A stretch of 64,000 nucleotides of DNA from contig JAENYD010000009.1 of NCBI GenBank assembly GCA_016842005.1, forward strand, positions 20,315 to 84,314, in the 5' to 3' direction. Of this stretch, positions 1-64,000 are shown piece after piece. Within the stretch, counting starts at the first letter, position 1. The number at the start of each line of letters is the position of its first letter. Under the pieces are notes generated by a model. That model saw only the letters and a program-made list of their open reading frames with translations. It had not been told where the DNA came from and made no database searches. The position numbers and the translations under genes are program-made. The DNA comes from Clostridium thermobutyricum (GTDB taxonomy: Bacteria > Bacillota > Clostridia > Ch29).

Positions 1-1732
1 TGTCTCCAAAAACGCACTGCTGGGTCATAGAAGACTGATAGTGGTGGACCCTGAAGGAGGAGCGCAGCCAATGCCAAAAACCATTGGAGACCGGACATAT
101 ACCATAGTTTATAACGGTGAGCTGTATAATACCGAAGATATCCGCAAGGTCCTCAAAGGGAAGGGATACCGTTTCAATTCATATTCTGATACAGAGGTTC
201 TGCTTACTTCATATATAGAATGGGGTCCCGGCTGCGTGGATTATCTGAACGGAATATATGCATTCGGCATATGGAGTGAATGTGACAAAAGCCTTTTTAT
301 TGCCAGAGACCGGCTGGGGGTCAAGCCGCTATTCTATACCCAGGCAGGGGACAGCTTCATGTTTGCTTCCGAAATCAAAGCACTGATGGCTCACCCGGAC
401 ATTAACCCGGAGATTGACGACCAGGGATTGATGGAGATCTTCGGCCTGGGTCCTGCAAGGTCCCCGGGCTCCGGTGTATTCAGAAATATAAATGAAGTAA
501 AACCCGGATACTGCATTCTTGTAACTCCCTCAGGGTTAAGAGAAAAGCGGTACTGGCAGCTTGAAAGCAAAAAGCATACTGAAGACCTGAAAACTACTAC
601 CGCACATATAAAGTACCTTGTGATGGATGCCATTGAACGTCAGCTGGTCTCGGATGTGCCTGTGTGCACATTTTTATCCGGGGGGCTGGATTCCAGTGCC
701 ATTTCCGCTGTTACAGCCAGGCTCTTTAAAAAGGAAGGTAAGGGAACCTTAAAAACCTATTCAATTGATTATGCGGAAAATGATTTATATTTTAAAGCCA
801 GTGAATTTCAGCCGGATTCAGATGGTATATGGTCAAGACGGATGTCCGACTATATAGGTTCCGAACACTACAATATTGTATTGGATATTCCTGATTTGGC
901 AGCAGCCCTGGATGATGCGGTCAGGGCAAATGACCTGCCCGGGATGGCCGATGTGGACGCTTCCCTGTATCTCTTCTGCAAAGAGATAAGAAAAAATGCC
1001 ACCGTTGCATTGTCCGGAGAATGTGCGGACGAAATTTTCGGGGGATATCCATGGTACAGAAGGCCTGAGGCCATTAATGCAGGTACTTTCCCGTGGTCCA
1101 GGGCTATTGACCAGCGTCTTGACATACTGTCGCCGGAACTTAAGCGCTTGCCTGTGAGGGATTATATAAATTACAGGTATGAAGAGACTTTGAAGGAAGT
1201 TCCCTTCCTGGAAGATGAAAGTTCTGAAGACAGCAGGATGCGTGAGATATTTTACCTGAATCTCAAGTGGTTCATGATAACCCTGCTGAACAGAAAAGAC
1301 CGTATGAGCATGTCCAACGGCCTTGAGGTAAGAGTACCCTTTGCCGACCATCGTATCGTGGAATATACGTGGAATATTCCCATTGATATGAAATTTACCG
1401 GCAACAGGGAAAAAGGCCTCCTGCGACGTGCCCTGACCGGTATGCTCCCTCCCGGAATCCTGAGAAGAAAGAAAAGCCCATATCCCAAGACGCACCATCC
1501 GCAGTATACCAGGATGGTTATTGCCAGAATGAAGGATATACTCGCTGACCCGGCTTCCCCTATCCTGGACCTGATAAATATAGCAAAGGTCTCCGATATA
1601 GTGGCAACCGGCGGTGCAGGGATAAAAGAACCCTGGTTCGGCCAGTTGATGACAGGCCCCCAGATGATTGCTTATCTTATACAGGTTAATACCTGGCTTA
1701 AGCAATACAATGTCAGAATAAATAGTATCTAA
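1..1732 (+). CDS. asnB: Asparagine synthetase (glutamine-hydrolysing). 5' end lies outside the window because the frame is open to position 2.
   Basis: Long ORF; the translation carries AsnB hallmarks (HRRLxIVDPEGGAQPM-like motif, SGGLDSS PP-loop). Confidence 0.9.
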   Translation, partial: VSKNALLGHRRLIVVDPEGGAQPMPKTIGDRTYTIVYNGELYNTEDIRKVLKGKGYRFNSYSDTEVLLTSYIEWGPGCVDYLNGIYAFGIWSECDKSLFIARDRLGVKPLFYTQAGDSFMFASEIKALMAHPDINPEIDDQGLMEIFGLGPARSPGSGVFRNINEVKPGYCILVTPSGLREKRYWQLESKKHTEDLKTTTAHIKYLVMDAIERQLVSDVPVCTFLSGGLDSSAISAVTARLFKKEGKGTLKTYSIDYAENDLYFKASEFQPDSDGIWSRRMSDYIGSEHYNIVLDIPDLAAALDDAVRANDLPGMADVDASLYLFCKEIRKNATVALSGECADEIFGGYPWYRRPEAINAGTFPWSRAIDQRLDILSPELKRLPVRDYINYRYEETLKEVPFLEDESSEDSRMREIFYLNLKWFMITLLNRKDRMSMSNGLEVRVPFADHRIVEYTWNIPIDMKFTGNREKGLLRRALTGMLPPGILRRKKSPYPKTHHPQYTRMVIARMKDILADPASPILDLINIAKVSDIVATGGAGIKEPWFGQLMTGPQMIAYLIQVNTWLKQYNVRINSI

Positions 1733-1746
1733 TATGGATTTAGCTA

Positions 1747-1774
1747 TTGCATATTTATAAATATTGTGTATAAT
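1747..1774 (+). promoter_or_regulatory. SigA-type promoter for glnA (TTGCAT, 16 nt, TATAAT)
   Basis: Near-consensus hexamers about 120 nt upstream of the glnA ATG. Confidence 0.55.
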
Positions 1775-1806
1775 ATTAATATAGTTGAATATCTGTCCGG
1801 GCAATG

Positions 1807-1860
1807 GCGTCCGCAGTAAAAAGGTATATATCCCTTTTACTTGTGGACGTTTTTTATTTT
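1807..1860 (+). terminator. Candidate leader terminator/attenuator in the glnA 5' UTR
   Basis: An imperfect stem (cgtccgcagtaa / ttacttgtggacg) followed by TTTTTTATTTT, between the promoter and the RBS. Confidence 0.35.
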
Positions 1861-1894
1861 GTATATTTAACAAACATAAAGGAGGAATCACAGC

Positions 1895-3229
1895 ATGACC
1901 AGGAAAATGAGCAAGGAAGACGTTTTAAAAAAGGCAAAGGAGCTGGATGTACAGTTTATTCACCTGCAGTTCACCGACATACTGGGGGTAATGAAGAATG
2001 TGGCCATAACTATTGAACAGCTGGATAAGGCCCTGAACAACGAGATAATGTTTGACGGTTCTTCCATTGACGGCTTTGTACGAATAGAAGAATCCGACAT
2101 GTACCTGAGACCCGACCCGTCAACATTCATGGTATATCCATGGGCTGCCCCGGTTAAAGAAGCAAGGCTCATATGCGATGTATACGACAAGGACAACAAG
2201 CCCTTCACAGGATGTCCCAGAAATATCCTGAAGCAAGTGCTGAAAGAAGCGAAAGATATGGGTTTCATAATGAATGCAGGTCCGGAATGCGAATTTTTCC
2301 TCTTCCAGACCGATGAAAAAGGGAACCCATCCCTGGAAACCCAGGATAATGCGGGATACTTTGACCTTGCCCCGGTGGACCTCGGGGAAAGCGCCCGGAG
2401 GGATATGGTGTTAACCCTGAAGCAAATGGGCTTTGAAATAGAGGCATCCCACCATGAAGTAGCCCCTGGCCAGCATGAGATTGATTTCAAATATGACGAT
2501 GCGCTGACCACCGCCGACAACATCATGACCTTCAAGATGACAGTAAGGACTATTGCCCAGCGGCACGGTCTGCATGCCACATTTATGCCCAAACCTATTT
2601 TCGGCATTAATGGGTCGGGGATGCACACCAACCTGTCCCTGGCCACCCTAGACGGGAAAAATGCCTTTTACGATGAAAAGGGAGAGCTGCAACTATCTGA
2701 TATAGCCTTCCACTTCCTTGGTGGAGTGCTTAAATATGCCAGGGCCTTTGCCGCCATTACCAATCCCACCGTAAATTCGTACAAAAGGCTGGTGCCGGGA
2801 TATGAAGCCCCTGTTTACATCGCATGGTCGGCTTCCAATAGGAGCCCCCTTGTAAGGATACCGGCAAAAAGGGGAAATTCCACCAGGCTTGAGCTGAGAA
2901 ACCCGGACCCCTCAGCAAACCCCTACCTTGCCATGGCGGTTATCCTGAAAGCGGGTCTTGACGGCATAAAGAACAAAATCCAGCCCCCTGCCCCTGTGAA
3001 CAGCAACATTTACCACATGAACGAGCTGGATAGAGAGGAAAAGGGTATACAGAGCCTTCCCGGCAGCCTGTTTGAGGCACTCAAGGAACTGTCAGGTTGC
3101 GAACTCATCAAATCGGCCCTGGGACCCCACATTTATAACCGGTTTGTTGAAGCAGCCATGATAGAGTGGAATGAATACAGGACCAGAGTAACCAAATGGG
3201 AAATAGAGAAATATCTCACCAAGTTCTAG
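1895..3229 (+). CDS. glnA: Glutamine synthetase type I
   Basis: 444-aa ORF with AAAGGAGG RBS. Motifs typical of GSI ([30 protein letters not shown]). Confidence 0.95.
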
Positions 3230-3240
3230 TATAAACAGGA

Positions 3241-3356
3241 TTCTATGCTTCAGGTGGAGTGTTAACCCCATCTGAAGCATAGAATATGTTATCCCGGGAC
3301 GTAGCGCCCCTTATCTGCCACCTAAGAGGATGGATGTATTGGTGGCGGTAGTCATC
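3241..3356 (+). repeat. Structured repeat element, copy A (long hairpin plus conserved GTTATCC..GACGTAGCGCC..GGCGGTAGTCATC blocks)
   Basis: Perfect 13-bp outer stem (ttctatgcttcag / ctgaagcatagaa) with an inner stem. Homologous to the copies at 25131 and 41088. Confidence 0.6.
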
Positions 3357-3370
3357 TGATAAATCATAAA

Positions 3371-3412
3371 AAAAGCCCTGATTATTATATTCCCCTTCAC
3401 CAGGGCTTTTTT
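3371..3412. terminator. Bidirectional intrinsic terminator between glnA and the AEC gene
   Basis: aaaaaaaGCCCTG...CAGGGCttttttt. Confidence 0.7.
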
Positions 3413-3446
3413 TATTTCCCGCAGCATTACCGGCTTCTATTTCCCT

Positions 3447-4391
3447 CTAAATCATGCTCAACAGTATTCCGTACAGCGGTATAACAAACATACTTACCAG
3501 GGTTGAGACACTGAACCCCACCGCTGCATATTCACAATCCCCTTCATATGCCTGTGCAACAATGGTACTCTGAGCCATAACCGGCATAGACGCTTCCATT
3601 ACAAATACCCTGGTCATAAGCTGGGGCGCGGAAAAATAGTATGACAGACCAAGGACCAGTAAAGGACAGAACAAAAATCTCCCTATCAGCAGTACGGTTA
3701 CATCTGTGCTCAGCCTGATTTTTCCGGGCCCTATACTGTAAATTATGATGCCTATAAATATCATGGACAGTGGAGTGGTCATGCTCCCTATGTACCTTGC
3801 AGTATCCATGACAAACTCCGGTGGCCGGATCTCCGATACAATAAAAACAATAGCAACCAAAAATCCCATTAATGGAGGCGAAAAGATTTTTCTTAATGTT
3901 TCAGCAACAGATATTGTTTTCGCCTTTTCCCTGCTGCTACGTCGAATAGAATATATGCCGATGGTCCAGAACAAGGTAGTGTTAGCAATATAATAAAGCA
4001 GTACCAAAGGAACACTTTCATCTCCGAACAACGCCAGATTTACAGGCAATCCTATAAAAACAGTATTGGAAAAAACAAACATGGCCTGGAAAATACCCCG
4101 CCTCTCAGGCTCCATCTTCAGTAACTTTGCCAGAATTACAGCAATCCCGTAGGAGAGAATCATGCCTGCAAGGGGAATAATCAGTCCTCTGCCTGAACTC
4201 ACCAAATTCTCTTTGCTCAGGGTATTAAGAATATTCCAGAACATGAAAACAGGCAGTGAAACGTAAAGGATTAATCTCGAAAATAATTCGGATGCATTCC
4301 GGTCAAACCACTTTTTATAGGATAAAAAATAACCTGTGCCAATCATCAGTGCAATAGTCAATATGCTCTGTACCGCATCTGTTGCAGCCAC
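3447..4391 (-). CDS. AEC family (auxin efflux carrier / malate permease-like) transporter
   Basis: 314-aa polytopic membrane ORF with an AEC-like sequence. Confidence 0.7.
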   Translation of the reverse strand: MAATDAVQSILTIALMIGTGYFLSYKKWFDRNASELFSRLILYVSLPVFMFWNILNTLSKENLVSSGRGLIIPLAGMILSYGIAVILAKLLKMEPERRGIFQAMFVFSNTVFIGLPVNLALFGDESVPLVLLYYIANTTLFWTIGIYSIRRSSREKAKTISVAETLRKIFSPPLMGFLVAIVFIVSEIRPPEFVMDTARYIGSMTTPLSMIFIGIIIYSIGPGKIRLSTDVTVLLIGRFLFCPLLVLGLSYYFSAPQLMTRVFVMEASMPVMAQSTIVAQAYEGDCEYAAVGFSVSTLVSMFVIPLYGILLSMI

Positions 4392-4483
4392 TATTCAGTC
4401 CCCTTCCTGTAAACTAATCTAAAATATACTTGTTCACCACTTCGATATATCTATAATAATACCATAAATGTCAAGAGCAAAAA

Positions 4484-4556
4484 TTGTCAAAACTGTCAAG
4501 GGGACGGTTCTTCTGACAACGTTGTCAGAAGAACCGTCCCCTTGACAATCCCCTTG
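4484..4556. repeat. Long perfect palindromic repeat (ggggacggttcttctgacaacgttgtcagaagaaccgtcccc plus flanks)
   Basis: Stem of about 27 bp. Second copy at 7262-7365. Confidence 0.8.
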
Positions 4557-4564
4557 ATATCTTT

Positions 4565-5815
4565 CTATATCCTGTATACCTTGCCGCCCAGGCTTTGGAA
4601 TTTCTTCTCAATATCGGTATAACCCCTATCGATATGGTACACGTCAGTTATCTCGGTTCTCCCCCGGGCCGCCAGCCCCGCAAGAATAAGGGCTGCACCC
4701 GCCCGCAGGTCTGTAGCCTTCACCGGGGCACCGGTAAGCTCAGGAATACCCTGCACCACGGCGCTTCTGCCATCAATCTTTATATTTGCCCCCATTCTCC
4801 TTAATTCGTTCACGTGCATAAATCTATTATCAAAAACAGTTTCTATTATTACGCTTGTTCCCCGCGCCACACTCATCAGGGCCATCATCTGCGCCTGCAT
4901 ATCCGTAGGGAAGCCTGCATAAGGCAAAGTTTTAATGTCAACGGCCTTTACCCTTTCGGGTGCATATACCCTGAGCCCGTTTTCCACTTCCTGTATTATT
5001 ACCCCTGCTTCCTTCAGTTTTGCTATAACCGACATAAGGTGATTTATGACAACGTTTTCCACTATGATATCTCCCCTGGTTATAGCGGCAGCAACCATGT
5101 AAGTACCCGCCTCAACCCTGTCGGGAATTACTGTATGAGTGCACCCTTTAAGTTCTTTTACCCCGTCAATCTTTACGGTATCAGTACCTGCACCTTTAAC
5201 GCAGCCACCCATCTTATTTATAAAGGTTGCCAGGTCCACTATTTCCGGTTCCTCGGCAGCATTCTCTATAACGGTTCTACCCTCCGCCAGAGCGGCTGCC
5301 ATCATTATATTCTCGGTGGCGCCCACGCTGGGAAAATCAAGATATACCCTGTCTCCCTTAAGCTTTTTGGCACTGGCCTCAATATACCCGTGCCCCATTG
5401 TTATCTCAGCCCCCAGGGCACTAAAGCCTTTAAGGTGCAGGTCGATAGGACGGGTTCCTATGGCACATCCTCCCGGGAATGATATCCTTGCCTTGCCCAT
5501 CCGTGCCAGTAATGGACCCAGAACTAAAAAAGAAGCTCTCATTCGTCTCACCAGCTCATAGGGAGCTTCGTAATTATCTATATTTCTGGAGTTGACTTCC
5601 ATCCGCATATTGGACAATTTCTTGATATCCGCACCTAATGAAACCAGTACCTCACTCATCACTTCAACATCATTGAGAAAGGGTATGTCTTCAAGTATAC
5701 ATTTCTGACCCGAAAGCAAACTGGCTGCTATCACAGGGAGTACTGCATTCTTTGCGCCACTTATCCTGACAGTCCCCCTAAGCGGAGGACTGGATTCTAC
5801 AACTATCTTAGACAC
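4565..5815 (-). CDS. murA: UDP-N-acetylglucosamine 1-carboxyvinyltransferase
   Basis: 416 aa with an N-terminal [11 protein letters not shown] motif. Sits downstream of the atp operon, as murAA does in Bacillus. Confidence 0.95.
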
Positions 5816-5843
5816 CTTCTATCCTCCCGTCCTGCTGAATATA

Positions 5844-6629
5844 CTAGTATTCCAGAGATATTACCGGTGAACCAATCCATATATATGTCTTCCCTTCATA
5901 CGAATTATACCTCATCGCAATGTTGATATTTACCTTATCCTCTCCTATTTTCAGGTAATCTGCGATTTTTGGGGTGTAGCCGGATACACTTATCATATCA
6001 TCATAAATCGCATTTTCAACTTCCCGGGCATGGATTCTTTCCATTATGGCACTTATTATTCCGGTGGCCTGACTGGCCGGGACCCTGTCCTCATAGCTCC
6101 CCACTATACAGGATGTGACCCTTGCACCCTTGATAAAATGCTCAACCGCTTTCTCTGCCTTCTTGCTTATCCCGGCTATATCTTCATAATCCCCGTTAAC
6201 CGAGATATCCATGACAATATTGGTCTCAACACCTTCCTCCCCCTCCAGGTTGTTGAAATTCACCGAATGCCCTATTATAACCAGATTATGTCCCCTATCA
6301 TTATCTCCTGTCAGGGTAACCTGATTGTAATCCCCTCCAAACTGCTCATTCCGTTCACAATTGTTTGCATCCATTCCCATTTCATCAGCCAGGACTTTTA
6401 CTATGCCTGTTAACTCCTCTTTCCCCAGAAACATATCCTGGGTGGTGGAATAAACGTTAATGTTGGATTCTACCGCTTTTGCCCCCGATGCCTGAAAGGC
6501 TTCAACAATCACATTGCCACCCCTGTAATAATTAAAGGCAAAACTGGCAGGAAACAGGATGAATGCAGCCGTCAGCAGCATTACCAACAGAATAAACCCG
6601 TAAAGATAATAAATTTTTTTCACGAACAA
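5844..6629 (-). CDS. YwmB-like (DUF1779) membrane-anchored protein
   Basis: 261 aa with an N-terminal TM helix. Placement between atpC and murA matches ywmB. The family assignment is from memory. Confidence 0.4.
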   Translation of the reverse strand: MFVKKIYYLYGFILLVMLLTAAFILFPASFAFNYYRGGNVIVEAFQASGAKAVESNINVYSTTQDMFLGKEELTGIVKVLADEMGMDANNCERNEQFGGDYNQVTLTGDNDRGHNLVIIGHSVNFNNLEGEEGVETNIVMDISVNGDYEDIAGISKKAEKAVEHFIKGARVTSCIVGSYEDRVPASQATGIISAIMERIHAREVENAIYDDMISVSGYTPKIADYLKIGEDKVNINIAMRYNSYEGKTYIWIGSPVISLEY

Positions 6630-6816
6630 TACCTCCCGGTAACAATCTTTTCTGGATTATTTCCATATTCCGGGAGCAGTATACCCGGATATTCCGTACA
6701 AACTTATTATTTCTAAAGCAATCCGGGCTATATACGCATGATAATCATGTAATACTTTCCTCAGCGGGCGTCTAATTATGAATTTTACTGCTTATTTAAA
6801 AAATTGTCAATATTTT

Positions 6817-7239
6817 TCATCCATTTCTGAGAGTGTTGGCGACCCGTATACGGGTTAAAGCCCTCTGAAGAGAAAGCCTTGCCCTCAATACGTCTATGTC
6901 GTCCCTGTCCTGCTGCCCCAGTCTCTCCTCAGCCCTTTCCCGGGCCCTTTGGGCCCTGTCTACGTCAATCTCTCCAGGCCATTCAGCCGCATCCACCAGA
7001 ATAGTGACTTCTTCGGGCATCACTTCCATCAATCCCTGGGCAACAGAGGCTTTCCTGCTTTCATCCTCCCCCGTTCTTATTGTAAGGACACCGGGAACCA
7101 GCGGTGTAACCAGGGGACTATGGTCATACAAAATACCCAGATAGCCTTCCCAACCTTTTACCGTAACACCTGCCACATCTCCCGAAAAAAACGTTTTCTC
7201 CGGCGTCAGAACCCGCAGTTTAATATTCTTCAAGACCAA
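6817..7239 (-). CDS. atpC: F1 ATP synthase epsilon subunit; TTG start
   Basis: 140-aa ORF at the end of the atp operon. The start codon reads TTG, with GGAGGGAGAG upstream. Confidence 0.85.
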   Translation of the reverse strand: MVLKNIKLRVLTPEKTFFSGDVAGVTVKGWEGYLGILYDHSPLVTPLVPGVLTIRTGEDESRKASVAQGLMEVMPEEVTILVDAAEWPGEIDVDRAQRARERAEERLGQQDRDDIDVLRARLSLQRALTRIRVANTLRNG

Positions 7240-7261
7240 AAACTCTCCCTCCGACTATCAG

Positions 7262-7365
7262 ACCTACCAAGGGATTGTCAGGGGGACGGTTCTTCTGACA
7301 ACATTGTCAGAAGAACCGTCCCCCTGACATCGAAGAACCGTCCCCCTGACATCCCCCTGACAGCC
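7262..7365. repeat. Palindromic repeat copy with a partially duplicated arm, inserted between atpD and atpC
   Basis: Same core as the 4500 copy. The tail cgaagaaccgtccccctgaca reiterates one arm. Confidence 0.8.
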
Positions 7366-8766
<1,401 letters not shown>

Positions 8767-9633
8767 TTACTTTAAAGCCTCCGCCCCGCCCACTATTTCG
8801 GATATTTCCCTGGTAATAAGCTCCTGGCGGGCCCTGTTGTAGGACAGGACAAGCTGGTCTATCATGTCATTGGCATTATCGGTGGCAGCATCCATAGCTA
8901 TCCGCCTGGCTGCCTGCTCGCTCACCGACGCCTCTATCATCGCCCCGTATACAGCACTCTGAATGTAACTGGGGACTAAAATATCTATTACCTCTTCGGA
9001 GGAAGGCTCGTAGACCATCAGATCGGCCATCTGTTCCCCGGCTTCCTTGCCGTCATGGGATACAGGGACAGGAACCAGGGTCAGTATCTCCGGCTTCTGG
9101 GAGATGGTGGTTATAAATCTTGTATACGCCAGGTTTATCTTCTGTACTTTCCCCCCTCTGAACAACTCCAGGGCGATCCGCGCTATCTCTGCCGCATCGG
9201 CAAAACCCGGTTTTTCGGAAATATGTATGAATTCCCTGAATACCTCGTATCCCCTTCTTATTAAATAATCCCGTCCTTTCCCTCCCGCCACCACAAAGGT
9301 GTAGTCCCGTTCTTTTCCCAGACGGGACAGGACCGACTTAATCAGATTGATATTATATCCCCCGCAGAGACCCCTGTCCGAAGTTATGACAATGTACAGT
9401 TCATTCCTGACATCGTCGGCCTGCAAGAAAGGGTGTCTGACATTACCGCTGTGCCCGGCAATATCCCGGATGGTACTTAAAGTCTTTTCAAAATAGCTGC
9501 GGGAGGCATCATACCTGCTCCTTGCCCTCCTCAGTTTTGCAGCGGCCACAAGACCCATCCCCCGTGTGATCTGACGGGTGTTCTTTATGCTTTTTATTCT
9601 CCTCTTGATATCTCTCATTCCGCTTTCCGCCAT
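8767..9633 (-). CDS. atpG: F1 ATP synthase gamma subunit
   Basis: 288 aa, gamma-like, between atpA and atpD. Confidence 0.9.
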   Translation of the reverse strand: MAESGMRDIKRRIKSIKNTRQITRGMGLVAAAKLRRARSRYDASRSYFEKTLSTIRDIAGHSGNVRHPFLQADDVRNELYIVITSDRGLCGGYNINLIKSVLSRLGKERDYTFVVAGGKGRDYLIRRGYEVFREFIHISEKPGFADAAEIARIALELFRGGKVQKINLAYTRFITTISQKPEILTLVPVPVSHDGKEAGEQMADLMVYEPSSEEVIDILVPSYIQSAVYGAMIEASVSEQAARRIAMDAATDNANDMIDQLVLSYNRARQELITREISEIVGGAEALK

Positions 9634-9669
9634 TCAGTAGCACCTATCTTTCCGTGTCAGTCCGGGTTT

Positions 9670-11175
9670 TCAATTCCAGCTCTTCTTATAATCCTCCACT
9701 GCTTTTTTCAGTTCCTCTTCGGTATGCTCCGCAAATTCGCCGGTTTCCCTTATACTTTTGCATATCTCAGGGTGGTGGTTCCTCATGAACTCCAGTAACC
9801 CCCTTTCAAAGTCCTTGACTTTTTCGAGGGGTATGTCCTCCAGGTAGTCATTGGATACTGCATAAATGATAATCACCTGGTCCTCCACCTTCATAGTCTG
9901 GTACTGGTCCTGCTTGAGAACCTCCACTATCCTCTGCCCTTTATCCAGTCTTCTCCTGGTCTCCCTGTCCAGTTCGGAACCGAATTGTGCAAAGGCCTCC
10001 AGTTCCCTGTACTGGGCCAGCTGCAGCCGCAGCTCTCCCGCCACCTTTTTCATGGCCTTTATCTGTGCGGCGCCGCCCACCCGTGAGACAGACAATCCCG
10101 CATTCACAGCGGGGCGGACACCGGCATAAAACAGTTCGCTTTCCAGGTATATCTGCCCGTCGGTAATTGATATCACATTGGTGGGGATATATGCCGATAC
10201 GTCCCCAGCCTGGGTTTCTATCAGCGGCAGGGCTGTAAGGGAGCCCCCGCCCAGGTCGTCGTTCAGCTTTGCCGCCCGCTCCAGCAGCCGGGAATGAAGA
10301 TAGAACACGTCTCCCGGATAGGCCTCCCTGGCCGGCGGCCGTCTCAGAAGCAGGGACATGGCTCTGTAGGCCACTGCATGCTTGGACAGGTCGTCATATA
10401 CAATCAGCACATCCTTACCCCGGTACATCAGCTCCTCTCCCATGGCGCATCCCGCATAGGGAGCCAAATACTGAAGGGCGTTGGGCTGGCTGGCTGTGGC
10501 CGAGACCACTATGGTATAATCCATTGCCCCCCACTCCTCAAGGGTATTGACTATCTGTGCCACGGTAGAGGCCTTCTGTCCTATGGCCACATATATGCAT
10601 ATGACATTCTGGTCTTTCTGGTTGAGAATTGTATCAACCGCAATGGCAGTCTTCCCTGTCTGCCGATCACCTATGATCAGTTCCCGCTGGCCTCTCCCTA
10701 TGGGTACCATGGCGTCTATGGCTTTTATCCCCGTCTGCAGTGGCTGACTGACCGATTTCCTTTCTATCACGCCCGGGGCGGGGTATTCCACCGGCCTGGT
10801 CCTGCCGGTATCTGTGGGCCCCTTGCCGTCAAGGGGTTGCCCCAGGGCATTAACCACCCTCCCTTTCAGCTCTTCCCCGACGGGTACCTCCACCACCCTG
10901 CCGGTTTTTTTGACTGTATCCCCTTCTTTTATGTGATCGTCAGACCCCAGAAGCACACAGCCTATATTCTCCTCCTCAAGATTTAAGGCCATTCCATACA
11001 CATTACCGGGGAACTCCAGCAGCTCTCCCGCCATACAGCTTTCCAGACCGTATACCCTGGCAATGCCGTCTCCTACCTGCAGAACAGTGCCCACCTCTTC
11101 CCTTCTGAGCACCCCTGTATAATTTACAATCTGCTGTTTTATTATATGGCTCATTTCCTCAGGCCTGAGCATCAT
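9670..11175 (-). CDS. atpA: F1 ATP synthase alpha subunit
   Basis: 501 aa with Walker A GDRQTGKT. The N-terminus resembles Bacillus AtpA. Confidence 0.97.
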
Positions 11176-11737
11176 AACTCGGTACCACCTCAGCTTCCTG
11201 TAGTTTTGCCTTTTTCATGTGCTGTTTCAATTCATCCAGCCTGCCCTGCAGACTCCCGTCCAGCAGTACGTTGCCCGCCTTCACCTTAATCCCTCCCAGG
11301 ATTCCACGGTCTATCCGGTTCTCTATAATGACGGTTTTATTCAAGGCCCGGGACAGATTCTCCCGCAGCATATCTTTTTCTTTTTCCTCTAGCAATTCCA
11401 CGGTATACACCCGGGCTTTTACAATATTCCGTTCCCTGTCCCCCAGCCGGATAAACAGCCGCAATATGTCCTGCAGCCTGCCCTGCCGCTCCCTGTCTAT
11501 CAGGAGCAGGATAAAGTTCAGCAGTTCGCCTTCCAGTTCCCCGCCTATAAGGTTTTGGATAAATTCTTTCTTTCTTGACGTGCTTATTTGCGGAGAATTG
11601 AGAAGTACTTCCAGGTCCTCCGTTTCTTCCAGAAGCTTCAGCAGTTCCCCCGACTGGGACTGGAGAATTTCTATTTTCCCTTTTTCCCGGGCTGCCTCCA
11701 GCAAGGCCCGGGCATATTTCAGGTCCACTCCGCTCAC
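11159..11737 (-). CDS. atpH: F1 ATP synthase delta subunit
   Basis: 192-aa OSCP-like ORF. Operon position. Confidence 0.85.
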
Positions 11738-12231
11738 GATACCTTCCCTACTTCATCAATAAAATCCCTGACTATTGCCCTGTTTGTATTGCTGTCAAGG
11801 GTTTTCCCGATTACCTTCTGGGCCCCCAGTATTGCCAGGTCCACAACCTGTGCCTTTAATTCGGCCATAGCCTTTTCCTTTTCCAGATTAATATCCCTGC
11901 GGGCCCCTGCCAGTATCCTCTCTCTCTCTCTTTTGGCTTCCCGGATGATTTCCTGCCTCTGCTCCTCCGCCCTGGCAACGGCATCCCTCATAATCCTCTG
12001 CGCCTCTTCCCGGATATCACCCAGCCGGGCCTCATATTCCTCCTTAAGCCTCCGGGCCTGTTCCTCTTTTTCCCTGGCCGATGCAATACTATGCCGGATC
12101 CGCTCCCTCCGGGATGCCATAAACCCCGATACCGGCCTGAATAAAAAATGTCTTAAAAGCAGAAACAGCACCAGTGTATTTATAAGCTGGAGCACCATAT
12201 TGAAGTCAATGCCCACAAGATTTGCCGTCAT
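11734..12231 (-). CDS. atpF: Fo ATP synthase b subunit
   Basis: 165 aa with one N-terminal TM helix and a long charged helix. Confidence 0.85.
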   Translation of the reverse strand: MTANLVGIDFNMVLQLINTLVLFLLLRHFLFRPVSGFMASRRERIRHSIASAREKEEQARRLKEEYEARLGDIREEAQRIMRDAVARAEEQRQEIIREAKRERERILAGARRDINLEKEKAMAELKAQVVDLAILGAQKVIGKTLDSNTNRAIVRDFIDEVGKVS

Positions 12232-12255
12232 ATTGCAGTCCTCCTTTGCCGGCTG

Positions 12256-13537
<1,282 letters not shown>

Positions 13538-13627
13538 TCATCTTTCTGCACCACAGTTGACCGCTCCTGTTGCTCCAGCTTCTTCTGCCGGAGGAGATGA
13601 AAAACCTCCGCTGAAAGAAATTTTCCT

Positions 13628-14296
13628 TTATTCCATGGCCAGGGATATGAATACCATGGAAAGCATGACGAAAATAAATGTCTGCAGCACACCGGCGAAC
13701 AGGTCAAAATACAGGTGGGGAATCACCGGTACCAGAGCCGGTACTACACTATATAAAAGGTACATAATCACCACCCCGCCCAGGATGTTCCCGAAAAGAC
13801 GAAAGGACAGGGAAAGGGGAGTGGCCAGCTCACCTATGATGTTAAGGGGCAAGAGGAAGGGTATGGGCTCTGCGAACCCTTTTAAATACCCCCCTATCCC
13901 CTTTGCTTTCATCCCGTAATAGTGTATGCTTATAAAGGTTATTATCGAAAGGGCCATGGTGGTATTGAGGTCCGCCGTGGGAGGCCTCAGGGCAAATAAT
14001 CCCGACAGATTGGCCGCCAGGAGATAAAGGGCCAGGGTACCCATGTAAGGGGCAAACCCTGCCTTGTCCTCTCCCATTGTCTGGACAGTGAGATTTTCTA
14101 TGCCCTCCACTATTGTCTCCACAACATTCTGTAGCGGTCCGGGGACATCCCGGAACCGTCTGGTGGATACAAAGGCGAATACAATCAAAACCGCCATTAT
14201 TATCCATGTTGTGGTTACTGTCTCGGTAACCCCTGTACCCCCTATAACGGGTATCCAGTCGGGCAAATAGAAGTGTATTTTAGGTGCAAACTCCAT
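13628..14296 (-). CDS. atpB: Fo ATP synthase a subunit
   Basis: Conserved LSLSFRLFGNI arginine motif. The internal start MEFAPK with a GGAGG RBS is preferred over the track start. Confidence 0.85.
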   Translation of the reverse strand: MEFAPKIHFYLPDWIPVIGGTGVTETVTTTWIIMAVLIVFAFVSTRRFRDVPGPLQNVVETIVEGIENLTVQTMGEDKAGFAPYMGTLALYLLAANLSGLFALRPPTADLNTTMALSIITFISIHYYGMKAKGIGGYLKGFAEPIPFLLPLNIIGELATPLSLSFRLFGNILGGVVIMYLLYSVVPALVPVIPHLYFDLFAGVLQTFIFVMLSMVFISLAME

Positions 14297-14337
14297 ATCC
14301 GGTCCTCCTGCAAAAATGGATACTGGGTAATCGGATG

Positions 14338-14745
14338 TCAGCGGTAATCCCAAAAACCCTTTTTAATCAATCCTCTGCTATCAACAATATTATTTACCAG
14401 TATTATTATTTTAATTAATAAAATCCCTGTTATTGTCGCCACCGTATTAATATAGTCCGATTTCAGCGCAATCAGGATTACCGCACCGGTTAAAAAATAT
14501 CTTATGCAATACCCTGATACCGCATGTACGGCAGCCTTCCTTTCAGGCATGGTTACCGCCCTTTCAACCGACAGGGCCAGCAGGCGGAAATTGAGCATGG
14601 AAAACATACCCCCCAGGGTAAAACCGCAGAATATTCCGTAAAAATCACAAAAAACTGCCATTACGGGTATGGCAGCAATATATATGATGACCGCTTTCCG
14701 CATTATGGACTTTTGCAGTTCCCACGTACCCTTCACTGATATCAC
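14338..14745 (-). CDS. atpI: ATP synthase protein I
   Basis: 135-aa hydrophobic ORF upstream of atpB. Confidence 0.6.
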   Translation of the reverse strand: MISVKGTWELQKSIMRKAVIIYIAAIPVMAVFCDFYGIFCGFTLGGMFSMLNFRLLALSVERAVTMPERKAAVHAVSGYCIRYFLTGAVILIALKSDYINTVATITGILLIKIIILVNNIVDSRGLIKKGFWDYR

Positions 14746-14960
14746 TTCTTCCTGGTGCTTTTATATGCCAGGTGATAGAGATTCCTGAACGAGGCCAGTA
14801 CCCCTATGATGCTGAACACTATGAGCAGTACATACCCTGTACCCAGTCTTTCATCCAGGTATTTTCCCGCTACCACGCCGATGATAATTGGCAGGGCCAT
14901 GGAAAGGCCCAGCTGTGTGATTAGGGCCAGGGTTTTGAATATACCCATATCCTCTTTCAT
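14742..14960 (-). CDS. atpZ: AtpZ/AtpR-like small membrane protein of the atp operon
   Basis: 72 aa with two TM helices. First gene of the operon. Confidence 0.5.
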   Translation of the reverse strand: MKEDMGIFKTLALITQLGLSMALPIIIGVVAGKYLDERLGTGYVLLIVFSIIGVLASFRNLYHLAYKSTRKK

Positions 14961-15072
14961 TTATTGTACCCCCCAACAGAATATATATTTATTCTAACCC
15001 GATTACCTCAAATATTTGAAATATAATAAAAAAGCCGGATTTACCCGACTTAAGATTCATATCATAATCAAT

Positions 15073-15258
15073 TTAACTCATGCTATAATAATATTCTTCA
15101 TCTAATACAATGGTTTCTGCTTCTTCATCTATCCTGGTATATTCTAAAGAACCTTCTTCAACTGGGGCGTATTCACCGTTCTTTGCACGTCTTAAAAACG
15201 TTAAAAGTACTTCTTGTTCTTTTATGTCCTTACCTTTTTCTTTCCTGCCTTCTGCCAT
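15073..15258 (-). CDS. Small acidic hypothetical protein (61 aa)
   Basis: ATG with an AAAGGAGG RBS located 16 nt after the protease stop. AT-rich island. Confidence 0.45.
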   Translation of the reverse strand: MAEGRKEKGKDIKEQEVLLTFLRRAKNGEYAPVEEGSLEYTRIDEEAETIVLDEEYYYSMS

Positions 15259-15271
15259 ACAAAAACCTCCT

Positions 15272-16435
15272 TTAATCAATAATCTTTTTCCCGGTTTTAC
15301 TTTCTATATCATTTCTAATACCGCTAAGGTCTATTTCAAAACCACATCCGCAAATTAATTTATTATTTTTCGGAAAAAGTCTAACCCCTTTATCTTTCAT
15401 ATCCTTATCTATAATAGGGTCATCAATAAACTTTGCATAAAATTTATGCGTTTCCCCGCACTTTTGGCATTTAACTTCAATTTCCACAGCACCCGATTCT
15501 GTGCTGGTAGGGGGCTTTTGAGCTTTGCGCAAAGCATTAGTGGGAACAGCATCTTTAGTAATTTTAACATCATAAGTAGCAAATAATTTATAGGTACTGG
15601 TAGACATAAAAAGCAATCTCAATACTGTTTGTATCTTATATACAATATCGGCTAATTTGATTTGGTCATCAACTCTTGTAATTTTTAAGCCTATTTCTTC
15701 TAGATCATCAATTTTAATAGAACGCCCATGACTTCTCCATTTACCATGATTAGTCAGTTCATGGGCTATTTCTGCAGCTCTTTCCAATTTTTTCTTTTCT
15801 GAGACTTTTATTCCTCTGGCTTCAGTAATATTCCAATCTTTAAATTTATATCTGCTTAACCAATCAATAACTAAATCTTTAGCGAACTCCAGAGAATTAT
15901 TAACACCTTTTAGTTCCCCGGGACTTATTTGGGCAACCATTGTAGCGTCAAATGGATTTAATTTGCCTTGTTTTTCAGCCTGATCTCTCTTTTCCTTCAC
16001 CCATTCCATATAATCATAGGCCGATATGGTTGACCTTCCAACTCGTACCTGCGCATCTATAGGACCTAAACTCCCGCTTTCTGTCATCAAAATTTCGTTC
16101 CCTGATAGTACAATTATTGTTCCAGCACTTTTAGCTTCTCCTGAAACAACAAATCCTATGTAATCAAATTTACTTCTTAAAAATCTTACAATCTCTTCGG
16201 CAGCGGCTCCACTTCCTCCTGGTGTCTCAATATAAAAATCAAGTTTTTTAGTTTTGATATCTTTTAGCATATCGAATATAACATAATAATCATCCATACT
16301 TAATGGCAAATCAGGAATGGGCTTGCCCATTGCTCCAGCATAAATTATTAAATACGTATCTCTAATCTCATTATATTCTTCAATCAATCTGCGCAACTCA
16401 TTATTTAAGTCCAGAACACTCATTTTTTTACTCAT
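15272..16435 (-). CDS. ClpP/SppA-class (S49/SDH-like) serine peptidase with a C-terminal CxxC...CxC zinc ribbon
   Basis: ETPGGSGAAAEEI and GEAKSAGT motifs resemble SppA/ClpP-fold peptidases. The C-terminus reads CQKCGETH...CGCGFEID. Start taken at MSKKMSV. AT-rich. Confidence 0.55.
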   Translation of the reverse strand: MSKKMSVLDLNNELRRLIEEYNEIRDTYLIIYAGAMGKPIPDLPLSMDDYYVIFDMLKDIKTKKLDFYIETPGGSGAAAEEIVRFLRSKFDYIGFVVSGEAKSAGTIIVLSGNEILMTESGSLGPIDAQVRVGRSTISAYDYMEWVKEKRDQAEKQGKLNPFDATMVAQISPGELKGVNNSLEFAKDLVIDWLSRYKFKDWNITEARGIKVSEKKKLERAAEIAHELTNHGKWRSHGRSIKIDDLEEIGLKITRVDDQIKLADIVYKIQTVLRLLFMSTSTYKLFATYDVKITKDAVPTNALRKAQKPPTSTESGAVEIEVKCQKCGETHKFYAKFIDDPIIDKDMKDKGVRLFPKNNKLICGCGFEIDLSGIRNDIESKTGKKIID

Positions 16436-16560
16436 ATACTCTCCCAGTAAACCCACATTTATACACCTCTTTACCATTTTATTCTAAATGGTCGGGTTCT
16501 AACTGCTCCAGTTATTATTAATATTCTCGCCTTTTCTAAGTTTTCCTTCAATTTGTTACA

Positions 16561-16592
16561 AAAAAAAGGCGTGCAGCTACACGCCTTTTTCC
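16561..16592. terminator. Terminator at the 3' end of the ntp operon
   Basis: aaaaaaaGGCGTGcagctaCACGCCttttt, overlapping the ntpD stop. Confidence 0.65.
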
Positions 16593-17224
16593 ATAACCAT
16601 ATCCTTGACCTTCATCAGCCTTGTAATGTTACCCCGCTCGTTCTCGTCCAGCTTCATGGTAATATACTTGATGGCCTCGGACATATTGGGTATCATTACA
16701 TATTCCAGGGCGTTAACCCTGCGCCTTGTCTTTTCTATTTCAATGGCCATCAACTGACAGCCTTTCTCTATCTCGGCCAGCTTTAAAAGCTTGGGCAGTA
16801 TCCCCGCAAGAATGGATATGGCGTTATCCAGTTCACCGGAGGTACCGGCGAAACCGTAAGGATAGGACTTTTCGCCGCCGGCTTCCCGTTCATCATCCTT
16901 CATTATATTGATGGCGGGAATACGGACGCTCATGACATTTTTGACGGCTACGTCTATATCCACTTTGTCCACGGGATACATGAGGCTTTCCTCCAGCACC
17001 TCGCCGGACATAACGCCCCTGGCCATCACAAAATTCCCGAAAGCCTCTGACAGGTCCCTTTCAATCTCTTCCCTGAGCTCCTTGTTCTGTCTTACCAGTT
17101 CAATGAACTTTTTGACAAGTTCATCCTGCTTGTCTTTGAGGAGCTTATGCCCTCTGCTGGCAACCTTAACCCTTTTCTTAAGCTTTGTCAGCTCCATACG
17201 GGTCGGGTTAACTCGTATTTTCAC
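16577..17224 (-). CDS. ntpD: V/A-type ATPase subunit D
   Basis: 215 aa starting MKIRVNPTRMEL, D-like. Last gene of the ntp operon. Confidence 0.85.
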   Translation of the reverse strand: MKIRVNPTRMELTKLKKRVKVASRGHKLLKDKQDELVKKFIELVRQNKELREEIERDLSEAFGNFVMARGVMSGEVLEESLMYPVDKVDIDVAVKNVMSVRIPAINIMKDDEREAGGEKSYPYGFAGTSGELDNAISILAGILPKLLKLAEIEKGCQLMAIEIEKTRRRVNALEYVMIPNMSEAIKYITMKLDENERGNITRLMKVKDMVMEKGV

Positions 17225-17227
17225 GGC

Positions 17228-18610
17228 TTACAACTCCTTTTTCTCAGGCAGATACTTTTCGATATATTCATCCCTTATCCTCTTCAGCTCTGCCTTGGGA
17301 AGAATAGCAAGAAGCTCCCATCCTATCTGCAGCGTTTCTTCAATAGAACGGTTTTCATATTCGCCCTGGGATACATACCTCTTTTCAAATTCATCGGCAA
17401 ATTTGGCAAACAGCTTGTCAGTATCGCTCAAAGCCGCTTCGCCGAGGATTACCGCCAGTTCCTTCGCCTCTTTACCTCTGGCATAGGCGGCAAACAGCTG
17501 GTTCATGGTATCCGCATGGTCTTCCCTTGTTTTCCCTTTGCCTATACCCTTGTCCTTAAGCCTTGACAGGGACGGCAGAACATCTATAGGAGGCATGACG
17601 CCCTTACGGTACAGCTCCCTGCTGAGGATTACCTGACCCTCGGTAATATACCCGGTAAGGTCGGGTATGGGATGGGTCTTGTCGTCTTCGGGCATGGTCA
17701 GTATGGGTATCTGGGTAACAGACCCTTCTTTGTCCAGCAGCCGTCCCGCCCTTTCATAAATGGTGGACAGGTCGGTGTACATGTATCCGGGATAACCCCT
17801 CCTGCCGGGCACCTCCTTACGGGCTGCCGACACCTCCCTCAGGGCTTCACAGTAATTGGTTATATCAGTCAGTATTACCAGGACGTGCATACCTTTTTCA
17901 TAGGCCAGGTACTCGGCTGCCGTCAGGGCCATCCTGGGGGTGGCAATACGCTCTATGGCAGGGTCATTGGCCAGGTTTATGAAGAGTACCGACCGGTCTA
18001 TGGCCCCGGTTTTCCTGAAGTCGGTAATGAAGTAGTTGGCCTCCTCAAAGGTTATACCTATAGCCGCAAACACAACGGCAAACTTGCTTTCGCCGCCCAG
18101 CACCTTTGCCTGACGGGCAATCTGAGCCGCCAGCTGGGAGTGGGGCAGTCCGGACCCTGAGAATATGGGGAGCTTTTGTCCCCTGACCAGGGTGTTAAGA
18201 CCGTCTATGGCAGAAACCCCTGTCTGAATAAACTCTTCAGGATAATCCCTTGCAGTGGGGTTTATAGGCGCACCGTTTATATCCAGCCTTTTTTCAGGTA
18301 TCACTTTGGGACCGTTGTCTCTGGGCCGGCCGAATCCGTCAAAAACCCGGCCCAGGATGTCTGCAGATACGGGCAATTCCAGGCCCTTACCCAGGAACCT
18401 TACCTTAGTGTCGTTAACGTTAATGCCTGTGGAACCTTCAAAAAGCTGTATCAAAGCCTTATCCCTGTCTATTTCCAGGACCTTGCCCCTGCGCACTTCA
18501 CCGCTGCCAAGTTCTATCTCGACCAGTTCGTCATAACTGGCACCTTCCACCCCTTCTACCATCATAAGGGGACCGGCTACCTCTTTAATGGTTCTGTATT
18601 CTTTAAGCAC
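17228..18610 (-). CDS. ntpB: V/A-type ATPase subunit B
   Basis: 460 aa with a V-type B sequence. Confidence 0.93.
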
Positions 18611-20375
18611 TCAGGACACCTCCCTCGGAAACCAGGCTCTCCAGTTCCTTCCTGACTTCTTCTTTCACTGCTTCAATCTTGTCCATCTCGGTTTCTGACA
18701 GGTACTTCATCCTGGCTATTTTCTCCCTTACGGGATGGACTTCTATTTCCTTGAAGGAAGCCCCCGCTTCCATGGCCTTTTCGGCTTCGTCCCGGAATAC
18801 GAGAATGGTCTTGAGCATCTCATACTGCTTCTTGAGAGAAGCATAGGTATCCACTTCGTGAAATGCATTCTGGTGCAGGAAGTCCTCCCTTATGGACTTG
18901 GCAACCTCCAGTATCAGCCTGTCTTTAATGGACAGGGCATCAATACCTACCAGCCGCACAATCTCCTGGAGTTCCGCTTCCACCTGGAGAAGCCTCATGG
19001 CTTCAGCCCGCAGTGCACCCCAATCCTTATCCACATTTTCCTCCAGCCATCCTTCCACAGTATCCAGGTACAGGGAATAGCTGGTCAGCCAGTGAATAGC
19101 GGGGAAGTGACGGCTGTAAGCCAGGGAAGCATCCAGGGCCCAGAACACTTTTACGACCCGCAGGGTGCCCTGTGTAACAGGCTCGGACAGGTCTCCGCCC
19201 GGAGGCGATACGGCGCCTACCGCTGTGACAGCGCCCTCTCTGCCCTCACTGCCTGCACAGACAACCCGTCCCGCCCGTTCATAGAACTCCGCCAGCCGGG
19301 ATGCCAGATATGCGGGATAACCCTCTTCACCGGGCATCTCTTCAAGACGTCCGGACATTTCCCTGAGGGCCTCCGCCCAGCGGGATGTGGAGTCGGCCAT
19401 CAGGGCTACGCTGTACCCCATATCCCTGAAATATTCCGCTATGGTTATACCGGTGTATATGGACGCCTCCCGGGCGGCAACCGGCATGTTGGAGGTATTG
19501 GCAATAAGCACGGTTCGCTTCATAAGCGGTTCCCCGGATTTCGGGTCCACCAGTTCCGGGAATTCCATAAGCACGTCGGTCATCTCATTGCCCCGCTCGC
19601 CGCAGCCTATATATACAACTATATCCGCATCAGCCCACTTTGCCAGCTGGTGCTGGATGACAGTCTTTCCGCTTCCGAAGGGCCCGGGGATACAGGCAAC
19701 GCCTCCTTTTGCCACAGGGAAGAACATATCCACAACCCTTTGACCGGTGGTCATGGGCTGGAGGGGGGGCAGCTTTTCCTTGTAGGGCCTGATACGTCTG
19801 ACAGGCCACCTCTGCAGCATCTGGACTTCCTTTACACCGTCCCCGGTCTCAATCTCTGCGATGGTATCCTCTATAGTGGCGGCGCCCGAATGTATTTTAA
19901 CCACTTTTCCTTCTATCCCGTGGGGAACCATTATCTTGTGGTCCACCAGAACCGTTTCTTTTACCACGCCCAGTATATCCCCGCCTGTAACGCTGTCTCC
20001 GGCCTTGACCACAGGCTGGAAATCCCATTTCTTTTTCCGGTCCAGGGCGGGCACTTCAATACCCCTGGTTATAAAGTCTCCGGCCTCTTTCTTGATAAGG
20101 TCCAGGGGCCTCTGAATACCGTCAAATATTGCCTCAATAATGCCGGGAGCCAGTTCCACGCTCAGCGGGACCCCGGTACCTTCCACCGGGTCCCCGGGGG
20201 TGAGGCCGGCAGTTTCTTCATATACCTGTATTGAGGCGATACCGCTCTTTATTTCGATAATCTCCCCGATCAAACGCTGTTTTCCCACCCTGACAACGTC
20301 AAACATCTTGGCATCATCAAGGCCTTCAGCCATAACCAGGGGACCAGAAATCTTAGTTATCCTACCTTGTCTCAA
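18603..20375 (-). CDS. ntpA: V/A-type ATPase catalytic subunit A
   Basis: 590 aa with P-loop GPFGSGKT. Confidence 0.95.
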
Positions 20376-20713
20376 TTGTCTCCTCCCTCGCTTTCGAAGA
20401 GTATGTCTACTCCTATTGCTCTTTCTACAGAGCTTTTTATTTTTTCCATTCCTATACCCAGTGAGCCCTGATTGTTGGGTATAAGTATTATGGCAGGCAA
20501 AACCTCGTTCTCATATTCTTCTATCATATCTTCTATCTGGCCCGCGACCTGTTCGGTAATAAATATGACGGCATATTTATCCTTTGCCAGGGTCCTCAGG
20601 GTCTTTTTGGCTTCATCCCTGTCGATAACCGGAAAAGTACCCACGCCGAGAGCCTTAAAGGCCAGTACCGTATCCTTGTCTCCTATTACTCCAATCCTAT
20701 ACATAAACATCAC
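20372..20713 (-). CDS. ntpG: V/A-type ATPase subunit F
   Basis: About 110 aa, F-like. Confidence 0.75.
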
Positions 20714-21698
20714 GCAACCTTTCCCGCAGTTTGTCCGCCGGTATCCCGTTTATCTTCCCGACCATGACCATGCGTATGACCTTGACTTCATTCTCTACCG
20801 CCCTCAGGAAGCCTATAATCGGGAGAATACCGAAGGCTGCGTATTTCCCTGCCCTGGCCAGACCGAGCAGGAAGTTGTCACTTACCTTTTCCATCACGGT
20901 GGAATCCCCTGTATCCAGCCATGACTGGACTCCTTCCACCGCAATCCTGTCATATTTAGTTGCATGCAACCTGTCGGCAAAACTGCTGACAGGTTCGTTC
21001 ACAGCATCCAGAAAGAATGACCTGTCCAAGAATCCCCCTTCAAGGATTACGGTTTCCAGGAACTTTGCGTCCTTGCCCATCTTCTTAACCCGCAGGAAGC
21101 TGTTCATATTGATTACGTCTATCTCCGACTTCAGTATTCCCGTCAGACCGGCGTCATTTATTTCTGCTGCCAGCTCCGTAAGGGCTGCAAACAAAGCCCT
21201 GTCCAGGATTAAATCTATTCTCTGGGGGTCCCTGCTTAACTGGAAATCAGCCATTGCTTCTTCACAGGCATCTTTCAGGAAAGGGGGCAGACTGCCGAAT
21301 TCTTCATCTGCTACAGCCTTCCTGATGATCTCAATGTCCACCGACCCCAGACGAGAAAGGATATACCCGTAATCCTCCTCCAGGTATTTCTGCTTCAGGA
21401 GGACTTTCAGATTGTGAAAATCGTATCTCATCTTGGAAAAAAGCGAAAACCTGCTGTCCCTTGTGGAATCGTCTATGACCTTGTAGGTGGATTTCAAGCT
21501 CGCCTCCAGTGCCTTTTCGAAGTCATGAACGCTGTCCACTTCCGCAAAATAGCTGCCATAGTCCGTTTCGCCCAGGATTTTCAATGCGCTTTCCGGAGTT
21601 GGGGCCTCTAACATTCTTTCAACCGTGTTTCTGGTAAGGAGATTATTTTCCAGGGCCTTTATCCTGGATACTGCGTACAAATACTTTGTATCCTTCAT
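20697..21698 (-). CDS. ntpC: V/A-type ATPase subunit C (d homologue)
   Basis: About 333 aa. Start chosen at MKDTKY because of an AGAGGGGGGA RBS. Confidence 0.8.
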   Translation of the reverse strand: MKDTKYLYAVSRIKALENNLLTRNTVERMLEAPTPESALKILGETDYGSYFAEVDSVHDFEKALEASLKSTYKVIDDSTRDSRFSLFSKMRYDFHNLKVLLKQKYLEEDYGYILSRLGSVDIEIIRKAVADEEFGSLPPFLKDACEEAMADFQLSRDPQRIDLILDRALFAALTELAAEINDAGLTGILKSEIDVINMNSFLRVKKMGKDAKFLETVILEGGFLDRSFFLDAVNEPVSSFADRLHATKYDRIAVEGVQSWLDTGDSTVMEKVSDNFLLGLARAGKYAAFGILPIIGFLRAVENEVKVIRMVMVGKINGIPADKLRERLRDVYV

Positions 21699-21711
21699 TG
21701 AGGTCCCCCCT

Positions 21712-22299
21712 CTATTCCTGGAAAAGGATTTCCGCAATTTGTGTTTCTATCTGATCCCTCTCCATCCTTATTAATGTATCAAAAGAATTATTAATCTCAA
21801 TACCCGTGGACTTCAGTATGAAACCGCCCTTGATATTCCTTTCCTCTCCGGACAGTTTCAGGTCGAGCCCCAGTTTGCTGTTGATATCCTTTAAAAGCCC
21901 TTTTTCGAACAACTGCCTGTCCCCGGCAGAGACTATAATCTCTTCGTCCCCGTTTGCGCCGGCATCTTTGACCATCTTCATCACAAGGGCTTTGTACTCT
22001 TTACCCTTAAGGTTTTGCAGTCTCCCAAGGGCTTCATCGAATGCCCGGTCAATGAGCTTCTGCTTGATGGCCAGTTCTTCCTTCCTTATATCCAGCTCTG
22101 CCATTGCCAGCATTCTTCTTCTGGCTTCTTCCGCTTCCTCCCGGCCTTTCTCCCGGAGTTTCGCCCTGAGGCTTTCCGCCTCTTTGGAAGCCTGTTCCAT
22201 GACTTCCGCAACCTTGCCTTCCGCTTCCTTTATTATATCTTCGGCCTGAGCCCTGGCATCTTCCAGAATCCTGTCCTTTATTCTCTGCATTCCCTGCAT
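21712..22299 (-). CDS. ntpE: V/A-type ATPase subunit E
   Basis: 195-aa charged helical ORF. Confidence 0.8.
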   Translation of the reverse strand: MQGMQRIKDRILEDARAQAEDIIKEAEGKVAEVMEQASKEAESLRAKLREKGREEAEEARRRMLAMAELDIRKEELAIKQKLIDRAFDEALGRLQNLKGKEYKALVMKMVKDAGANGDEEIIVSAGDRQLFEKGLLKDINSKLGLDLKLSGEERNIKGGFILKSTGIEINNSFDTLIRMERDQIETQIAEILFQE

Positions 22300-22312
22300 T
22301 TAGGCCACTCCC

Positions 22313-22804
<492 letters not shown>

Positions 22805-24742
22805 CTATAATTCCTCCTCGTACTGTAATTTAGTATATTTTGTCTTTAATCTAAAAGGACTGAACGTCCTGCCGCCGCCGTCGTAAAACTTGCTGAAAAA
22901 CTCCACATACTGCAGACGGCTGGAATGAACGTAAGCGCCAAGCGCGTTTATGGCTATGTTGAATATATGTCCGACTATCAGTACCACCACCATCAGCAGG
23001 TAACCGATAATATTGAATCCCAGCATCTTGGCCATGGTATTCACAACTATGCCGATAACTCCGGTAGCAAGCCCCAGAGCCAGTATCCTTGAATAGGAGA
23101 GCACATCGCTCAGATACCCTGTAACCCCGTACAGGCTTAAAATACCGGAGGACACCTTCCCTAAAATGTTTTTCTTCGTACGGCCCTGTGTCAGGACAAG
23201 TCCCGCTGCTCCTGCCAGAGACAGTATCTTGGCGGGTCCGGCAGCTGCAGGGAAGGCGAACATTATAAGCCCTGTAAGCAGCAGATACCAGAAGCCCTGG
23301 TCAAAAACCGCATCCATGATTTTACCTGCTTTGATATTCCTGTATGCCATGGCCCCAAGACCTACGTAAATCTGTATTATACCCAGCACGAAACTGAACA
23401 TCAGCAGGATCATGGGGTCCTTCAGGGGATTAATCCATAGGGCGGGGATTTTTATAAGGTCCCCGAACCAGCCTCCGAACATGGCACCCCAGAACAGTGT
23501 TGATATACCGCCTAAAGCCACCAGACCGAAAAGTTTTTTCATGGTCCCCTCGGGCTTCATGGTTTTCAATGCCCAGAAGCCAATCAGTGCCAGGACTATA
23601 CCGTATCCGGCGTCACTAATCATCATACCGAAAAATATGAAGAAAAAGGGCGCCACAAGTATATTGGGATCAATGTCCTTCTTTCCGGGAGGACTGTACA
23701 GGTCGGTTATCATCTCGTAGGGCCGGACAATTTTCGGGTTGTCCACAACTACAGGCACATCGTCGTCTTCCCCGGGGTCGCTGAAGGCTATACAAGCCTC
23801 GGGTATGTCCCGCAGTATGGCCATTTTGACCTTTTCCATACCGGTCTCGGGTATCCACCCTTCCATATAGAAGGTCCTGGCTGTTTCACCGGTAGCTGCA
23901 ACCACCGACTTTCTCTCTGCAAGGGCATTGTAATAGTCGTATAAAAACTCCATTTTCTGCCGGATGCCTGATAGTGAAACCGCCTTATCGGCTATCTCCT
24001 GCCTTATACGGTCAAACCCCGCTATCTGTTCTTTAGCCCGGGCTATCACCTCGGCGGCAGTCCCCTCTTCCCGGGGCAGGTCCTCCTTGCTCCATGAACT
24101 CTCCTTTAATATGTCTGAAATCTTTTCTTCCAGGGATTTATGATACACCAGCAGGACATGAGCGGATTCACTGTCGGTGCTGACAATCTCCAGATGGCTT
24201 TCAGGAGCGGTTTCCTCCAGTCTGTCCTTAACGCCTTCAACCCCGTCCGCCGACAGGGTTCCCGTATAAATCCTTACCGTATCTGTCGCCTTTATTTCCT
24301 CAATAGGAATGTCCAGACCTTCCCAGGGTTTCAAAACCTCTATAATGTTATTTAACTTCATTTCCTCGCTTTTTATGCTGTTAAGCCTGGCTTCCAGTTC
24401 CCTGCATTCCTTTATGACATCCCGGACTTCCCGGGACTGCGAAAGGCGTTCTATATTCTCCTCCCGGTACAGAGGTTTCTCTCCGAACAGGGACCTTTTG
24501 GGCTTTGAATACCGGCCCATGAATTCAAGGGCAAACTGCACATCCGCCAGCTTATTCTGCAGGTCGGTTACTTCTTTGTTATGGTCTCCGGGAGCAAAAA
24601 CCTTCTCCCATTCTTCCTTTGAAACCCTGTCCTTTATATTGATGATTTCCACCTTTCCCAGCTTTTGCAACAGCTTAACGATGTCATTCCTGTCTTTCTG
24701 GAGAGCAATAACCGACATTTTCTTTACATTAACTATTGCCAT
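22805..24742 (-). CDS. ntpI: V/A-type ATPase subunit I (a homologue)
   Basis: 645 aa with a soluble N-terminal domain and a polytopic C-terminal domain. Confidence 0.9.
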   Translation of the reverse strand: MAIVNVKKMSVIALQKDRNDIVKLLQKLGKVEIINIKDRVSKEEWEKVFAPGDHNKEVTDLQNKLADVQFALEFMGRYSKPKRSLFGEKPLYREENIERLSQSREVRDVIKECRELEARLNSIKSEEMKLNNIIEVLKPWEGLDIPIEEIKATDTVRIYTGTLSADGVEGVKDRLEETAPESHLEIVSTDSESAHVLLVYHKSLEEKISDILKESSWSKEDLPREEGTAAEVIARAKEQIAGFDRIRQEIADKAVSLSGIRQKMEFLYDYYNALAERKSVVAATGETARTFYMEGWIPETGMEKVKMAILRDIPEACIAFSDPGEDDDVPVVVDNPKIVRPYEMITDLYSPPGKKDIDPNILVAPFFFIFFGMMISDAGYGIVLALIGFWALKTMKPEGTMKKLFGLVALGGISTLFWGAMFGGWFGDLIKIPALWINPLKDPMILLMFSFVLGIIQIYVGLGAMAYRNIKAGKIMDAVFDQGFWYLLLTGLIMFAFPAAAGPAKILSLAGAAGLVLTQGRTKKNILGKVSSGILSLYGVTGYLSDVLSYSRILALGLATGVIGIVVNTMAKMLGFNIIGYLLMVVVLIVGHIFNIAINALGAYVHSSRLQYVEFFSKFYDGGGRTFSPFRLKTKYTKLQYEEEL

Positions 24743-25055
24743 CTCTGGTCACTATCCTCTCCATAATATATTCTACGGCCTTATCCATTTTTTCAATGGC
24801 AGCCTGCTCCATAGACGTCCATTTTGTACGGTATTCTTCCCTGAGTTTATCTACCTCCTTTTCACATGACTTTGTGGCCTTCTCCACCATATCAGCATTT
24901 GCTTCTTCGCCGTCAGTGCGGGCTTTCTGGATAATGGCATCGGCCCTGGCTTTACCGTCCTTTACCAGCTGAGCAGCTTTTTTCCTGGCCTCGGACAGTA
25001 TTTCTTCAGCCTCTTTTTCAGCTTCTTTTATGTTTTTTATTTCTTCAAATGCCAA
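24729..25055 (-). CDS. ntpF: V/A-type ATPase subunit G/H (NtpF-like); TTG start
   Basis: 108-aa charged helical protein. First gene of the operon. GAGGTGGTG RBS. Confidence 0.65.
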   Translation of the reverse strand: MAFEEIKNIKEAEKEAEEILSEARKKAAQLVKDGKARADAIIQKARTDGEEANADMVEKATKSCEKEVDKLREEYRTKWTSMEQAAIEKMDKAVEYIMERIVTRDGNS

Positions 25056-25130
25056 CTAGTAATCACCACCTCATCTGAAAAATATATTTATATCTATGGA
25101 ATCTATGGAGCTGTTTATTGTCCCATAAAC

Positions 25131-25255
25131 GGGATTCCTGGCCTCGGGTGGGGTTTTAACCCCATCTGAAGCTTAAAATCCGTTATCCAGAGGCGTAGCG
25201 TCGCTTATCTCCCTTCCTAAGAGAACGGGAATATTGGGGTCGCTAACCACCGGGA
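25131..25255 (+). repeat. Structured repeat element, copy B
   Basis: Same block order as copies A and C. The hairpin is preserved through G-U pairs. Lies 76 nt upstream of ntpF. Confidence 0.5.
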
Positions 25256-25715
25256 TAAACATAAATGGGAACATTATTACCTCTAAAACTGATAGCATCT
25301 CGGGGGGATGCATATCGTGGAGCAAAAAGTACAAATTAATAATTATACCAACAATTCTATTATACTATAATAATTATAAAATTAACAAAGTCTGTGAGTC
25401 AAAATATACTCTGACACCGATTAATACAGCCAATTAAAGATAGTTCGACATAAAACCCTGAATTCCTGTGAATGTTTAAAATTTTTTTGCAACTTATAAA
25501 ATTAATTGGAAGCTTACATTTTTTTAAGAAACCCCCGGTAATGTAAAACTCCCTTCAGGCGGGCCTCCAAATACAAAAAAAAGGGTAAGAAGAACCCTCT
25601 CTATGGATAGCTGTATTGTATATATTAAACCAGAAAGAGCTCTTCTTTTCATTGCATAATTATTACCATATCAATTACTGTATCCGGATATATATATGCC
25701 AGTGTATTTTGAATA

Positions 25716-26381
25716 CTAAACCTCCATTGTCTTAAGCGGCTCGGCTATAATGAGGTCCGCCTGTGTTGCCTCCATCACTTCTTCCACCGTAGTCTCGGGG
25801 GCTATCTCCTTTAATACCAGTCCCCTGTCGGTAACCTCCATTACCCCCATGTCGGTCACGATCAGGTTGACCTGTTCCCTGGCAGTAAGGGGCAGCGTGC
25901 ACTCTTTCAGTATCTTGGCCTTGCCTTTGGCGGTGTGCTCCATGGCTATTATTACTTTCCTGGCGCCCACGGTCAGGTCCATGGCGCCTCCCATACCGGG
26001 CACCATCTTGCCGGGCACCATCCAGTTGGCCAGGTTGCCTTTCTCATCCACCTGCAGAGCGCCAAGCACGGTTATGTCCACATGGCCTCCCCTTATTATG
26101 GCAAATGAGGTGCAGCTGTCGAAGAAAGCAGCCCCCGGCACTACAGTTACCGGCTGGCCCCCTGCATTGGTCAGGTCGGGGTCTTCTTTCCCTGTCTCCG
26201 GGACAGGTCCCATACCGGCTATACCGTTCTCCGACTGGAATATGACATCTATTCCTTCGGGTATATAATTGGCTACCATGGTGGGCATGCCTATACCCAG
26301 GTTCACCACGTCTCCGTTCTTCAGTTCTTTTGCCACTCTCTTCGCTATAATCTCACGCCTTGTATTTTTGTCCTGTATCAT
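25716..26381 (-). CDS. atoA: 3-oxoacid/acetate CoA-transferase subunit B
   Basis: 221 aa with an SENG motif. Confidence 0.9.
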
Positions 26382-27037
26382 TACTTACACCCCCCTGTAA
26401 CTATCATGTCCACCAGAAGCCCCGGCGTTGCAACACTTTCCGGGTCTATATCCCCGGTTTCCACAATTTCATCCGCCTCCACAATAACCACATCGGCAGC
26501 CATAGCCATTATGGGATTGAAGTTGCGGGCAGTTTTGCTGTAGCATACATTACCCTTTTTATCCACCCTGTGGCCCTTTATAAGGGCTATATCCGCCTTC
26601 AGCGGCAGTTCCAGCAGGTATTCCCCGTCTTCTGTCTCTATCTTCTTTTTGCCTTCTTCCACTACCGTACCGAGACCTGTGGGTGTAAGAAATCCTCCCA
26701 GCCCTGCCCCTGCACACCTTATTCTTTCTGCCAGGGTTCCCTGGGGCACCAGCTCCACTTCCAGTTCACCCTCGTTCATCTGCCTGCCTGTCTCAGGGTT
26801 GGTACCTATGTGTGATACTATAACCTTCTTTGCCTGTTTGTTTACCACCAGCCTGCCTATACCCCTGTCAGGAAAGGCAGTGTCATTGCCCACTATTACA
26901 AGGTCCTTCACTCCCCTGTCAACCAGCCCGTCCACCAGCTTTTCCGGGGTACCTACCCCTAAAAAGCCGCCTATCATTACCGTCATACCGGGCTTTATGA
27001 GGTCAATGGCCTGGTCTATGGACTTAATCTTATTCAT
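26381..27037 (-). CDS. atoD: 3-oxoacid/acetate CoA-transferase subunit A
   Basis: 218 aa with a GGFxxxGxP motif. Confidence 0.9.
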
Positions 27038-27108
27038 AGGGCACTCCTCCTTATTTGTTATTAAATTTTAAATATATTTCCCCCAAGGTCTCTGTCAGAT
27101 AAATATAA

Positions 27109-27124
27109 GCAAAGGCTGTGCCAA
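27109..27124 (-). promoter_or_regulatory. Sigma-54 (-24/-12) promoter for atoDA: TTGGCACAGCCTTTGC
   Basis: GG and GC elements with exact consensus spacing, about 70 nt upstream of atoD. Confidence 0.6.
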
Positions 27125-27212
27125 CTATTTCTGACTGCAGGCAATTCAGTCTTCCCGGTTCCAGTACAACCGGGAGCAATAACGGGTGAAAGGCTTTAAA
27201 AGATTTGGTAAG

Positions 27213-27228
27213 ATGCAATTTTGCATCA
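27213..27228. promoter_or_regulatory. Palindrome GATGCAATTTTGCATC, candidate enhancer-binding-protein site (UAS)
   Basis: Perfect inverted repeat between the divergent sigma-54 promoters. The motif TGCAAT-W-TTGCA recurs at 28861-28912. Confidence 0.4.
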
Positions 27229-27591
27229 TTCCGGAGTATGTCTGCATCTCCCCTCTCCCCGGAAATACTCCCTTTATCTCTTTTAGCCTTCTATAAAGTT
27301 TATATTTATGTATGGTCAATAAATAGTTCTGGTCTTACCGCGTCCCTCGCTCCTGCTTACCGGGCTATTTGCCTTCGTAAAATGCTGAAATTTAAAGGGC
27401 AGGATGTATTCCTCTATGGTATCGAAAATCTCTTATCGCATTTTGCTTCAACTAAATATACGCCCTCCTTAAAGCAAAGTCGATTCGGGAGGGGTAAGAA
27501 TTTTATTAAGAAAGATTATATATATCTCCGCAACCAGGCATACTCCGGTCAAAGGTCCGGATCGTACAACGCAAAACTACAGTGTTAGAAA

Positions 27592-27607
27592 TGGCAGGCT
27601 TTTTGCA
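27592..27607 (+). promoter_or_regulatory. Sigma-54 promoter for the thiolase gene: TGGCAGGCTTTTTGCA
   Basis: Consensus GG-N10-GC spacing, about 50 nt upstream of the ATG. Confidence 0.6.
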
Positions 27608-27658
27608 TTAAAGATAACATGAGAAATATACCAAATAAATGTTGAGGAGGTTTTCAAT

Positions 27659-28837
27659 ATGCGGGAAGTTGTTATAGCCGGGGCAGCCAGGACTCCGATA
27701 GGCACCTTTGGCGGCAGCCTTGCCTCCGTATCGGCCATAGATCTGGGAGTGACTGCGGCAAAGGCGGCCATGGATCGGGCAGGCATTAAACCCGAAATGA
27801 TTGAAGAGATAATCATGGGCAATGTGCTTCAGGCAGGCCTGGGACAGAACGTTGCCAGGCAGATTGCCGTTCACGCGGGCATTCCCAAGGAAGTTCCGTC
27901 ATTCACCATTAACAAGGTCTGCGGCTCGGGCCTCAGGGCGGTCAGCCTGGCAGCACAAATCATCCTGCTGGGAGATGCAGATGTGATACTGGCAGGAGGT
28001 ACCGAAAACATGAGCGCCTCTCCCTATCTTGTGCCCAAAGCGCGGTGGGGAGCCAGGATGGGCGATGTCCAGATGGTTGACTATATGGTTCACGACGGGC
28101 TGACCGATATTTTCAATAACTATCATATGGGCATTACCGCCGAGAATATTGTAGAGCAGTGGGGACTTACCAGGGAGGAAATGGATAAGTTTGCACTGAC
28201 CAGCCAGCAAAGGGCAGAGGCTGCGATAAAAGCCGGCAGGTTTAAGGATGAAATTGTTCCGGTAGAAGTTCCGCAGAGAAAAGGGGACCCCATAGTTGTG
28301 GATACTGACGAGCACCCGAAATTTGGCTCTGCCCTGGAAAAGATGCAGAAACTCAGACCTGCATTCAAGAAAGATGGTACGGTAACCGCAGCAAACTCAT
28401 CCGGTATCAATGACGGTTCGGCCGCCCTGGTTGTAATGTCCGGGGAAAAAGCGAAGCAACTGGGTATAAAGCCCCTGTGCACAATCAAGTCCTACGGTTC
28501 GGCGGGAGTGGACCCCTCCATCATGGGTTACGGCCCGGTACCCGCCACCAGGAAGGCATTGGAAAGAGCAGGCCTCACCATCGAGGATATTGACCTGGTT
28601 GAAGCCAACGAAGCCTTTGCCGCACAGTCTCTGGCCGTTATCCGGGACCTGGGGCTGGATACCGAAAAGACCAATGTCAACGGCGGCGCCATCGCCCTGG
28701 GACATCCCATCGGCTGTTCAGGCGCCAGAATCCTTGTTACCCTGATCTACGAAATGATGAAACGGAACGCCAGGTACGGCCTGGCCACCCTCTGTATCGG
28801 CGGAGGCCAGGGAACATCCGTTATAGTCGAAATGTAG
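27659..28837 (+). CDS. Acetyl-CoA C-acetyltransferase (thiolase)
   Basis: 392 aa. Motifs: VNKVCGSG active Cys, and [10 protein letters not shown] plus CIGGGQG at the C-terminus. Confidence 0.95.
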
Positions 28838-28853
28838 CGAAAAGGCACAACAA

Positions 28854-28912
28854 CAATACCGATGCAATATTGCATAATATCAGGCAATATTGCATCGGTA
28901 TTGTGCAATATC
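28854..28912. promoter_or_regulatory. Nested 20-bp perfect inverted repeat containing two or three copies of TGCAATATTGCA
   Basis: caataccgatgcaatattgc ... gcaatattgcatcggtattg. No T-run follows. Confidence 0.4.
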
Positions 28913-29104
28913 CCCTTCCAGAGTCAACCCTGTAACAACCTGTATTCTTAAGCCTTTCTTCATGATGGGCCGGGCCATGTAAGGCTGCGCTCCAGAAAAG
29001 CCTCTGCCTGCTGCAAAAGGATTCGTGGCACGGCAATCCGCAATTGTCTGTAATATGCTGCAAACCATGAATATATTCATAATATTCATATCCCCGGCAT
29101 CTGA

Positions 29105-29120
29105 TGGCACAATTTTTGCA
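29105..29120 (+). promoter_or_regulatory. Sigma-54 promoter for atoE: TGGCACAATTTTTGCA
   Basis: Near-perfect -24/-12 consensus, 37 nt upstream of the atoE ATG. Confidence 0.65.
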
Positions 29121-29156
29121 GATATAAGTTGCTATCAAATGAGAGGAGGATTTGCT

Positions 29157-30497
29157 ATGTTTAAAAAGGTTTCCAACTTTTTTGTTGCCCTTGTTCAGAA
29201 GTATTTGCCCGACCCGTTTTTATTTGCGGTATTACTTACCTTCATAGTGTTCATAATGGGTATTACTATCACGGGGCAAACGCCAATGGCAATGGTAGTT
29301 CACTGGGGTAATGGATTCTGGAATTTGCTTGCTTTTTCCATGCAGATGGTACTCATCCTTGTAACAGGCTACACCCTGGCAAACGCACCTGTTATCAAGC
29401 GGGGACTGACTTCTCTGGCCTCAACGGCCGCCAGCCCGGCCAAGGCAATAATGCTGGTATCTTTTGTGGCAGCAGTAGCCAGCTGGATTAACTGGGGTTT
29501 CGGCCTGGTAGTCGGTGCACTGCTGGCAAGAGAAGTGGCCAAAACCGTTAAGAAGGTGGACTACAGGCTTCTTATCGCCAGCGCCTATTCCGGTTTCGTG
29601 GTATGGCACGGAGGCCTCTCCGGTTCAATTCCGCTGAATATTGCCGGTGAAAACCACCTGGCCGCCGAAATCACCGGAGGTGCGGTACCCACAAGCCTTA
29701 CCATCTTTGCTCCCTTCAATCTGGTTATCTCAATAGCCATTATCCTGCTGCTTCCCGTCATCAACAGGGCCATGATGCCCAATGAGCAGGATGTGGTGGA
29801 AGTGGACCCGGCGCTGCTGGAAGAAACAGAATCAGAAACAGCTGCAGAGGTCCAGAAAGTATACTTTGCGGACAAGGTGGAAAACAGCGTAATAATTTCC
29901 ATGCTTACAGGGGTCATGGGTCTTGCATTCGTGGTATACTATTTCGCAAAATCCGGATTTCAGCTGAACCTGAACATTGTTAACTTCACCTTCCTGTTTG
30001 TAGGTATCCTGCTCCACGGCACTCCCAGACGTTTCCTGAATGCCGTGGCAAATGCGGTTAAGGGCAGTGCGGGCATAATCATCCAGTTCCCGTTCTATGC
30101 CGGTATAATGGGAATGATGGTTGGCCCCAACCCGGAAAACCTTTCCCTTGCACAGGTAATATCCAACTGGTTCGTATCAATTTCCAACCAGACCACCTTC
30201 CCCCTGTTCACCTTCCTGAGCGCCGGGATAGTCAACTTCTTCGTGCCTTCCGGAGGAGGACAGTGGGCTGTTCAGGGTCCCATAATGATGCCTGCCGGAG
30301 CGGAGCTGGGAGTTAGCGCTGCCAAGACCGCCATGTCCATCGCCTGGGGAGACGCATGGACCAACATGGTGCAGCCCTTCTGGGCGCTGCCTGCACTGGG
30401 TATAGCAGGTCTGGGCGCCAGGGATATAATGGGCTACTGTATAGTAGTCATGCTGGTCACCGGCGTTATTACAGGACTGGGACTTATGTTCCTGTAG
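29157..30497 (+). CDS. atoE: Short-chain fatty acid transporter
   Basis: AtoE-like polytopic membrane protein. Start at MFKKVS with a GAGAGGAGG RBS. Confidence 0.85.
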   Translation: MFKKVSNFFVALVQKYLPDPFLFAVLLTFIVFIMGITITGQTPMAMVVHWGNGFWNLLAFSMQMVLILVTGYTLANAPVIKRGLTSLASTAASPAKAIMLVSFVAAVASWINWGFGLVVGALLAREVAKTVKKVDYRLLIASAYSGFVVWHGGLSGSIPLNIAGENHLAAEITGGAVPTSLTIFAPFNLVISIAIILLLPVINRAMMPNEQDVVEVDPALLEETESETAAEVQKVYFADKVENSVIISMLTGVMGLAFVVYYFAKSGFQLNLNIVNFTFLFVGILLHGTPRRFLNAVANAVKGSAGIIIQFPFYAGIMGMMVGPNPENLSLAQVISNWFVSISNQTTFPLFTFLSAGIVNFFVPSGGGQWAVQGPIMMPAGAELGVSAAKTAMSIAWGDAWTNMVQPFWALPALGIAGLGARDIMGYCIVVMLVTGVITGLGLMFL

Positions 30498-30523
30498 CAT
30501 CTGGCAGTAACAATAACTATACA

Positions 30524-30563
30524 AAAAAACTCCAAACCCGCTCTATGAGCGGGTTTGTTTTTA
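30524..30563. terminator. Bidirectional terminator between atoE and wecB
   Basis: aaaaaaactccAAACCCGCTCtatGAGCGGGTTTgttttt. Confidence 0.7.
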
Positions 30564-30573
30564 TCTCTTCATA

Positions 30574-31725
30574 TCATCGGGTGAATTCCTCTGGCGGGCA
30601 GCTGCTCAGGCCGGTAAAATACTTGACAGCATCCACTATACGGGCGGATGCCCTGCCGTCCCCGTAGGGATTTACCGCTTCAGCCATGCCCGCATACAGG
30701 TCTTTGTCGTCCAGCAGTCCCGAAACCAGCCTGACAATATCTTCCTTCCGAGTACCCGCCAGTTTTACGGTCCCGGCCTTCACCGCTTCCGGCCTCTCGG
30801 TAACCTCCCTGAGCACCAGTACCGGTTTCCCCAGGGAAGGGGCCTCTTCCTGTATGCCCCCCGAATCCGTCAGAACAATATGGCATTTATTCATAAGATT
30901 TGCAAAGGGGAGATAGTCAACAGGTTCAATGAGGTGAACCTTCTCCGTCCCTCCCAGGATGTCATAGGCCAATTCCCTGACCGCCGGGTTCATATGCACA
31001 GGAAAGACCACTTCCACGTCCCCATAAGCCCCGACAACATCCCTTACCGCCTCAAATATGTTGATCATGGGCCTGCCCAGGTTTTCCCTGCGGTGACAGG
31101 TCAGTAATATCACCCTGTTGCCTGTAAAATCTATATCCTTCAGGGGTGAGAAGCCAAAGGCATAATCTTCCCTCACCACCTGTAAAAGGGCGTCTATAAC
31201 CGTATTGCCTGTGACCACTATATTCTCTTCCTTTATGCCCTCCCGGAGGAGGTTGTCTCTGGCCCCTGCGGTGGGGGCAAAGTGTACATCCGCCAGCGCA
31301 CCGGCCAGTCTCCTGTTCATCTCTTCCGGATAGGGCGCATATTTGTTGCCGGTCCTCAGCCCGGCCTCCACGTGTCCTGTCTTTACCCGGTGATAAAATG
31401 CGGCAAGGCTGCCGGCAAAAGTAGTGGTTGTATCACCGTGCACCAGAAGCATGTCCGGCATTTCCCTCTCTATCACATCTTCCAGCCCTGTCAGCGCTTT
31501 TACGGTAATACCCGTAAGGCTTTGTTTCTCTGTCATTATATCCAGGTCATACCGGGGCGCTATGTCAAAAAGTCCCAGGACCTGGTCCAGCATTTCACGG
31601 TGCTGGGCCGTCACACATACCACTGATTCAATCCGGCTGTCCCCGCTCATCAGTCTGACCAGAGGAGCCATCTTGATGGCCTCGGGACGTGTGCCGAATA
31701 CGCTCATAACCTTTATCTTATGCAT
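30574..31725 (-). CDS. wecB: UDP-N-acetylglucosamine 2-epimerase (non-hydrolysing)
   Basis: 383 aa, MnaA/WecB-like. Confidence 0.9.
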   Translation of the reverse strand: MHKIKVMSVFGTRPEAIKMAPLVRLMSGDSRIESVVCVTAQHREMLDQVLGLFDIAPRYDLDIMTEKQSLTGITVKALTGLEDVIEREMPDMLLVHGDTTTTFAGSLAAFYHRVKTGHVEAGLRTGNKYAPYPEEMNRRLAGALADVHFAPTAGARDNLLREGIKEENIVVTGNTVIDALLQVVREDYAFGFSPLKDIDFTGNRVILLTCHRRENLGRPMINIFEAVRDVVGAYGDVEVVFPVHMNPAVRELAYDILGGTEKVHLIEPVDYLPFANLMNKCHIVLTDSGGIQEEAPSLGKPVLVLREVTERPEAVKAGTVKLAGTRKEDIVRLVSGLLDDKDLYAGMAEAVNPYGDGRASARIVDAVKYFTGLSSCPPEEFTR

Positions 31726-31795
31726 AAAATAATCTCCTCCAGATTACCCGTCTGAATCTCCTTATATAAGAATAAACGCCGGGAATTCCCGGCCT

Positions 31796-32839
31796 TTACT
31801 GATTAAGTTTTCTGTTTCTGCCAGGCTCATCAAAGCCTATCTGGCTTACGGTCACCACCACCGATACAATCACAAACCCGAAAACCGCTGAAGATTTCAC
31901 CGGATTGTCCTGGGTAAGCACTATGGCCCCCAATCCCAAAAATGCGCTGACCAGGTACAGGGCAAACACCGCCTGTTTCTGGGACAGCCCCAGTTCCAGC
32001 AGCCTGTGATGGATATGGCCTTTATCCGCCTCCATGATAGGCCTGCCGTTAGCCGCCCTTCTGATAATGGCAAAGGCAGTATCAAATATGGGCAGCCCCA
32101 GGGCAAGGAGAGGCACAGCTATAGCAAGGGCGGTAGCGCCCTTTATGGCCCCCTCTATTGAAATGGCCGCCAGCACAAACCCCAGGAAAGTAGACCCGGT
32201 ATCTCCCATAAATATCTTGGCGGGATTGAAATTGTAAGGCAGGAATCCAAGAATAGCACCTGCCAGGGCCGCAGTAAGAAGAACAACCATACCATGACCG
32301 TTGATTATGGATACAACCAGCAGCGACATGGATGCAATGGATGCTATTCCGGCGGCCAGGCCGTCCAGTCCGTCTATCAGGTTAAGGGTATTGGTAACAC
32401 CCACTATCCAGAATATGGTAATAGGCACGCTAAATATACCCAGGTAGGACATCCCGTCTATTTTATCAAAAGGATTTGTAACCCATTCCACTTTTATCCC
32501 CGAACTCACCAGCAGTATGGCCGCTACGACCTGAACAGCCAGTTTCAGTTTTGCAGGCAAAGGCCTGACGTCGTCTATTACTCCCAGCGCAACAATAATG
32601 GTGGCGCTTCCCAGTATCCCCAGCAGTTTTGTACTGAAAGGAATCAATAGAAGGGTAATTATGGTAAAGGCAAAATAAATAGACAACCCTCCCAGTCTGG
32701 GAATGGGCCGGGTGTGTACCCGACGCTCATCCCTGGGTATATCTACCGCTCCCACCTTTACTGCCAGCCTTTTTATAAAAGGCGTCATAAAAAAAGAAAT
32801 TATAAGGGATGCTATGAAGGCAATCAAATATTTATCCAC
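31796..32839 (-). CDS. tagO: Undecaprenyl-phosphate GlcNAc-1-phosphate transferase (TagO/WecA, GT4/MraY-like)
   Basis: 347 aa polytopic, with a conserved D-D motif region. Confidence 0.85.
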   Translation of the reverse strand: MDKYLIAFIASLIISFFMTPFIKRLAVKVGAVDIPRDERRVHTRPIPRLGGLSIYFAFTIITLLLIPFSTKLLGILGSATIIVALGVIDDVRPLPAKLKLAVQVVAAILLVSSGIKVEWVTNPFDKIDGMSYLGIFSVPITIFWIVGVTNTLNLIDGLDGLAAGIASIASMSLLVVSIINGHGMVVLLTAALAGAILGFLPYNFNPAKIFMGDTGSTFLGFVLAAISIEGAIKGATALAIAVPLLALGLPIFDTAFAIIRRAANGRPIMEADKGHIHHRLLELGLSQKQAVFALYLVSAFLGLGAIVLTQDNPVKSSAVFGFVIVSVVVTVSQIGFDEPGRNRKLNQ

Positions 32840-32948
32840 AACAACAATGTGCCCCCTTCAATAGTGCTTGTCCTTAGCTCCATTTTAGAGCAATATACGA
32901 TAGGTGTCAACAGGAAGGAACAAATTGTAAAGAAAATTTAATTTTCCC

Positions 32949-34062
<1,114 letters not shown>

Positions 34063-34066
<4 letters not shown>

Positions 34067-34542
34067 ACTCCCTTCAGTTTCAGAACCAGTCTGTCAATGG
34101 CCTCTTCTAATTCCCGGGCACACACCTCATAATATTCCACAGGACCTCCAAAGGGATCGGATATATCCGCCGTCTCAACTTTTTCATTATCTTCATCTCC
34201 CTGTCCGTATACATACTCCTTGAGGGTGAACACCTTTTCCGCAGCCCGGGGAGCCATATTGACTATGGCCTGCCTGTGATCCCGGGTCATTGTCAGTATC
34301 AGGTCAGCCTCGTCAATCATCCCGGGGTCAAGGGTCCTGGCCCTGTGGGCCGAAAGGTCTATTCCCCTGTCCGCCATCACCCGCACCGCATGACCGGAAG
34401 CCTTATCCTCCCGGAATGCCGCCGTCCCGGCCGACCATACCTTTATGTCCAGACCGGTGTCCTTTAGCTTCTCCCTGAGCAGAGCCTCCGCCATACTGCT
34501 TCGGCAGGTATTCCCCGTACATACAAACAGCACACTCCTCAA
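34063..34542 (-). CDS. ywlE: Low-molecular-weight protein phosphatase (YwlE-like arginine/tyrosine phosphatase)
   Basis: CTGNTCRS P-loop. Confidence 0.85.
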
Positions 34543-34562
34543 TCTCCCACCTCCCGTTTGTT

Positions 34563-35615
34563 TTACACCTTTATCACGTTGTATCCTGCGGATTTAAGCA
34601 GACGGTTCATCACTGCCAGGCCCATGTCCTTTTCCTCCACCGACTCTGCCAGTATAACATCCACTTTTCTCTTGTCGAATTCCCTGAGGATGCTGAAAAG
34701 ACGGGCCGCTATGGTACCCGGTGCTTCCCTGTCTCCCGCCGGGATAACAACTCCCCGGCTGTACAGCTGCCGGGTCTGTTCGGTAGCCAGGATACCCACC
34801 TTCCTGCCCTGCCCTTCCAGTTCCCGGGTCATCTGCTTTATCTTTTCCGCCACCCTGTCCACTTTTCCATCTATTATTATAACCTGGGCCTCGGGAGAAT
34901 AATGGGTATACTTCATGCCGGGAGACCTGGGGACAGAGATACCATCAATATCCGCAAGAGCAGGGTCAACAGATACATCTCCCGCCACTTCACGGATTTG
35001 CTCAAGGGTAATCCCCCCTGGCCGCAGTACCGTAACAGGCAGACAGGTGACATCTATTACCGTGGATTCCACTCCGATGGAAACCCTTCCCCCGTCAATT
35101 ATCATATCCACCCTGCCCATCAGGTCATCCATTACATGTTCCGCTACAGTAGGGCTGGGTTTTCCTGAAATATTGGCGCTGGGGGCAGCTATGGGAACCC
35201 CTGCATACCTTATCAGCAGGATGGCGATTTCATGGTCTGGCATCCTCACTGCCACAGTATCCAGCCCAGCGGTGACCTCTTCCGGCACCCGGGATGACTT
35301 ATCCATCACCAGGGTCATAGGCCCCGGCCAGAACCTGTCTATAAGCCTGACTGCACTGTCCGGCACCGACCTGACAAGCTTGTCCAGTTCCTTCACATCC
35401 GAAATATGCAAAATAAGGGGATTATCCGAAGGTCTGCCTTTGGCCTCAAATATCCTCCCCGCTGCAGCGCCGTCCAGCCCGTTGGCTCCCAGACCGTATA
35501 CCGTCTCCGTGGGAAAGGCCACAAGACCCCCTCTCCTGATGATGGCGCCCGCCCTTTTCATAATCCCATGGTCTATGTTGTTCACATCAATTTTCACTAA
35601 TTCGGTATCCAGCAT
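34563..35615 (-). CDS. tsaC: L-threonylcarbamoyladenylate synthase (Sua5/YwlC type)
   Basis: 350 aa with a YrdC domain plus a Sua5 C-terminal domain. Confidence 0.9.
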   Translation of the reverse strand: MLDTELVKIDVNNIDHGIMKRAGAIIRRGGLVAFPTETVYGLGANGLDGAAAGRIFEAKGRPSDNPLILHISDVKELDKLVRSVPDSAVRLIDRFWPGPMTLVMDKSSRVPEEVTAGLDTVAVRMPDHEIAILLIRYAGVPIAAPSANISGKPSPTVAEHVMDDLMGRVDMIIDGGRVSIGVESTVIDVTCLPVTVLRPGGITLEQIREVAGDVSVDPALADIDGISVPRSPGMKYTHYSPEAQVIIIDGKVDRVAEKIKQMTRELEGQGRKVGILATEQTRQLYSRGVVIPAGDREAPGTIAARLFSILREFDKRKVDVILAESVEEKDMGLAVMNRLLKSAGYNVIKV

Positions 35616-35665
35616 GGTCCATTATCACCCCCGGAACCAGATCGGTCAATACTTTCTTCCTTATT

Positions 35666-36418
35666 CTATCTGAACTCAAGGGACAGCACTATACCCCCTA
35701 TTATCCCAAGTATAATGCCAAAGGAAGATGCCCTGCCCTTGTAAATACTCTGAGACCTGGGTATAAGCTCCCCGCAGGTAATGAAAAGCATGGCACCCCC
35801 TGCAAAGGCCAGGCAGAAAGAAATCAGCGCGGCGGACAGTTCCCCCAGCAACGAACCCGTCAAAGCCCCGAAACCCATTGGTATACCTGCCATAACCGTT
35901 GCGATGAATATCTTAACCCTGGAATATCCCCCCGCCAGCATGGGAGTAGCCATTGCAATCCCTTCCGGGATGTTATGAAAGGCTATAACTATGGCAAGGT
36001 TAATCCCCAGACGGGTGGCTGCCACCAGACCGGAACCAATGGCAAGGCCCTCGGGAAAATTATGTATGGCAATGCCTATGCCCAGCAGTACCCCCGTTCT
36101 TATGTACGCGCTGCCCGAAGGCTTACTGTCTGAAAGGTTTCTCAAAGAGATAAGCTGGTCAATAAGGGTTATTATGCCCGTGCCGAATAATATCCCTGTG
36201 ATGCCTATGGCCAGACTCCCTATCTCAAAGGCCTCCGGCAGTAAATCAAAACAGACTATCGATATCATCAGACCGCTGGACAATCCCAGTACCGCGCCCA
36301 TCAGCCTGTTGGAAGGATGACGGAATACAAAGGCCATGGCTCCTCCGGTACAGGTCCCTATGATGCCCACTGCAAATCCCAGGAAAGTAACAGCCAACAG
36401 GTAGTTCAAATTCATCAC
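35666..36418 (-). CDS. ZIP family metal (zinc) transporter
   Basis: 250 aa polytopic with HNxPEG motifs. Confidence 0.8.
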   Translation of the reverse strand: MMNLNYLLAVTFLGFAVGIIGTCTGGAMAFVFRHPSNRLMGAVLGLSSGLMISIVCFDLLPEAFEIGSLAIGITGILFGTGIITLIDQLISLRNLSDSKPSGSAYIRTGVLLGIGIAIHNFPEGLAIGSGLVAATRLGINLAIVIAFHNIPEGIAMATPMLAGGYSRVKIFIATVMAGIPMGFGALTGSLLGELSAALISFCLAFAGGAMLFITCGELIPRSQSIYKGRASSFGIILGIIGGIVLSLEFR

Positions 36419-36475
36419 TCCTCGGATGACAGAATGCCTGTTAATATTCTATTCTCTCCCGGTAATGCATAGCAC

Positions 36476-36856
36476 TTATATTTGATTATTTCGTTCCCTT
36501 TCCTTCATATATCTGCCGAGTTCCCCGCCCCGGACCATATCCACCGGCAAACTGAATACTATGCCGGTTCCGGGGACAGTCATGTCCCCGCCCAGCAGCC
36601 TTTCTATCTCGTCTGCGGCCTTCAGGGTCTGCTCCCGGCTTTCAACAATGCAGAAGACTGTTTTGTTATGTGTTATATCACCGCCGTCAAGATGCCTTAA
36701 TCCCCCAATCAGGAGCCTCGTATTTTCCCTTTCCACAAACCTGCCGGAGCCCATGCTGTCCAGGATGGTTGCCCCTTTGATCCCCAGTTCCTTCAGTCTT
36801 TTAACAACAGGGCCGGCCATTTCACTTTTGCTTATAACCGCAACCAGAACGTACAA
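36476..36856 (-). CDS. P-II-like (GlnB-fold) signalling protein, possibly a DarA/PstA-like cyclic-di-AMP receptor
   Basis: 126 aa. Resembles DarA in block order (GATILDSMGSGR, TVFCIV, VFSLPVDMV). The comparison is from memory. Confidence 0.35.
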   Translation of the reverse strand: MYVLVAVISKSEMAGPVVKRLKELGIKGATILDSMGSGRFVERENTRLLIGGLRHLDGGDITHNKTVFCIVESREQTLKAADEIERLLGGDMTVPGTGIVFSLPVDMVRGGELGRYMKERERNNQI

Positions 36857-36897
36857 AACAGACCCTCCCCAAAAATTTTTCCCTCAGCTGTATACTG

Positions 36898-38067
36898 TTA
36901 AACCCCCGGCATCTCTTCACTGCTCTCTTTACTGAAGGCATATTTGAGCAGTGAAGGTGTAACAAGAGTAGATATGAGGACCAGTAAAACCACCGAGGTG
37001 AAAACACTGTGACCTATTACCTTCAGCTTCAGTCCCAGGTTTGTTATGATGAGGGCCACCTCGGCCCTGGCAATCATTCCTATGCCTATTTCCAGGGACT
37101 GCAGCCTGTTGAAACCGGATATCCTTGAACCGATACCGCAACCCATTATCTTGCCCGCTATACCCACCAGGGTTATCACAAGGCCGAATCCCAGGGCAGC
37201 GCCAAAACCGCCCGCCTCCACCTTAAGCCCTATACTGATGAAAAATATAGGTGTGAAAAGGGAATAGGCTATTTGCTGAACATTATACGAGACCTTGTTG
37301 CGAAAGGGAGTGGAAGAAAATATTATGCCGGTAAAATATGCCCCCGTTATAGCCGCAACACCCAGTTCCTCCGCATAATAGGCAGCCATAAAGCACAGTA
37401 TTATAGCAATGGTGACAACCCTGTTCCCTACATTCACCCTGCCCGAATAGCGTACAAGCAGTTTGGTAATCAGGTATCCCGCAATGCCGAATGTGATAAA
37501 GAACAGCAGCATTTTGCCCAGTACAGTCAGTATGCCTGCATCTGCGGATGCAGGTACCACAAATCCCACCAGCAGTGTGAGCAAGATAATTCCCAGAACG
37601 TCGTCAATAATAGCCGCTCCCAGAATAGCTACACCCTGTCTTGTCCTCAGTTTATCCATCTCCCTCAGCGTCTGCACCGATATGCTGACGCTGGTAGCCG
37701 TTAATAATACGCCGATGAAAAGGCTTTCCACTATGCTGCTGCCCATTAAATATGCCGCCCCTGCCCCCATAACCAGGGGTACAAGGACCCCGAAACCGGC
37801 TATCACGGCAGAAGAACCGCTTGACTCTTTCAGTTCATCGATATCCGTTTCAAGACCGGCTATAAACATGAGGAAAACAACCCCTATATCGGCAAACACT
37901 TTTATGGTTTCGGTCTCCTGAAAAATGCCCAGTACCATGGGCCCCAGCAGCACCCCTGCAATAATCTGTCCTAGAACAGAAGGCTGCTTCAATCTGTTGG
38001 ATATCAGTCCTCCAATCTTAGCCCATAAAAGCATTACAGCCAGTTCCAGAAAAAACATATATCTCAT
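36898..38067 (-). CDS. Cation:proton antiporter (CPA2, KefB/NapA-like, Na+/H+ exchanger family)
   Basis: 389 aa polytopic. Confidence 0.8.
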   Translation of the reverse strand: MRYMFFLELAVMLLWAKIGGLISNRLKQPSVLGQIIAGVLLGPMVLGIFQETETIKVFADIGVVFLMFIAGLETDIDELKESSGSSAVIAGFGVLVPLVMGAGAAYLMGSSIVESLFIGVLLTATSVSISVQTLREMDKLRTRQGVAILGAAIIDDVLGIILLTLLVGFVVPASADAGILTVLGKMLLFFITFGIAGYLITKLLVRYSGRVNVGNRVVTIAIILCFMAAYYAEELGVAAITGAYFTGIIFSSTPFRNKVSYNVQQIAYSLFTPIFFISIGLKVEAGGFGAALGFGLVITLVGIAGKIMGCGIGSRISGFNRLQSLEIGIGMIARAEVALIITNLGLKLKVIGHSVFTSVVLLVLISTLVTPSLLKYAFSKESSEEMPGV

Positions 38068-38103
38068 CTCCTACCATCGCATTAAACAAACCGCATTCAT
38101 TCC

Positions 38104-39183
38104 CTAGGATTCTACCTTTTTGAGCTTTTCCGCCTGATCACTTGTTATCAGGGCATCAATCATTTCATCTATATCCCCGTCCAGGAAATTCTCCAGCCGG
38201 TAAAGGGTCAGGCCTATCCTGTGGTCGGTAATCCTGCCCTGGGGAAAATTGTAGGTGCGTATCCGCTCGCTCCTGTCTCCTGTTCCTACCTGACTCTTCC
38301 TTTCCCGGGCAATCTCGTTCTGTCTCTTTGTTTCCTCCATATCCAGCAGCCGGGCTTTGAGGACTTTCAGGGCCTTTTCCTTGTTCTTCAGCTGGGATTT
38401 CTCATCCTGGCAGGTTACCACCAGCCCGGTGGGCAGATGGGTAATCCTCACCGCAGAATCGGTGGTATTGACACTCTGACCCCCGTGGCCCGATGAGCGG
38501 AAGACATCCACCCTGAGGTCATTGGGATTTATCTGTACGTCAACATCTTCTGCCTCGGGCAGTACCGCCACTGTGGAGGTAGAGGTATGGATCCTGCCTC
38601 CCGACTCGGTGGAAGGTATCCTCTGGACCCTGTGCACCCCGCTTTCGTATTTCAGCCTGCTGTAGGCACCCTTTCCCTCTATCAGGAATACAATTTCTTT
38701 GAAACCTCCGATATTGGTGGGATTGGAACTCATTATCTCGGTCTTCCACCCCTGTCTCTCCGCATACCTGGTATACATCCTGAAGAGGTCCCCGGCAAAC
38801 AGGGCCGCTTCTTCGCCTCCGGCCCCCGCCCTTACCTCCATAAAGACATTCTTATCGTCATTGGGGTCTTTAGGCAGCAGGAGTATCCTCAGCTCATCTT
38901 CCAGGCGCTCCTTCCTTCCGGACAGTTCGGATATCTCAGCCTTCACCATTTCCTCAAGGTCTCTGTCCAGGGCATCCCTGAGCATCTCCCTGGCATCTCC
39001 CAGTTCTTGTACCGTCTTTCTGTATTCGGAATATTTCTGCACTATCGGCTCCAGGTCCGCATGTTCCTTGACCAGTTTGGTCCACAGGGCATTATCGGCT
39101 ATTATATCCGGGTCACTTATCTTATTGTTCAATTCACTGTATTTCTCCTGGATAAAGTCCAGCTTATTCAGCATACAATTCAC
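38104..39183 (-). CDS. prfA: Peptide chain release factor 1
   Basis: GGQ motif (SGHGGQSVN) and an RF1-type sequence. Confidence 0.95.
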
Positions 39184-39235
39184 CTCTTGAAAATACTTGA
39201 CAATATTTTATTATATCACCGCTCAATATAAAATA

Positions 39236-40111
39236 CTAGATGGCTGTTGCCAGAACCACCCTGTCCATCCGCCCCAGGTCCTTCAGAACCTTTATCCCGG
39301 CAAAGCATTTTTCATCCCTCAGCATACTGCATACATCCTCTGCCTGATTATAACCTATCTCAAGGGCCAGCAAACCGCCTTCCCTGAGAAACAGGGAGGC
39401 CCCCGATACCAGCCTCCTGTAAAAATCCAGCCCATCCCTGCCCCCGTCCAGCGCCGCCGGCGGCTCCCGCCGGACTTCCTTCTGCAGGTATGCCATTTCA
39501 CCCGAAGGTATATAGGGGGGATTGGACACAATAACATCAATACCCCTGTGCATATGAAGCTTTTCCAGAGGCGACAGCAAATCCCCCTCGACAAATTCTA
39601 TCCGGGCCTTCACCCCGTTCCTCACGGCATTCATCCGGGCCACTTCCAGGGCTTCCCGGGAAATATCGGCAGCCACCACCCTGATGCCGGGGCAGTAATA
39701 AGCCAGGCTCACGGCTATAGCCCCGCTTCCGGTACCAATATCCGCCGCCACCGGCACATACCCTTCCCGGCGGTCCTTCAGCCAGCCAATTACCGCCTCG
39801 ACAAGCACCTCGGTGTCCGGTCTGGGTATGAGGACGGATTTGTCCACATGAAAATCCAATCCCATAAACTCCTGGCACCCGGTTATATACTGAACCGGCA
39901 TGCCTGATATCCTCTCCTCCAGCAATTTAAAAAACCGGCCTCTATCCCGGGGTTCAACAGCATAACCAGGATGCATATACAGGAACTGCCTGTCTTTTCC
40001 CAGTATATAGGCCAGTATTAATTCACAATCCAGGCGGGGAGACATCACCCCTGCCTTCTTGAGCCGCTGGGTGCCATATCTCACCAGACCTGCCGCCGGC
40101 ATCCTATCCAT
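39236..40111 (-). CDS. prmC: Release factor glutamine N5-methyltransferase
   Basis: DIGTGSG and NPPY motifs. Sits downstream of prfA. Confidence 0.9.
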   Translation of the reverse strand: MDRMPAAGLVRYGTQRLKKAGVMSPRLDCELILAYILGKDRQFLYMHPGYAVEPRDRGRFFKLLEERISGMPVQYITGCQEFMGLDFHVDKSVLIPRPDTEVLVEAVIGWLKDRREGYVPVAADIGTGSGAIAVSLAYYCPGIRVVAADISREALEVARMNAVRNGVKARIEFVEGDLLSPLEKLHMHRGIDVIVSNPPYIPSGEMAYLQKEVRREPPAALDGGRDGLDFYRRLVSGASLFLREGGLLALEIGYNQAEDVCSMLRDEKCFAGIKVLKDLGRMDRVVLATAI

Positions 40112-41067
40112 TACCAGGCGTCAGCCCCTTCCCGGTCCACAAGGACCCCTTTCAGGGCCTCTATCGCTACCTCCAGCTGCCCTTCATCCGGTTCCCGGGT
40201 GGTAAGCTTCTGCAGGTACAACCCCGGGACCCTTACAACCCTTGAAAGGGTGCCCTCACTGCGTCCCGCCCACTTGATAATCTCATAGGAAATACCTGCA
40301 ATCAAAGGCAGCAGCAGAACCCTTGACACTACCCTCATCAGCAGATTGGGCCAGCCCAGGAAGGAAAACATCAGTATGCTGACCACCATTACAATCAATA
40401 AAAAACTGGTGCCGCACCGGGGATGCAGGGTAGTATACTTTGCGGCGTTTTCCACAGTCAGCTCCTCCCTGTGCTCATAACAGTGGATTGTCTTGTGCTC
40501 GGCACCGTGATACTCAAACACCCGCTGGATGTCCTTCATCCTGGATATCAGCACAATATAGATGAGAAAAATGCCTATCCTCAGGAACCCTTCAATGAGA
40601 TTCAGTATTACGGGGTTTCCGGTCCCCAGCCGGGCAAACCTTATGAGAAAGGTGGGAAGTATGATAAACAGCAGGACTGCAAATACAAGGGAAAGAAATA
40701 CCGAAAAATAAATGGTTGCATTATCCGCCTTCTCTCCGAATATCTTCTCCATCACCCGGTCAAAGCGGGAAGGCTTTTCCTCTTCCAGAAATTCCACCTG
40801 TTCGGCGGAAAAGGTCAGGGCCCTGACTCCCAGCACCATGGTATCGATTAATGTGAACATCCCCCTGAATACCGGCAGCTTAAAAACCGGGTACCTTCTG
40901 GAAACATCCTTGACCGGTTCCCTGTGCACCAATATATTGCCAGGCCCTTTTCTCACGGCAATTGCCACATCCTCGGGCCCTTTCATCATGACTCCCTCTA
41001 TTACCGCCTGACCTCCTATACTTGTAGGGCAGACTTTATCACTATCTCCCACAGGTACACCTCCCAT
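40111..41067 (-). CDS. DUF1385-family membrane protein
   Basis: SIGGQAVIEGVMM motif near the N-terminus. Confidence 0.7.
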   Translation of the reverse strand: MGGVPVGDSDKVCPTSIGGQAVIEGVMMKGPEDVAIAVRKGPGNILVHREPVKDVSRRYPVFKLPVFRGMFTLIDTMVLGVRALTFSAEQVEFLEEEKPSRFDRVMEKIFGEKADNATIYFSVFLSLVFAVLLFIILPTFLIRFARLGTGNPVILNLIEGFLRIGIFLIYIVLISRMKDIQRVFEYHGAEHKTIHCYEHREELTVENAAKYTTLHPRCGTSFLLIVMVVSILMFSFLGWPNLLMRVVSRVLLLPLIAGISYEIIKWAGRSEGTLSRVVRVPGLYLQKLTTREPDEGQLEVAIEALKGVLVDREGADAW

Positions 41068-41087
41068 CCGCTGTCAGTTTAGATAAA

Positions 41088-41211
41088 CAGGATTCTTAGC
41101 TTCAGGCGGGGTGTTAACCCCGCCTGAAGTTTAGAAACCGTTATCCAGGGACGTAGCGCCGCTTATTATCTCCCGCCTGAAAAGGCAGGGGTATTAGCGG
41201 CGGTAGTCATC
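41088..41211 (+). repeat. Structured repeat element, copy C
   Basis: Perfect 12-bp hairpin (cttcaggcgggg tgttaa ccccgcctgaag) plus shared downstream blocks. Lies between the rpmE terminator and the DUF1385 gene. Confidence 0.6.
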
Positions 41212-41218
41212 GGGTAAA

Positions 41219-41251
41219 GCAAAAAATAGAGACTGGAATGGTTACCAGTCT
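41219..41251 (-). terminator. rpmE intrinsic terminator
   Basis: agactgg...ccagtct hairpin followed by a T-run on the minus strand. Confidence 0.65.
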
Positions 41252-41258
41252 GCATCTA

Positions 41259-41474
41259 TTACTCTTCATCATCGCTCAAGCCGTATTTTTTCTTGAACCT
41301 GTCAACCCGTCCCCCTGAATCGGCAAATCTCTGACGCTGTCCGGTGAAAAAGGGATGGCATTTTGAACATATCTCAACCTTCAGCTCTTCCTTTACAGAG
41401 CCTGTCTCGAAGGTTTCTCCGCACGCACATTTCACTACAGCTTTCTTATATTCAGGATGAATTTCTTTTTTCAC
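41259..41474 (-). CDS. rpmE: 50S ribosomal protein L31 (zinc-binding type A)
   Basis: 71 aa with CxC...CxxCH motifs. Confidence 0.93.
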
Positions 41475-41652
41475 TCCTGCTCACCTCTTTCCTGTGGATA
41501 TTGCACTCTTCAACTGTAGTATTATAACATATCTGCTTTTTCCCTGCAACCGTCAAAAAACCCGGGTGTAGGGAGTACATAAAATTTTCACCCGGATGAA
41601 TGTATGATATAATTATATTGCAATTATTAAAACTTTTTTGGAGGTGTAAGAC

Positions 41653-42834
41653 ATGGCAATCAGATTTGCACAGCGCATGGACGTGGTTAAAGCTTCCACT
41701 ATCCGGGAAATACTTAAACTGGCCGCCAGTCCGGACATCATATCCTTCGGCGGAGGAATGCCCGCCCCGGAACTGTTCCCCATCCAGGAAATGAAAGAGG
41801 TGTCCTTGAAGGTACTGGACGAAGACGGTCAGAAAGCCCTCCAGTATGCGCCTACAGACGGGTTTCTTCCCCTCCGGGAAAAAATCGTGAAAAGGCTGAA
41901 CAGGGTGGGTATAAAGGGCATCTCTGCCGGCAATATACTTCTTACCTCCGGGTCCCAGCAGGGTCTTGATTTCAGCGGAAAGATATTCCTCGACCCGGGA
42001 GATGCCGTGGTCCTGGAAAAGCCCAGCTACCTCGGAGCCATAAACGCCTTTAAGGCTTATGAATGCAAGTTCATAGACATACCCATGGACGATGAGGGAA
42101 TGATAATGGAAGAACTGGAAGCCGTTCTGAAAAACAATGAAAATGTCAAATTCATATATGTAATACCCGATTTTCAGAACCCCACAGGAAAAACATGGTC
42201 GGTTGAAAGAAGAAAGCAGCTGGTACATATGGCCTGCAAATACGATACAATAATTGTAGAGGACAATCCCTATTATGAGCTGAGATATGAGGGAGAAATA
42301 CCTCCCGCTATAAAGGCTTTTGATACCGAAGGAAGGGTGGTTTTCCTCGGTACCTTCTCGAAGACCCTGTCCCCCGGCCTGAGGATGGGATGGATCTGCG
42401 CCTCCGAAGAAATACTTAATAAATACAATCTTATAAAGCAGGGTTCCGACCTCCAGGTTAACTCAATGACCCAGAGAGAGATAAACACGTACCTGGAAAT
42501 GTACAACCTGGATGAACGCATAGAAATGCTTAAAGGAGTGTACAAAAAGAGAAGGGACCTGATGGTGGAAGAGATGAAGAAAAACTTCCCGCCGGAAGTA
42601 AAAATATACGTACCGCAGGGAGGCCTGTTCGTATGGCTGGAATTCCCCGAAAACGTAAATACCCTGGACCTGTTCAAGAAGGCCCTGGAGAAAAATGTGG
42701 CCTTCGTACCCGGGGACCCCTTCTATCCCAACGAGGGAGGCCAGAACACCTGCAGGCTCAGCTTTTCCAGCATGACCGAGGATAAAATCGTGGAAGGCAT
42801 AGGGAGGCTTGCAGCAGCCATCAAAGAAATGTAA
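41653..42834 (+). CDS. PLP-dependent aminotransferase, class I/II
   Basis: 393 aa with aminotransferase fold motifs and a GGAGG RBS. Confidence 0.8.
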   Translation: MAIRFAQRMDVVKASTIREILKLAASPDIISFGGGMPAPELFPIQEMKEVSLKVLDEDGQKALQYAPTDGFLPLREKIVKRLNRVGIKGISAGNILLTSGSQQGLDFSGKIFLDPGDAVVLEKPSYLGAINAFKAYECKFIDIPMDDEGMIMEELEAVLKNNENVKFIYVIPDFQNPTGKTWSVERRKQLVHMACKYDTIIVEDNPYYELRYEGEIPPAIKAFDTEGRVVFLGTFSKTLSPGLRMGWICASEEILNKYNLIKQGSDLQVNSMTQREINTYLEMYNLDERIEMLKGVYKKRRDLMVEEMKKNFPPEVKIYVPQGGLFVWLEFPENVNTLDLFKKALEKNVAFVPGDPFYPNEGGQNTCRLSFSSMTEDKIVEGIGRLAAAIKEM

Positions 42835-42854
42835 CATATAGAGAGCATATATAG

Positions 42855-42881
42855 GGGTGACCTGTGAGGTCACCCTTTTCC
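42855..42881 (+). terminator. Terminator after the aminotransferase gene
   Basis: GGGTGACCtgtgaGGTCACCCtttt. Confidence 0.7.
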
Positions 42882-42889
42882 AATGCCCA

Positions 42890-43405
42890 TCATATTTTTA
42901 TATGTCCGGCTCTGCAGGCCATGCCTCTCCAGTTCGCAATCAGACAATCCACGGCATCAAGGACCTCCTGACGGCTATGCCGCCTGCCCACTATGCAATC
43001 CACGGCATCGCGGTGGCAGACGATACACTTTCTCAAAGGCCGGCAAAGGCCCTCCCTGCTCACACCGGTAACATCAATGTCGAAAAGTCTGCCCAGGGGA
43101 TGGTTCTCTTCTATTTCCATCCCGGTTTTCTTCAGTGCCACAGGGTCTTCATTTACTACAAGAAAGGTTTCCGGCCCGTCTGCAGAACTCCTCTCTTCAA
43201 TATATTCAATGGCACCCTTCCTGTCCCCCATAGCCTCCAGGTATTCTTCCACCGCCAGCCCGCACAGCCAGTTATACTTCGGACTGTTTTTTTCTCCTCC
43301 GGGAATATTGATGGTAAAAGTGACAACAGGTCTATCATATAGGGATTCAAGCCGCTCCCGCCGGTTGGCCCTTTGTTCCCTGGCGTCCAGGATATCTTTC
43401 AGCAT
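42890..43405 (-). CDS. citX: Citrate lyase holo-ACP synthase (apo-citrate lyase phosphoribosyl-dephospho-CoA transferase)
   Basis: HPLGRLFDIDV and C..C motifs, aligned to E. coli CitX from memory. Confidence 0.8.
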   Translation of the reverse strand: MLKDILDAREQRANRRERLESLYDRPVVTFTINIPGGEKNSPKYNWLCGLAVEEYLEAMGDRKGAIEYIEERSSADGPETFLVVNEDPVALKKTGMEIEENHPLGRLFDIDVTGVSREGLCRPLRKCIVCHRDAVDCIVGRRHSRQEVLDAVDCLIANWRGMACRAGHIKI

Positions 43406-44821
43406 CTATATATCACTTCCCACCGGTTTGTATACCCTGTCAATAATGGTTCCATCCCGGTATTCAACCATCCCCACCACTTCATCGGTAAAAGATACCT
43501 TCCCGGGCTTTCCTGCTATTTTCTCGGCAGCAGCCTTCAGCTCTTCAATACTCATAACGGGCAGTCCGGCATCCTTGAGCCTGTCTTCCAGTTCTTTTCT
43601 CCGGGGATTCACCGCCACTCCCCTCTCTGTCACCAGCACATCAACAGTGTTTCCCGGTGTCACTCTGGTGGTGACCTCATCCACAACTATAGGCAGTCTT
43701 GACCTTAAAAGATTTGCCACTACTATTGACAGTTTTGCCCCTGCGGCAGTATCACTGTGGCCTCCAGAACCGCCCATGATTATTCCGTTGGAATCGGTCA
43801 GTACATTAACATTAAACCGGGTGTCTATCTCGGTTGCCCCCAATACCACCACATCCAGATTATCCACCGCACATCCCTTAACTCCCGGATTGGCGTAAAA
43901 AGATGCGGATACCTCCATATGGTCAGGGTTATTCTTTATGGACTTCACCGCATCCAGGTCAAAGCACTGGACATCAATCAGTTTTTCTATCAATCCCTCT
44001 TCCAGCATGTCAACAAAGAACCCGGTTATTCCGCCCATGCCGAAACTGCCTTTTATCTTCCCTTTCAGCATCTTTTCCCTCAGGTGAAAGGCAGCAGCCA
44101 GTGAAGCTCCGCCTGCCCCGGTCTGGAAGGATATCCCTTCCTTCAGCAATCCGGAAGCCTGTATTACCTCGGCAGCGTACCCCGCAATTATATGGCCTAT
44201 GGGGTCCCGCGTCACCCGGGTGGTCCCGGACACAATACCTGCGGGGTCCCCTATGGAATCCACCTTGACCACCCAGTCCACCAGCGTCTGGTCTATACTG
44301 ACAGGGCTGTTGGGATAGGGCACCAGGTAATCGGTCACTGCAATCACCTTCCGGGCGCACATGGCATCCGGAATGGCATAACCCAGGGAACCACAGGCCG
44401 AAGGGCCTTTCATCCCGTTGATGTTGCCCATGGCATCCGAGGAAGGCGCACCTATGAAGGCCACATCTATTTTCAGACTCCCCTCGTGGATGGCCCTGGG
44501 CCTCCCGCCATGGCTCCTGAAAGTAACCGGTTTATCCAGTATGCCCGCAGAAACCGCCCTGGCCAGAGGTCCTGCCATGTAGTTGGTGTCCAGCCCGGTT
44601 ATGACCCCGCTTCTTATATGCTGCACCAGATGACCGTGCACAGGAAAAAATGCGCTCGATGCCACCTTTATATCCTTTATGCCCATTTCCGCTATCGCAT
44701 CCAGTACCATATTGACCACATAATCACCATTCCTTAGATGATGGTGAAAGGATATGGTCATCCCATCCTTTAAACCGCTTAACCCTATGGCTTCCTTCAA
44801 AGAATTCACTACCTTATTCAT
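43406..44821 (-). CDS. citF: Citrate lyase alpha subunit (citrate CoA-transferase)
   Basis: 471 aa. Confidence 0.9.
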   Translation of the reverse strand: MNKVVNSLKEAIGLSGLKDGMTISFHHHLRNGDYVVNMVLDAIAEMGIKDIKVASSAFFPVHGHLVQHIRSGVITGLDTNYMAGPLARAVSAGILDKPVTFRSHGGRPRAIHEGSLKIDVAFIGAPSSDAMGNINGMKGPSACGSLGYAIPDAMCARKVIAVTDYLVPYPNSPVSIDQTLVDWVVKVDSIGDPAGIVSGTTRVTRDPIGHIIAGYAAEVIQASGLLKEGISFQTGAGGASLAAAFHLREKMLKGKIKGSFGMGGITGFFVDMLEEGLIEKLIDVQCFDLDAVKSIKNNPDHMEVSASFYANPGVKGCAVDNLDVVVLGATEIDTRFNVNVLTDSNGIIMGGSGGHSDTAAGAKLSIVVANLLRSRLPIVVDEVTTRVTPGNTVDVLVTERGVAVNPRRKELEDRLKDAGLPVMSIEELKAAAEKIAGKPGKVSFTDEVVGMVEYRDGTIIDRVYKPVGSDI

Positions 44822-45674
44822 GGCTGCCTCCTTCCAGCCCTGCCAGCTCTAATATCTTCCTGGCCCTGACAACTATGGGCGCATCTATCATCTTTCCATC
44901 CAGAGATACAACCCCTTTGCCCTGCTTTTCTGCTTCCTCTATGGCTTTTATCACCCTCAGGGCATATTCAATTTCTTCGCCGGCAGGGGCGAAAATCTCC
45001 CTGACCACACTGCAATGCCGCGGCGATATCAGGGCCTTACCCTTGAACCCCAGGTCTCTGGCCAGCATGGCATCTTCCCTCAGCCCTTCCATATCGTTCA
45101 CATCCGTAAAAGGCGTATCAATGGCTTCCACCCCTGCAGCAACAGCCGCATTCAGGATACGGCACCGGGCATACATTATCTCCGAACCCTCTTTGGTCCT
45201 CCTGGCACCTATATCTGCGGTATAATCCTCCGCTCCGAAAATCACCGCTTTTATCCTGGGACTGCAGCACAGGATGTCAAAAACCCTTTCAACCCCTTCA
45301 GCGGTTTCTATCAAAGGTATTATTCCTATAGTTTTTTGCCCGTCCTCCGCCTCTTCCAGGGCCTTCTGCACCATTTTCACCGTTTCCGTCCTCTGAGCCT
45401 TAGGCAGTACTATACTGTCCGGGCTTCCTTTGGCTATTTCCGCCACATCCTCTTTCCACTTCGGATAATCCACAGAATTTATCCTTACCGCCTTTTCGCA
45501 ACTGCCGTAATCCACACTTTTCAACGCATTTCTTACAAGTATCCTGGCCGCATCCTTCTCGTCGGGGGATACGGCATCCTCCAGGTCAAAAATTAGGGCA
45601 TCCGCCCCCAGTATGCCCGCATTCTGCACCATTGCAGGATTATTACCGGGCACAAAAATCATGGTAGTCCGCAT
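44814..45674 (-). CDS. citE: Citrate lyase beta subunit (citryl-CoA lyase)
   Basis: 286 aa of the HpcH/CitE family. Confidence 0.9.
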   Translation of the reverse strand: MRTTMIFVPGNNPAMVQNAGILGADALIFDLEDAVSPDEKDAARILVRNALKSVDYGSCEKAVRINSVDYPKWKEDVAEIAKGSPDSIVLPKAQRTETVKMVQKALEEAEDGQKTIGIIPLIETAEGVERVFDILCCSPRIKAVIFGAEDYTADIGARRTKEGSEIMYARCRILNAAVAAGVEAIDTPFTDVNDMEGLREDAMLARDLGFKGKALISPRHCSVVREIFAPAGEEIEYALRVIKAIEEAEKQGKGVVSLDGKMIDAPIVVRARKILELAGLEGGSHE

Positions 45675-45690
45675 AGCGCCACCTCCTTCT

Positions 45691-45993
45691 CTACAAACCT
45701 CTTTTAATGGCCGTTTCCACCCTTGCCTTTATCGTACAATCCAGGGCGCCCCTATCCTGTACCAGTATATAAACATCGGTTATCCTGTTCTCCTGCAGTA
45801 CTTCCATTACTGTTTCCCGTATCCTGTCCCCGTACTGATTTTGTACTATGCTATTAATTTCCAGCTTTATACCCTCTTCCCCTTCAAGGGGTCTCATAAT
45901 AACCATGAGGTCATTTGACTCCAGGCTTCCCGCCCTGGCCTCCCGCAAAATTTTCAATAGATTCACCTCCTGTATTGGCTCCCGGTCTGTCAT
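45691..45993 (-). CDS. citD: Citrate lyase acyl carrier protein (gamma subunit)
   Basis: AGSLESNDLMV prosthetic-group serine motif. Start chosen at MTDREP because of a GGAGGGGGAAGG RBS. Confidence 0.8.
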   Translation of the reverse strand: MTDREPIQEVNLLKILREARAGSLESNDLMVIMRPLEGEEGIKLEINSIVQNQYGDRIRETVMEVLQENRITDVYILVQDRGALDCTIKARVETAIKRGL

Positions 45994-46082
45994 CCTGCAC
46001 ATCCTTCCCCCTCCAAAACGGCTCTGCCCCGGGACAGCCATATACATCCTGTCCCTGCAGCAAGCAGTGGAATGCATACAGT

Positions 46083-47129
46083 CTAATGCCGGGAACGGGT
46101 GGTTTTTATCCTTTTTATTATCGGATACGCCTGGTCGGACAACAGAAATTCCAGGGTAGTCTCCGGCACAAGCCTTTTCAGCAAATCCCACCTGCCATTC
46201 CTTATGCATTCCCTCACCGTTGAGGCGCTGACCGGCATCCCGTCTATCTCCTTTCTTTCAACCTCAATCAGCTCTATGCCCCAGAACGGCAGCAATCTCT
46301 CCATTGTCCTGTTGTACTGATCTGTTACATTGCAGTAAGGCTCTTTCCCCACATATCTTTTCCTGATACCCAGTGCAGGGGCTATATGTCTTCCAAAAAT
46401 CTCAACGTCCAGAACGGTCTGTGTCTTCACCCGTTCGGCATCCCTGGTAAAGTAGGCGGGAAATGTGGCGGAAGAAATAATATAATCGCCGCCTTCCAGG
46501 ACCCTGACATTTCCCAGGTCTTCGGTCCCCCTTTTCACCAGTTCCAGTCTTGTATGATAGGGGAAAAGAGAGCGATCCTCCTTCACCACAAACACATACA
46601 CGCCGTGGTTCTCTCCGGCTGCCTTCTCTATCAGGTACCGGTGCCCCAGGGTAAAGGGATTACAGTTTACTACAATGGCGGCCGTGTCCTTATCCGGGTC
46701 AAATACCCGCCCTTCCCTGAGCCCGCTGGTATATTTGCCGATACTGAAGCTCCCCCATTCCAGCAGCACCACATGGGGGACCACTCCGGCCACCGTTTTA
46801 AACCCCATTGACGTAAAGATGTCTCCATATACCGGACGTGTATATACAAAAATATGGTCCTCTCCCCTGGCAAGCATTTCCTTAACCAGCGCATCAACAA
46901 GCAGGGATGCGGCACCCTCCCCCTGCACTTCCTTCCTTATGGCTACCTGCTTTATCACCTTTCCGGCAAAGGAGCCGGTACCCACTATCCGGCCGTCCCT
47001 TTCCAATACCACCGTATACTGGGTATCTTCATCAAATCCCAGCCCCTGTTCCCTGAGAAAGGCAACTATCTCCTGCCTGCGCTCATCATTCTTTATATCT
47101 GCTGCCCGGATGGTATAATCCATATACAT
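46083..47129 (-). CDS. citC: [Citrate (pro-3S)-lyase] ligase
   Basis: NCNPFTLGHRYLIE cytidylyltransferase-like motif. Start at MYMDY with a GAAGGAGGGG RBS. Confidence 0.85.
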   Translation of the reverse strand: MYMDYTIRAADIKNDERRQEIVAFLREQGLGFDEDTQYTVVLERDGRIVGTGSFAGKVIKQVAIRKEVQGEGAASLLVDALVKEMLARGEDHIFVYTRPVYGDIFTSMGFKTVAGVVPHVVLLEWGSFSIGKYTSGLREGRVFDPDKDTAAIVVNCNPFTLGHRYLIEKAAGENHGVYVFVVKEDRSLFPYHTRLELVKRGTEDLGNVRVLEGGDYIISSATFPAYFTRDAERVKTQTVLDVEIFGRHIAPALGIRKRYVGKEPYCNVTDQYNRTMERLLPFWGIELIEVERKEIDGMPVSASTVRECIRNGRWDLLKRLVPETTLEFLLSDQAYPIIKRIKTTRSRH

Positions 47130-47263
47130 CTTGCCAAACCCCTCCTTCGTTCGGAGACATTCCTTGAATTCCACTTTTATGGCAAGGGGCATTTCGTTTG
47201 CCAACTTTTTGTTACCTTTGCCACGTCTTCAAATAGGTCAGGGCCCTTAAAGGGCCCCCTCTA

Positions 47264-48550
47264 TCAACCTGCCAGCAACGGGACGATAATTCCCGCTATT
47301 ATAAGCATTAGAGCCCCTCCCAGCCTGGATGAAATCTGACCGAAGGGCATAAGCTCCATCCTGTTGGAAGCGGACAGTACCGCTACATCTCCCGTTCCTC
47401 CCATGTTTGCCATACAGAGGCCTGCCGTTATGGCTGATTCAATGGGATAAAACCCTACAAATCTGCCGGCAATACCGGCGCCGAGTATAGCACCTATTAC
47501 CACTACCGCGTCTATTATGACATATTGAACAGTAACCGCTTCAAGGACGGTTTTCAGGTCTGTATAAACAACCCCTACCCCTATGAGCAATGCCAGGGTC
47601 AAATTCTTGGCTACAAACCTGTACCACTGGTGACACCCTTCCTGTACATATCCGGGCACCAGGTTGAATATCTTGCATATGGCCACCGAGATTATCATCA
47701 GGGCGTACGCGTGTATGGGTATGAACCTGGCAAGTATTAATCCCACTATAAAGAAGGTTGTTGCCGCAAAAAGCCCGGCACCCATCTTAACAATATCAAA
47801 GGCACCGTCCTCTTTCTTCTCGTATTCAAACCCCGTCATTATCTGACCGTTTCCTGTCCAGTCCGGCCTGGATTTGCCCAGTCGATCCAGTAGTCCTGCC
47901 GCCACTATGGCAAAGACATTCCCGAGGGCGAGGGCGGGGACGAGCACCGATATATAGTACTCGGCATCCCTCCCTAAAAAGTTGGAATATATCTGGGACA
48001 TGGGAACAGCTCCCGCACCCATGCCGCCGCCCATAATAGGCATGGCTATATTGGTTATTGCTTCCTTCCATCCGTACCCGATTACACCCCCTGCCACTGC
48101 AGCCAGGCCCAGACTGGCAATAACGCCCGCTATAAGGGGAACGGCATACCGGGCCCCTGCTTTTATCAGCAGTTTGGCATCCATCCCCAGTATACTGCCG
48201 CAGATCAGGGCAGCGATGTAGAAATTGAGGAACCCTCCCCCTTTCATGAAATCAGTAACCACATTTATTGTCCCCTCCGGCATCGCACCAATGTAAACCA
48301 TGAAGGCACTGCCGAAAATGGCTACTATGGGACCGCCTCCCAGGTAATCCTTCACTATGGGAATATTGTCTCCCAGCAGCCCTGCAATAGCCCCAAGGGC
48401 TATCATGTAGGCAAAGGCCCCTATCATTCCGCCCGGTAATATACCTGCATAAGAAGAAATAATTACAATCACACTGGCAACAGCAAAAAACCAGGCAGGC
48501 ATCCCTATGATTTTAAACCCTTTCTTCTCCAAAGCTTCGCTTTGTTTCAT
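47264..48550 (-). CDS. 2-hydroxycarboxylate transporter family citrate/malate:Na+ symporter (CitS/CimH-like)
   Basis: 428 aa polytopic with a 2-HCT-like sequence. Heads the cit lyase cluster. Confidence 0.8.
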   Translation of the reverse strand: MKQSEALEKKGFKIIGMPAWFFAVASVIVIISSYAGILPGGMIGAFAYMIALGAIAGLLGDNIPIVKDYLGGGPIVAIFGSAFMVYIGAMPEGTINVVTDFMKGGGFLNFYIAALICGSILGMDAKLLIKAGARYAVPLIAGVIASLGLAAVAGGVIGYGWKEAITNIAMPIMGGGMGAGAVPMSQIYSNFLGRDAEYYISVLVPALALGNVFAIVAAGLLDRLGKSRPDWTGNGQIMTGFEYEKKEDGAFDIVKMGAGLFAATTFFIVGLILARFIPIHAYALMIISVAICKIFNLVPGYVQEGCHQWYRFVAKNLTLALLIGVGVVYTDLKTVLEAVTVQYVIIDAVVVIGAILGAGIAGRFVGFYPIESAITAGLCMANMGGTGDVAVLSASNRMELMPFGQISSRLGGALMLIIAGIIVPLLAG

Positions 48551-48731
48551 TCTATCCCTCCTGTATTCTGTGTTTGGCTTGATTATACAGAAGTCAAAAA
48601 TATTCTCAATATTGTGTAAATATAATTAATATTGTTCATATTGTTCATTAAAACCACAGCCGGATTTAAAGGATTCACGCCGGAGAAAAAGAAAATAATA
48701 CATAACAGCAATATAAACAGATTATTAAAGG

Positions 48732-50345
48732 ATGAACACCATGTCAGCAAAAAGAAAAAAATATATGCCTCTCCAGACCAAAATCCAGATCCTGATAATC
48801 GTAGTAATAATGGTATCCCTTATATCCGGGGAATACATGATAGCCAACTACATTGCCGGTGAAATGGAAGACCAGATAGGGCAAAGGGCCCTGGCTATCG
48901 CCCGGTCAGTGTCCCAGATGCCCGAAATACAGAAGAATCTCCTGTCTCCTTCCGGATACAGGAAAATCGACCCCCTGGTGGGCAAAATCAGGAATACTAC
49001 CGGGACGGAATTTATAGTCGTAATAGATATGGAAGGCGTAAGATACTCCCATCCCGTCAAGGAACGCATCGGGGAGAAAATAGTAGGAGGGGATGAAGGC
49101 CCGGTGCTGGAAGGAAGGGAATATACCTCCAAAGCAATAGGAACCCTGGGTCCTTCCCTGAGGGCTTTTGTTCCCATATACCATGATGGTGAACAGGTGG
49201 GAGCGGTAGTGGTGGGCATCCTGCTCACCGATGTTGAAAAGGCCATTGACCAGGTTGAGAATAATATTAATCTTGCCATATTCGTAACCATACTGCTGGG
49301 ACTTATCGGCGCAATAATACTGTCAAATAATATAAAGAAAGGCCTTTTCGGTATGGAACCCATAGAGATAGCCGCCCTTTTCGAAGTAAGGGAAGCCATT
49401 CTCCGTTCAGTAAAAGAAGGCATTATAGCCATAGATGAAACCCGCAGAATCAATCTGATCAACCATGAGGCGAAAAAACTGTTGAATATTGATGGAGATG
49501 TACTGGGGAAACCGGCTGAGGAGGTCATACCCAACACCCGCCTTCCCGAAGTCCTGGAGACCGGCATGCCCCAGATTGACCGGGAGCAGCTCTTGAACGA
49601 CAGGAAAATTTTGACCAACCGGATACCCATTAAGGTGAAAGGCCATGTGGTTGGCGCTGTGGCCAGTTTCCGGGATATGACCGAGATAAAAAGGCTGGCG
49701 GAAGAGCTGACAGGGGTAAAGGAGTATGCGGAAGCCCTCAGGGCTCAAAGTCATGAGTTCAAAAACAAACTCCACACCATATCCGGTCTTATTCAATTAC
49801 AGAGATATGACCAGGTGGTGGACTATGTAACCGCTACCCAGACAAAACACAAAAATAGCGTGGACATGCTGATAAACCGGATAAAAGACCCTTATATAGG
49901 CGGACTGCTGTTCGGCAAGATAGCCCTGGCCTCTGAAAAGGGCATTAAAATCGCTATCGACGAAAAAAGTAATCTTCCCAGCCTCCCGCCATCCCTCTCG
50001 GGGTCACTGGTATTAATCCTGGGCAATCTGCTTCAGAACGCCATTGAAGCTGTTGAAACACAGGATAACCCTGACAGAAGGGTGGTAAGCCTGTCCATAT
50101 TCTACAACAGGAACGACATTGTCATCACAATTGAAGACAGAGGTTCGGGTATTCCCGGGGATGCGGGAAAAAGGATCTTTGAAAAGGGATTCTCAACCAA
50201 AGGCCACAACAACAAAGGCCTTGGATTATCCCTTATCAATGAGCAACTGCAAACACTGAATGGAATAATTGATGTGCACACAGAAAAAAATAAGGGAACA
50301 ACCTTTACAGTGACAATTCCGCATGAAGCGGACGAGGGGGTGTAA
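48732..50345 (+). CDS. citA: Sensor histidine kinase, CitA/DcuS family
   Basis: 537 aa with two TM helices flanking a sensor domain, a PAS domain, SHEFKNKLHTISGL H-box and a GHNNKGLGL ATPase motif. Confidence 0.9.
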   Translation: MNTMSAKRKKYMPLQTKIQILIIVVIMVSLISGEYMIANYIAGEMEDQIGQRALAIARSVSQMPEIQKNLLSPSGYRKIDPLVGKIRNTTGTEFIVVIDMEGVRYSHPVKERIGEKIVGGDEGPVLEGREYTSKAIGTLGPSLRAFVPIYHDGEQVGAVVVGILLTDVEKAIDQVENNINLAIFVTILLGLIGAIILSNNIKKGLFGMEPIEIAALFEVREAILRSVKEGIIAIDETRRINLINHEAKKLLNIDGDVLGKPAEEVIPNTRLPEVLETGMPQIDREQLLNDRKILTNRIPIKVKGHVVGAVASFRDMTEIKRLAEELTGVKEYAEALRAQSHEFKNKLHTISGLIQLQRYDQVVDYVTATQTKHKNSVDMLINRIKDPYIGGLLFGKIALASEKGIKIAIDEKSNLPSLPPSLSGSLVLILGNLLQNAIEAVETQDNPDRRVVSLSIFYNRNDIVITIEDRGSGIPGDAGKRIFEKGFSTKGHNNKGLGLSLINEQLQTLNGIIDVHTEKNKGTTFTVTIPHEADEGV

Positions 50346-50348
50346 AGA

Positions 50349-51050
50349 GTGTCCGCAATAAGAGTGGTTATCGTTGAAGACGACCCTATGGTAATAGAGA
50401 TTAACAGGAGCTTTGTACAGGAGGTACCGGGTTTTGAAATCGTCGGGGAGGCAAAAACCGGTAAGCAGGGATTGAAGATCGTCAATAACCTGAATCCCGA
50501 CCTGATTTTAGTGGATATCTTCATGCCTGAGATGGACGGCCTGGAATTCATCGAAAGAATAAGGGAGAACAGGGCAGATGCGGATATAATTGTAATCTCT
50601 GCTTCCGACCAGCCCGACCATCTACAGAAATGCATGAGATACGGAATAATTGACTACCTCATTAAGCCTTTCAAAAAAGAACGTCTTGCCCATGCCCTGA
50701 AAAGCTACCTGAAGATAAAGAGAAACCTCGAAGAACAGGATAAAATAAGCCAGGAAATAATCGACAGTTTTGTTTCACCGGTGTCAGCCCCTTCGCAAAA
50801 CTCCCTACCCAAAGGCTTAAACCTTATAACCTTTGATAAGATAAAAACCCTTTTAAAAACAAATCAGCGGTATTATACCGCCGATGAGGTTGCAGCAGAA
50901 ATAGGCGTGTCCAGGGTAACCGCCCGCCGATACCTGGAATATCTGAGTGAAACCGGTGAAGCTGTTATTAATATTGAATACGGAAGTGTGGGAAGACCCC
51001 TCAAGAAGTATCGGGCGAAATTTGCTTCAGATAGCGGTTCTTCCATCTGA
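50349..51050 (+). CDS. citB: Response regulator, CitB/DcuR family
   Basis: 233 aa with a receiver domain and a C-terminal HTH. Confidence 0.9.
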   Translation: MSAIRVVIVEDDPMVIEINRSFVQEVPGFEIVGEAKTGKQGLKIVNNLNPDLILVDIFMPEMDGLEFIERIRENRADADIIVISASDQPDHLQKCMRYGIIDYLIKPFKKERLAHALKSYLKIKRNLEEQDKISQEIIDSFVSPVSAPSQNSLPKGLNLITFDKIKTLLKTNQRYYTADEVAAEIGVSRVTARRYLEYLSETGEAVINIEYGSVGRPLKKYRAKFASDSGSSI

Positions 51051-51076
51051 AGCTTACGCAACCAATTTTTGATTTT

Positions 51077-51481
51077 TTATAAGAAAAATGGGTTTAACAA
51101 TTTTAACCCAAAATCAAGTAAATGTCTGAAATCGTCTTCATTTCGAGTTACTAGCGTAGCAGCATGTTCTATAGCAGTGGCAGCAATTAGTGCGTCTGGT
51201 AATTTTAGTGAACGGTTGCAATTGGATTTACTTACCCGCCGGAGTTCTCCCGCTTTAAGAGCAACCGTTGAATTTACTTCTATAATTTCTCCTAAATCCA
51301 GTATGCTTCTTAAATCATGAATATCTTCTTCTGTAAGCTTCAAAGATGAAAATAACTCTGCTTCTACAATTACCGAATATACTATGCCATTATTCTGAGC
51401 TTTCTTCATGAAATTTACTGCCGGCTCAAGCCCGTTCATTGTATAAACAATAATATTCGTATCCACACAGTACTTAGTCAA
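51077..51481 (-). CDS. vapC: PIN-domain toxin VapC
   Basis: 134 aa with the conserved D residues (CVDTNI, ...NEDDF). Confidence 0.8.
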   Translation of the reverse strand: MTKYCVDTNIIVYTMNGLEPAVNFMKKAQNNGIVYSVIVEAELFSSLKLTEEDIHDLRSILDLGEIIEVNSTVALKAGELRRVSKSNCNRSLKLPDALIAATAIEHAATLVTRNEDDFRHLLDFGLKLLNPFFL

Positions 51482-51734
51482 GCTCTGGAACCTCCCTGTC
51501 TTCTTTCCGGCGCATGCTTAAAATATCTGCAACAATGTCAGGGCGGTTTTCCCATTTACCGGCAACTTTTTCGATAATTCCTTCCGGTTTATTCTTTTTA
51601 ATAACTTTTAAAATAATTTTATTTTTATCCGGGATCACCTCAACCAAATCCCCTGGTTTAATATCCGTACCACGCAATATCTTCTTAATGGAAATACGAC
51701 CCTGGGGGTCTACCTTTTCCCTAATAGTAGGCAT
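51474..51734 (-). CDS. vapB: AbrB/SpoVT-type antitoxin (VapB-like)
   Basis: About 86 aa. Overlaps vapC by 8 nt. GAGGAGGTG RBS. Confidence 0.7.
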   Translation of the reverse strand: MPTIREKVDPQGRISIKKILRGTDIKPGDLVEVIPDKNKIILKVIKKNKPEGIIEKVAGKWENRPDIVADILSMRRKEDREVPELD

Positions 51735-51825
51735 CAAAAAGCACCTCCTCTTCTCATAGTATAACATTAAATGAGGTATTTGCCACGAAAATTGTATCTA
51801 TTCAGTACGATAATATTTTTACTAT

Positions 51826-51848
51826 TTCCGAAAAAGGCTGCCAGCCTT
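51826..51848 (-). terminator. Terminator downstream of rho
   Basis: aaggc tgcca gcctt plus a T-run on the minus strand. Confidence 0.45.
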
Positions 51849-51889
51849 ATGTATTGTGAGGCAGGCGACTGTACATATCCACATAATGA

Positions 51890-53176
51890 TTAAAAAGTCA
51901 TCTTCTTGATCAGGCTTACAAACTGCGCATTATCCTTTGTCATCATAAGCCTGTTGATGAGGGTCTCGGTAATCTCCGCTGTCTGGGCGGAGCTGAGGGC
52001 CTTACGGATATACCATACAGCCTCCAGTTCTTCCTGGCTGAGCAGCAGTTCCTCCCTCCTGGTTCCCGATTTATGCATGTTTACCGCCGGGAATATCCTT
52101 CTCTCCGAGAGTTTCCTGTCCAGGTGGATTTCCATATTGCCGGTGCCTTTGAATTCTTCGTATATGACATCATCCATACGGCTGCCGGTCTCAATAAGGG
52201 CAGTGGCCAGAATGGTAAGACTGCCGCCTTCCTCTATATTTCGGGCAGCCCCGAAGAACCTCTTGGGTTTATGAAGGGCACCGGGGTCCAGTCCCCCTGA
52301 AAGGCTTCTCCCCGTGGGGGGGATCGTCAGGTTGTAGGCCCTGGCCAGCCTTGTTATACTGTCCAGCAGGATTATTACGTCCTTTTTCTGCTCTACCAGG
52401 CGCTGGGCCCTTTCCAGCACCATTTCGGCAACCCTTATATGATGTTCGGGCAGCTCGTCAAAAGTGGAATAAATAACGTCTCCGTCAATGGAGCGCTGCA
52501 TATCGGTCACTTCTTCGGGTCTTTCGTCTATTAACAGCACTATCACTTCCAGATTGGGATGATTTTTTGTAATACTGTTGGCTATCTTCTGGAGTAATAT
52601 TGTTTTTCCGGCCTTTGGCGGTGACACGATAAGTCCCCTCTGTCCCATACCTACGGGAGCAATGAGGTCTATAATACGGGTGGAAAGATCGGTGGGAGAA
52701 TATTCGAGAGAAAGCCTGCTGTTGGGATATATGGGGGTAAGATTATCGAAATTGGGCCTTCTTGCGGCTGTTTCAGGCGTCTCTCCGTTCACGGACTCCA
52801 CAAAAAGCAAAGCCTGATATTTCTCAGCCTCTTTTGCAGCCCTTGTCTTTCCTGTTATTAAATCTCCTGTTTTCAGGTTGAATTTTCTTATCTGTGAAGG
52901 GGAAACGTAGACATCGTTGGGACCTGGCAGGTAATTTGAAGAACGGAGAAAACCGTATCCGTCCGGCAGAACTTCCAGAACTCCTTCAGCTAAATCCGGT
53001 TCTGCAAGGTCTTCAATCTGTTTGAGCTTCTCTTCTCTGTGCTTTTCCACTTGCTTTTCGAGAATAAGTTCTATAAGCTGGGATTTCCTGTAAGTTGTGG
53101 ACCCTTTTATGCCCAGGTCCCTGGCAATATCTCTCAGCTCGGAAATGGTCTTATTCTCTAATTCCGAATGATTCAA
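51890..53176 (-). CDS. rho: Transcription termination factor Rho
   Basis: 428 aa with Walker A GKT and an N-terminal RNA-binding domain. Confidence 0.95.
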
Positions 53177-53354
53177 ATATTCGCACCTCCATTTTTATAC
53201 TCATCCATGCAGCGTTTAATAATAGGCAACACCTTCGGCTTATTAAAGTATATACTACAATATACCACAATTATACTCAAAATTACAAGTATTTCGGAAA
53301 CTAATATGATTATATTGAAACGGAGCCTGTCCAGGCTCCGTTTCAATATAATCA

Positions 53355-54326
53355 TTAAATGGCGTAATCAGGCTTTTTGTCCAGCCTGTGGATGGCCTCA
53401 ATAAACCTTATGGTGCCGGTTTCGGCCCTCATAATTACCGAATGGGTCCTGGCCTTGTTGTTCCCGTAATAAACCACTCCCCTGAGCAGTTCCCCGTCCG
53501 AGACCCCGGTGGCTGCAAAAAAGGCCTCATTACTCTTCACCAGGTCATTGAGATAGAACACCCTGTTCATATCTTCTATGCCCATTTTCAGGCATCTTTC
53601 CTTTTCTTCCTGGCTGTATGCAACCAGCCTGCCCTGGAAGTCGCCTCCCAGGCATTTCATGGCCACAGCGGCTATAACCCCTTCCGGGGCCCCTCCGATA
53701 CCCAGAAGCATATCAACACCTGTGTGCTCGAAGCCTGTAGCTATGGCAGCGGCAACATCCCCGTCTCCGAACAGCTTTATCCGGGCCCCCATTGTTCTTA
53801 TCCTGGCAATAGTCTTTTCATGTCTCGGTCTGTCCAGCATGGTTATGGTCAGATCGGATATATCCTTATCCAGGGCCTTGCTCAGATTCCTTATATTGTC
53901 TTCCAGGGGGGCGGTAATGTCTACAACCCCTTTACCCTTGGGTCCCACTGCCAGTTTGTCCATATACATGTCCGGGGCGTGAAGGAGGCATCCTTCGGGG
54001 GCCAGGGCCACCACCGCTATGGCATTGGGCCGCCCTTTGGCTATAAGATTGGTGCCGTCCAGGGGGTCCACGGCAATGTCAACCTTCGGGGCATCCCCGT
54101 CCCGGCAGCCGATTTTCTCTCCTATGTAAAGCATGGGGGCCTCATCCATCTCCCCCTCCCCGATAACCACTGTCCCTTCGATGCACAGTGTATCGAACAT
54201 CTGCCTCATCCCGTCCACTGCCGCCTGGTCAGCTGCATTCTTGTCGCCCCTGCCCATGTATTTAGCTGCCCTCAAAGCGGCGGTTTCGGTAACCCTCACA
54301 AGATTTAAAGCAAGGTCTCTATTCAT
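53355..54326 (-). CDS. glpX: Fructose-1,6-bisphosphatase class II
   Basis: GlpX-like. Start MNRDL with a GAGGAGGGTG RBS. Confidence 0.9.
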   Translation of the reverse strand: MNRDLALNLVRVTETAALRAAKYMGRGDKNAADQAAVDGMRQMFDTLCIEGTVVIGEGEMDEAPMLYIGEKIGCRDGDAPKVDIAVDPLDGTNLIAKGRPNAIAVVALAPEGCLLHAPDMYMDKLAVGPKGKGVVDITAPLEDNIRNLSKALDKDISDLTITMLDRPRHEKTIARIRTMGARIKLFGDGDVAAAIATGFEHTGVDMLLGIGGAPEGVIAAVAMKCLGGDFQGRLVAYSQEEKERCLKMGIEDMNRVFYLNDLVKSNEAFFAATGVSDGELLRGVVYYGNNKARTHSVIMRAETGTIRFIEAIHRLDKKPDYAI

Positions 54327-54380
54327 CAAATTCACCCTCCTCAAAAAATGGCCCGGGATTGCTCCCGGTCATCTGACTTC

Positions 54381-55025
54381 TCACTGACTGTACCTTTTCC
54401 AGTCCTCCATAAATTTTTCTATGCCCCTGTCGGTCATGGGGTGGCTTATCATGGTTTCCAGCACCTTGAAGGGCACGGTGGCGATATGGGCCCCTGCCAG
54501 AGCGGCACCGGTCACATGGTCCGCGTGTCTTATGCTGGCCGCAATGACCCGGGTATCAATCCGGTGTATGTTGAATATATCCACAATCTGCCTGACAACC
54601 TGCATCCCGCTGTTCCCTATATCATCCATGCGTCCCACGAAGGGGCTCACAAAAGCCGCCCCCGCCCTGGCCATCAGAAGGGCCTGGTTGGCGGAAAAAA
54701 TCAGTGTGGCATTAACCCTGATGCCCTTCTTTGCAAGACCGTGGGTCGCCTTCAGTCCTTCCCGGGTTACCGGCACCTTGATAACTATATTGGGGCTTAT
54801 GGAGGCCAGTTCTTCCCCTTCCTTTATCATCCCTTCGGCCGACGGTTCCACCACCTCTGCACTTATGGGTCCGTCTATCACTGATGCTATCTCATGAAGC
54901 CTCTCTCTGAAGTCTGCTCCCTCCCGGGCCACAAGGGACGGATTGGTGGTGACGCCGCTTATAATACCCATGGCGTTTGCCTGAATGATTTCGTCCATGT
55001 TGGCAGTGTCGATAAAGAGCTTCAT
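54381..55025 (-). CDS. tal: Transaldolase (short/FSA type)
   Basis: 214 aa starting [13 protein letters not shown]. Confidence 0.9.
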
Positions 55026-55043
55026 GCCACTCCTCCTTAAAGG

Positions 55044-55556
55044 CTATTTGCTTCTCTTTGGTTTCTCCAGTATGCCTTTCATATTATTCTTCCCGAATTC
55101 CTCATCATAATTAATCCTGTCAATGCTGTCCATGAACTGGCTGAAATTTTCGGTCCAGAAATCCTCTTCATCCGCCGTCTCTTCCAGCCCGAGTTCTTCA
55201 ATCAGTTTATCCAGTTCTTCTTCATACCTGTTCAATGTCTCCACCACGTGTTTTCCACTGCCCAGGAAACATATTTCAAGACCGGTATGTTGACAGCACA
55301 GGATATGCACTTCCTGTTTCCACAGGTCTTTATACCCTAATCTATAAATATGCTTGTTATCGCAAGCTATACATGCAATTTTCAAACTGTAACTGCCGGA
55401 TTTTTCCCTTGCCAGCGTAAAAAGCTCTTCTCCGCATTCGCAATCCACTTCCACCCTGCTCCCCCCGGTAAGCTGGAACGGATTTACATCGGTCAACTGG
55501 ATATTTCCGCACCAGGGACATCTTGCCGCTATTACCGCACGCATATCAACTATCAA
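55044..55556 (-). CDS. Hypothetical Cys-rich (zinc-ribbon-like) protein; position equivalent to Bacillus ywjG
   Basis: 170 aa with several CxxC pairs. Confidence 0.45.
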   Translation of the reverse strand: MIVDMRAVIAARCPWCGNIQLTDVNPFQLTGGSRVEVDCECGEELFTLAREKSGSYSLKIACIACDNKHIYRLGYKDLWKQEVHILCCQHTGLEICFLGSGKHVVETLNRYEEELDKLIEELGLEETADEEDFWTENFSQFMDSIDRINYDEEFGKNNMKGILEKPKRSK

Positions 55557-55832
55557 CTGTCACACCTCCTCGTATACTAATACTAATTCTCCACCGGGTA
55601 TACAATTCCTGCCGCAGTCAGGTAATATTTTTTATGCAGTCCGGGCAGCGGGCACGGGAACGGTTCCGGTATCCGCAATGTCAGAATACGTTCGCCTGAC
55701 AGTCCCGGCAACCCGGCAGCCAGCCACATCTGTTTCGCAGTTGTCAAAAGAAGGGGTTTGCCGGTATTCAGGTGCAAGGTATGCCGCTGCTCTGTACTCC
55801 ACCTGTAAAGTATTATATAATTTATATTAATC

Positions 55833-56201
55833 ATGCATACAGGAGGTCTCGATATGATAGTATCCCATCTGAAGGATGTAAAAGGCGTCAGGATTGAAAA
55901 TCCCAATATCAAAGGGGTTGTAAAAAGAGTACTGGTTTCCCCGAAGGAAGGATGGGAAGGCTACGTGATGCGGGTATTCGAACTGGAGGAAGGGGGATAC
56001 TCGCCCAGGCACAGCCACCCATGGCCCCATATTACTTATATCCTTAAAGGGGAAGGCATCCTGCATCTCGACGGGAAGGATTACGAAGTGGAAGAAGGAT
56101 CCTTTGCATTTGTACCCCCGGACAGGGTGCATACATTCTCCAACAGGGGCAGCGGTAAATTTCTGTTCATATGCATAGTTCCTGAAGAAGGAGACGTGTA
56201 G
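55833..56201 (+). CDS. Cupin domain protein
   Basis: 122 aa with a cupin His-rich motif (SPRHSHPWPH...H). AGGAGG RBS. Confidence 0.7.
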   Translation: MHTGGLDMIVSHLKDVKGVRIENPNIKGVVKRVLVSPKEGWEGYVMRVFELEEGGYSPRHSHPWPHITYILKGEGILHLDGKDYEVEEGSFAFVPPDRVHTFSNRGSGKFLFICIVPEEGDV

Positions 56202-56208
56202 GACGCGC

Positions 56209-56253
56209 AAAGCAGCCCTGTATCCGATGGACGGATACAGGGCTGCTTTATCC
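56209..56253. terminator. Bidirectional terminator hairpin (15-bp perfect stem) between the cupin and SLH genes
   Basis: GCAGCCCTGTATCCGatggaCGGATACAGGGCTGCttta. Confidence 0.6.
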
Positions 56254-56271
56254 GGAACCCGTATTCAAATC

Positions 56272-58137
56272 TTACCTGTTGGTAATAATTATGCTGTCGG
56301 CTATGAACACGCCCAGCTCCGAATGGCCTATGACAATGAGCCTGTCTCCCTCGTCTATGTGTCTAAGATACTTTTTGTCTCCGTCACTGTCCATGATCCT
56401 GGTATCGTCATTGGTATTGATCTGCTTCAATATATAGGTATTTGTGGATGTATCCAGCACCTTCAGGGTTACGACATTAACATCGGTGTTAACGTATTCC
56501 ACAGTACCGATTATCTCATTCTTGGCGACCACCGAATTTGCTTCTATGCTCACTATTTCATCGCTCTCTATCTCTACGTCCACTTCGTAGTCCAGCCGCA
56601 GGTCGTATATGCCTGCTGTCTTGCCGTCTATCTCAACAGACACATCCAGGGCTATTGTATAGGTCTCGGTTTCTCCGTCTTCATTCTCTATGGTTAACTG
56701 ATGGGGTCTGGCAATCAACAGTGAATAAATGGTTCCTTCTATCTCCTTGTCAACGCTTTCCGCTTCTATACGTGTTACCACGCCATACTCGGTTGTTATC
56801 TCCACTTCGTCCCCTTTCCTGAGGTCCTCCAGTCCCCTGTCCTTGCCGTCCCGTTCCACCTCCACATCTTCATCCACAGTATACTCTGTCTCCTGGCTGC
56901 CTGTCTTCAGTATCAGTATCAGCCTGTTTTCAGTCCTGAAGCCCTGGAATATTCCAGCGACAGTCTTGGTCTTGCTTTCAGCCTCGATTTGCACCGCATA
57001 ATTGTTCCGGATGGATGCAGTGACCCTGTCTCCAGATTTGAGGTATTCGAAGAAAACGGTGTTTCCATCCAGGGTAATAACCGCGCTGTCTTTCACCCTG
57101 TAGGTATGTTTGTCTCCCTCTTCATCCTCAATTGTTATAAGGCTGTCGGGGGTCATATCAAGGGCGCTGATTATAATCCCCTCTATTTCCTCTTCAGTGC
57201 TGAAAACTTCAATGGAAACTATCTTACCGTCTCTGATGCCCAGAACCGCCTGCTGCCCGTCCGAAACACCGCTGAGTGAGGCTGTAGCATCGTCCAGTTT
57301 GACAGTGGCATCCGGGGCTACTTCATATATGTCCAGACTTCCATCCTGAAGGGAAAACTTTATGCTTGTCCTGCTGGTTCCCCTGATTACCTCTTCTATG
57401 ACGCCCTCCACTTCGGTTACGCCCGCTGCGGGTAGTTCTCCTATCACATCCAGTGATGTGGCCAGCATCTTGGCTATGCCCGCCCGGGTGATCTCATTAT
57501 TGGGGTTGAACTTCCCTTCGGTATCGCCGCTTATAATCTCCCTGTCAACAAGGACCTTGATATAACCCCTGGACCAGGGGGATATCAGTTCGTTATCCTT
57601 GAAGTTGAGGATAATAGTCCCCAGGGCCTCTGCCTCCTGTTCCAGCCCCAGGGCCCTGGCGAAATACACTGCCACCTGATACCTTTTAGCATTGGTCGCT
57701 GTCCCGTCACTCTTTACAAAGGTAGCCAGTTCCTCCTCCTGGATTATACCCTTTTCCAGGGCATACGCTATATATTTCTTTGCCCATACGGGAATCCTGC
57801 TGCCGTCCATTGCAGTACCGTATTTTTCTATGTATGTGTTAATGTTCAGGTCACTGTCATTGTCTATCCCTGTCATTTTCGCAAGGGATACTATAACTTC
57901 CATATTCGTTACGGGGTTGTCCGGTTTAAAGGTGGCATCCTGGTAACCGCTGATGAGCCCTGCCTGATATGCCTTCAATACGTATTCGTCGTACCACTTT
58001 CCGTCTCCCACATCGGTAAACACCCTGGTCGCATGGGCGGACGCCGGTAAACCTGCGGCAATCATAATTACAATCAATAATGCAGACAGTATATAAATAA
58101 TCCTGTTCCTTGACAAACTTTTCATCCTCCCCACCAA
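56272..58137 (-). CDS. SLH-domain surface protein with about five tandem beta-rich repeats of about 72 aa
   Basis: Signal peptide, then three SLH domains, then repeated modules (...TYxVxxDxxIxLDG...IEAES). The start may be the internal MKSLSRN. Confidence 0.8.
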   Translation of the reverse strand: MVGRMKSLSRNRIIYILSALLIVIMIAAGLPASAHATRVFTDVGDGKWYDEYVLKAYQAGLISGYQDATFKPDNPVTNMEVIVSLAKMTGIDNDSDLNINTYIEKYGTAMDGSRIPVWAKKYIAYALEKGIIQEEELATFVKSDGTATNAKRYQVAVYFARALGLEQEAEALGTIILNFKDNELISPWSRGYIKVLVDREIISGDTEGKFNPNNEITRAGIAKMLATSLDVIGELPAAGVTEVEGVIEEVIRGTSRTSIKFSLQDGSLDIYEVAPDATVKLDDATASLSGVSDGQQAVLGIRDGKIVSIEVFSTEEEIEGIIISALDMTPDSLITIEDEEGDKHTYRVKDSAVITLDGNTVFFEYLKSGDRVTASIRNNYAVQIEAESKTKTVAGIFQGFRTENRLILILKTGSQETEYTVDEDVEVERDGKDRGLEDLRKGDEVEITTEYGVVTRIEAESVDKEIEGTIYSLLIARPHQLTIENEDGETETYTIALDVSVEIDGKTAGIYDLRLDYEVDVEIESDEIVSIEANSVVAKNEIIGTVEYVNTDVNVVTLKVLDTSTNTYILKQINTNDDTRIMDSDGDKKYLRHIDEGDRLIVIGHSELGVFIADSIIITNR

Positions 58138-58306
58138 TAATTTCTTTCACAGGCACATATTCATATATTCTTTATATAGCGGATAATTCCTCCTGAAAAT
58201 GTATATTTCCTCCTGTGATTTTCTGTTTTCGTGCTGCATCTTATGGGACAAATTTTCTCCTTTTTGTGGTAAAATATATAAGAGATTAAATACCGGGGGT
58301 GAGCCT

Positions 58307-58753
58307 GTGGAAGACAGCAGAATACTCAGCCTTATATTGGATAAAATAACAAATATAGAAAAAAACCAGCAAAAACTGGAACAGGATATGGCTGAGATGA
58401 AGGCCGAAGTAACCAGCCTCAAGACAGAAATGGCCGGCATGAAGACCGAAATAGCCGAAATGAAAGCCGAAATGACCTGCATGAAGACCGAGATTGCCGA
58501 CATGAAGGCAGAAATGGCCGGCATGAAGACCGAGATTGCCGACATGAAGACCGAAATGGCCGATATGAAGACCGAAATAACCGGCATAAAAACCGAGATT
58601 GCCAGTATGAAGACAGAAATGTCCGACATGAAGAAAACTGTCGATTTCATCAGTGCAAATCAAAAAACCGTTATGTATTATATAGTGCATATAGACAAGG
58701 CATTCAACGAGCAGTCCAAGAGGATTGAAGAGCTGGAGCAGAAAATATGCTAA
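58307..58753 (+). CDS. Met-rich heptad-repeat coiled-coil protein (about 12 repeats of MKTEIAD/MKAEMAG); GTG start
   Basis: In-frame 21-nt tandem repeats. Codon pattern K at e, E at g, and Met/Ile at a/d. Flanked by terminators. Confidence 0.6.
   Translation: MEDSRILSLILDKITNIEKNQQKLEQDMAEMKAEVTSLKTEMAGMKTEIAEMKAEMTCMKTEIADMKAEMAGMKTEIADMKTEMADMKTEITGIKTEIASMKTEMSDMKKTVDFISANQKTVMYYIVHIDKAFNEQSKRIEELEQKIC
58388..58636 (+). repeat. About 12 tandem copies of a 21-bp repeat (atgaagaccgagattgccgac variants)
   Basis: Visible periodicity. In-frame within the coiled-coil gene. Generates shadow ORFs on both strands. Confidence 0.85.
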
Positions 58754-58781
58754 AAACCCCGCCTCTAAGGCGGGATTTTTA
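58754..58781. terminator. Bidirectional terminator between the coiled-coil gene and the SLH gene
   Basis: aaaaaCCCCGCCtctaaGGCGGGattttt. Confidence 0.65.
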
Positions 58782-58788
58782 ATGAGAA

Positions 58789-60828
58789 TTAACCGTCTAT
58801 TTTCACAACCTTGCATCCATCGAATTCAAGCCGGACCTCCATCCCCTGGTCAATATCCTCCAGGTCCGCTTCTTCCCCGTCCAGCTCCACTTCAACGTCT
58901 TCATCCAGGTCATAGGTCTCGGTGTCACCGTACAGCTCCAGCTTTATTTCCATGTCATCCTCATCCACCCGGACCACTTCTCCTGCTACACTGTCCAGTT
59001 CCGCATATACTGTCTCGACAACCGTTCTGTTTATTATCCTGACCTCCACTTCCATGCCCAGCTTCAGGTCGTCGAAATCCGCAGCATCATCATCCACATA
59101 TATATCCGCATCTTCCAGGCAGTAGTCTTCTTCGTCCCCGTCATCCTCTACAGTGATTTCCTCGTCGTCTCCGTCTATGGCTGTGATGACCCCGTCAGCC
59201 CCGCTTACAGTGTTCTCCGCCCTTATCCTGAGCGCCAGGCCGGCCCTGTACCGGACTTCCACCTCCATGTTCACCGCCAGGTCATCAAAACCGGCATCTT
59301 CACCGTCAATCTCTATATCCGTATCCTGGTCCACCGCCAGTGTCTTATAAGCGCTGCCGTATTTCACAGTAATTTCGTCTTCATCTATATCGTAAATCCT
59401 GCCTTCCACTTCCCTGATGTCCTCTGTCTCCGCATCAATCTCCAGGGCCAGGGTGCCTTCCACCGCCATCTCCACTGCCATACCGCTTTCCAGGTCGGCC
59501 AGCGCAGCATCTTCCCCGTCCAGGGTAATCTCCGTATCATCGTCAACATTGTAGGTTTTTACCTGACCACTGTCCAGTTTTATGGTTATTCCTTTCACAC
59601 TGCCCAGGGTTATGGCATATACGGTGCCTTCCACTTCCGCAGTCTCTTCCTCTTCGTCTTCCCTGTCTCCTTCAGCTTTTATCGACATGACCCTGTTATA
59701 GTTATCCACCTTCAGCCTTACTTCATCTCCCACCCGGATATCTTCCAGATCCGCTTCTTCTCCGTTCACCTCAATATCCGCGGTGGATTTGACCGTAAAA
59801 ATGAATATGGCAGTACCCGATTTAACCGTTATTTCCCTGTCATCCACATCCAGGGCCTTGACCTCTCCCCGGAAATCCTCAATCAGCTTGTCGGTTTCCC
59901 TGTCCTTCAGTTCTATGAATACGACCCTGCCTTCATCATTCAGCAGTATCTCTACCATGTCTCCTTCTTTCAGCCTGCCGAAGTCGTAATACTTACCGTC
60001 ATAGTAGACCTGGATCCCTTCAACGGTCCTGTACTCAATCCCGTCACCGTCCACATCCAGGACCAGCTCGTTATTGCCCGTATTTATGTCAACTACCCTG
60101 CCTTCAACATCCCTCTCGTCCGCATCGCTGTCCACCTTGCCGTCAATCCTGTCAATCAGGACAGCCATTTCAGCCCTGGTCACCGCCCTGTTGGGATTGA
60201 ACGTCCCGTCGGCATTGCCCACCATCAGGCCCAGGTCGCTTATCACGTACACATACCCCACCGCTCCCACAGGTATTGCCGGATAGTCCTTGAACTCCAG
60301 CTCTTCATCCATGTGGGCCTCGGCTTCGTCCTCGTACCCCAGGGCCCTTACCATGTATTTGGCCACTTCCCACCGTTTGGCAGGCTCGTTGGGATTGAAG
60401 TACATCAGATCCACTTCATCCAGTATCCCTTTTTCAGCCGCAACTTTAACATAACCCCATGCCCACTGGTCTACTTTTTTTCCCTTATAGCCGGAGGGCA
60501 GATTACTGGTCCTCAGGGCCTTTTCTTCCCAGCCCATCACCCTCAGGGCCATAATTACCGCTTCCAGTTTTGTAACCGAACGCATGGGCCTGAAAGTTTT
60601 GTCCCCGTATCCTTTGATGAGTCCCTTCACCGACATCTTTTCCATGGCATGTTTGGCCCACGGGACCTCGTCAAGGTCTTTCAGACCGCTGAATACCGCC
60701 AGGGTTATCTGTTTCTGCAGTCCCGGAGGCAGACCTCCCCCCGTCTTCCATTTGGGAGCTGCATATCCCGTAACAGAGACCCCAAAGATCATAACAACGA
60801 TCAGTGATACCGCCAGTAGCCTTTTCAT
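58789..60828 (-). CDS. SLH-domain surface protein with about eight tandem acidic beta-rich repeats of about 65 aa
   Basis: Signal peptide, SLH domains, and repeats containing LDGEEADLEDI-like loops. Confidence 0.8.
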   Translation of the reverse strand: MKRLLAVSLIVVMIFGVSVTGYAAPKWKTGGGLPPGLQKQITLAVFSGLKDLDEVPWAKHAMEKMSVKGLIKGYGDKTFRPMRSVTKLEAVIMALRVMGWEEKALRTSNLPSGYKGKKVDQWAWGYVKVAAEKGILDEVDLMYFNPNEPAKRWEVAKYMVRALGYEDEAEAHMDEELEFKDYPAIPVGAVGYVYVISDLGLMVGNADGTFNPNRAVTRAEMAVLIDRIDGKVDSDADERDVEGRVVDINTGNNELVLDVDGDGIEYRTVEGIQVYYDGKYYDFGRLKEGDMVEILLNDEGRVVFIELKDRETDKLIEDFRGEVKALDVDDREITVKSGTAIFIFTVKSTADIEVNGEEADLEDIRVGDEVRLKVDNYNRVMSIKAEGDREDEEEETAEVEGTVYAITLGSVKGITIKLDSGQVKTYNVDDDTEITLDGEDAALADLESGMAVEMAVEGTLALEIDAETEDIREVEGRIYDIDEDEITVKYGSAYKTLAVDQDTDIEIDGEDAGFDDLAVNMEVEVRYRAGLALRIRAENTVSGADGVITAIDGDDEEITVEDDGDEEDYCLEDADIYVDDDAADFDDLKLGMEVEVRIINRTVVETVYAELDSVAGEVVRVDEDDMEIKLELYGDTETYDLDEDVEVELDGEEADLEDIDQGMEVRLEFDGCKVVKIDG

Positions 60829-60919
60829 ATGCTGTTCCTCCTTTCACAATTATTAGTATGTATGTCTTTGTCTGTTATATGTATACGTAAAAAACAACGA
60901 CAATCTGGGGGTAAGACAG

Positions 60920-60960
60920 AAAAAAAAGAAAACCCCTTTTTATAAGGTTTTCTTTTTTCT
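60920..60960. terminator. Bidirectional terminator between the SLH gene start region and TetR
   Basis: aaaaaaaaGAAAACCcctttttataaGGTTTTCtttttt. Confidence 0.6.
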
Positions 60961-60961
60961 G

Positions 60962-61582
60962 TCATTGGAGTGCATCCTCGATAAAACCAGAAGAACCGTC
61001 CCTTTTGTTTTCTCTGTTTTTTATCCCGTGCAGATAGTAGTCCACCATTTTATCAAGGGCCTTTACGTCCATCTCTTTATCCAGATGCATCATTATCCCG
61101 ACTTCTTTTAAGATACCCATGAACAGCATCCCGGCCAGATAGGGGTCAACTTCTCTGAATACTCCTTTTTCCATGCCTTCCTCAATGATTTGAACTATAA
61201 AATTCAGGACTCTTCCCCTGAACAGCATAAACTTATCGAATATATCACCGTGGGTTTCCCAGGTACTGCGTATTATCAACCGTGCCATGTCCCTGTAATT
61301 CTCCACAAAGGCATAATGGAGAAATACAAAACTCCTCAGCTTCTCCCCGGCATCTTCTATGTTTTCCAGTTTTTCCGCCGTATGGGCCAGAAACATCTCC
61401 AGACCGCCGGATATCATTTCATCAAAGAGCTGTTTCTTGCTGCTGAAATATTCGTATATGGTGCTTTTGCCAATACCCGCTTCCAGGGCGATATCCTCCA
61501 TCCTGGCCCTGTGGAACCCCATATTTCCGAAAACCCTGGCCGCCGCCTCCAGTATTTCATCTCTTCTCCCTTTTTCTCTCAA
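60962..61582 (-). CDS. TetR/AcrR family transcriptional regulator
   Basis: N-terminal HTH (IALEAGIGKSTIYEYF). Confidence 0.9.
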   Translation of the reverse strand: MREKGRRDEILEAAARVFGNMGFHRARMEDIALEAGIGKSTIYEYFSSKKQLFDEMISGGLEMFLAHTAEKLENIEDAGEKLRSFVFLHYAFVENYRDMARLIIRSTWETHGDIFDKFMLFRGRVLNFIVQIIEEGMEKGVFREVDPYLAGMLFMGILKEVGIMMHLDKEMDVKALDKMVDYYLHGIKNRENKRDGSSGFIEDALQ

Positions 61583-61598
61583 GGTTGTCCTCCCCTGT

Positions 61599-62837
61599 TT
61601 ACATTCCTGAAGACCCGGAACCCTGGCCGGACTGCCCGCCGGCAGACATACCGCTCATACCGGAGGAACCGGCGGGCGAAATGCCTATGCCGTAGGATGC
61701 CTCAAACTGTTTTCTCGCCAGGTTGTAGGCATGGACAGACTGCAGCCGCTGCAGCTTCACCTCGTTCAGGGCATTGAGGGCATTCACCACATCATGGCTG
61801 GTAGCCATACCCACGTCGTATCTCAGCTGGGCCAGGTGGTAGGCCTGCTCAAGCCTCTCCACATTCTTATCCAGGACCCCTATGCTGTCATAGGCGCTCA
61901 TCATGTCCATATAGGCCTTTCTCACCGAAAGCTCTATGTCCTGTTCGGTGCTCACAAGGGAATAATAGCTGCTGTCCATCTGGTATTGGGCTTCTTTATA
62001 CGCATAAGTGGTAGATGTATAGAAGCCGCCTGTAAGGTCCAGATTCCTTTTGTCCATTTCATACTGTTCCCTGGCCGCAATAATCTCGTACCTGTTTTCC
62101 AAGGCCTGGGCCACCCTTTCCTCCAGGTCCTCTTCCGGCGGCTGGTCATATGTCAGCTCATCGGTTAATACCACTTCGGTCTTCAAAGGGAGCCCCAGGG
62201 TCTTGTTAAAGGTCATGGCCTTGTATTCGGCCTCCCTCACCGCCGTATTGTAGCTGAGCCTTGCAGATTCCAGGCTGGCTTCGGCGGATAATACATCCAC
62301 CTCGGATACCATCCCCAGCTCGAATTTTTTATCCACAATGTCCATATCCCTGCCGGCGGCATCCAGCACGCTTTTTTGAATTTCTACCTTGTCCCTGGCA
62401 AACAGGAGGTCAAAGTAAGCACTTTCCACAGAAAATTTAACAATCTCGGCAGTCTGCTCTTCTCCTTTTCTTGCAAGGGTTACACCCATCTCCGCCAGGT
62501 CTTTGTAATAACCTTCTTTCAGCTTATAGGCCTCAAACCTGTCCGAAAGAGACACGGTTCCGCTCTCTGCGCTTGCCAGAATATCATAATAACTTTTCCC
62601 GTCTTTATAGGCGTCATTCGCTTCCTTATAGGCGACTTCTGCCGTGTCCACCGCCACTGCGCTCAGCTTGACAAGACTGCTGTTTTCCAGGGCATAATCC
62701 ACTGCTTCCTGCAGGGAAAACTCCTTTGAACCGGCTGCCTGCTCCGCCGCCGCTTCAGGCTGTCCCACCGCCGCCGTTCCAGCCAGCACGCAAACCGTCA
62801 GTATGCCTGCAACCGCCAGTACCATTTTCCTTTTCAT
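61599..62837 (-). CDS. TolC-family outer-membrane efflux protein
   Basis: Signal peptide plus two OEP repeats. Start at MKRKM with a GAGGAGG RBS. Confidence 0.75.
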   Translation of the reverse strand: MKRKMVLAVAGILTVCVLAGTAAVGQPEAAAEQAAGSKEFSLQEAVDYALENSSLVKLSAVAVDTAEVAYKEANDAYKDGKSYYDILASAESGTVSLSDRFEAYKLKEGYYKDLAEMGVTLARKGEEQTAEIVKFSVESAYFDLLFARDKVEIQKSVLDAAGRDMDIVDKKFELGMVSEVDVLSAEASLESARLSYNTAVREAEYKAMTFNKTLGLPLKTEVVLTDELTYDQPPEEDLEERVAQALENRYEIIAAREQYEMDKRNLDLTGGFYTSTTYAYKEAQYQMDSSYYSLVSTEQDIELSVRKAYMDMMSAYDSIGVLDKNVERLEQAYHLAQLRYDVGMATSHDVVNALNALNEVKLQRLQSVHAYNLARKQFEASYGIGISPAGSSGMSGMSAGGQSGQGSGSSGM

Positions 62838-62883
62838 CCCGGCAACCTCCTCAAAAATGTTAATTTGCCTCATTTGCGTCCAC

Positions 62884-64000
62884 TTATATATTCGCCGTTT
62901 TGCCTCTGAAAACCTTCCTGCTCACCTTCCTGCCGAAATCGTCCATGATGGTGTACATGACAGGGATAACCACCAGGGTCAGGACGGTGGAAAACGCAAG
63001 GCCCCCTATTACCGCCGTCGCCAGCGGAGCCTGCGTCTCGGAACCTTCGCCCAGCCCCAAAGCCATGGGCATAAGGCCCAGCATGGTGGTCAGGGCTGTC
63101 ATGAGTATGGGGCGCAACCTGGTGGGCCCTGCCTTCAGGATGGCCGCATTCCTCTCTTCCCCCCTGGACCTCAGGGTGTTGATGTAATCCACCAGCACTA
63201 TGGCATTGTTCACAACAATACCCGAGAGCATGATTATCCCTATGAAGGCCGGCACACTCAACGGCCGGCCGGTTATAACCAGTCCTCCCATGGCCCCTGT
63301 CAGCGCAAAGGGAATGGAAAACATTATTATGAAGGGATATACCAGGGACTCGAACTGGGACGCCATTATCATGTATACCAGTATAACCGCCAGCGCCAGG
63401 GCCTGGCCAAGGCTCCTGAAGGAATCCACCATTTCTTCGTTTTCACCGCCGTACTCTATCGTATAGCCGGCAGGCAGGGGATATCTGGCCACCCCCGCCT
63501 GAATGTCCTTCATGACGCTCCGGAGGTCCCTGCCGAAAATCCCGGACGTTACCGTAACCACCCTGACCTGGTCGGTCCTGCTTATACTGCTGGGTCCCTC
63601 TTCGATTACGGTATCGGCAACCTCACTCAGGGGAACCTGGTACCCTGCAGGGGATGAAATTATCAGGTTCTGCAGGCTCCGGATATCTTTTCCGTACTCT
63701 TCCCGGAGGGCCACCGTTATGTCTATCTCGTCTCCCCCCACCCGGTACCGTGTCGCCACCTGGCCTCCTATGGCCGTCTGCAGGGTTGAGGCTATGGTGG
63801 TTACATTTAACCCGTAAAGGGAAGCCCGGTTCCGGTCCACCTTTATGCGGGCCTCCGGTTTGCCTTCATCTATGGAAGACTTTGTCTCCCTGGTACCCTC
63901 CACATTCTGTACAATGCCTTTTATGTCCTCTGCAATGCCGGACAGCACTTCCAGGTCGTCACCCTTTATCTCTATATTTACCGGGCTCCCGCCGCTGTGA
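62884..64000 (-). CDS. RND (AcrB/HAE1-type) efflux permease, C-terminal part; 5' end lies beyond the window
   Basis: C-terminal TM bundle characteristic of AcrB. The frame continues to the window edge. Confidence 0.85.
   Translation of the reverse strand, partial: HSGGSPVNIEIKGDDLEVLSGIAEDIKGIVQNVEGTRETKSSIDEGKPEARIKVDRNRASLYGLNVTTIASTLQTAIGGQVATRYRVGGDEIDITVALREEYGKDIRSLQNLIISSPAGYQVPLSEVADTVIEEGPSSISRTDQVRVVTVTSGIFGRDLRSVMKDIQAGVARYPLPAGYTIEYGGENEEMVDSFRSLGQALALAVILVYMIMASQFESLVYPFIIMFSIPFALTGAMGGLVITGRPLSVPAFIGIIMLSGIVVNNAIVLVDYINTLRSRGEERNAAILKAGPTRLRPILMTALTTMLGLMPMALGLGEGSETQAPLATAVIGGLAFSTVLTLVVIPVMYTIMDDFGRKVSRKVFRGKTANI

Follow-up and report, generated by a model that had tools for sequence, protein, structure and literature searches.

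The bcr1 repeat of the B. cereus group, one of the group A repeats bcr1-bcr3, is ∼155 bp long, is bordered by TTTAT on both sides, forms two stem-loops with compensatory changes, is transcribed within UTRs and has been described as specific to that group (PMC3184786, PMC3446304, PMC6199540). A mechanism resembling site-specific recombination has been proposed for the bcr TTTAT repeats (PMC6542083, PMC6199540). IS200/IS605 insertion sequences insert 3′ of TTTAT, TTGAT or ATTAT, with no target duplication and no inverted repeats (PMC4227781). Insertions of the IS200/IS605 type have also been reported to follow the lagging-strand template. The hairpin repeats known as REPs measure 20–40 bp (PMC3733652), and unnamed stem-loop families were reported from C. 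tetani and C. perfringens (Clot-1 and Clop-1) by Petrillo et al. (2008).

Three segments of the window (the whole stretch of DNA that was analysed, 64 kb) are copies of a gene-less mobile DNA element of Clostridia and their prophages. The closest analogue of this element is bcr1, the two being compared by description and not by consensus sequence. Both are non-coding, intergenic and ∼130–155 nt in length, are present in tens of copies per genome at places that differ from strain to strain, are flanked by the pentamer TTTAT/ATAAA, often lie inside UTRs, have no known transposase and possess two independent stem-loops kept by compensatory changes. The repeat bcr1 has been reported from the B. 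cereus group only, whereas the element described here was found in Clostridia and prophages, and its left pentamer was shown to be borne by the element rather than generated by duplication. No Bacillus plasmid among 72,556 plasmids searched with blastn matched the element, which is a weak negative covering plasmids only.

The window was found to hold exactly three copies, all on the + strand, in agreement with a first-pass annotation that had reported three related copies of one orientation at these places. A profile HMM made from the three copies matched only A, B and C in the window (E values 2e-43 to 2e-42). A covariance model derived from 27 non-redundant family members, run over the window with filters off, scored C at 139, A at 121 and B at 109 bits and detected nothing else of the family, the best unrelated match reaching 19 bits (E=0.018). 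Pairwise identity between the copies was 74–80%. The places reported previously were correct, but the extents were too narrow, as each copy runs from ATAAAC to ...CATCGG followed by ATAAA or GTAAA and measures 133–136 nt. The features of the three copies are as follows.

3231-3363, + strand: copy A, 133 nt; 121 bits; MFE -55.1 kcal/mol, z -5.2
3231-3235, + strand: left pentamer of copy A, ATAAA
3235-3289, + strand: P1 hairpin of copy A
3288-3294, + strand: strap of copy A, GTTATCC
3290-3361, + strand: P2 hairpin of copy A
3359-3363, + strand: right (target) pentamer of copy A, ATAAA
25125-25259, + strand: copy B, 135 nt; 109 bits; MFE -52.2 kcal/mol, z -3.1
25182-25188, + strand: strap of copy B
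25255-25259, + strand: right pentamer of copy B, ATAAA
41083-41218, + strand: copy C, 136 nt; 139 bits; MFE -75 kcal/mol, z -9.3
41140-41146, + strand: strap of copy C
41214-41218, + strand: right (target) pentamer of copy C, GTAAA

Copy C was the best preserved of the three and copy B the most decayed, with several pairs broken. The GGATTC and GTTATCCnGnGnCGTAGCG..CTTAT blocks were common to the copies as had been described, but a further block thought to be shared by all, GGCGGTAGTCATC, was degraded to GGGGTCGCTAACCACC in copy B, and the 21-codon ORF that had been seen in copy A was not conserved.

The window represents core chromosome, with asnB, glnA, murA, F- and V-ATPase operons, CoA-transferase, thiolase, rho, rpmE, prfA/prmC and citrate lyase among its genes. 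In the 30 of its 63 ORFs that were scanned against Pfam there was no transposase, integrase or reverse transcriptase; glnA, murA and both ATPase operons are among the ORFs outside that scan. The stop codon of glnA occupies 3227-3229, copy A begins 1 nt later, and a bidirectional terminator hairpin (∼3374-3414), which also serves glnA and the convergent gene, follows directly after the end of the copy. Copy A, located between the stop codon and the terminator, is therefore carried in sense in the glnA 3′ UTR, and it is the only copy with a terminator behind it. Copy B occupies the spacer that separates the V-ATPase operon (start at 25055, - strand) from the CoA-transferase B gene (end at 25716, - strand). 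It is antisense in the presumed V-ATPase 5′ leader, which begins at a strong - strand promoter-like site (25402..25373, in agreement with 11/12 consensus positions) that reads into the operon. Copy C has the rpmE terminator (- strand, 41251..41230) on one side and, on the other, the ribosome-binding site of the DUF1385/prmC/prfA operon, which starts at or before 41067 on the - strand; the copy is antisense to both. Consensus scans detected no + strand promoter upstream of copies A and C. The closest named relatives of the DUF1385 protein of the window (Caloranaerobacter, Alkaliphilus and others) were ∼60% identical to it.

The unit can be written as 5′-AT(A/C/T)AAC-P1 hairpin-CGTTATCCAGGG-P2 hairpin-(T/G)AGnCATCGG-3′. 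Conservation stopped sharply at ATAAA on both sides, beginning after ...(T) with ATAAACAGGATTC and finishing with CATCGGATAAA, and random AT-rich flanks were found beyond. The hairpin that had been described as 12–13 bp long is present, but P1 extends over about 21–24 bp, the AAC of the left end pairing with GUU at its base; a second, longer and imperfect hairpin, P2, is also present, and at its base UCC is paired to a GGA close to the right end. P1 and P2 are separated by the heptamer GUUAUCC, here termed the strap, which can pair with both ends of the element, AU-n-AAC pairing with GUU-AU at the left end and GGAUAA with UUAUCC at the right end and target. The strap and the joined ends GGAUA(A)AC are complementary if one A is bulged, and this bulged base is the third position of the left pentamer, which varies. 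Most of the conserved sequence lay at the ends and the junction, while the helices varied freely. No terminal inverted repeats were found, the ends ATAAACAGGATTC and TTTATCCGATG being unrelated; there are subterminal hairpins at both ends, and P1 and P2 are unlike each other.

Among the 27 non-redundant short copies, standard pairs made up 97.4% of pair cells and 12/36 pairs showed changes on both sides. No measure of covariation was reached by any column shuffle (0/500), and sliding the partners by 1–3 columns reduced pairing to 29–45%. The 91 distinct sequences were 96.2% paired with 20 compensatory pairs, in an alignment which was made to the model and leans towards it. In a second subfamily, found in metagenomes, the pairing of P2 is retained although its sequence (ACUCUACAGUGCUUAUCUCCCAC...GUGGGAGUCUUAGCACUGUUAGUC) is wholly different. 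G.U pairs outnumbered A.C on the + strand, at 47 vs 7 in one count and 147 vs 33 in another, in which 64 of the 147 came from one conserved G.U pair and 12 involved a target base. The + strand of the copies in the window also folded 3–13 kcal/mol better than the - strand. The change between copies A and C that preserves pairing (C-G/U-A) was found as the first-pass annotation had described it, and the covariation is real and strong. In a mobile element such covariation is a sign of selection for the folding of one strand, which may be DNA or RNA, and does not by itself demonstrate an RNA function.

Elements ranged in size from 112 to 136 nt and were longer, up to 350 nt, where extra modules were present. 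Size steps of 134, 185, 236 and 287 nt were generated by a 51-nt module occurring 0–3 times in the P2 loop. This module (AAGCAGAGAnCCCAAATCTnTGATTTGGTGnGAATCGCTTTCACAGAGTGC; L021, 4763-5049, among other loci) occupies the apical loop of P2 and is sometimes nested in its own loop. Orthologous pairs from sister genomes (L054/L055 and L002/L047) differed by the 51-nt module alone, so the module itself has been gained or lost. Some copies carried a 48-nt insert in P1, and prophage copies carried a 31-nt extra hairpin with CTTA on its flanks. At one prophage site (L087-L109, ∼2019-2210) at least four structural variants of the element were observed, namely a simple 135-nt form, the form with the 31-nt hairpin and CTTA, and complex forms with a second GTTATCC block, and the variant in L098/L099 appears to include an inverted stretch; the variants at this site indicate rapid rearrangement of the P1 region. 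The right flanks of some copies (L063 ∼6530, L006 ∼5350 and L046 ∼5669) contained just the first 8–10 nt of another unit (CAGGATTCT...) followed by unrelated DNA, as if a second unit had been truncated or the right end had undergone read-through or an abortive event.

The distribution of the family was assessed by scanning species-representative genomes, a set to which the genome of the window does not belong, for the exact pattern GTTATCCNGNGNCGTAGCGNCNCTTAT, which gave 70 loci in about 10 Clostridia genomes. A covariance-model scan for more copies, as the first-pass annotation had suggested, yielded 92 matches at E<=1e-8 in the genome loci collected. A Clostridiaceae MAG carried ∼35 copies, Clostridium sp. 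OS1-26 (CP133264) carried 12 and C. aciditolerans 10, and further carriers were a Ruminiclostridium MAG and several MAGs classified as 'Clostridia/Bacillota'. A looser pattern, TTAGAANNCGTTATCCAGGG, was used for IMG/VR prophage and metagenome contigs and matched 10 IMG/VR prophage contigs and, among the matches listed, at least 120 metagenome contigs. Contigs often terminated within the element, as is expected of a repeat that breaks assemblies. The sole plasmid matched by blastn among the 72,556 was C. tetani plasmid p12124569, which carries a divergent copy, and a blastn search of GenBank phages with the element gave no match. The first-pass annotation had been unable to match the element to a known riboswitch or sRNA, and Rfam 15 likewise gave no match at the gathering score over the whole window, ribozymes and omega-RNA/HEARO included; in E-value mode only sub-threshold hairpin look-alikes were returned (<=27 bits against cut-offs of 45–100). 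Literature searches with the conserved blocks as strings returned unrelated primers only, and keyword searches for Clostridium MITEs or TTTAT repeats returned nothing specific. The Clot-1 and Clop-1 families, which are not characterised, might overlap this family, and the element was apparently undescribed before.

Evidence for movement came from a prophage site at which the element, ∼130 nt long, lies directly after a gene encoding 173 aa. Four prophages (L100, L101, L103 and L105) had an empty allele in which CTTATAATATAAA was followed directly by AATATTTTGGG; two others (L093 and L095) had the filled allele CTTATAATATAAA-CAGAG...CATCGG-ATAAA-AATATTTTGGG, and the 173-aa proteins of empty and filled prophages were 95–97% identical. 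The empty site (...ATAAT-ATAAA-AATATT...) contains a single ATAAA. No empty sites were found among the genome loci, where every orthologous pair was filled, and copy C was absent between the rpmE terminator and DUF1385 in relatives with 73–82% identical DUF1385. Head-to-tail arrays in which one pentamer is shared were present at six loci (L005, L020, L046, L058, L061 and L062), and at two others (L125 and L129) copies were nested in the P2 apical loop of other copies. At L129 the loop CCCACTT-ATAGA-AGTGGG had become CCCACAT-(ATTAACAGGG...CATCGG)-ATAGA-AGTGGG, and L125 was similar. One of the readings offered by the first-pass annotation, that of a mobile element of PATE or MITE type, is thus upheld by empty and filled prophage sites, nesting, arrays, dozens of copies per genome and absence in relatives.

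Identical pentamers were present on both sides in about 70% of copies, and the copies in which they deviate allowed the origin of each to be assigned. Where either pentamer deviated from ATAAA, left and right were the same in 3/23 copies in one count and in 0/35 in another. In the genome set ATAAA was present at 60/61 true left ends and at 55/73 right ends (p=9e-5). In the second subfamily the left pentamer is ATCAA or ATTAA across many independent sites and the right one ATAAA or ACAAA, and the right pentamer of the nested insertion at L129, ATAGA, is sequence of the host loop. The opposite assignment, with the target on the left and the element-borne pentamer on the right, was considered and is contradicted by the nested insertions and by the second subfamily. 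The element thus carries its left pentamer along, and the right pentamer belongs to the target. Filled sites consequently mimic 5-bp direct repeats without true target duplication, and the element is defined by these data as AT(N)AAC...CATCGG, inserting immediately 5′ of an ATAAA-like pentamer. This insertion point 5′ of ATAAA is 3′ of TTTAT on the other strand.

No ORF was found inside any copy. All-against-all clustering of ORFs around 70 genome loci and 120 metagenome loci (∼0.56 Mb and ∼0.74 Mb of flanks respectively) detected no recurrent neighbour protein; the clusters obtained were widespread paralogous families, ABC ATPases and chemotaxis proteins for instance. No autonomous element or transposase with matching ends was present in about 1.4 Mb of flanks, and no autonomous long form was seen, the largest copies (up to 350 nt) adding small hairpin modules only. 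Genes located between inverted copy pairs were ordinary, and no RAYT-like gene was flanked by copies. Orientation relative to neighbouring genes is random, with the element in the direction of two rightward genes in 20 cases (>E>), between two leftward genes in 17 (<E<), between divergent genes in 14 (<E>) and between convergent genes in 6 (>E<). Orientation relative to local GC skew, a proxy for ori/ter, was 36 vs 37, and 31 vs 30 where the skew was strong. A cis-regulatory RNA or riboswitch was rejected, as the element has no constant position and orientation upstream of a consistent gene set. The other reading offered by the first-pass annotation, a family of sRNA genes, was not supported: there is no fixed gene context or orientation, consensus scans gave copies A and C no + strand promoter of their own, the transcripts that run across copies B and C have the opposite sense, and only copy A has a terminator behind it.

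The element shares with IS200/IS605 a one-sided pentanucleotide target, the lack of duplication, the lack of terminal inverted repeats and the presence of subterminal hairpins. It differs in that no relative encoding TnpA or TnpB with the ends of the element was found among the 91 genome and about 125 metagenome copies and their flanks, in the lack of a replication-strand orientation bias, in that its better-folding strand is opposite to the expected 'top' strand, and in that its two hairpins differ from each other, whereas the left- and right-end hairpins of IS200/IS605 are typically alike. REP/REPIN sequences are likewise intergenic hairpin repeats, often arrayed, and the main subfamily of the element has GTAG beside a GC-rich stem (CGTAGCGCC...) as they do; in contrast, the element is a discrete unit of ∼130 nt with defined ends and target, and its second subfamily lacks the conserved GTAG. 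A REP/REPIN-RAYT system was rejected on the size of the unit, this loss of GTAG and the ordinary genes between inverted copies. Correia/NEMIS, RUP, BOX and ERIC repeats are also multi-copy, intergenic, structured if transcribed and able to alter the expression of neighbours, but in those known to be mobile the ends are inverted repeats and the target is truly duplicated, and the element shows neither feature.

The explanation that we favour, with a probability of roughly 0.6, is that of a non-autonomous element, comparable to bcr1 or the gene-less relics of IS200/IS605, whose folded single strand is mobilised in trans. The enzymology of this movement is wholly what we infer: the folded strand would be acted upon in trans by an enzyme encoded elsewhere, most likely a single-strand transposase of HUH type such as those of IS200/IS605 or IS91. 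The junction and strap would present the ends and choose the target through base pairing, the covariation of the hairpins would reflect the need to keep the fold for mobility, and any effects on host genes would be side effects of the landing place, such as the glnA 3′ UTR, the V-ATPase leader or the rpmE-DUF1385 spacer. In IS608 an internal guide recognises the ends and the target through base pairing, and the strap appears well placed for a comparable role. Counting against a single-strand mechanism of the HUH type are the lack of a partner transposase in the flanks, the lack of an orientation bias with GC skew and the dissimilarity of the two hairpins; in addition, with the target 5′ of the element, the IS200/IS605 convention makes the - strand the active one, yet the + strand folds better. 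An extension of this explanation, by analogy with bcr1-3, would make the element a distinct class of strap-guided mobile elements of Bacillota, in which GUUAUCC pairs with its own joined ends and with the ATAAA target and so programmes cleavage and integration of the folded single strand by an unlinked enzyme, and in which the loops of resident copies are preferred landing pads, giving nested modular growth; we consider this doubtful.

The main rival is integration of a circle by a site-specific recombinase, and we judge it improbable. Here an excised circle with one ATAAA core and arms ...TAGnCATCGG-ATAAA-CAGGATTC... would be joined by a tyrosine, serine or DEDD recombinase to any ATAAA in AT-rich spacers. 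The tandem junction is the circle junction that this predicts, the same pentamer stands on both sides of about 70% of copies, there is no replication-strand bias (GC-skew proxy), and the proposal made for the bcr TTTAT repeats provides a precedent (PMC6542083, PMC6199540). However, pentamers that almost never co-vary (3/23 and 0/35) are a poor fit to a common crossover core, one subfamily consistently has unlike pentamers on the left and right (ATCAA vs ATAAA), the wobble bias towards one strand suggests that the substrate is single-stranded, and the element has no recombinase gene linked to it. Less likely than the single-strand or recombinase models are both RNA-mediated mobility and a primary RNA function. 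That the element works as RNA, whether as sRNAs or as mRNA stabilisers, RNase III sites or insulators, and that mobility only spreads it, would account for the strong covariation, the excess of G.U over A.C on the + strand and the better folding of that strand; copy A must be transcribed together with glnA, in sense, and about half of the bcr repeats of B. cereus are transcribed within UTRs (PMC3446304). Such a role is nevertheless unlikely in view of the random orientation relative to neighbouring genes, the antisense position of B and C to local transcripts, the lack of a + strand promoter at A and C, the lack of a conserved gene context, the existence of relatives without the element at the same site and the decay of copies such as B. 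Both hairpins, moreover, are simple long helices, with conservation at the ends and junction as expected of sites recognised by an enzyme. A SINE-like route, in which a + strand transcript ending ...GGAUAAA-3′ anneals to nicked TTTAT and serves as the template of a reverse transcriptase, such as that of a group II intron, would suit the selection of structure on one strand, the lack of replication or transcription orientation bias and an A-rich 3′ end complementary to the target. It is very improbable, as there is no conserved internal promoter and no linked reverse transcriptase, and the right pentamer comes from the target rather than being templated by the element; we know of no precedent for SINE-like mobility in bacteria. 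Equally remote is a classical MITE, the deletion derivative of an insertion sequence with a DDE transposase and a 5-bp ATAAA target duplication. The small, non-coding and multi-copy nature of the element, the apparent 5-bp direct repeats and the single ATAAA at the empty site resemble such a derivative, but terminal inverted repeats are lacking, the pentamers are not faithful duplicates and no parent insertion sequence was found.

The separation of the two pentamers and the apparently guide-like strap offer a concrete handle for finding the missing enzyme, and the end sequences (...CCTGTTTAT, CCGATG... and the strap) are available for matching to other elements. Searches for RNA motifs would keep flagging the ∼130-nt element as a riboswitch or sRNA candidate, which its identity as a mobile repeat prevents, and the end and target rules, the 27-copy alignment and the consensus structure are sufficient to rebuild a covariance model for masking. 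The findings extend the bcr1-type 'TTTAT' repeats from the B. cereus group to Clostridia and prophages, and add as new details the distinction between element-borne and target pentamer, the strap, nested modular growth and carriage by prophages. Two hairpins of 20–30 bp could change mRNA stability or translation in the glnA 3′ UTR, in the V-ATPase leader and before the ribosome-binding site of DUF1385/prmC/prfA.

Several further features of the window were observed. A second repeat family consists of a 54-nt perfect palindrome (TGTCAAGGGGACGGTTCTTCTGACAAC followed by GTTGTCAGAAGAACCGTCCCCTTGACA) at 4494-4547 and 7276-7329, in the spacer downstream of murA and in the spacer next to atpC, with TGTCAA/GAAGAACCGTCCCCCTGACA half-copies alongside; four occurrences of this family were counted against 0.01 expected by chance, and a similar GGGGACAGGGAC palindrome lies between rpmE and DUF1385 in a relative (L072, 2390-2470). 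Nine tandem 21-nt units (58385-58675), with a periodicity of 7 aa, were found in a 184-aa ORF (58199-58753, + strand) which gave weak, mostly sub-cutoff Pfam matches of coiled-coil type and is flanked by two genes for S-layer-homology-domain proteins. Four repeats of 222–249 nt, 61–78% identical, lie at 12274-13453 in and just beyond a 482-aa ORF (11588-13036, + strand) with no Pfam match. A PIN-domain gene (51077-51481, - strand) overlaps an upstream 97-aa ORF (51474-51767, - strand), adjoining rho, and the two are likely to be a toxin-antitoxin pair of VapBC type. The complete F-type ATP synthase operon (7366-14745) and the V-type ATPase operon (15272-25055) adjoin each other on the - strand. 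The window also encodes efflux components of OEP/AcrB type and S-layer-homology-domain proteins, hinting at a cell envelope that is unusual for a member of the Clostridia.

Follow-up and report, generated by a model that had tools for sequence, protein, structure and literature searches.

The question raised by this locus was why atpD and atpC, the genes for the F1 beta and epsilon subunits, are separated by a long palindromic spacer, and what kind of element fills it. The locus lies in a 64-kb stretch of DNA, which was analysed as a whole and is referred to as the window. All genes at the atp locus were oriented on the minus strand. According to the ORF and Pfam assignments, atpD occupied 7366-8754 (-), with a TAA stop at 7366-7368, and atpC occupied 6817-7239 (-), with a TTG start at 7239; a DUF1779/SpoIIT-like gene and murA were located downstream of atpC. 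The atpD-atpC spacer covered 126 nt (7240-7365). The long perfect palindrome that the first-pass annotation had described in this spacer was confirmed by a repeat search, in which two arms of 26 nt each (7276-7301 and 7304-7329) were 100% complementary and 2 nt apart, giving a palindrome at 7276-7329. The same segment formed a head-to-head, REPIN-like doublet on both strands, in which two 25-nt units surrounded a 4-nt centre. Unit 1 was TGTCAGGGGGACGGTTCTTCTGACA (7276-7300, + strand, G-rich sense), which was the reverse complement of unit 2 (7305-7329). The re-duplicated arm noticed earlier was also present, as an extra partial unit at 7332-7353 (-) that formed an exact 22-nt direct copy of 7310-7331. 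This partial unit contained the 5' foot and the loop and was without the 3' foot TGACA. It was accompanied by an 11-nt stutter, TGTCAGGGGGA in the mRNA sense, at 7352-7362 (-), where a unit was broken off after GGGGA. The sequence TCCCCCTGACA occurred three times in the spacer, at 7319, 7341 and 7352. The element had been described as ending exactly at the atpD stop; its end was found at 7362, and a gap of 3 nt separated the stutter from the stop codon. The atp element is a head-to-head doublet with two truncated extra units.

The folding of the element was evaluated for RNA and single-stranded DNA. The predicted RNA fold of the 54-nt core had a free energy of -50.6 kcal/mol, with 25 bp and a 4-nt loop (z = -12 compared with shuffled sequences), and the ssDNA fold of this core had a value of -31.8 kcal/mol. 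The whole-spacer fold gave z = -8.5, and the G-rich strand of the unit was capable of further folding via G-T/G-U pairs. The Shine-Dalgarno sequence of atpC, GGAGGGAG at 7245-7252 (-), was unpaired in the predicted spacer fold, and the distance from GGAGG to TTG was 8 nt. There was no U-tract on the mRNA strand 3' of the hairpin, where the sequence was AAUCCCUUGG; the earlier expectation of a very stable stem-loop without an adjacent U-tract was borne out. In the terminator scan, the atpD-atpC hairpin was not reported as an intrinsic (Rho-independent) terminator. A weak promoter-like site, CTGACA-16-GATAGT, pointed outward at atpC. At the gathering thresholds, Rfam gave no matches in the window, and a permissive search returned only generic miRNA-like hairpins far below the thresholds. 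In addition, a near-consensus sigma-70-type promoter match, TTGACA-17-TAAAAT (11/12), was observed at 6782-6810 (-), directly 3' of the atpC stop and ahead of the DUF1779/SpoIIT-like gene and murA.

The same junction was compared among relatives. Besides the window's own protein, the closest AtpC among 5.8 billion proteins was 62% identical. The nearest relative had an atpD-atpC junction of 12 nt, in which TAG overlapped GGAGG, and no element was present; its murA gene was followed by an ordinary terminator, also without the element. The junction of Pelotomaculum thermopropionicum was 19 nt long and was free of the element. The atpD-atpC spacers in relatives measured 12, 19, 53 and 103 nt. The statement that this junction normally spans 10-30 nt agreed with the two shorter spacers and did not hold for the relatives with 53 and 103 nt. 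For a relative as distant as 62% AtpC identity, the lack of the element would fit either an insertion in the window or a loss in the relative. In a relative with a 54% identical AtpC (locus L117), an atpG-atpD spacer of 170 nt (820-1003) and the atpD-atpC spacer of 103 nt (2397-2501) were both filled by short tandem repeats (GATGTGA..., GCGAATGATA...), which were unrelated to the hairpin family described below. Hence, long intercistronic atp spacers have other origins too.

The palindrome was not confined to the atp operon. When the 19-mer core was searched with up to three mismatches, five matches were found in the window, compared with 0.04 expected. A second doublet with perfect 27-nt arms was located at 4494-4547 (both strands), 2.7 kb away, flanked by murA (4565-5815, -) and a Mem_trans permease gene (3447-4391, -). 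It differed from the atp doublet by a G-to-A change in both arms and by its centre. The stutter of this second copy, TCCCCTTGATA at 4549-4559 (-), was identical at 10 of 11 positions to the arm end TCCCCTTGACA, and its distance to the murA stop (4565-4567) was 5 nt. Both window copies had a common layout of stop codon, 3-5 nt, stutter and doublet. These were the only two clusters of the hairpin family in the window.

The spread of the family was explored by an exact scan for the 19-mer GGGGACGGTTCTTCTGACA in one genome per GTDB species, which gave at least 114 stretches. Among the matches listed, the hosts were Lachnospiraceae and other Clostridia MAGs, Pelotomaculum propionicicum with many loci, Syntrophomonas, Syntrophothermus, Acetivibrio, Desulforamulus and Atribacterota, together with single MAGs of Patescibacteria, Deltaproteobacteria and Acidobacteria. 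Many matches coincided with the end of a contig, a position that is expected of repeats. The hundreds of units found elsewhere, together with the second copy in the window, support the mobile MITE/REP-like insertion that the first-pass annotation had listed as a candidate; the absence of the element from the nearest relative's junction and the connection of the family with a RAYT-like Y1 gene point in the same direction. The opposite outcome, a spacer conserved in relatives and without further copies, was not observed. A vehicle for horizontal spread was not found in viral contigs or plasmid records: the IMG/VR viral contigs contained no match to the 19-mer, and homologues of the Y1 protein described below were rare on plasmids (21 of 72,556 records).

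Units were counted as cores with no more than one mismatch in 727 kb of the stretches listed, and 289 units were obtained among these matches. The unit was about 25-29 nt long and consisted of a 7-bp covarying stem that enclosed a conserved loop, N-GGGGACGGTTC-TTN. The consensus of the 289 units among the matches listed was (g)TGTCA-a-GGGGACGGTTC-TTC-TGACA(c). Seven stem positions covaried (-2 to -8 with +14 to +20, z = 5-10). The outermost stem pair occurred in all four Watson-Crick combinations, and its paired fraction was 0.52 vs 0.26 after shuffling (z = 10). Alternative stems, such as GGAGACA/TGTCTCC, ACACAG/CTGTGT and AATCA/TGATT, surrounded the same loop. Furthermore, an independent set of units, taken from beside transposase genes that had been picked by their protein, showed a perfect stem of at least 6 bp in 51% of cases vs 9% in a partner-shuffled control, and 34 different stem sequences were present in this set. 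The loop of 11 nt was unchanged across distant anaerobic lineages. Judging from this covariation, the unit is a hairpin in which the stem is free to vary and the loop stays constant. No conserved tetranucleotide of the GTAG/GTGG type was present at positions -12 to -9 of the units; a GTAG at 7264-7267 (-) was situated 8 nt from the foot at the atp copy and had no counterpart at the second copy. A role of the unit as an IS end was considered for an Atribacterota contig and was rejected, because the unit there was followed by butyrate-pathway genes and not by a transposase gene.

The arrangement of the units was then evaluated. The 289 units among the matches listed fell into 184 clusters, which comprised 100 singletons, 53 head-to-head ('+-') doublets, 1 '-+' doublet, 16 two-unit tandems ('++' or '--'), 7 doublets with one extra arm like the atp copy, and 7 larger clusters. 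The '+-' form was the dominant paired form (53 vs 1), and both window copies were of this type. The width of the centre between the doublet arms varied among copies, from 0 to more than 25 nt. In other genomes of several phyla, there were also tandem copies that had a 22-24-nt period and no 3' foot. Moreover, truncated 'foot+GGGG' stutters were found 5' of 16 of the 289 units listed, compared with a background of 0.33%, and several of them, from several phyla, broke after GGGGA as at the atp copy. The re-duplicated arm of the atp copy is therefore a trait of the family.

The placement of the clusters relative to genes was also explored. Among the matches listed, 38% of the clusters lay in stop-free frames with a length of 150 codons or more, compared with 82% of random positions. 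The distance to a facing stop codon had a median of 18 nt and was no more than 10 nt in 52 of 150 cases; for a facing 5' end, the median was 110 nt. Of 395 units in the G-rich sense, 109 were located no more than 30 nt after the stop of a frame with 100 codons or more, compared with 62 of 393 units in the C-rich sense. Single units of Pelotomaculum propionicicum (L027, L032, L068 and L070) shared a longer context, TAA-AACCG-unit-CGTTTTT, directly after the stop; this A-run/hairpin/T-run context looks like a bidirectional terminator. In two Lachnospiraceae MAGs (L002 and L102), syntenic segments with 87-94% identity were differently ordered, and the repeat doublets of L102 at 753-824, 3237-3306 and 4548-4619 coincided with several of the breakpoints between the two, which suggests a rearrangement via recombination between repeat copies. 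When filled and empty sites were sought by all-against-all BLAST of the family loci, no such polymorphism emerged between near-identical genomes. The indels found were unrelated to the repeat: 80 nt had been lost between CCGGAATTT repeats in one case, and an insert of 103 nt was present in the other.

A gene was repeatedly associated with these units in other genomes. At locus L052, a unit was located directly upstream of an ORF starting with MPRTARKKSSTGCYHV, and an inverted unit followed directly after its stop. Six such Y1 genes were detected by tblastn in the 114 stretches among the matches listed, and each of the six lay between two units: the one upstream shared the strand of the gene, and the one downstream was on the other strand. 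The reverse test was carried out by scanning metagenome contigs with an alignment of the six proteins, and 80 loci with 36-66% identity were obtained. Of the upstream flanks of these protein-picked loci, 34 of 75 had a core in the expected orientation within 250 nt, and so did 35 of 70 downstream flanks. By chance, about 0.03 would be expected for each flank; cores in the wrong orientation were rare. Many protein-picked loci without the exact core had related hairpins with GGGGACGGGGTT or GGGGACAG loops. The same arrangement of unit, gene and inverted unit was present in an isolate, Acetoanaerobium noterae DSL2.

The encoded product was an HUH/Y1 protein of about 250 aa with Pfam Y1_Tnp scores of 49-67 bits. 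The best NCBIfam model was REP_Tyr_transpos with 68 bits (equivalog cut-off 80), and the IS200 model reached 17 bits. The HUH (NHxH) and Tyr (RYxxNNP) motifs were invariant. A C-terminal segment, LS.RQI...G(I/V)NRG, was conserved and gave a sub-threshold Pfam match to HTH_23 (16-21 bits vs the 24.6-bit cut-off). A 40-sequence family profile matched the E. coli TnpA-REP structure 4ER8 with E = 2.6e-7 and ISDra2 TnpA with E = 0.68, and a phmmer search with a single Y1 protein against the PDB gave only weak ISDra2 matches. No Y1 gene was found by tblastn in the 64-kb window. A target-site duplication, for which a check had been proposed, was visible at neither window copy (atp spacer and post-murA); this is expected for Y1 elements, and the signature is thus uninformative here.

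To our knowledge, work on REP/REPIN-RAYT systems has been devoted almost exclusively to Proteobacteria. REP, BIME and REPIN elements and their RAYT (TnpA-REP) genes have been described in E. coli, Pseudomonas and Stenotrophomonas (Nunvar 2010; PMC3116915; PMC3333891; PMC3479197). The present family resembles them in its short, imperfectly palindromic, extragenic units, which form singletons, inverted long-hairpin doublets and clusters, and in a Y1/HUH gene flanked by units in inverted orientation, with copies near gene 3' ends; the match of the Y1 family profile to the TnpA-REP structure 4ER8 is a further likeness. Unlike REPs, the units here had no GTAG/GTGG foot tag, and the loop was conserved instead of the stem. 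The same core was present across families and phyla, whereas REPs have been described as species-specific (PMC6006769). The protein also differed in its putative C-terminal HTH-type tail (sub-threshold in Pfam) and in its score below the NCBIfam RAYT cut-off.

A second group of known elements is formed by the TIRtrons, in which TIRYT (RAYT-like) genes are flanked by TIRs sharing GGGGWSAS (Di Nocera et al., 2013, PMC3733652). A subset of the TIRs is self-complementary and occurs at dispersed sites as singles, dimers and groups; that paper does not mention Firmicutes (0 occurrences; PMC3733652). Most TIRYTs belong to TnpAY1 subclass 2.1 and have a C-terminal DnaA_C/HTH domain (Quentin et al., 2018, PMC6006769), and no REP-like sequences were found near subclass 2.1 genes in that study. 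RAYT Group 1 is present in Clostridia, where the flanking 16-mers were only moderately abundant (Bertels et al., 2017, PMC5581495); the TIRtrons probably correspond to this Group 1. The likeness to the present family was found in the RAYT-like gene between inverted repeats beginning with GGGGAC, the putative HTH-type C-terminal extension, and repeats scattered as singles, dimers and groups, some of them self-complementary. The core GGGGACGG fitted the GGGGWSAS motif at 7 of 8 positions, and GGGGACAG of the related Y1 loci fitted it fully. The difference lies in the covarying-stem hairpin nature and the cross-phylum spread, which were observed for the family here. IS200/IS605 elements and their miniature derivatives (PATEs) likewise combine a Y1 HUH enzyme with subterminal hairpins recognised on ssDNA, make no target-site duplication and have gene-less miniature derivatives. 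Their flanking hairpins are direct, whereas those found here were inverted; moreover, ISDra2 TnpA was barely matched by the family profile (E = 0.68), and the NCBIfam IS200 model gave only 17 bits. No description of the hairpin family itself was found in the literature by full-text search with the core sequence or with the terms TIRYT and REPtron, and the core retrieved only unrelated primers.

The atp element is a member of this family, which in other genomes is associated with a transposase gene and which lies mostly outside genes, close to stop codons. Very likely, the atpD-atpC element represents the insertion of a REP/REPIN-like hairpin repeat 3 nt past the atpD stop. On sequence grounds, it is a REPIN-like or TIRtron-type non-autonomous element, of a kind that is known and in a family for which we found no description. 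The doublet corresponds to the arrangement of '+ unit, gene, - unit' with the gene removed, and it can therefore be regarded as a REPIN-like non-autonomous derivative. A hairpin that evolved in place as an attenuator, processing site or stabiliser for the beta:epsilon ratio, and that is not a repeat, would account for a very stable stem-loop between genes needed at 3:1 and for an atpC Shine-Dalgarno sequence that is free in the predicted fold. However, the same palindrome follows murA and occurs in hundreds of unrelated contexts elsewhere, and the junctions of the nearest relative (12 nt) and P. thermopropionicum (19 nt) are without the element, which makes such an operon-specific device extremely unlikely. 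The variable centre between the arms, from 0 to more than 25 nt, argues against the palindrome being a double-stranded site for a dimeric regulator or a site-specific recombinase. Such a site would explain the perfect dyad with its extra direct arm, and TTGACA/CTGACA in the arm ends; an extra arm is also known from the FRT site. Nevertheless, half of the clusters are single units, the covarying stems and the constant loop indicate a folded single strand, and the copies are at gene 3' ends and not at promoters. Hence, a double-stranded protein site is highly improbable. Operator boxes of the CtsR, LexA or Spo0A type and an integron attC site were considered as further readings and set aside. 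A classical MITE of a DDE transposase, with terminal inverted repeats and a target-site duplication, would be consistent with two abutting inverted repeats and TG...CA ends, but it hardly seems credible: a target-site duplication was not visible at either window copy, single hairpin units were as frequent as doublets, and the sole gene repeatedly bracketed by units was of the Y1/HUH type, not DDE.

A different relation between origin and function has to be weighed for a repeat that arrived selfishly and has since been retained because it reduces epsilon relative to beta, by partial termination, by blocking exonucleases or by uncoupling translation. In the malE-malF operon of E. coli, an intercistronic REP hairpin stabilises the upstream mRNA, and E. 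coli REPs near a stop codon lower the expression of the upstream gene. The atp element is similar to the malE-malF REP in that a hairpin is located between cistrons of one operon whose products are needed unequally; the effect in malE-malF was established by experiment, whereas that of the atp element would follow by analogy. Besides this precedent, retention is suggested by the family-wide position of the elements 0-10 nt after stop codons, the higher frequency of G-rich-sense than C-rich-sense units after stops (109 vs 62), and the weak outward promoter-like site facing atpC. On the other hand, the hairpin has no U-tract, relatives manage without the element, and stop-proximity could equally result from purifying selection elsewhere or from a target preference. 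We hold an exapted repeat to be a tentative possibility. The functions that had been proposed for the hairpin, as a partial terminator, a stabiliser or an RNase processing barrier, are possible consequences of an insertion and not alternatives to it.

For the preferred reading, a REP/REPIN-like insertion, the following mechanism is proposed by analogy with TnpA-REP and IS200/IS605 (PMC3333891, PMC3479197, PMC6006769). A Y1 enzyme encoded elsewhere in the genome would act in trans on the hairpin, which may be recognised on single-stranded DNA at the replication fork, and cutting and rejoining of the DNA by this enzyme would spread the copies. Copies would persist where the harm is small, typically a few nucleotides after a stop codon. 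At the atp locus, the insertion would have replaced a close arrangement of atpD stop and atpC Shine-Dalgarno sequence, of the kind found in the nearest relative, with a 126-nt spacer that carries its own free Shine-Dalgarno sequence. The most likely effect of the mRNA stem-loop (-50 kcal/mol, without a U-tract) would be that of a barrier to 3'-to-5' exonucleases. Moreover, the stem-loop may separate the translation of atpC from that of atpD and thereby favour beta over epsilon. By analogy, it is plausible, if conjectural, that the element alters the expression of atpC.

A broader reading was also considered, in which the GGGGACGGTTC-loop hairpins and the HTH-tailed Y1 enzymes form one ancient, cross-phylum REPIN/RAYT-like system (Bacillota, Atribacterota and others) that is loop-read and stop-specific. 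We regard this as unlikely. If it were true, a Y1 subclass reported to have no cognate repeats would have them, and the enzyme would read the loop and not a GTAG foot. A nick inside the loop might then be possible because truncated copies repeatedly end at GGGGA^C. Insertion specifically just after stops would furthermore give these elements a widespread influence on operon polarity in anaerobes.

With the preferred reading of a REP/REPIN-like insertion, the odd atpD-atpC spacer would be explained by ordinary selfish repeat insertion, and no dedicated regulatory device would be needed. As a feature of the atp operon, the element is ordinary, and the family is of moderate interest to specialists in mobile DNA. 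It offers a defined DNA substrate with which a poorly understood Y1 subclass can be tested, and in Clostridia-type genomes and MAGs it can be recognised as a source of contig breaks and of long spacers between cistrons. It also provides a natural test case for the influence of strong intercistronic hairpins on operon polarity in Gram-positive anaerobes.

Further repeats and partial matches were noted in the window. Four more core-like matches with no more than one mismatch were all without feet; these are chance matches, with 60985-61009 as a possible relic. The latter match, AGGGACGGTTCTTCTG on the minus strand, shared 16 of 17 positions with the core and 3' side of the unit and had no stem feet. 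It fell within the final 30 codons of a TetR-like ORF, 24 nt ahead of the stop of this ORF; it may have arisen by chance, or it may be what is left of a unit that became part of the coding 3' end. An unrelated repeat family of about 90 nt had three copies on the plus strand, at 3225-3320, 25118-25215 and 41078-41175. Its consensus was ATAAACAGGATTCT..GCTTCAGGYGGRGTGTTAACCCCRYCTGAAGC..AGAAT.CGTTATCCAGGGACGTAGCGCCGCTTAT, and the mean column identity of the copies was 84%. The changes in its stem look compensatory, the first copy starts right after the glnA stop, and no Rfam match was obtained for this repeat at the gathering score. Two other palindromes, at 53306-53355 and 28853-28904, were unrelated in sequence to the atp element; one of them had 24-nt arms with 100% complementarity and a 2-nt gap, and the other had 26-nt arms with 92% complementarity and a 0-nt gap.

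Follow-up and report, generated by a model that had tools for sequence, protein, structure and literature searches.

A mobile two-gene cassette encoding an SDH-family ClpP-fold protease and a small conserved partner, a candidate phage-exclusion or addiction module

Introduction

Serine proteinases of the SDH family (PF01972, formerly DUF114; NF047768) have a Clp-type fold in which the catalytic serine, aspartate, and histidine occur in this order, according to the Pfam description of the family. Protease-based immunity in prokaryotes is a small and recently opened field, and our literature searches on the SDH family, PF01972, DUF114, and ClpP-like anti-phage proteins returned no paper on the function of this family. 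SDH or Clp proteases are not mentioned in the Tai tail-assembly paper or in two recent defence-discovery papers, and a cf-PICI preprint mentions neither SDH nor immune systems. The closest named system to the locus described here is FS_HP_SDH_sah of DefenseFinder, a system name that exists in the literature and lists an SDH-class protease in defence. It was reportedly found in a phage-inducible chromosomal island in the work of Fillol-Salom et al. in Cell in 2022, and it is said to come from EcCIEDL933. Like our cassette, FS_HP_SDH_sah combines an SDH-family protease (SDH_sah) with an uncharacterized partner (a hypothetical protein) and is found in mobile elements; the two were compared by description, which suggests a resemblance only.

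Other described proteins resemble the locus in structure, position, or organization. NfeD (1510-N) and SppA, the best solved-structure matches of the protease, are both ATP-independent and bind or cleave C-terminal peptide segments, but these enzymes have a Ser-Lys dyad and are membrane-associated, whereas our protein has serine, aspartate, and histidine and no recognizable membrane anchor, and its sequence scores against the models of these families stay under their thresholds. A slot directly after a cI-like repressor is common to the RexAB exclusion cargo, carried in the immunity region of lambdoid phages, and to SDH homologues with a small ORF; this analogy is positional only, as RexA and RexB have no sequence relationship to the cassette proteins. 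The cassette also resembles type II toxin–antitoxin (TA) systems in being a compact, coupled pair, in its patchy distribution, in its carriage as AT-rich mobile cargo, and in having RelB or HicAB neighbours. Unlike type II TA systems, however, it encodes a 394-aa candidate toxin first, followed by a partner without a known antitoxin fold. TA and abortive-infection roles can coexist.

Within the SDH family, the gene 1 protein of the cassette has the same ClpP/crotonase-like fold and the same serine, aspartate, and histidine positions as other members, and a core of ~290 residues is common to it and to an E. coli prophage protein that PGAP annotates as 'SDH family Clp fold serine proteinase'. 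The clade to which gene 1 belongs differs from other SDH proteases by an additional linker and C4 zinc ribbon (~90 residues) and by a 60-aa partner that is always present.

Results

The cassette is inserted between two ATPase operons

The window, a 64,000-nucleotide stretch of Clostridium thermobutyricum DNA, contains the cassette as ~1.54 kb (roughly 16558-15020, minus strand) in a short spacer between V-type and F-type ATPase operons. Pfam matches to ATPase_gene1 (atpZ), ATP-synt_I, ATP-synt_A, and ATP-synt_C lie on one side, and V-type subunits D and B lie on the other. In a related metagenome contig (L115), in which NtpB, NtpD, and the F-type a-subunit are 90%, 78%, and 75% identical to those of the window, ntpD is followed after ~100 nt by atpZ and the cassette is absent. 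Because the ntpD-atpZ junction exists in this contig without the cassette, the cassette was inserted between the ATPase operons.

The GC content of 14961-16560 is 0.339, compared to 0.527 in the left flank, 0.514 in the right flank, and 0.491 in the whole window, which is lower than in any other 1.6-kb stretch of the window (mean 0.491, sd 0.037) and ~4 sd under the mean. Third-position GC (GC3) is 0.259 for gene 1 and 0.246 for gene 2 versus 0.568 ± 0.067 for the 51 long ORFs of the window, and gene 1 is the extreme GC3 outlier among the window ORFs. The original prediction, based on inspection by eye, was that this 1.6-kb interval is AT-richer than its flanks and had been acquired horizontally. 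The measured composition bears out the first part, and the GC and GC3 outliers, the empty junction in L115, and the unrelated neighbourhoods of the cassette in other genomes (see below) show the second.

Both edges of the insert can be placed. The terminator hairpin and T-run of the host gene ntpD (16560..16585, minus strand), read from the sequence and matched by an equivalent hairpin at the L115 empty site, mark the upstream edge. A terminator-like hairpin and T-run 3' of gene 2 (15025..15051, minus strand), identified in a terminator scan and with an analogous hairpin after gene 2 in the closest relative (L096), mark the downstream edge, with native intergenic DNA resuming from ~15015-15000; the motif GTAATCGGG is common to the downstream junction and the L115 empty site. 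Pairwise DNA alignment showed that similarity to L096 starts upstream of gene 1, at a promoter-like block (TTGAAG ... AGAATATTAATA; 16516..16551, minus strand). We regard this block as a putative promoter of gene 1; a consensus promoter scan did not pick it up. Examination of the insert junctions by eye revealed no convincing direct or inverted repeats, neither a recombinase nor terminal repeats were seen with the cassette, and a tRNA search of the window found none, so the insert is not a tRNA-linked island.

Gene 1 encodes a predicted ClpP-fold protease with a C-terminal zinc ribbon

Gene 1 (15272..16456, minus strand) encodes a 394-aa protein of the SDH family, as judged by its ORF, Pfam match, homologues, and AlphaFold (AF2) model. 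Translation most likely starts at the GTG at 16456, as a ribosome-binding site (AAGAGGTG) is located 7-8 nt upstream and the resulting N-terminus (MGLLGEYMSKKM) agrees with the family consensus and with database protein P0001; the ATG at 16477, which had been proposed as the start, is less likely. The peptides quoted in the original prediction (ETPGGSGAAAEEI, GEAKSAGT, CQKCGETH, CGCGFEID, and EEYYYSMS) are all present.

Multiple results support the identification of gene 1 as a ClpP-fold serine peptidase, as had been predicted. First, PF01972 (SDH_protease) matches the protein above its gathering threshold (47.7 bits versus 31.3, E = 1.4e-12), in an alignment limited to residues 74-145 of the protein and positions 89-160 of the 286 in the profile; phrog_11747 matches at 1e-48. 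Second, the AF2 model is confident (pLDDT 84.5), and Foldseek matches it to NfeD 1510-N, SppA, and ClpP, with PDB entries 4kwb and 3viv among the fold matches. Third, the candidate triad residues S110 (16129-16127), D134 (16057-16055), and H243 (15730-15728; all minus strand) are invariant in 58 close homologues, and an alignment with SDH relatives of 25-36% identity shows an invariant D134 together with nearly invariant S110 and H243. The Ser-Asp-His set therefore appears to be intact, making the gene 1 protein a candidate active enzyme.

Scores for related families fell below their cut-offs. With the ClpP model (S14, PF00574), gene 1 scored 18.4 bits versus a threshold of 20.2; the predicted fold is that of ClpP, but the protein stands outside the family. 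The SppA/S49 model TIGR00706 gave 14.8 bits versus 155, the NCBIfam equivalog NF047768 (Clp_like_SDH) gave 53.9 bits versus 250, and NF045542, which describes a phage ClpP-like head-maturation protease, gave 30.4 bits (3e-07) versus 120. Beyond the protease core, a disordered linker (residues 305-320) leads to a C-terminal segment (residues 323-394; 15490-15275, minus strand) in which C330, C333, C369, and C371 are invariant in the same 58 homologues, in agreement with the C4 zinc ribbon that had been noticed in the sequence.

Gene 2 encodes a small partner with a conserved aromatic tail

Gene 2 (15073..15258, minus strand) is an ORF conserved in relatives. Its 61-aa product contains the motif LLTFLRRAKNGEYAPV and ends in the tail EEYYYSMS. 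Gene 1 ends with a TAA stop codon, which is separated from the gene 2 ATG by a 13-nt spacer (15259..15271, minus strand) with an AGGAGG ribosome-binding site 7 nt ahead of the ATG. The original prediction gave a strong ribosome-binding site and a gap of 16 nt; the latter figure holds if the stop codon itself is included in the count. Relatives have either a 4-nt overlap between the two genes or a gap of 6 to ~20 nt. From the sequence, genes 1 and 2 appear to be translationally coupled.

Family motifs of the partner include LLxFLxxTKxGxY and the C-terminal aromatic tail ([Y/F/L]3-[S/G]-x-x-COOH), and conservation extends over the whole ~60 aa, beyond the extreme C-terminal motif. The description of the gene 2 protein as highly acidic fits this sequence (net charge -7) but not the family, in which net charge varies between -13 and +10. 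When both proteins were checked by HMM search, gene 1 matched PF01972 as described above, and gene 2 matched no family in Pfam, PHROG, NCBIfam, or PADLOC. Searching with the gene 2 sequence alone yielded one relative; a profile search yielded 31, all of them unannotated. AF2 modelled gene 2 alone with low confidence, being confident for helix 6-26 only; the weak model outside this N-terminal helix would be compatible with folding on binding.

Protease and partner form a conserved pair that moves between lineages

An ORF of 53-77 aa was found directly downstream of the protease at 80 of 80 GTDB loci and at 12 of 13 viral (IMG/VR) loci, and the thirteenth viral contig stops at the protease stop codon. 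Thus, the small partner gene is real and present at every examinable locus, as expected from the original prediction. No conserved third gene was found around the cassette. In a comparison with the closest relative, the protease had a dN/dS of 0.09 and the partner one of 0.18. The protease and its partner are a conserved, obligate pair under purifying selection.

A database search with gene 1 returned 2626 homologues at E ≤ 0.001, of which the closest 120 are 60-78% identical; identity among full-length relatives extends down to ~30%. Relatives of 49-66% identity occur in Methanosarcinales, Methanothrix, Dehalococcoidia, CPR, Omnitrophota, Nitrospirota, Spirochaetota, Bacillota, and others. 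The cassette was AT-richer than its flanks at 65 of 72 loci (mean difference 7.8 points), and in different genomes it lies between unrelated housekeeping genes. The cassette is mobile and has been exchanged horizontally among bacteria, archaea, and prophages.

Mobile-element and defence genes in the neighbourhood of the cassette

Among viral contigs, the cassette has an ImmA-like protease on one side and an integrase on the other in L106, adjoins an integrase in L111, and adjoins an endolysin in L108; in L113, a full-length homologue and its partner directly follow a CI-like repressor. A phage holin gene precedes the cassette in the closest relative (L096). On a Leptospira plasmid the cassette is located beside a RelB antitoxin, and in Methanosarcina it is located beside Mrr_cat and transposases. 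Short SDH homologues, which are distant relatives, are found in the accessory-gene ('moron') slots typical of prophages. One such slot, in lambdoid prophages of E. coli, lies directly after cI, and the homologue there has its own 56-aa downstream ORF. Another short homologue adjoins HicAB.

DNA methyltransferases and type IIG restriction-modification (RM) enzymes are the commonest recurrent neighbours, but by a rough count an RM or defence gene is present within ~2.5 kb at only ~1 locus in 7. In a further type of locus, found in at least 24 contigs, AbiH (9.8e-29) lies to one side of the cassette, and RdrB-like (1.6e-27) and PycC-like (4.4e-22) genes lie to the opposite side. Against a defence reading, many copies are solitary between housekeeping genes and have no defence gene nearby.

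When both proteins were searched against PADLOC-DB v2, the sole hit of gene 1 was a non-significant one to ThsA (E = 0.016, 12 bits) and gene 2 had none; a PADLOC search of the homologue at locus L195 also gave no match. The original prediction could not assign the pair to a described system. With respect to PADLOC this stands, but the SDH protease class does occur in the named FS_HP_SDH_sah system.

Discussion

The prophage, RM, and Abi contexts in which the cassette is found lend most support to reading this locus as a toxin/antitoxin or anti-phage module. On balance, we lean toward the view that the cassette is a self-contained mobile two-gene module for phage exclusion, abortive infection, or addiction, in which the protease would be the effector and the small protein its regulator. 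We infer the defence function, these two roles, and the trigger from the observations above. In such a module, the effector would be an ATP-independent ClpP-fold SDH protease joined by a flexible linker to its C4 zinc ribbon. The small protein would be the cognate regulator, acting either as a pseudo-substrate or inhibitor with its tail in the active-site groove or as a sensor or adaptor. Upon infection, or once the partner was lost, the protease would be free to cut a host or phage protein. By analogy, sensing or docking is a candidate role for the zinc ribbon, and the aromatic tail may be the part that engages the protease. Prophages, plasmids, and defence islands would carry the module as cargo.

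A purely selfish addiction module of the TA type, with no role in phage defence, seems unlikely to us. According to this explanation, the protease would be toxic once an unstable partner was lost, and this dependence would stabilize the cassette. The compact bicistronic organization and translational coupling, the often solitary position between housekeeping genes without a recombinase, the plasmid copy beside RelB and the short homologue beside HicAB, and the largely unstructured AF2 model of the partner alone would all suit such a pair. However, the partner has no recognizable antitoxin DNA-binding domain, and the association with prophage lysogeny modules and with the AbiH/RdrB-like/PycC-like island suggests immunity.

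It is quite improbable that the two genes form a protease-substrate maturation pair, in which a precursor would be cut at its C-terminal tail to yield a peptide or an activated protein for signalling or in a RiPP-like pathway. The extreme C-terminal motif of the partner is invariant, and relatives of the SppA/NfeD type (PDB 4kwb, 3viv) bind or cleave C-terminal peptides, both of which speak for this explanation. By contrast, the neighbourhood has no conserved modification enzyme, exporter, or receptor, conservation of the entire 60-aa protein exceeds what a core peptide would explain, neither translation has an N-terminal hydrophobic segment resembling a signal peptide when inspected by eye, and the pattern of mobile AT-rich cargo suits conflict systems better.

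The genes are very improbably a decayed prophage remnant consisting of a prohead (head-maturation) protease and a leftover scaffold or decoration ORF. Weak matches to NF045542 (3e-07) and to phrog_53 and phrog_1684 (~1e-07) point in this direction, but the head-maturation score of 30 bits is far under the cut-off of 120, the insert has no portal, capsid, or terminase genes, phage homologues occupy lysogeny or accessory slots away from capsid genes, and the viral proteins that match best in fold belong to the SDH proteinases and not to the prohead proteases. Moreover, a fixed pair with purifying selection on both genes recurs in hundreds of non-phage contexts. We rejected the prohead-protease reading for these reasons. 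Finally, we also rejected, as having almost no chance of being correct, a housekeeping protease tied to the ATPase operons (in membrane-subunit quality control, for example), as its sole support is the position between atp and ntp in the window, whereas the same junction is empty in L115, recurrent ATPase neighbours were found at none of the 80 genome loci, homologues are not always beside atp or ntp operons, and the GC3 is foreign.

For the phage-exclusion, abortive-infection, or addiction module that we prefer, a more specific and distinctly more doubtful version can be formulated. The cassette might be an undescribed cross-domain mobile immunity module of bacteria, CPR, and methanogenic archaea, in which the aromatic tail of the partner would hold the protease inactive until infection released it, the zinc ribbon would serve in sensing, and a conserved target would be cleaved. 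If true, this would be protease-gated abortive infection of a new mode, unlike every system in current defence catalogues. Should the cassette be a defence or addiction system of any kind, its ClpP-fold protease, zinc ribbon, and tail-bearing mini-protein would represent a new effector-regulator logic, and a gene that recurs as cargo in prophage lysogeny modules would be accounted for. The cassette offers a good experimental entry, being abundant, compact (1.5 kb), strictly two-gene, strongly conserved, and exchanged between bacteria and archaea. Annotation pipelines currently call the pair merely 'peptidase' and 'hypothetical protein'.

An AT-rich cassette inserted between two ATPase operons

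The G+C content of the interval at 14961-16560, which carries both cassette genes on the minus strand, was 33.9%, whereas the 64-kb window as a whole had 49.1% and the sequence on either side of the interval 51-53%; of all 1.6-kb windows this was the lowest value, ~4 standard deviations below the mean. The AT-richness judged by eye in the original prediction was therefore real, and all peptides cited there were found in the interval. Contrast was stronger at third codon positions than in overall G+C, with GC3 values of 0.259 for the protease gene (gene 1) and 0.246 for the partner gene (gene 2) versus 0.568 ± 0.067 across 51 long ORFs in the window. A vapBC-like toxin-antitoxin pair (51077-51767, minus strand) lies in the stretch that ranks second-lowest in GC; in this pair, which is flanked by a response-regulator gene and rho, a PIN/VapC-like ORF of 134 aa overlaps an AbrB/SpoVT-like ORF of 97 aa.

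Pfam models placed F-type atpZ (ATPase_gene1), atpI, subunit a, and a triple-hairpin c subunit on one side of the interval and V-type subunits D and B on the other. The V-type operon is followed directly by the F-type operon, which has atpZ as well as atpI. The F-type c subunit (12722-13522, minus strand; 266 aa) contains three ATP-synt_C hairpins by Pfam, the third with Gln in place of the ion-binding Glu of hairpins one and two, and is followed by a separate single-hairpin c gene (about 12256-12520).

In L115, a metagenome contig of a related organism, the gene order ntpB-ntpD-atpZ-atpI-atpB is the same as in the window, and NtpB, NtpD, and the F-type a subunit are 90%, 78%, and 75% identical to their window counterparts. 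On this contig atpZ starts about 100 nt past the ntpD stop, with no cassette in between; in the window the gap is 1616 nt. Given this empty junction, the cassette in the window is an insertion. Its upstream edge lies at about 16560, just past the ntpD terminator, and its downstream edge past a terminator-like hairpin (15051-15025), with the native spacer (GTAATCGGG) starting again at about 15015-15000. At the DNA level, the cassette resembles its closest relative, L096 (78% protein identity), from a promoter-like block (TTGxAG ... AGAATATTAATA) ~100 nt ahead of gene 1 as far as the gene 2 stop codon. From this similarity and the hairpin after gene 2, the unit appears to carry its own putative promoter-like block and terminator-like hairpin.

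A zinc-ribbon protease of the SDH superfamily

Gene 1 (16456..15272) most likely begins at GTG 16456, encoding 394 aa, rather than at ATG 16477 of the mechanically called ORF, because the GTG is supported by a ribosome-binding site (AAGAGGTG), a family-consensus N-terminus, and a match to database entry P0001. By Pfam criteria the product belongs to the SDH superfamily: residues 74-145 scored 47.7 bits with SDH_protease (PF01972), for which the threshold is 31.3, and scores fell under threshold for the ClpP, NfeD, SppA, and prohead-protease models. The NCBIfam equivalog cut-off for SDH protease was not reached, and phrog_11747, which has no assigned function, matched at 1e-48.

With 58 homologues as input, AlphaFold gave a model of mean pLDDT 84.5 in which a ClpP-type core (residues 1-300) is joined through a disordered linker (305-320) to a small β-rich domain at the C-terminus (323-394). 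The closest solved structures were NfeD 1510-N, SppA, and ClpP, which together with the PF01972 match upholds the predicted ClpP-fold serine peptidase. Among viral models, the nearest in fold were 'serine dehydrogenase proteinases' of giant viruses rather than prohead proteases. Ser110, Asp134, and His243 were invariant among close homologues and kept in SDH relatives at 25-36% identity, and this conservation leads us to expect an active protease. Cys330, Cys333, Cys369, and Cys371, all in the C-terminal domain, were likewise invariant in the homologue alignment, as anticipated for a C4 zinc ribbon. Ordinary SDH proteins are about 290 aa and lack this extension, whereas proteins that carry it are about 380-420 aa and are related down to about 28% identity; the extension defines this clade.

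An obligate partner

Gene 2 (15258..15073) starts 13 nt past the gene 1 TAA, not 16 nt as originally counted, and the strong ribosome-binding site stood (AGGAGG, 7 nt ahead of the ATG). The pairing is obligate and both genes are under purifying selection. First, tblastn with gene 2 located a homologue immediately after the protease at 72 of 80 species-representative genome loci, and the remaining eight, on inspection, had an ORF of 56-63 aa that shares these features. Second, the partner ORF was present at 12 of 13 IMG/VR loci, the contig of the thirteenth stopping at the protease stop codon. Third, the genes are always close, with a 4-nt overlap at some loci and a gap of 6 to about 20 nt at others, and no third recurrent gene was found in the neighbourhoods of the genome loci compared. 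Finally, comparison with the closest relative gave a dN/dS of 0.09 (protease) and 0.18 (partner), which marks the two as genuine genes under constraint.

The partner family has a conserved N-terminal motif, L-L-x-F-(L/V/I)-x-x-T-K-x-G-x-(Y/F), and a conserved C-terminal end of three aromatic or hydrophobic residues, Ser or Gly, and 2-3 further residues. The window protein ends in EEYYYSMS as described, although the acidity attributed to it is not a family trait (net charge -13 to +10). Modelled alone with AF2, the partner was confident for helix 6-26 only. Its annotation is 'hypothetical protein' only, and Pfam, PHROG, NCBIfam, and PADLOC hold no model for the family.

Exchange between archaea and bacteria

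The cassette is mobile. A protein database search with the protease returned 2626 matches, the best 120 of which were all about 390 aa and shared 60-78% identity with the protein of the window. The 80 genome loci (49-65% identity) fell in Methanosarcinales, Methanothrix, Methanocellales, Thermoplasmatales, Dehalococcoidia, Nitrospirota, Omnitrophota, Desulfobacterota, Spirochaetota, Bacillota, Planctomycetota, CPR (Roizmanbacteria, Levyibacteriota, Saccharimonadales), and other groups. The cassette was AT-richer than its own flanks at 65 of 72 loci (mean difference, -7.8 points), and its neighbourhoods were mutually unrelated. Constant residence beside atp or ntp genes, which the original prediction had named as counting against it, was not seen: sites lay between TM2/VTT-domain genes and an ABC transporter, between accA and lemA, and before a NUDIX gene. 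Acquisition is thus supported by the G+C and GC3 contrast, the empty site in L115, and the unrelated neighbourhoods elsewhere. A large share of the contigs with a homologue, loci L011, L013, L026, L029, and L096-L101 among them, were only 1-4 kb, and many were 1.5-4 kb, which suggests that metagenome assemblies are prone to breaking near the cassette, a pattern expected of strain-variable or multi-context mobile DNA.

Phage and defence contexts and a proposed function

On viral contigs, full-length cassettes had an ImmA-like metalloprotease on one side and an integrase on the other (L106), adjoined an integrase (L111) or an endolysin (L108), or immediately followed a CI-like repressor (L113); the L096 cassette comes after a phage holin gene. 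A Leptospira interrogans plasmid carries the cassette beside a RelB antitoxin, and in Methanosarcina sp. WH1 it adjoins a Mrr_cat gene and several transposases. DNA methyltransferases and MmeI-type IIG restriction enzymes were the commonest neighbour families (132 immediate neighbours, 69 genome loci). One lineage, on at least 24 contigs, has AbiH (9.8e-29) on one side of the cassette and an RdrB-like deaminase (1.6e-27) and PycC-like cyclase (4.4e-22) on the other. In L195 (4657-13609), the order is AbiH, cassette, a 788-aa protein that matched no PADLOC model, RdrB-like adenosine deaminase, and PycC-like cyclase. Counting against an argument from defence context, many copies stand alone amid housekeeping genes.

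We infer that the cassette is mobile conflict cargo, either a phage-exclusion/abortive-infection module or an addiction module, roles that frequently go together, with the protease as putative effector and the mini-protein as its putative dedicated regulator. In the most economical model, the N-terminal helix of the partner would dock on the protease and its conserved aromatic C-terminal tail would fill the substrate groove, acting as an inhibitor or pseudo-substrate, in analogy to the SppA and NfeD structures among the fold matches, which have C-terminal peptides bound in the active site. Infection or partner loss would then unleash proteolysis of a host or phage target, with the zinc ribbon on its flexible linker as a candidate sensor or docking module. 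Trigger, target, and direction of regulation are proposed here; by analogy, CalpL-type and retron- or CBASS-associated proteases provide precedent for protease-gated immune signalling.

DefenseFinder's FS_HP_SDH_sah, which reportedly stems from work by Fillol-Salom et al. in 2022, is the only named defence system built on the SDH protease class, and the cassette is a possible member of it. The existence of this system is confirmed by its listing in a 2026 paper. PADLOC v2 has no model for either cassette protein, and literature searches found no functional study of the family. Protease-plus-partner cargo in prophages or defence islands is not in itself a surprising category; we rate the cassette as an SDH-protease two-gene module distinguished by its zinc ribbon and tail-bearing partner, and it is abundant, compact, exchanged between domains, and experimentally tractable.

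Short, distant SDH homologues occupy classic prophage accessory slots: between tail genes and integrase in Gordonia phage BeeGee, between late regulator C and lysis genes in a Shewanella Mu-like phage, and beside HicAB in Porphyromonas phages. In E. coli lambdoid prophages, a 300-aa SDH protease with its own 56-aa downstream ORF directly follows a cI-like repressor, in the slot that rexAB fills in lambda; the pair is a candidate exclusion module, and its host is tractable. Among complete E. coli genomes, 17 of 5426 carried the cI-adjacent homologue, which also lay in a prophage region of E. coli plasmid pSM107_MCR (L087, 4800-5873).

Follow-up and report, generated by a model that had tools for sequence, protein, structure and literature searches.

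A Probable Lineage-Specific Gene for a Methionine-Cored Coiled-Coil Protein Between Two SLH-Domain Genes of Clostridium thermobutyricum

Results

The Small Gene and Its Control Elements

The window analysed here is a stretch of 64,000 nucleotides from Clostridium thermobutyricum (GenBank assembly GCA_016842005.1, contig JAENYD010000009.1, positions 20,315 to 84,314). A small open reading frame (ORF) encoding 148 amino acids lies on its plus strand between two SLH genes, as the preliminary description had stated; the products of these genes each contain three SLH domains, and the ORF is transcribed opposite to both of them. The features of the locus are as follows.

56272..58137, minus strand, divergent SLH-domain protein (context only), three Pfam SLH matches, E = 1.7e-26
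58195..58771, no strand, lineage-specific segment of about 560 bp with promoter and ORF, from blastn of L020 against the window
58267..58275, plus strand, candidate extended -10 promoter element TGGTAAAAT, inferred from reading by eye
58295..58303, plus strand, Shine-Dalgarno-like GGGGGTGAG, from the sequence
58307..58753, plus strand, small ORF of 148 aa with GTG start and TAA stop, from the ORF listing and translation
58307..58387, plus strand, non-repeat N-terminal segment MEDSRILSLILDKITNIEKNQQKLEQD, residues 1-27, already in heptad register
58388..58639, plus strand, array of 12 imperfect 21-bp units, corresponding to 12 heptads, residues 28-111
58640..58750, plus strand, non-repeat C-terminal tail VDFISANQKTVMYYIVHIDKAFNEQSKRIEELEQKIC, residues 112-148 (37 aa), in heptad phase
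58751..58781, no strand, bidirectional intrinsic-terminator hairpin with 14-nt arms (93% complementary), an A-run before and a T-run after
58789..60828, minus strand, convergent SLH-domain protein of 679 aa (context only), three Pfam SLH matches, E = 4.9e-27

The candidate -10 element lies about 32 nt 5' of the start codon and was not reported by a scan for the two-hexamer consensus. The GGGGG core of the Shine-Dalgarno-like sequence ends 7 nt 5' of the GTG, and this sequence favours the GTG at 58307 over the in-frame upstream ATG at 58199. The gene had been credited with its own terminators, which are really the one bidirectional hairpin, common to the small gene and the convergent SLH gene, whose end lies at 58789. 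A hairpin is also found 3' of the stop codon of the SLH gene in three relatives without the small gene, namely L020, which is the closest, L032, and L033. No Rfam family or tRNA was found anywhere in the window, and an S-box/SAM riboswitch, looked for upstream of the small ORF given its Met richness, was not found either.

The codon usage of the small ORF is that of the host genes, with a GC3 of 0.592 against 0.59 expected and the same preferences for ATA, ACC and GCC. A foreign origin had come into consideration through the low GC content of the ORF (42.7% compared with 49.1%) and was rejected, since GC3 and codon preferences match the host; the low GC content is explained by the amino-acid composition.

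The 148-aa product was not found in a collection of 15 billion proteins, in which 10 candidate products of the plus strand (9 distinct starts) and three ORF products of the minus strand were tried, although the collection does include neighbours of it that are encoded on the same public contig. The small gene was thus probably left uncalled by automatic pipelines, and it is probably an unannotated gene of the kind that pipelines miss.

Neighbouring Genes and Related Genomes

The real start of the divergent SLH protein is probably the ATG at 58125, which would give a product beginning MKSLSRN and carrying a signal peptide. The convergent SLH protein contains DUF5666-like beta-barrel repeats according to Pfam, and orthologues of it were found. 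Nine neighbouring ORFs scanned against Pfam were of housekeeping or efflux type (Rho, GlpX, transaldolase, TetR, OEP, AcrB) or gave no match, and none was phage-like.

The two SLH genes are kept adjacent in five related genomes (L020, L032, L033, L034, and L035), and in none of the five does such an ORF lie between the SLH orthologues. When L020 was compared with the window by blastn, its positions 2865-5006 aligned to 60913-58772 and its positions 5074-7478 to 58194-55792, so that about 67 bp in L020 stand in place of 58195..58771. Since all five relatives keep the SLH pair without the small gene, the promoter-plus-ORF segment of about 560 bp is specific to this lineage. No convincing terminal repeats or integration signature were seen around it. 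A 20-nt imperfect duplication is located at its left edge.

The Repeat Array and the Heptad Register

The array consists of 12 consecutive heptads of the form [M/I]-A-x-M-K-T-E, and its consensus ATGGCCGACATGAAGACCGAA encodes MADMKTE. Position a is occupied by Met (6), Ile (5) or Val (1), position b by Ala, Thr or Ser, position d by Met (10), Leu (1) or Ile (1), and position f by Thr or Ala, while position c is variable. Lys stands at e in 12 of the 12 heptads and Glu at g in 11 of the 12. The 16 core Met residues, 10 at d and six at a, bear out the earlier account of an ORF of about 12 heptads with a Met core and a canonical coiled-coil charge pattern. The heptad register itself is unbroken from L7 to I147, which means that the protein has 20 heptads and not the 12 of the array.

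Tandem Repeats Finder placed the 21-bp array at 58421-58634 (10.2 copies, score 225), far beyond chance, together with super-periods of 42 and 63 bp. The tandem repeats had been described as perfect, which they are not: the units match by 73% at period 21 and by 81% at period 42, and exact direct repeats reach at most 29 bp, at a spacing of 42 bp. The 42-bp super-period arises from the alternation of Met and Ile at position a.

Departures from the array consensus fall on the three codon positions as 13/8/23. In heptads 1-11 the e and g positions show synonymous variation only (AAG/AAA and GAA/GAG), and position a varies among Met, Ile, and Val only. Over the whole protein, 38 of 41 a/d positions are hydrophobic compared with 7 of 101 positions elsewhere, and the non-repeat flanks show the same distribution (14/17 at a/d and 8/43 elsewhere, Fisher p = 7e-6). 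The substitution pattern of the array is that of a translated coiled coil.

Met makes up 17 of the 148 residues (11.5%), whereas in the long ORFs of the window its share averages 2.7% and does not exceed 6%. The protein has a mass of 17 kDa and a pI of 4.9, and it contains one His, two Cys, no Trp, and no Pro. AlphaFold2 predicted the whole product as one continuous helix, residues 2-147, with a pLDDT of 96.5. The N-terminus MEDSRILSLILDKITNIEKNQ shows no signal-peptide features, no transmembrane (TM) segment was found (the maximum Kyte-Doolittle 19-residue window is 0.54), and Pfam gave no SLH domain match.

Homologues and the Heptad-Array Class

Scans of the 148-aa protein against Pfam, NCBIfam, and PHROGs gave generic coiled-coil matches only and no curated family, in agreement with the first reading, which had not recognised one. 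Two Pfam matches just over their cut-offs, CENP-F_leu_zip and DivIC, were rejected as compositional. An exhaustive HMMER search returned 3866 matches with E <= 1e-3; all of the 150 listed were centred on the heptad region, and no self-like or full-length orthologue was among these listed matches. The genome, metagenome, and viral scans gave array-level relatives only. No orthologue carrying MYYIVHID or NIEKNQQK was found in the genome and metagenome scans, no protein in 5.8 billion clusters shared three 5-residue words with the tail, and the best E-value of the tail against the homologues was 0.012 (phmmer, 42-sequence database).

In its N-terminal motif and heptad array the small protein resembles a large uncurated class with the layout N-helix, h-x-x-h-K-T-[ED] array, helical tail, which is found in Bacillota and other phyla and includes Desulforamulus putei P0010, the Lachnospiraceae "MTDREILELLLKEITDMKTDMSDIK..." proteins P0009 and P0015, and Acetatifactor P0004. 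The members are 100-210 aa long and have the N-terminal motif M-x-D-x-x-h-L-x-L-I-L-x-x-I, an h-x-x-h-K-[TA]-[ED] array, often with Met at d, a helical tail, and no other domain. Like them, the small protein has an h-x-x-h-K-[TAS]-[ED] array, no other domain, and an isolated gene without conserved neighbours. Its short tail, in contrast, is unique; the Lachnospiraceae/Oscillospiraceae subgroup of the class has a conserved segment after the array, I-x-N-x4-I-x2-IAEGHxDLxRKL, which is absent from the small protein.

The similarity of the homologues to the small protein is confined to the heptad array and a short motif at the N-terminus. Against an N-terminal profile built from 11 class members, the N-terminal segment of the small protein scored 11.3 bits. 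This value was reached by 6 of 2000 shuffles (p ~0.003), but not by any of the 815 other 18-mers of the window that start with M. With modest support, this segment therefore seems to resemble the class motif MTDxExLxLILxEIxxMK, directly before the array. Since the tail is without relatives, membership of the class rests on the array and on this short, weakly significant motif, and the likeness may also reflect convergence of low-complexity coiled coils.

The homologues are encoded by stand-alone genes in unrelated contexts. The gene neighbourhoods of P0010, P0006, P0003, P0004, and the window are all different, and an SLH gene was found in 0 of 5 homologue contexts, so the co-occurrence with SLH genes that had been proposed as a check was not observed. 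Heptad number often differs between near-identical class members. The suspicion that such repeats vary in copy number holds in this wider class, and variation was not observed at the locus itself.

Most of the 70 small matches that contain a heptad array have a V/L core; in 28 of the 70, Met is more frequent at d than any other residue. Met at d recurs in the class, including Met-core arrays in several Clostridia lineages. A literature search gave no papers on "methionine zipper" coiled coils and nothing useful on Met-rich heptads. The class is very large, with thousands of database matches, and neither a Pfam or NCBIfam model nor literature on it was found; many genes would gain an annotation from the structure of a single member together with a screen for its interaction partners.

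Discussion

We consider it rather likely that the ORF is a genuine, lineage-specific, stand-alone gene and that its product is a cytoplasmic 17-kDa single-helix rod in which the core Met residues are equivalent to Leu or Ile. By textbook rules the helices would assemble in parallel and in register, because E(g)-K(e') salt bridges favour the parallel arrangement and penalise the antiparallel one. Rules of the same kind for the a, d, e, and g positions suggest a dimer as the most likely assembly, with a trimer also possible; the dimer is favoured because the hydrophobic stripe is narrow, position a is beta-branched or Met, position d is unbranched, and e and g are fully charged. The outcome would be a homo-oligomeric rod about 21 nm long. 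Since the short non-repeat ends are its only specific surfaces, the rod may serve as a scaffold or adaptor, or as a stalk for oligomerisation or spacing.

Met at d and at half of the a positions would serve as a core residue in the manner of Leu or Ile. A single base change separates the codon ATG from ATA, ATT, CTG or TTG. Repeat homogenisation, through slippage or unequal recombination of the 21/42-bp units, could have spread Met along the array until it was fixed, without selection for a special chemical role. This neutral account is an argument from parsimony, and the recurrence of Met-core arrays in Clostridia would be left unexplained by it.

An alternative that we regard as unlikely is that the locus is not a gene at all and is a 21-bp intergenic DNA minisatellite that is open in several frames by chance. 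Two long reverse-strand ORFs also cross the array, the product is absent from the large public protein collection that holds its neighbours, and the segment is absent in relatives, all of which would fit such a repeat. However, the 64 codons of the non-repeat flanks keep the heptad phase (p = 7e-6), third-position changes are in excess, and the K and E columns of heptads 1-11 vary synonymously only. The host-like codon usage in this frame, the correctly spaced Shine-Dalgarno-like sequence, the terminator directly 3' of the stop codon, and the dozens of similarly built proteins encoded elsewhere also speak for a translated gene. An assignment to a known phage- or holin-associated coiled coil of the XhlA kind, which had been named as a possible outcome of a homology search, is extremely improbable. 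The PHROG matches include phrog_7599 (unknown function, E = 4.8e-12), a minor head protein (7.4e-12), a holin (4.5e-7), and a hemolysin (3.1e-6), and there was one weak match on a viral contig, L031, which is TM-anchored. All the PHROG matches, however, are generic and confined to the heptads, and the small protein is without a TM anchor. The scanned neighbours contain no phage-like gene and no prophage lysis-cassette context, the lineage-specific segment is a single gene without an integration signature, and the tail sequence did not turn up in the viral, genome or metagenome scans.

The position between two SLH genes, with a terminator common with one of them, had suggested a secreted or S-layer-associated adaptor that works with both flanking proteins. 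We give this very little credence. The protein has no signal peptide, TM segment or SLH domain, and its gene is oriented opposite to both SLH genes. Moreover, the five relatives without the small gene have conserved the SLH pair, with its two genes adjacent, and the homologues, in contexts unrelated to this one, are not accompanied by SLH genes. Judged from its sequence, the small protein is most likely cytoplasmic and unlinked to the flanking surface-protein genes, so that the adjacency to S-layer genes would be incidental.

The Met-rich core invites functional readings of another kind, in which the 16 a/d Met residues form a functional thioether ladder that binds Cu+/Ag+ or acts as a reversible, oxidation-sensitive zipper; taken together, these are quite improbable. 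For metal binding, stacked thioether layers in a dimer or trimer core would hold Cu(I)/Ag(I), as a sponge or a chaperone, which we consider very unlikely. It is just as doubtful that such a zipper is related to the TetR-OEP-AcrB efflux genes nearby and to the SLH neighbours with their CusF-like beta-barrels. The evidence that points this way consists of the core Met residues with alternating MxxM and MxxxM spacing, an RND efflux cluster about 2 kb from the small gene, weak CusF_Ec matches in the SLH neighbour and its orthologues, with the JGI label "CusF" on one orthologue, and the precedent of the Met-rich helices of CueO and SilE, which bind Ag+/Cu+ (PMC5008109). SilE and PcoE are periplasmic Ag+/Cu+ "molecular sponges", rich in Met, with their ligands on one helix face, and the i/i+3 and i/i+4 Met spacing is common to them and the small protein (PMC5008109). 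However, SilE has a 20-residue leader and a disordered apo form and needs 10 conserved His in MxxH/HxxM motifs (PMC5008109), whereas the small protein has no leader, a single His, and a predicted stable helix. No MxxH/HxxM motif or Met2His(Trp) site was found in it, and its Met residues are at the a/d core positions, where a stable coiled coil is predicted to bury their side chains. The known Met-based Cu/Ag sites of SilE, PcoE, and CusF are periplasmic, and the small protein is without a signal peptide. The AcrB-OEP-TetR-...-SLH-SLH neighbourhood is retained in the relatives L034 and L035, from which the small gene is missing. The CusF match of the SLH protein in the window is weak (E = 0.011, 16 bits against a cut-off of 27), those of the SLH orthologues are precomputed "faint" matches, and the SLH repeat domains show by eye no conserved Met/His/Trp metal site. 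Class relatives, finally, use V/L, I/M or I/I cores interchangeably.

A redox element would be a rod that is unzipped when core Met is oxidised to the sulfoxide, as an oxidative-stress switch or a Met-based ROS sink that would serve an anaerobe and be reset by Msr enzymes. The oxidation of Met is established general chemistry, and this together with the density of core Met is the sole support for the idea. Against it, neither an msr nor a redox gene is nearby, buried Met is poorly accessible, and class members whose core is V/L show the same build in other respects; we hold the idea to be highly unlikely. Only if the metal or the redox idea were true would the Met core be of consequence; the Met-core arrays of Clostridia would then form a class of cytoplasmic sensors of metal or redox state that had gone unrecognised.

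As a probable cytoplasmic rod with a Leu/Ile-like core, the small protein can be compared with several known coiled coils. ZapB and Lpp are small bacterial all-coiled-coil, homo-oligomeric rods without a globular domain, and the comparison concerns how they work. Of the two, Lpp is secreted as a lipoprotein, and the partners of ZapB are ZapA/FtsZ. The small protein shares neither specific sequence similarity nor a matching context with them, and the Pfam models ZapB and LPP give generic matches to P0049, a class member. In P0049 a V-A-E-L-K-T-D array precedes a globular C-terminal domain. Two further groups of repeat-rich prokaryotic coiled-coil stalks can be compared, the DUF1640/CCDC90-like proteins (PF07798), which are anchored in the membrane, and the stalks of DUF3782 type, whose relatives without the endonuclease include Thermosinus Tcar0761 (PMC4786415). 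In the PF07798 group an [aliphatic]-A-T-K-x-[DE] beta-layer motif marks the stalk start (PMC4786415). Six of the matches of the small protein (P0005, P0028, P0030, P0033, P0038, and P0039) belong to PF07798. Unlike these stalks, the small protein has no TM anchor, ATK beta-layer motif, nonads or nuclease domain, and PF07798 is not among its best 25 Pfam matches, the last of which scored 23 bits against a cut-off of 33.5.

A PDB sequence search with the small protein returned designed coiled coils only, the best matches being sc-apCC3 (9rgy) and GRa3D (6ds9). Their heptads follow E-I-A-A-L-K-x at g-a-b-c-d-e-f. The likeness (E ~3e-4) is one of shared design logic and not of homology, and the class members are near-ideal natural versions of such designs, with lengths that shift by whole heptads between strains. 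Like the designed coils, the small protein has Glu at g, an aliphatic residue at a, Ala at b, an aliphatic residue at d, and Lys at e; unlike them, it is natural, runs over 20 heptads, and has Met instead of Leu at d.

Gene Structure and Heptad Architecture

The small gene and its signals in the window are as follows.

58307-58753, + strand: ORF of 148 aa, GTG start at 58307, TAA stop at 58751-58753 (ORF listing and translation)
58295-58303, + strand: Shine-Dalgarno-like GGGGGTGAG (sequence)
58267-58275, + strand: candidate extended -10-like element TGGTAAAAT (by eye)
58751-58781, both strands: terminator hairpin with 14-nt arms, A-run 5' and T-run 3', terminator score on both strands

The -10-like element was not among the hits of the consensus promoter scan, and the promoter of the small gene is therefore a putative one. 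The hairpin lies directly 3' of the stop codon and also terminates the convergent SLH gene (58789-60828, - strand), so the terminators that the preliminary description had assigned to the small gene as its own are in fact one shared hairpin. A start at the in-frame ATG further upstream (58199) would extend the protein by 36 Cys/Phe-rich residues overlapping the promoter region, and it was rejected because this ATG has no ribosome-binding site. The codon usage follows the pattern of the host genes, including the unusual preference for ATA as the Ile codon, and the GC3 was 0.592 vs 0.59 expected from the amino-acid composition. By its sequence, the small gene bears the signatures of a translated one.

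Tandem Repeats Finder placed a 21-bp array of 10.2 copies at 58421-58634, with a copy match of 73% at period 21 and 81% at period 42, and the longest exact direct repeat in it was 29 bp, spaced 42 bp. The repeats had been called perfect, and this label is therefore wrong. Read as codons, the array gives 12 heptads in residues 28-111.

Table. Residues found at each heptad position of residues 28-111.
a: M6, I5, V1
b: A, T, S
c: variable
d: M10, L1, I1
e: K, 12/12
f: T, A
g: E, 11/12

The departures from the unit consensus numbered 13, 8, and 23 at codon positions 1, 2, and 3. The K column (12/12 heptads) and the E column of heptads 1-11 varied only synonymously, and Met, Ile, and Val were the only residues found at position a. 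Judged by these columns, the variation is the pattern expected for a translated coiled coil and not for drifting DNA.

With a set at residue 7, the a/d register was continuous from L7 to I147 (20 heptads), and 38 of the 41 a/d positions were hydrophobic vs 7/101 elsewhere. The non-repeat flanks were in phase by themselves (14/17 vs 8/43, Fisher p = 7e-6). AlphaFold2, run on the single sequence, predicted one helix of residues 2-147 with a mean pLDDT of 96.5. Met made up 11.5% of the residues, compared to a mean of 2.7% in the long ORFs of the window. The coiled coil described earlier was thus borne out by the unbroken register, the predicted single helix, and the K at e and E at g, as was the Met core, with 10 of the 17 Met at d and 6 at a. 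Neither a signal peptide nor a TM segment was found in the 17-kDa protein (pI 4.9), whose maximum 19-residue Kyte-Doolittle value was 0.54. These results indicated that the product forms one long amphipathic helix, in which the heptads are canonical and continuous, and that it has no targeting signal.

The product was not found in a collection of 15 billion proteins (13 candidate products, both strands), which holds the Rho, transaldolase, TetR, 170-aa hypothetical, and 679-aa SLH proteins of the same 96,929-bp NCBI contig; the small gene was probably never called and probably has no annotation in the public record. The absence of both annotation and expression data would fit a spurious ORF, but this is unlikely in view of the in-phase flanks, the substitution pattern of the array, the codon usage, and the presence of a ribosome-binding site and terminator.

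Relatives of the Protein

A word-indexed protein search gave 42 matches (best E = 8e-24) and an exhaustive HMMER search gave 3866 at E <= 1e-3. The heptad region was the centre of every one of the best 150 of these 3866, and no match listed from either search covered the C-terminal tail. With the tail as the sole query, no protein sharing three 5-mers was found, and scanning genomes, metagenomes, and viral contigs by pattern revealed no orthologue. Many of the matches were proteins of 100-210 aa with a short N-terminal helix (MTDxEKLDLILSEMxGMK and variants), an h-x-x-h-K-[TAS]-[DE] array, and a helical tail. The query N-terminus MEDSRILSLILDKITNIE scored 11.3 bits against the class N-terminal motif profile, which was reached by 6/2000 shuffles and 0/815 window controls. 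The core residues depended on the lineage, with V/L most frequent; Met was the most frequent d residue in 28 of the 70 small array-bearing matches, a count inflated by the word-based search. The genomic contexts of four homologues were mutually unrelated and every gene stood alone, which argues against a link to SLH proteins through the homologues. On these similarities, the query joins a large class of uncharacterised stand-alone heptad-array proteins as a new member with an orphan tail.

The preliminary description did not recognise the family, and Pfam, NCBIfam, and PHROGs scans returned generic coiled-coil models only. A phage or holin protein is hardly credible, the matches in its favour being generic ones. 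The nearest PDB sequences were de novo designed coiled coils, which have the same E-h-A-x-h-K-x plan as the query.

A near-identical Patescibacteria set (L006, L021-L030) had lengths of 143, 150, 157, and 164 aa, in whole-heptad steps, and whole-heptad differences were also found in the near-identical database protein pairs P0004/P0019, P0002/P0027, P0009/P0015, and P0017/P0023. Within the class, the length of the array is therefore labile, a case of natural in-frame variation in the number of 21-bp units. The database proteins P0083, P0095, and P0128 carry near-perfect DMKQEIA/DMKLENAFMKQEIA heptad arrays, but their flanks are quite different and look non-bacterial, which suggests an independent origin of Met-core heptad arrays in unrelated genomes.

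Predicted Coiled-Coil Assembly and the Methionine Core

With E at g and K at e, the g-e' pairs attract each other in a parallel coiled coil, while the g-g' and e-e' pairs repel in an antiparallel one. By these established rules, the query helices would pair in parallel. The narrow hydrophobic stripe, the beta-branched or Met residues at a, and the unbranched Met/Leu at d point to a dimer, and a trimer would be possible. Met is nearly isosteric with Leu and favours the helix, and ATG is one mutation from Ile and Leu codons. Homogenisation of the array could spread a Leu/Ile to Met change through the repeats. Because the sister proteins have V/L, I/M, or I/I cores, Met as a Leu stand-in spread by homogenisation would be the most economical account of the "methionine zipper", a term for which a literature search found nothing. 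A redox switch is very improbable.

The rod would be about 21 nm long, with specific surfaces limited to its short ends, as in a stalk or scaffold. Prokaryotic repeat coiled-coil stalks have been described in DUF3782 endonucleases, in endonuclease-less relatives such as Tcar0761, and in the membrane-anchored DUF1640 family (PMC4786415, the most relevant paper found). The query has the "stalk-only" idea in common with them. Their beta-layer motif is missing from it, as are the TM anchor and the nuclease domain.

The SLH Neighbourhood and Related Genomes

Both flanking genes (56272-58137 and 58789-60828, - strand) encode SLH-domain proteins (Pfam E ~1e-26). On one side they are followed by TetR, OEP, and AcrB genes, and on the other by genes for a hypothetical protein, transaldolase, GlpX, and Rho. 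The closest related locus, L020, was reached through a Rho protein in the same 90% cluster. Its order Rho-GlpX-transaldolase-hypothetical-SLH-SLH is that of the window, at 70-78% DNA identity, with only 73 bp between the SLH genes, and window 58195-58771 has no counterpart in it. Four further relatives (L032, L033, L034, and L035) were found by orthologues of the 679-aa SLH protein (57-64% identity). All preserve the adjacent SLH pair, L034 and L035 still have AcrB-OEP-TetR genes nearby, and no frame of their SLH-SLH spacers (182-388 bp) holds a coiled-coil ORF. Because the small gene is missing from the closest relative and from all more distant ones, the simplest history would be that the window's lineage gained it, at a time remote enough for host-like codon usage. 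The adjacency to the SLH genes is thus incidental.

The secreted or S-layer-associated role proposed earlier found no support: the gene is missing between the SLH pair of five relatives and the query lacks any targeting signal, and an S-layer adaptor is most improbable. Metal binding by the Met core is also very doubtful: the Met are predicted to be buried, the query has a single His and no export signal, and relatives hold the efflux genes but not the small gene.

The adjacency of the two SLH genes is conserved in no fewer than six related genomes of uncultured Bacillota, among them L020 and L032-L035. A conserved motif of ~35 nt, ATATTCTTTAYATAAYGG..AATTCCTGCTA (58165-58200), upstream of the second SLH gene of the pair, is probably its promoter or 5' leader. 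In the 621-aa SLH protein, the ATG at 58125, which follows GGTGGGGAGG, yields MKSLSRNRIIYILSALLIVIMIAAGLPASAHA, a typical signal peptide, and the mechanical start (TTG 58137) is probably wrong. An imperfect 20-nt direct duplication, ATAATTCCTCCTGAAAATGT / ATATTTCCTCCTGTGATTTT (58183-58222), lies where the L020 similarity ends, on the left boundary of the lineage-specific segment; no matching repeat was found at the right edge. The spacer between the SLH genes is a variable region whose content differs per genome, and that of L033 (7251-7576) holds GGGACAGGGGGGACGRTTCTTT elements, repeated and inverted.

The 679-aa SLH protein and its orthologues (P0199, P0203, P0210, P0211) gave weak CusF_Ec/DUF5666 matches, and one orthologue is named "Cu/Ag efflux protein CusF" by JGI. 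Inspection of their repeated beta-barrel modules by eye revealed no conserved Met/His/Trp metal site, and the CusF label therefore looks like a fold-level artefact. The - strand ORFs 55583-55912 and 55827-56210 gave no family match when scanned and are probably spurious; the + strand ORF 55833-56201, which they overlap, aligns to a cupin/AraC_binding gene in L020.
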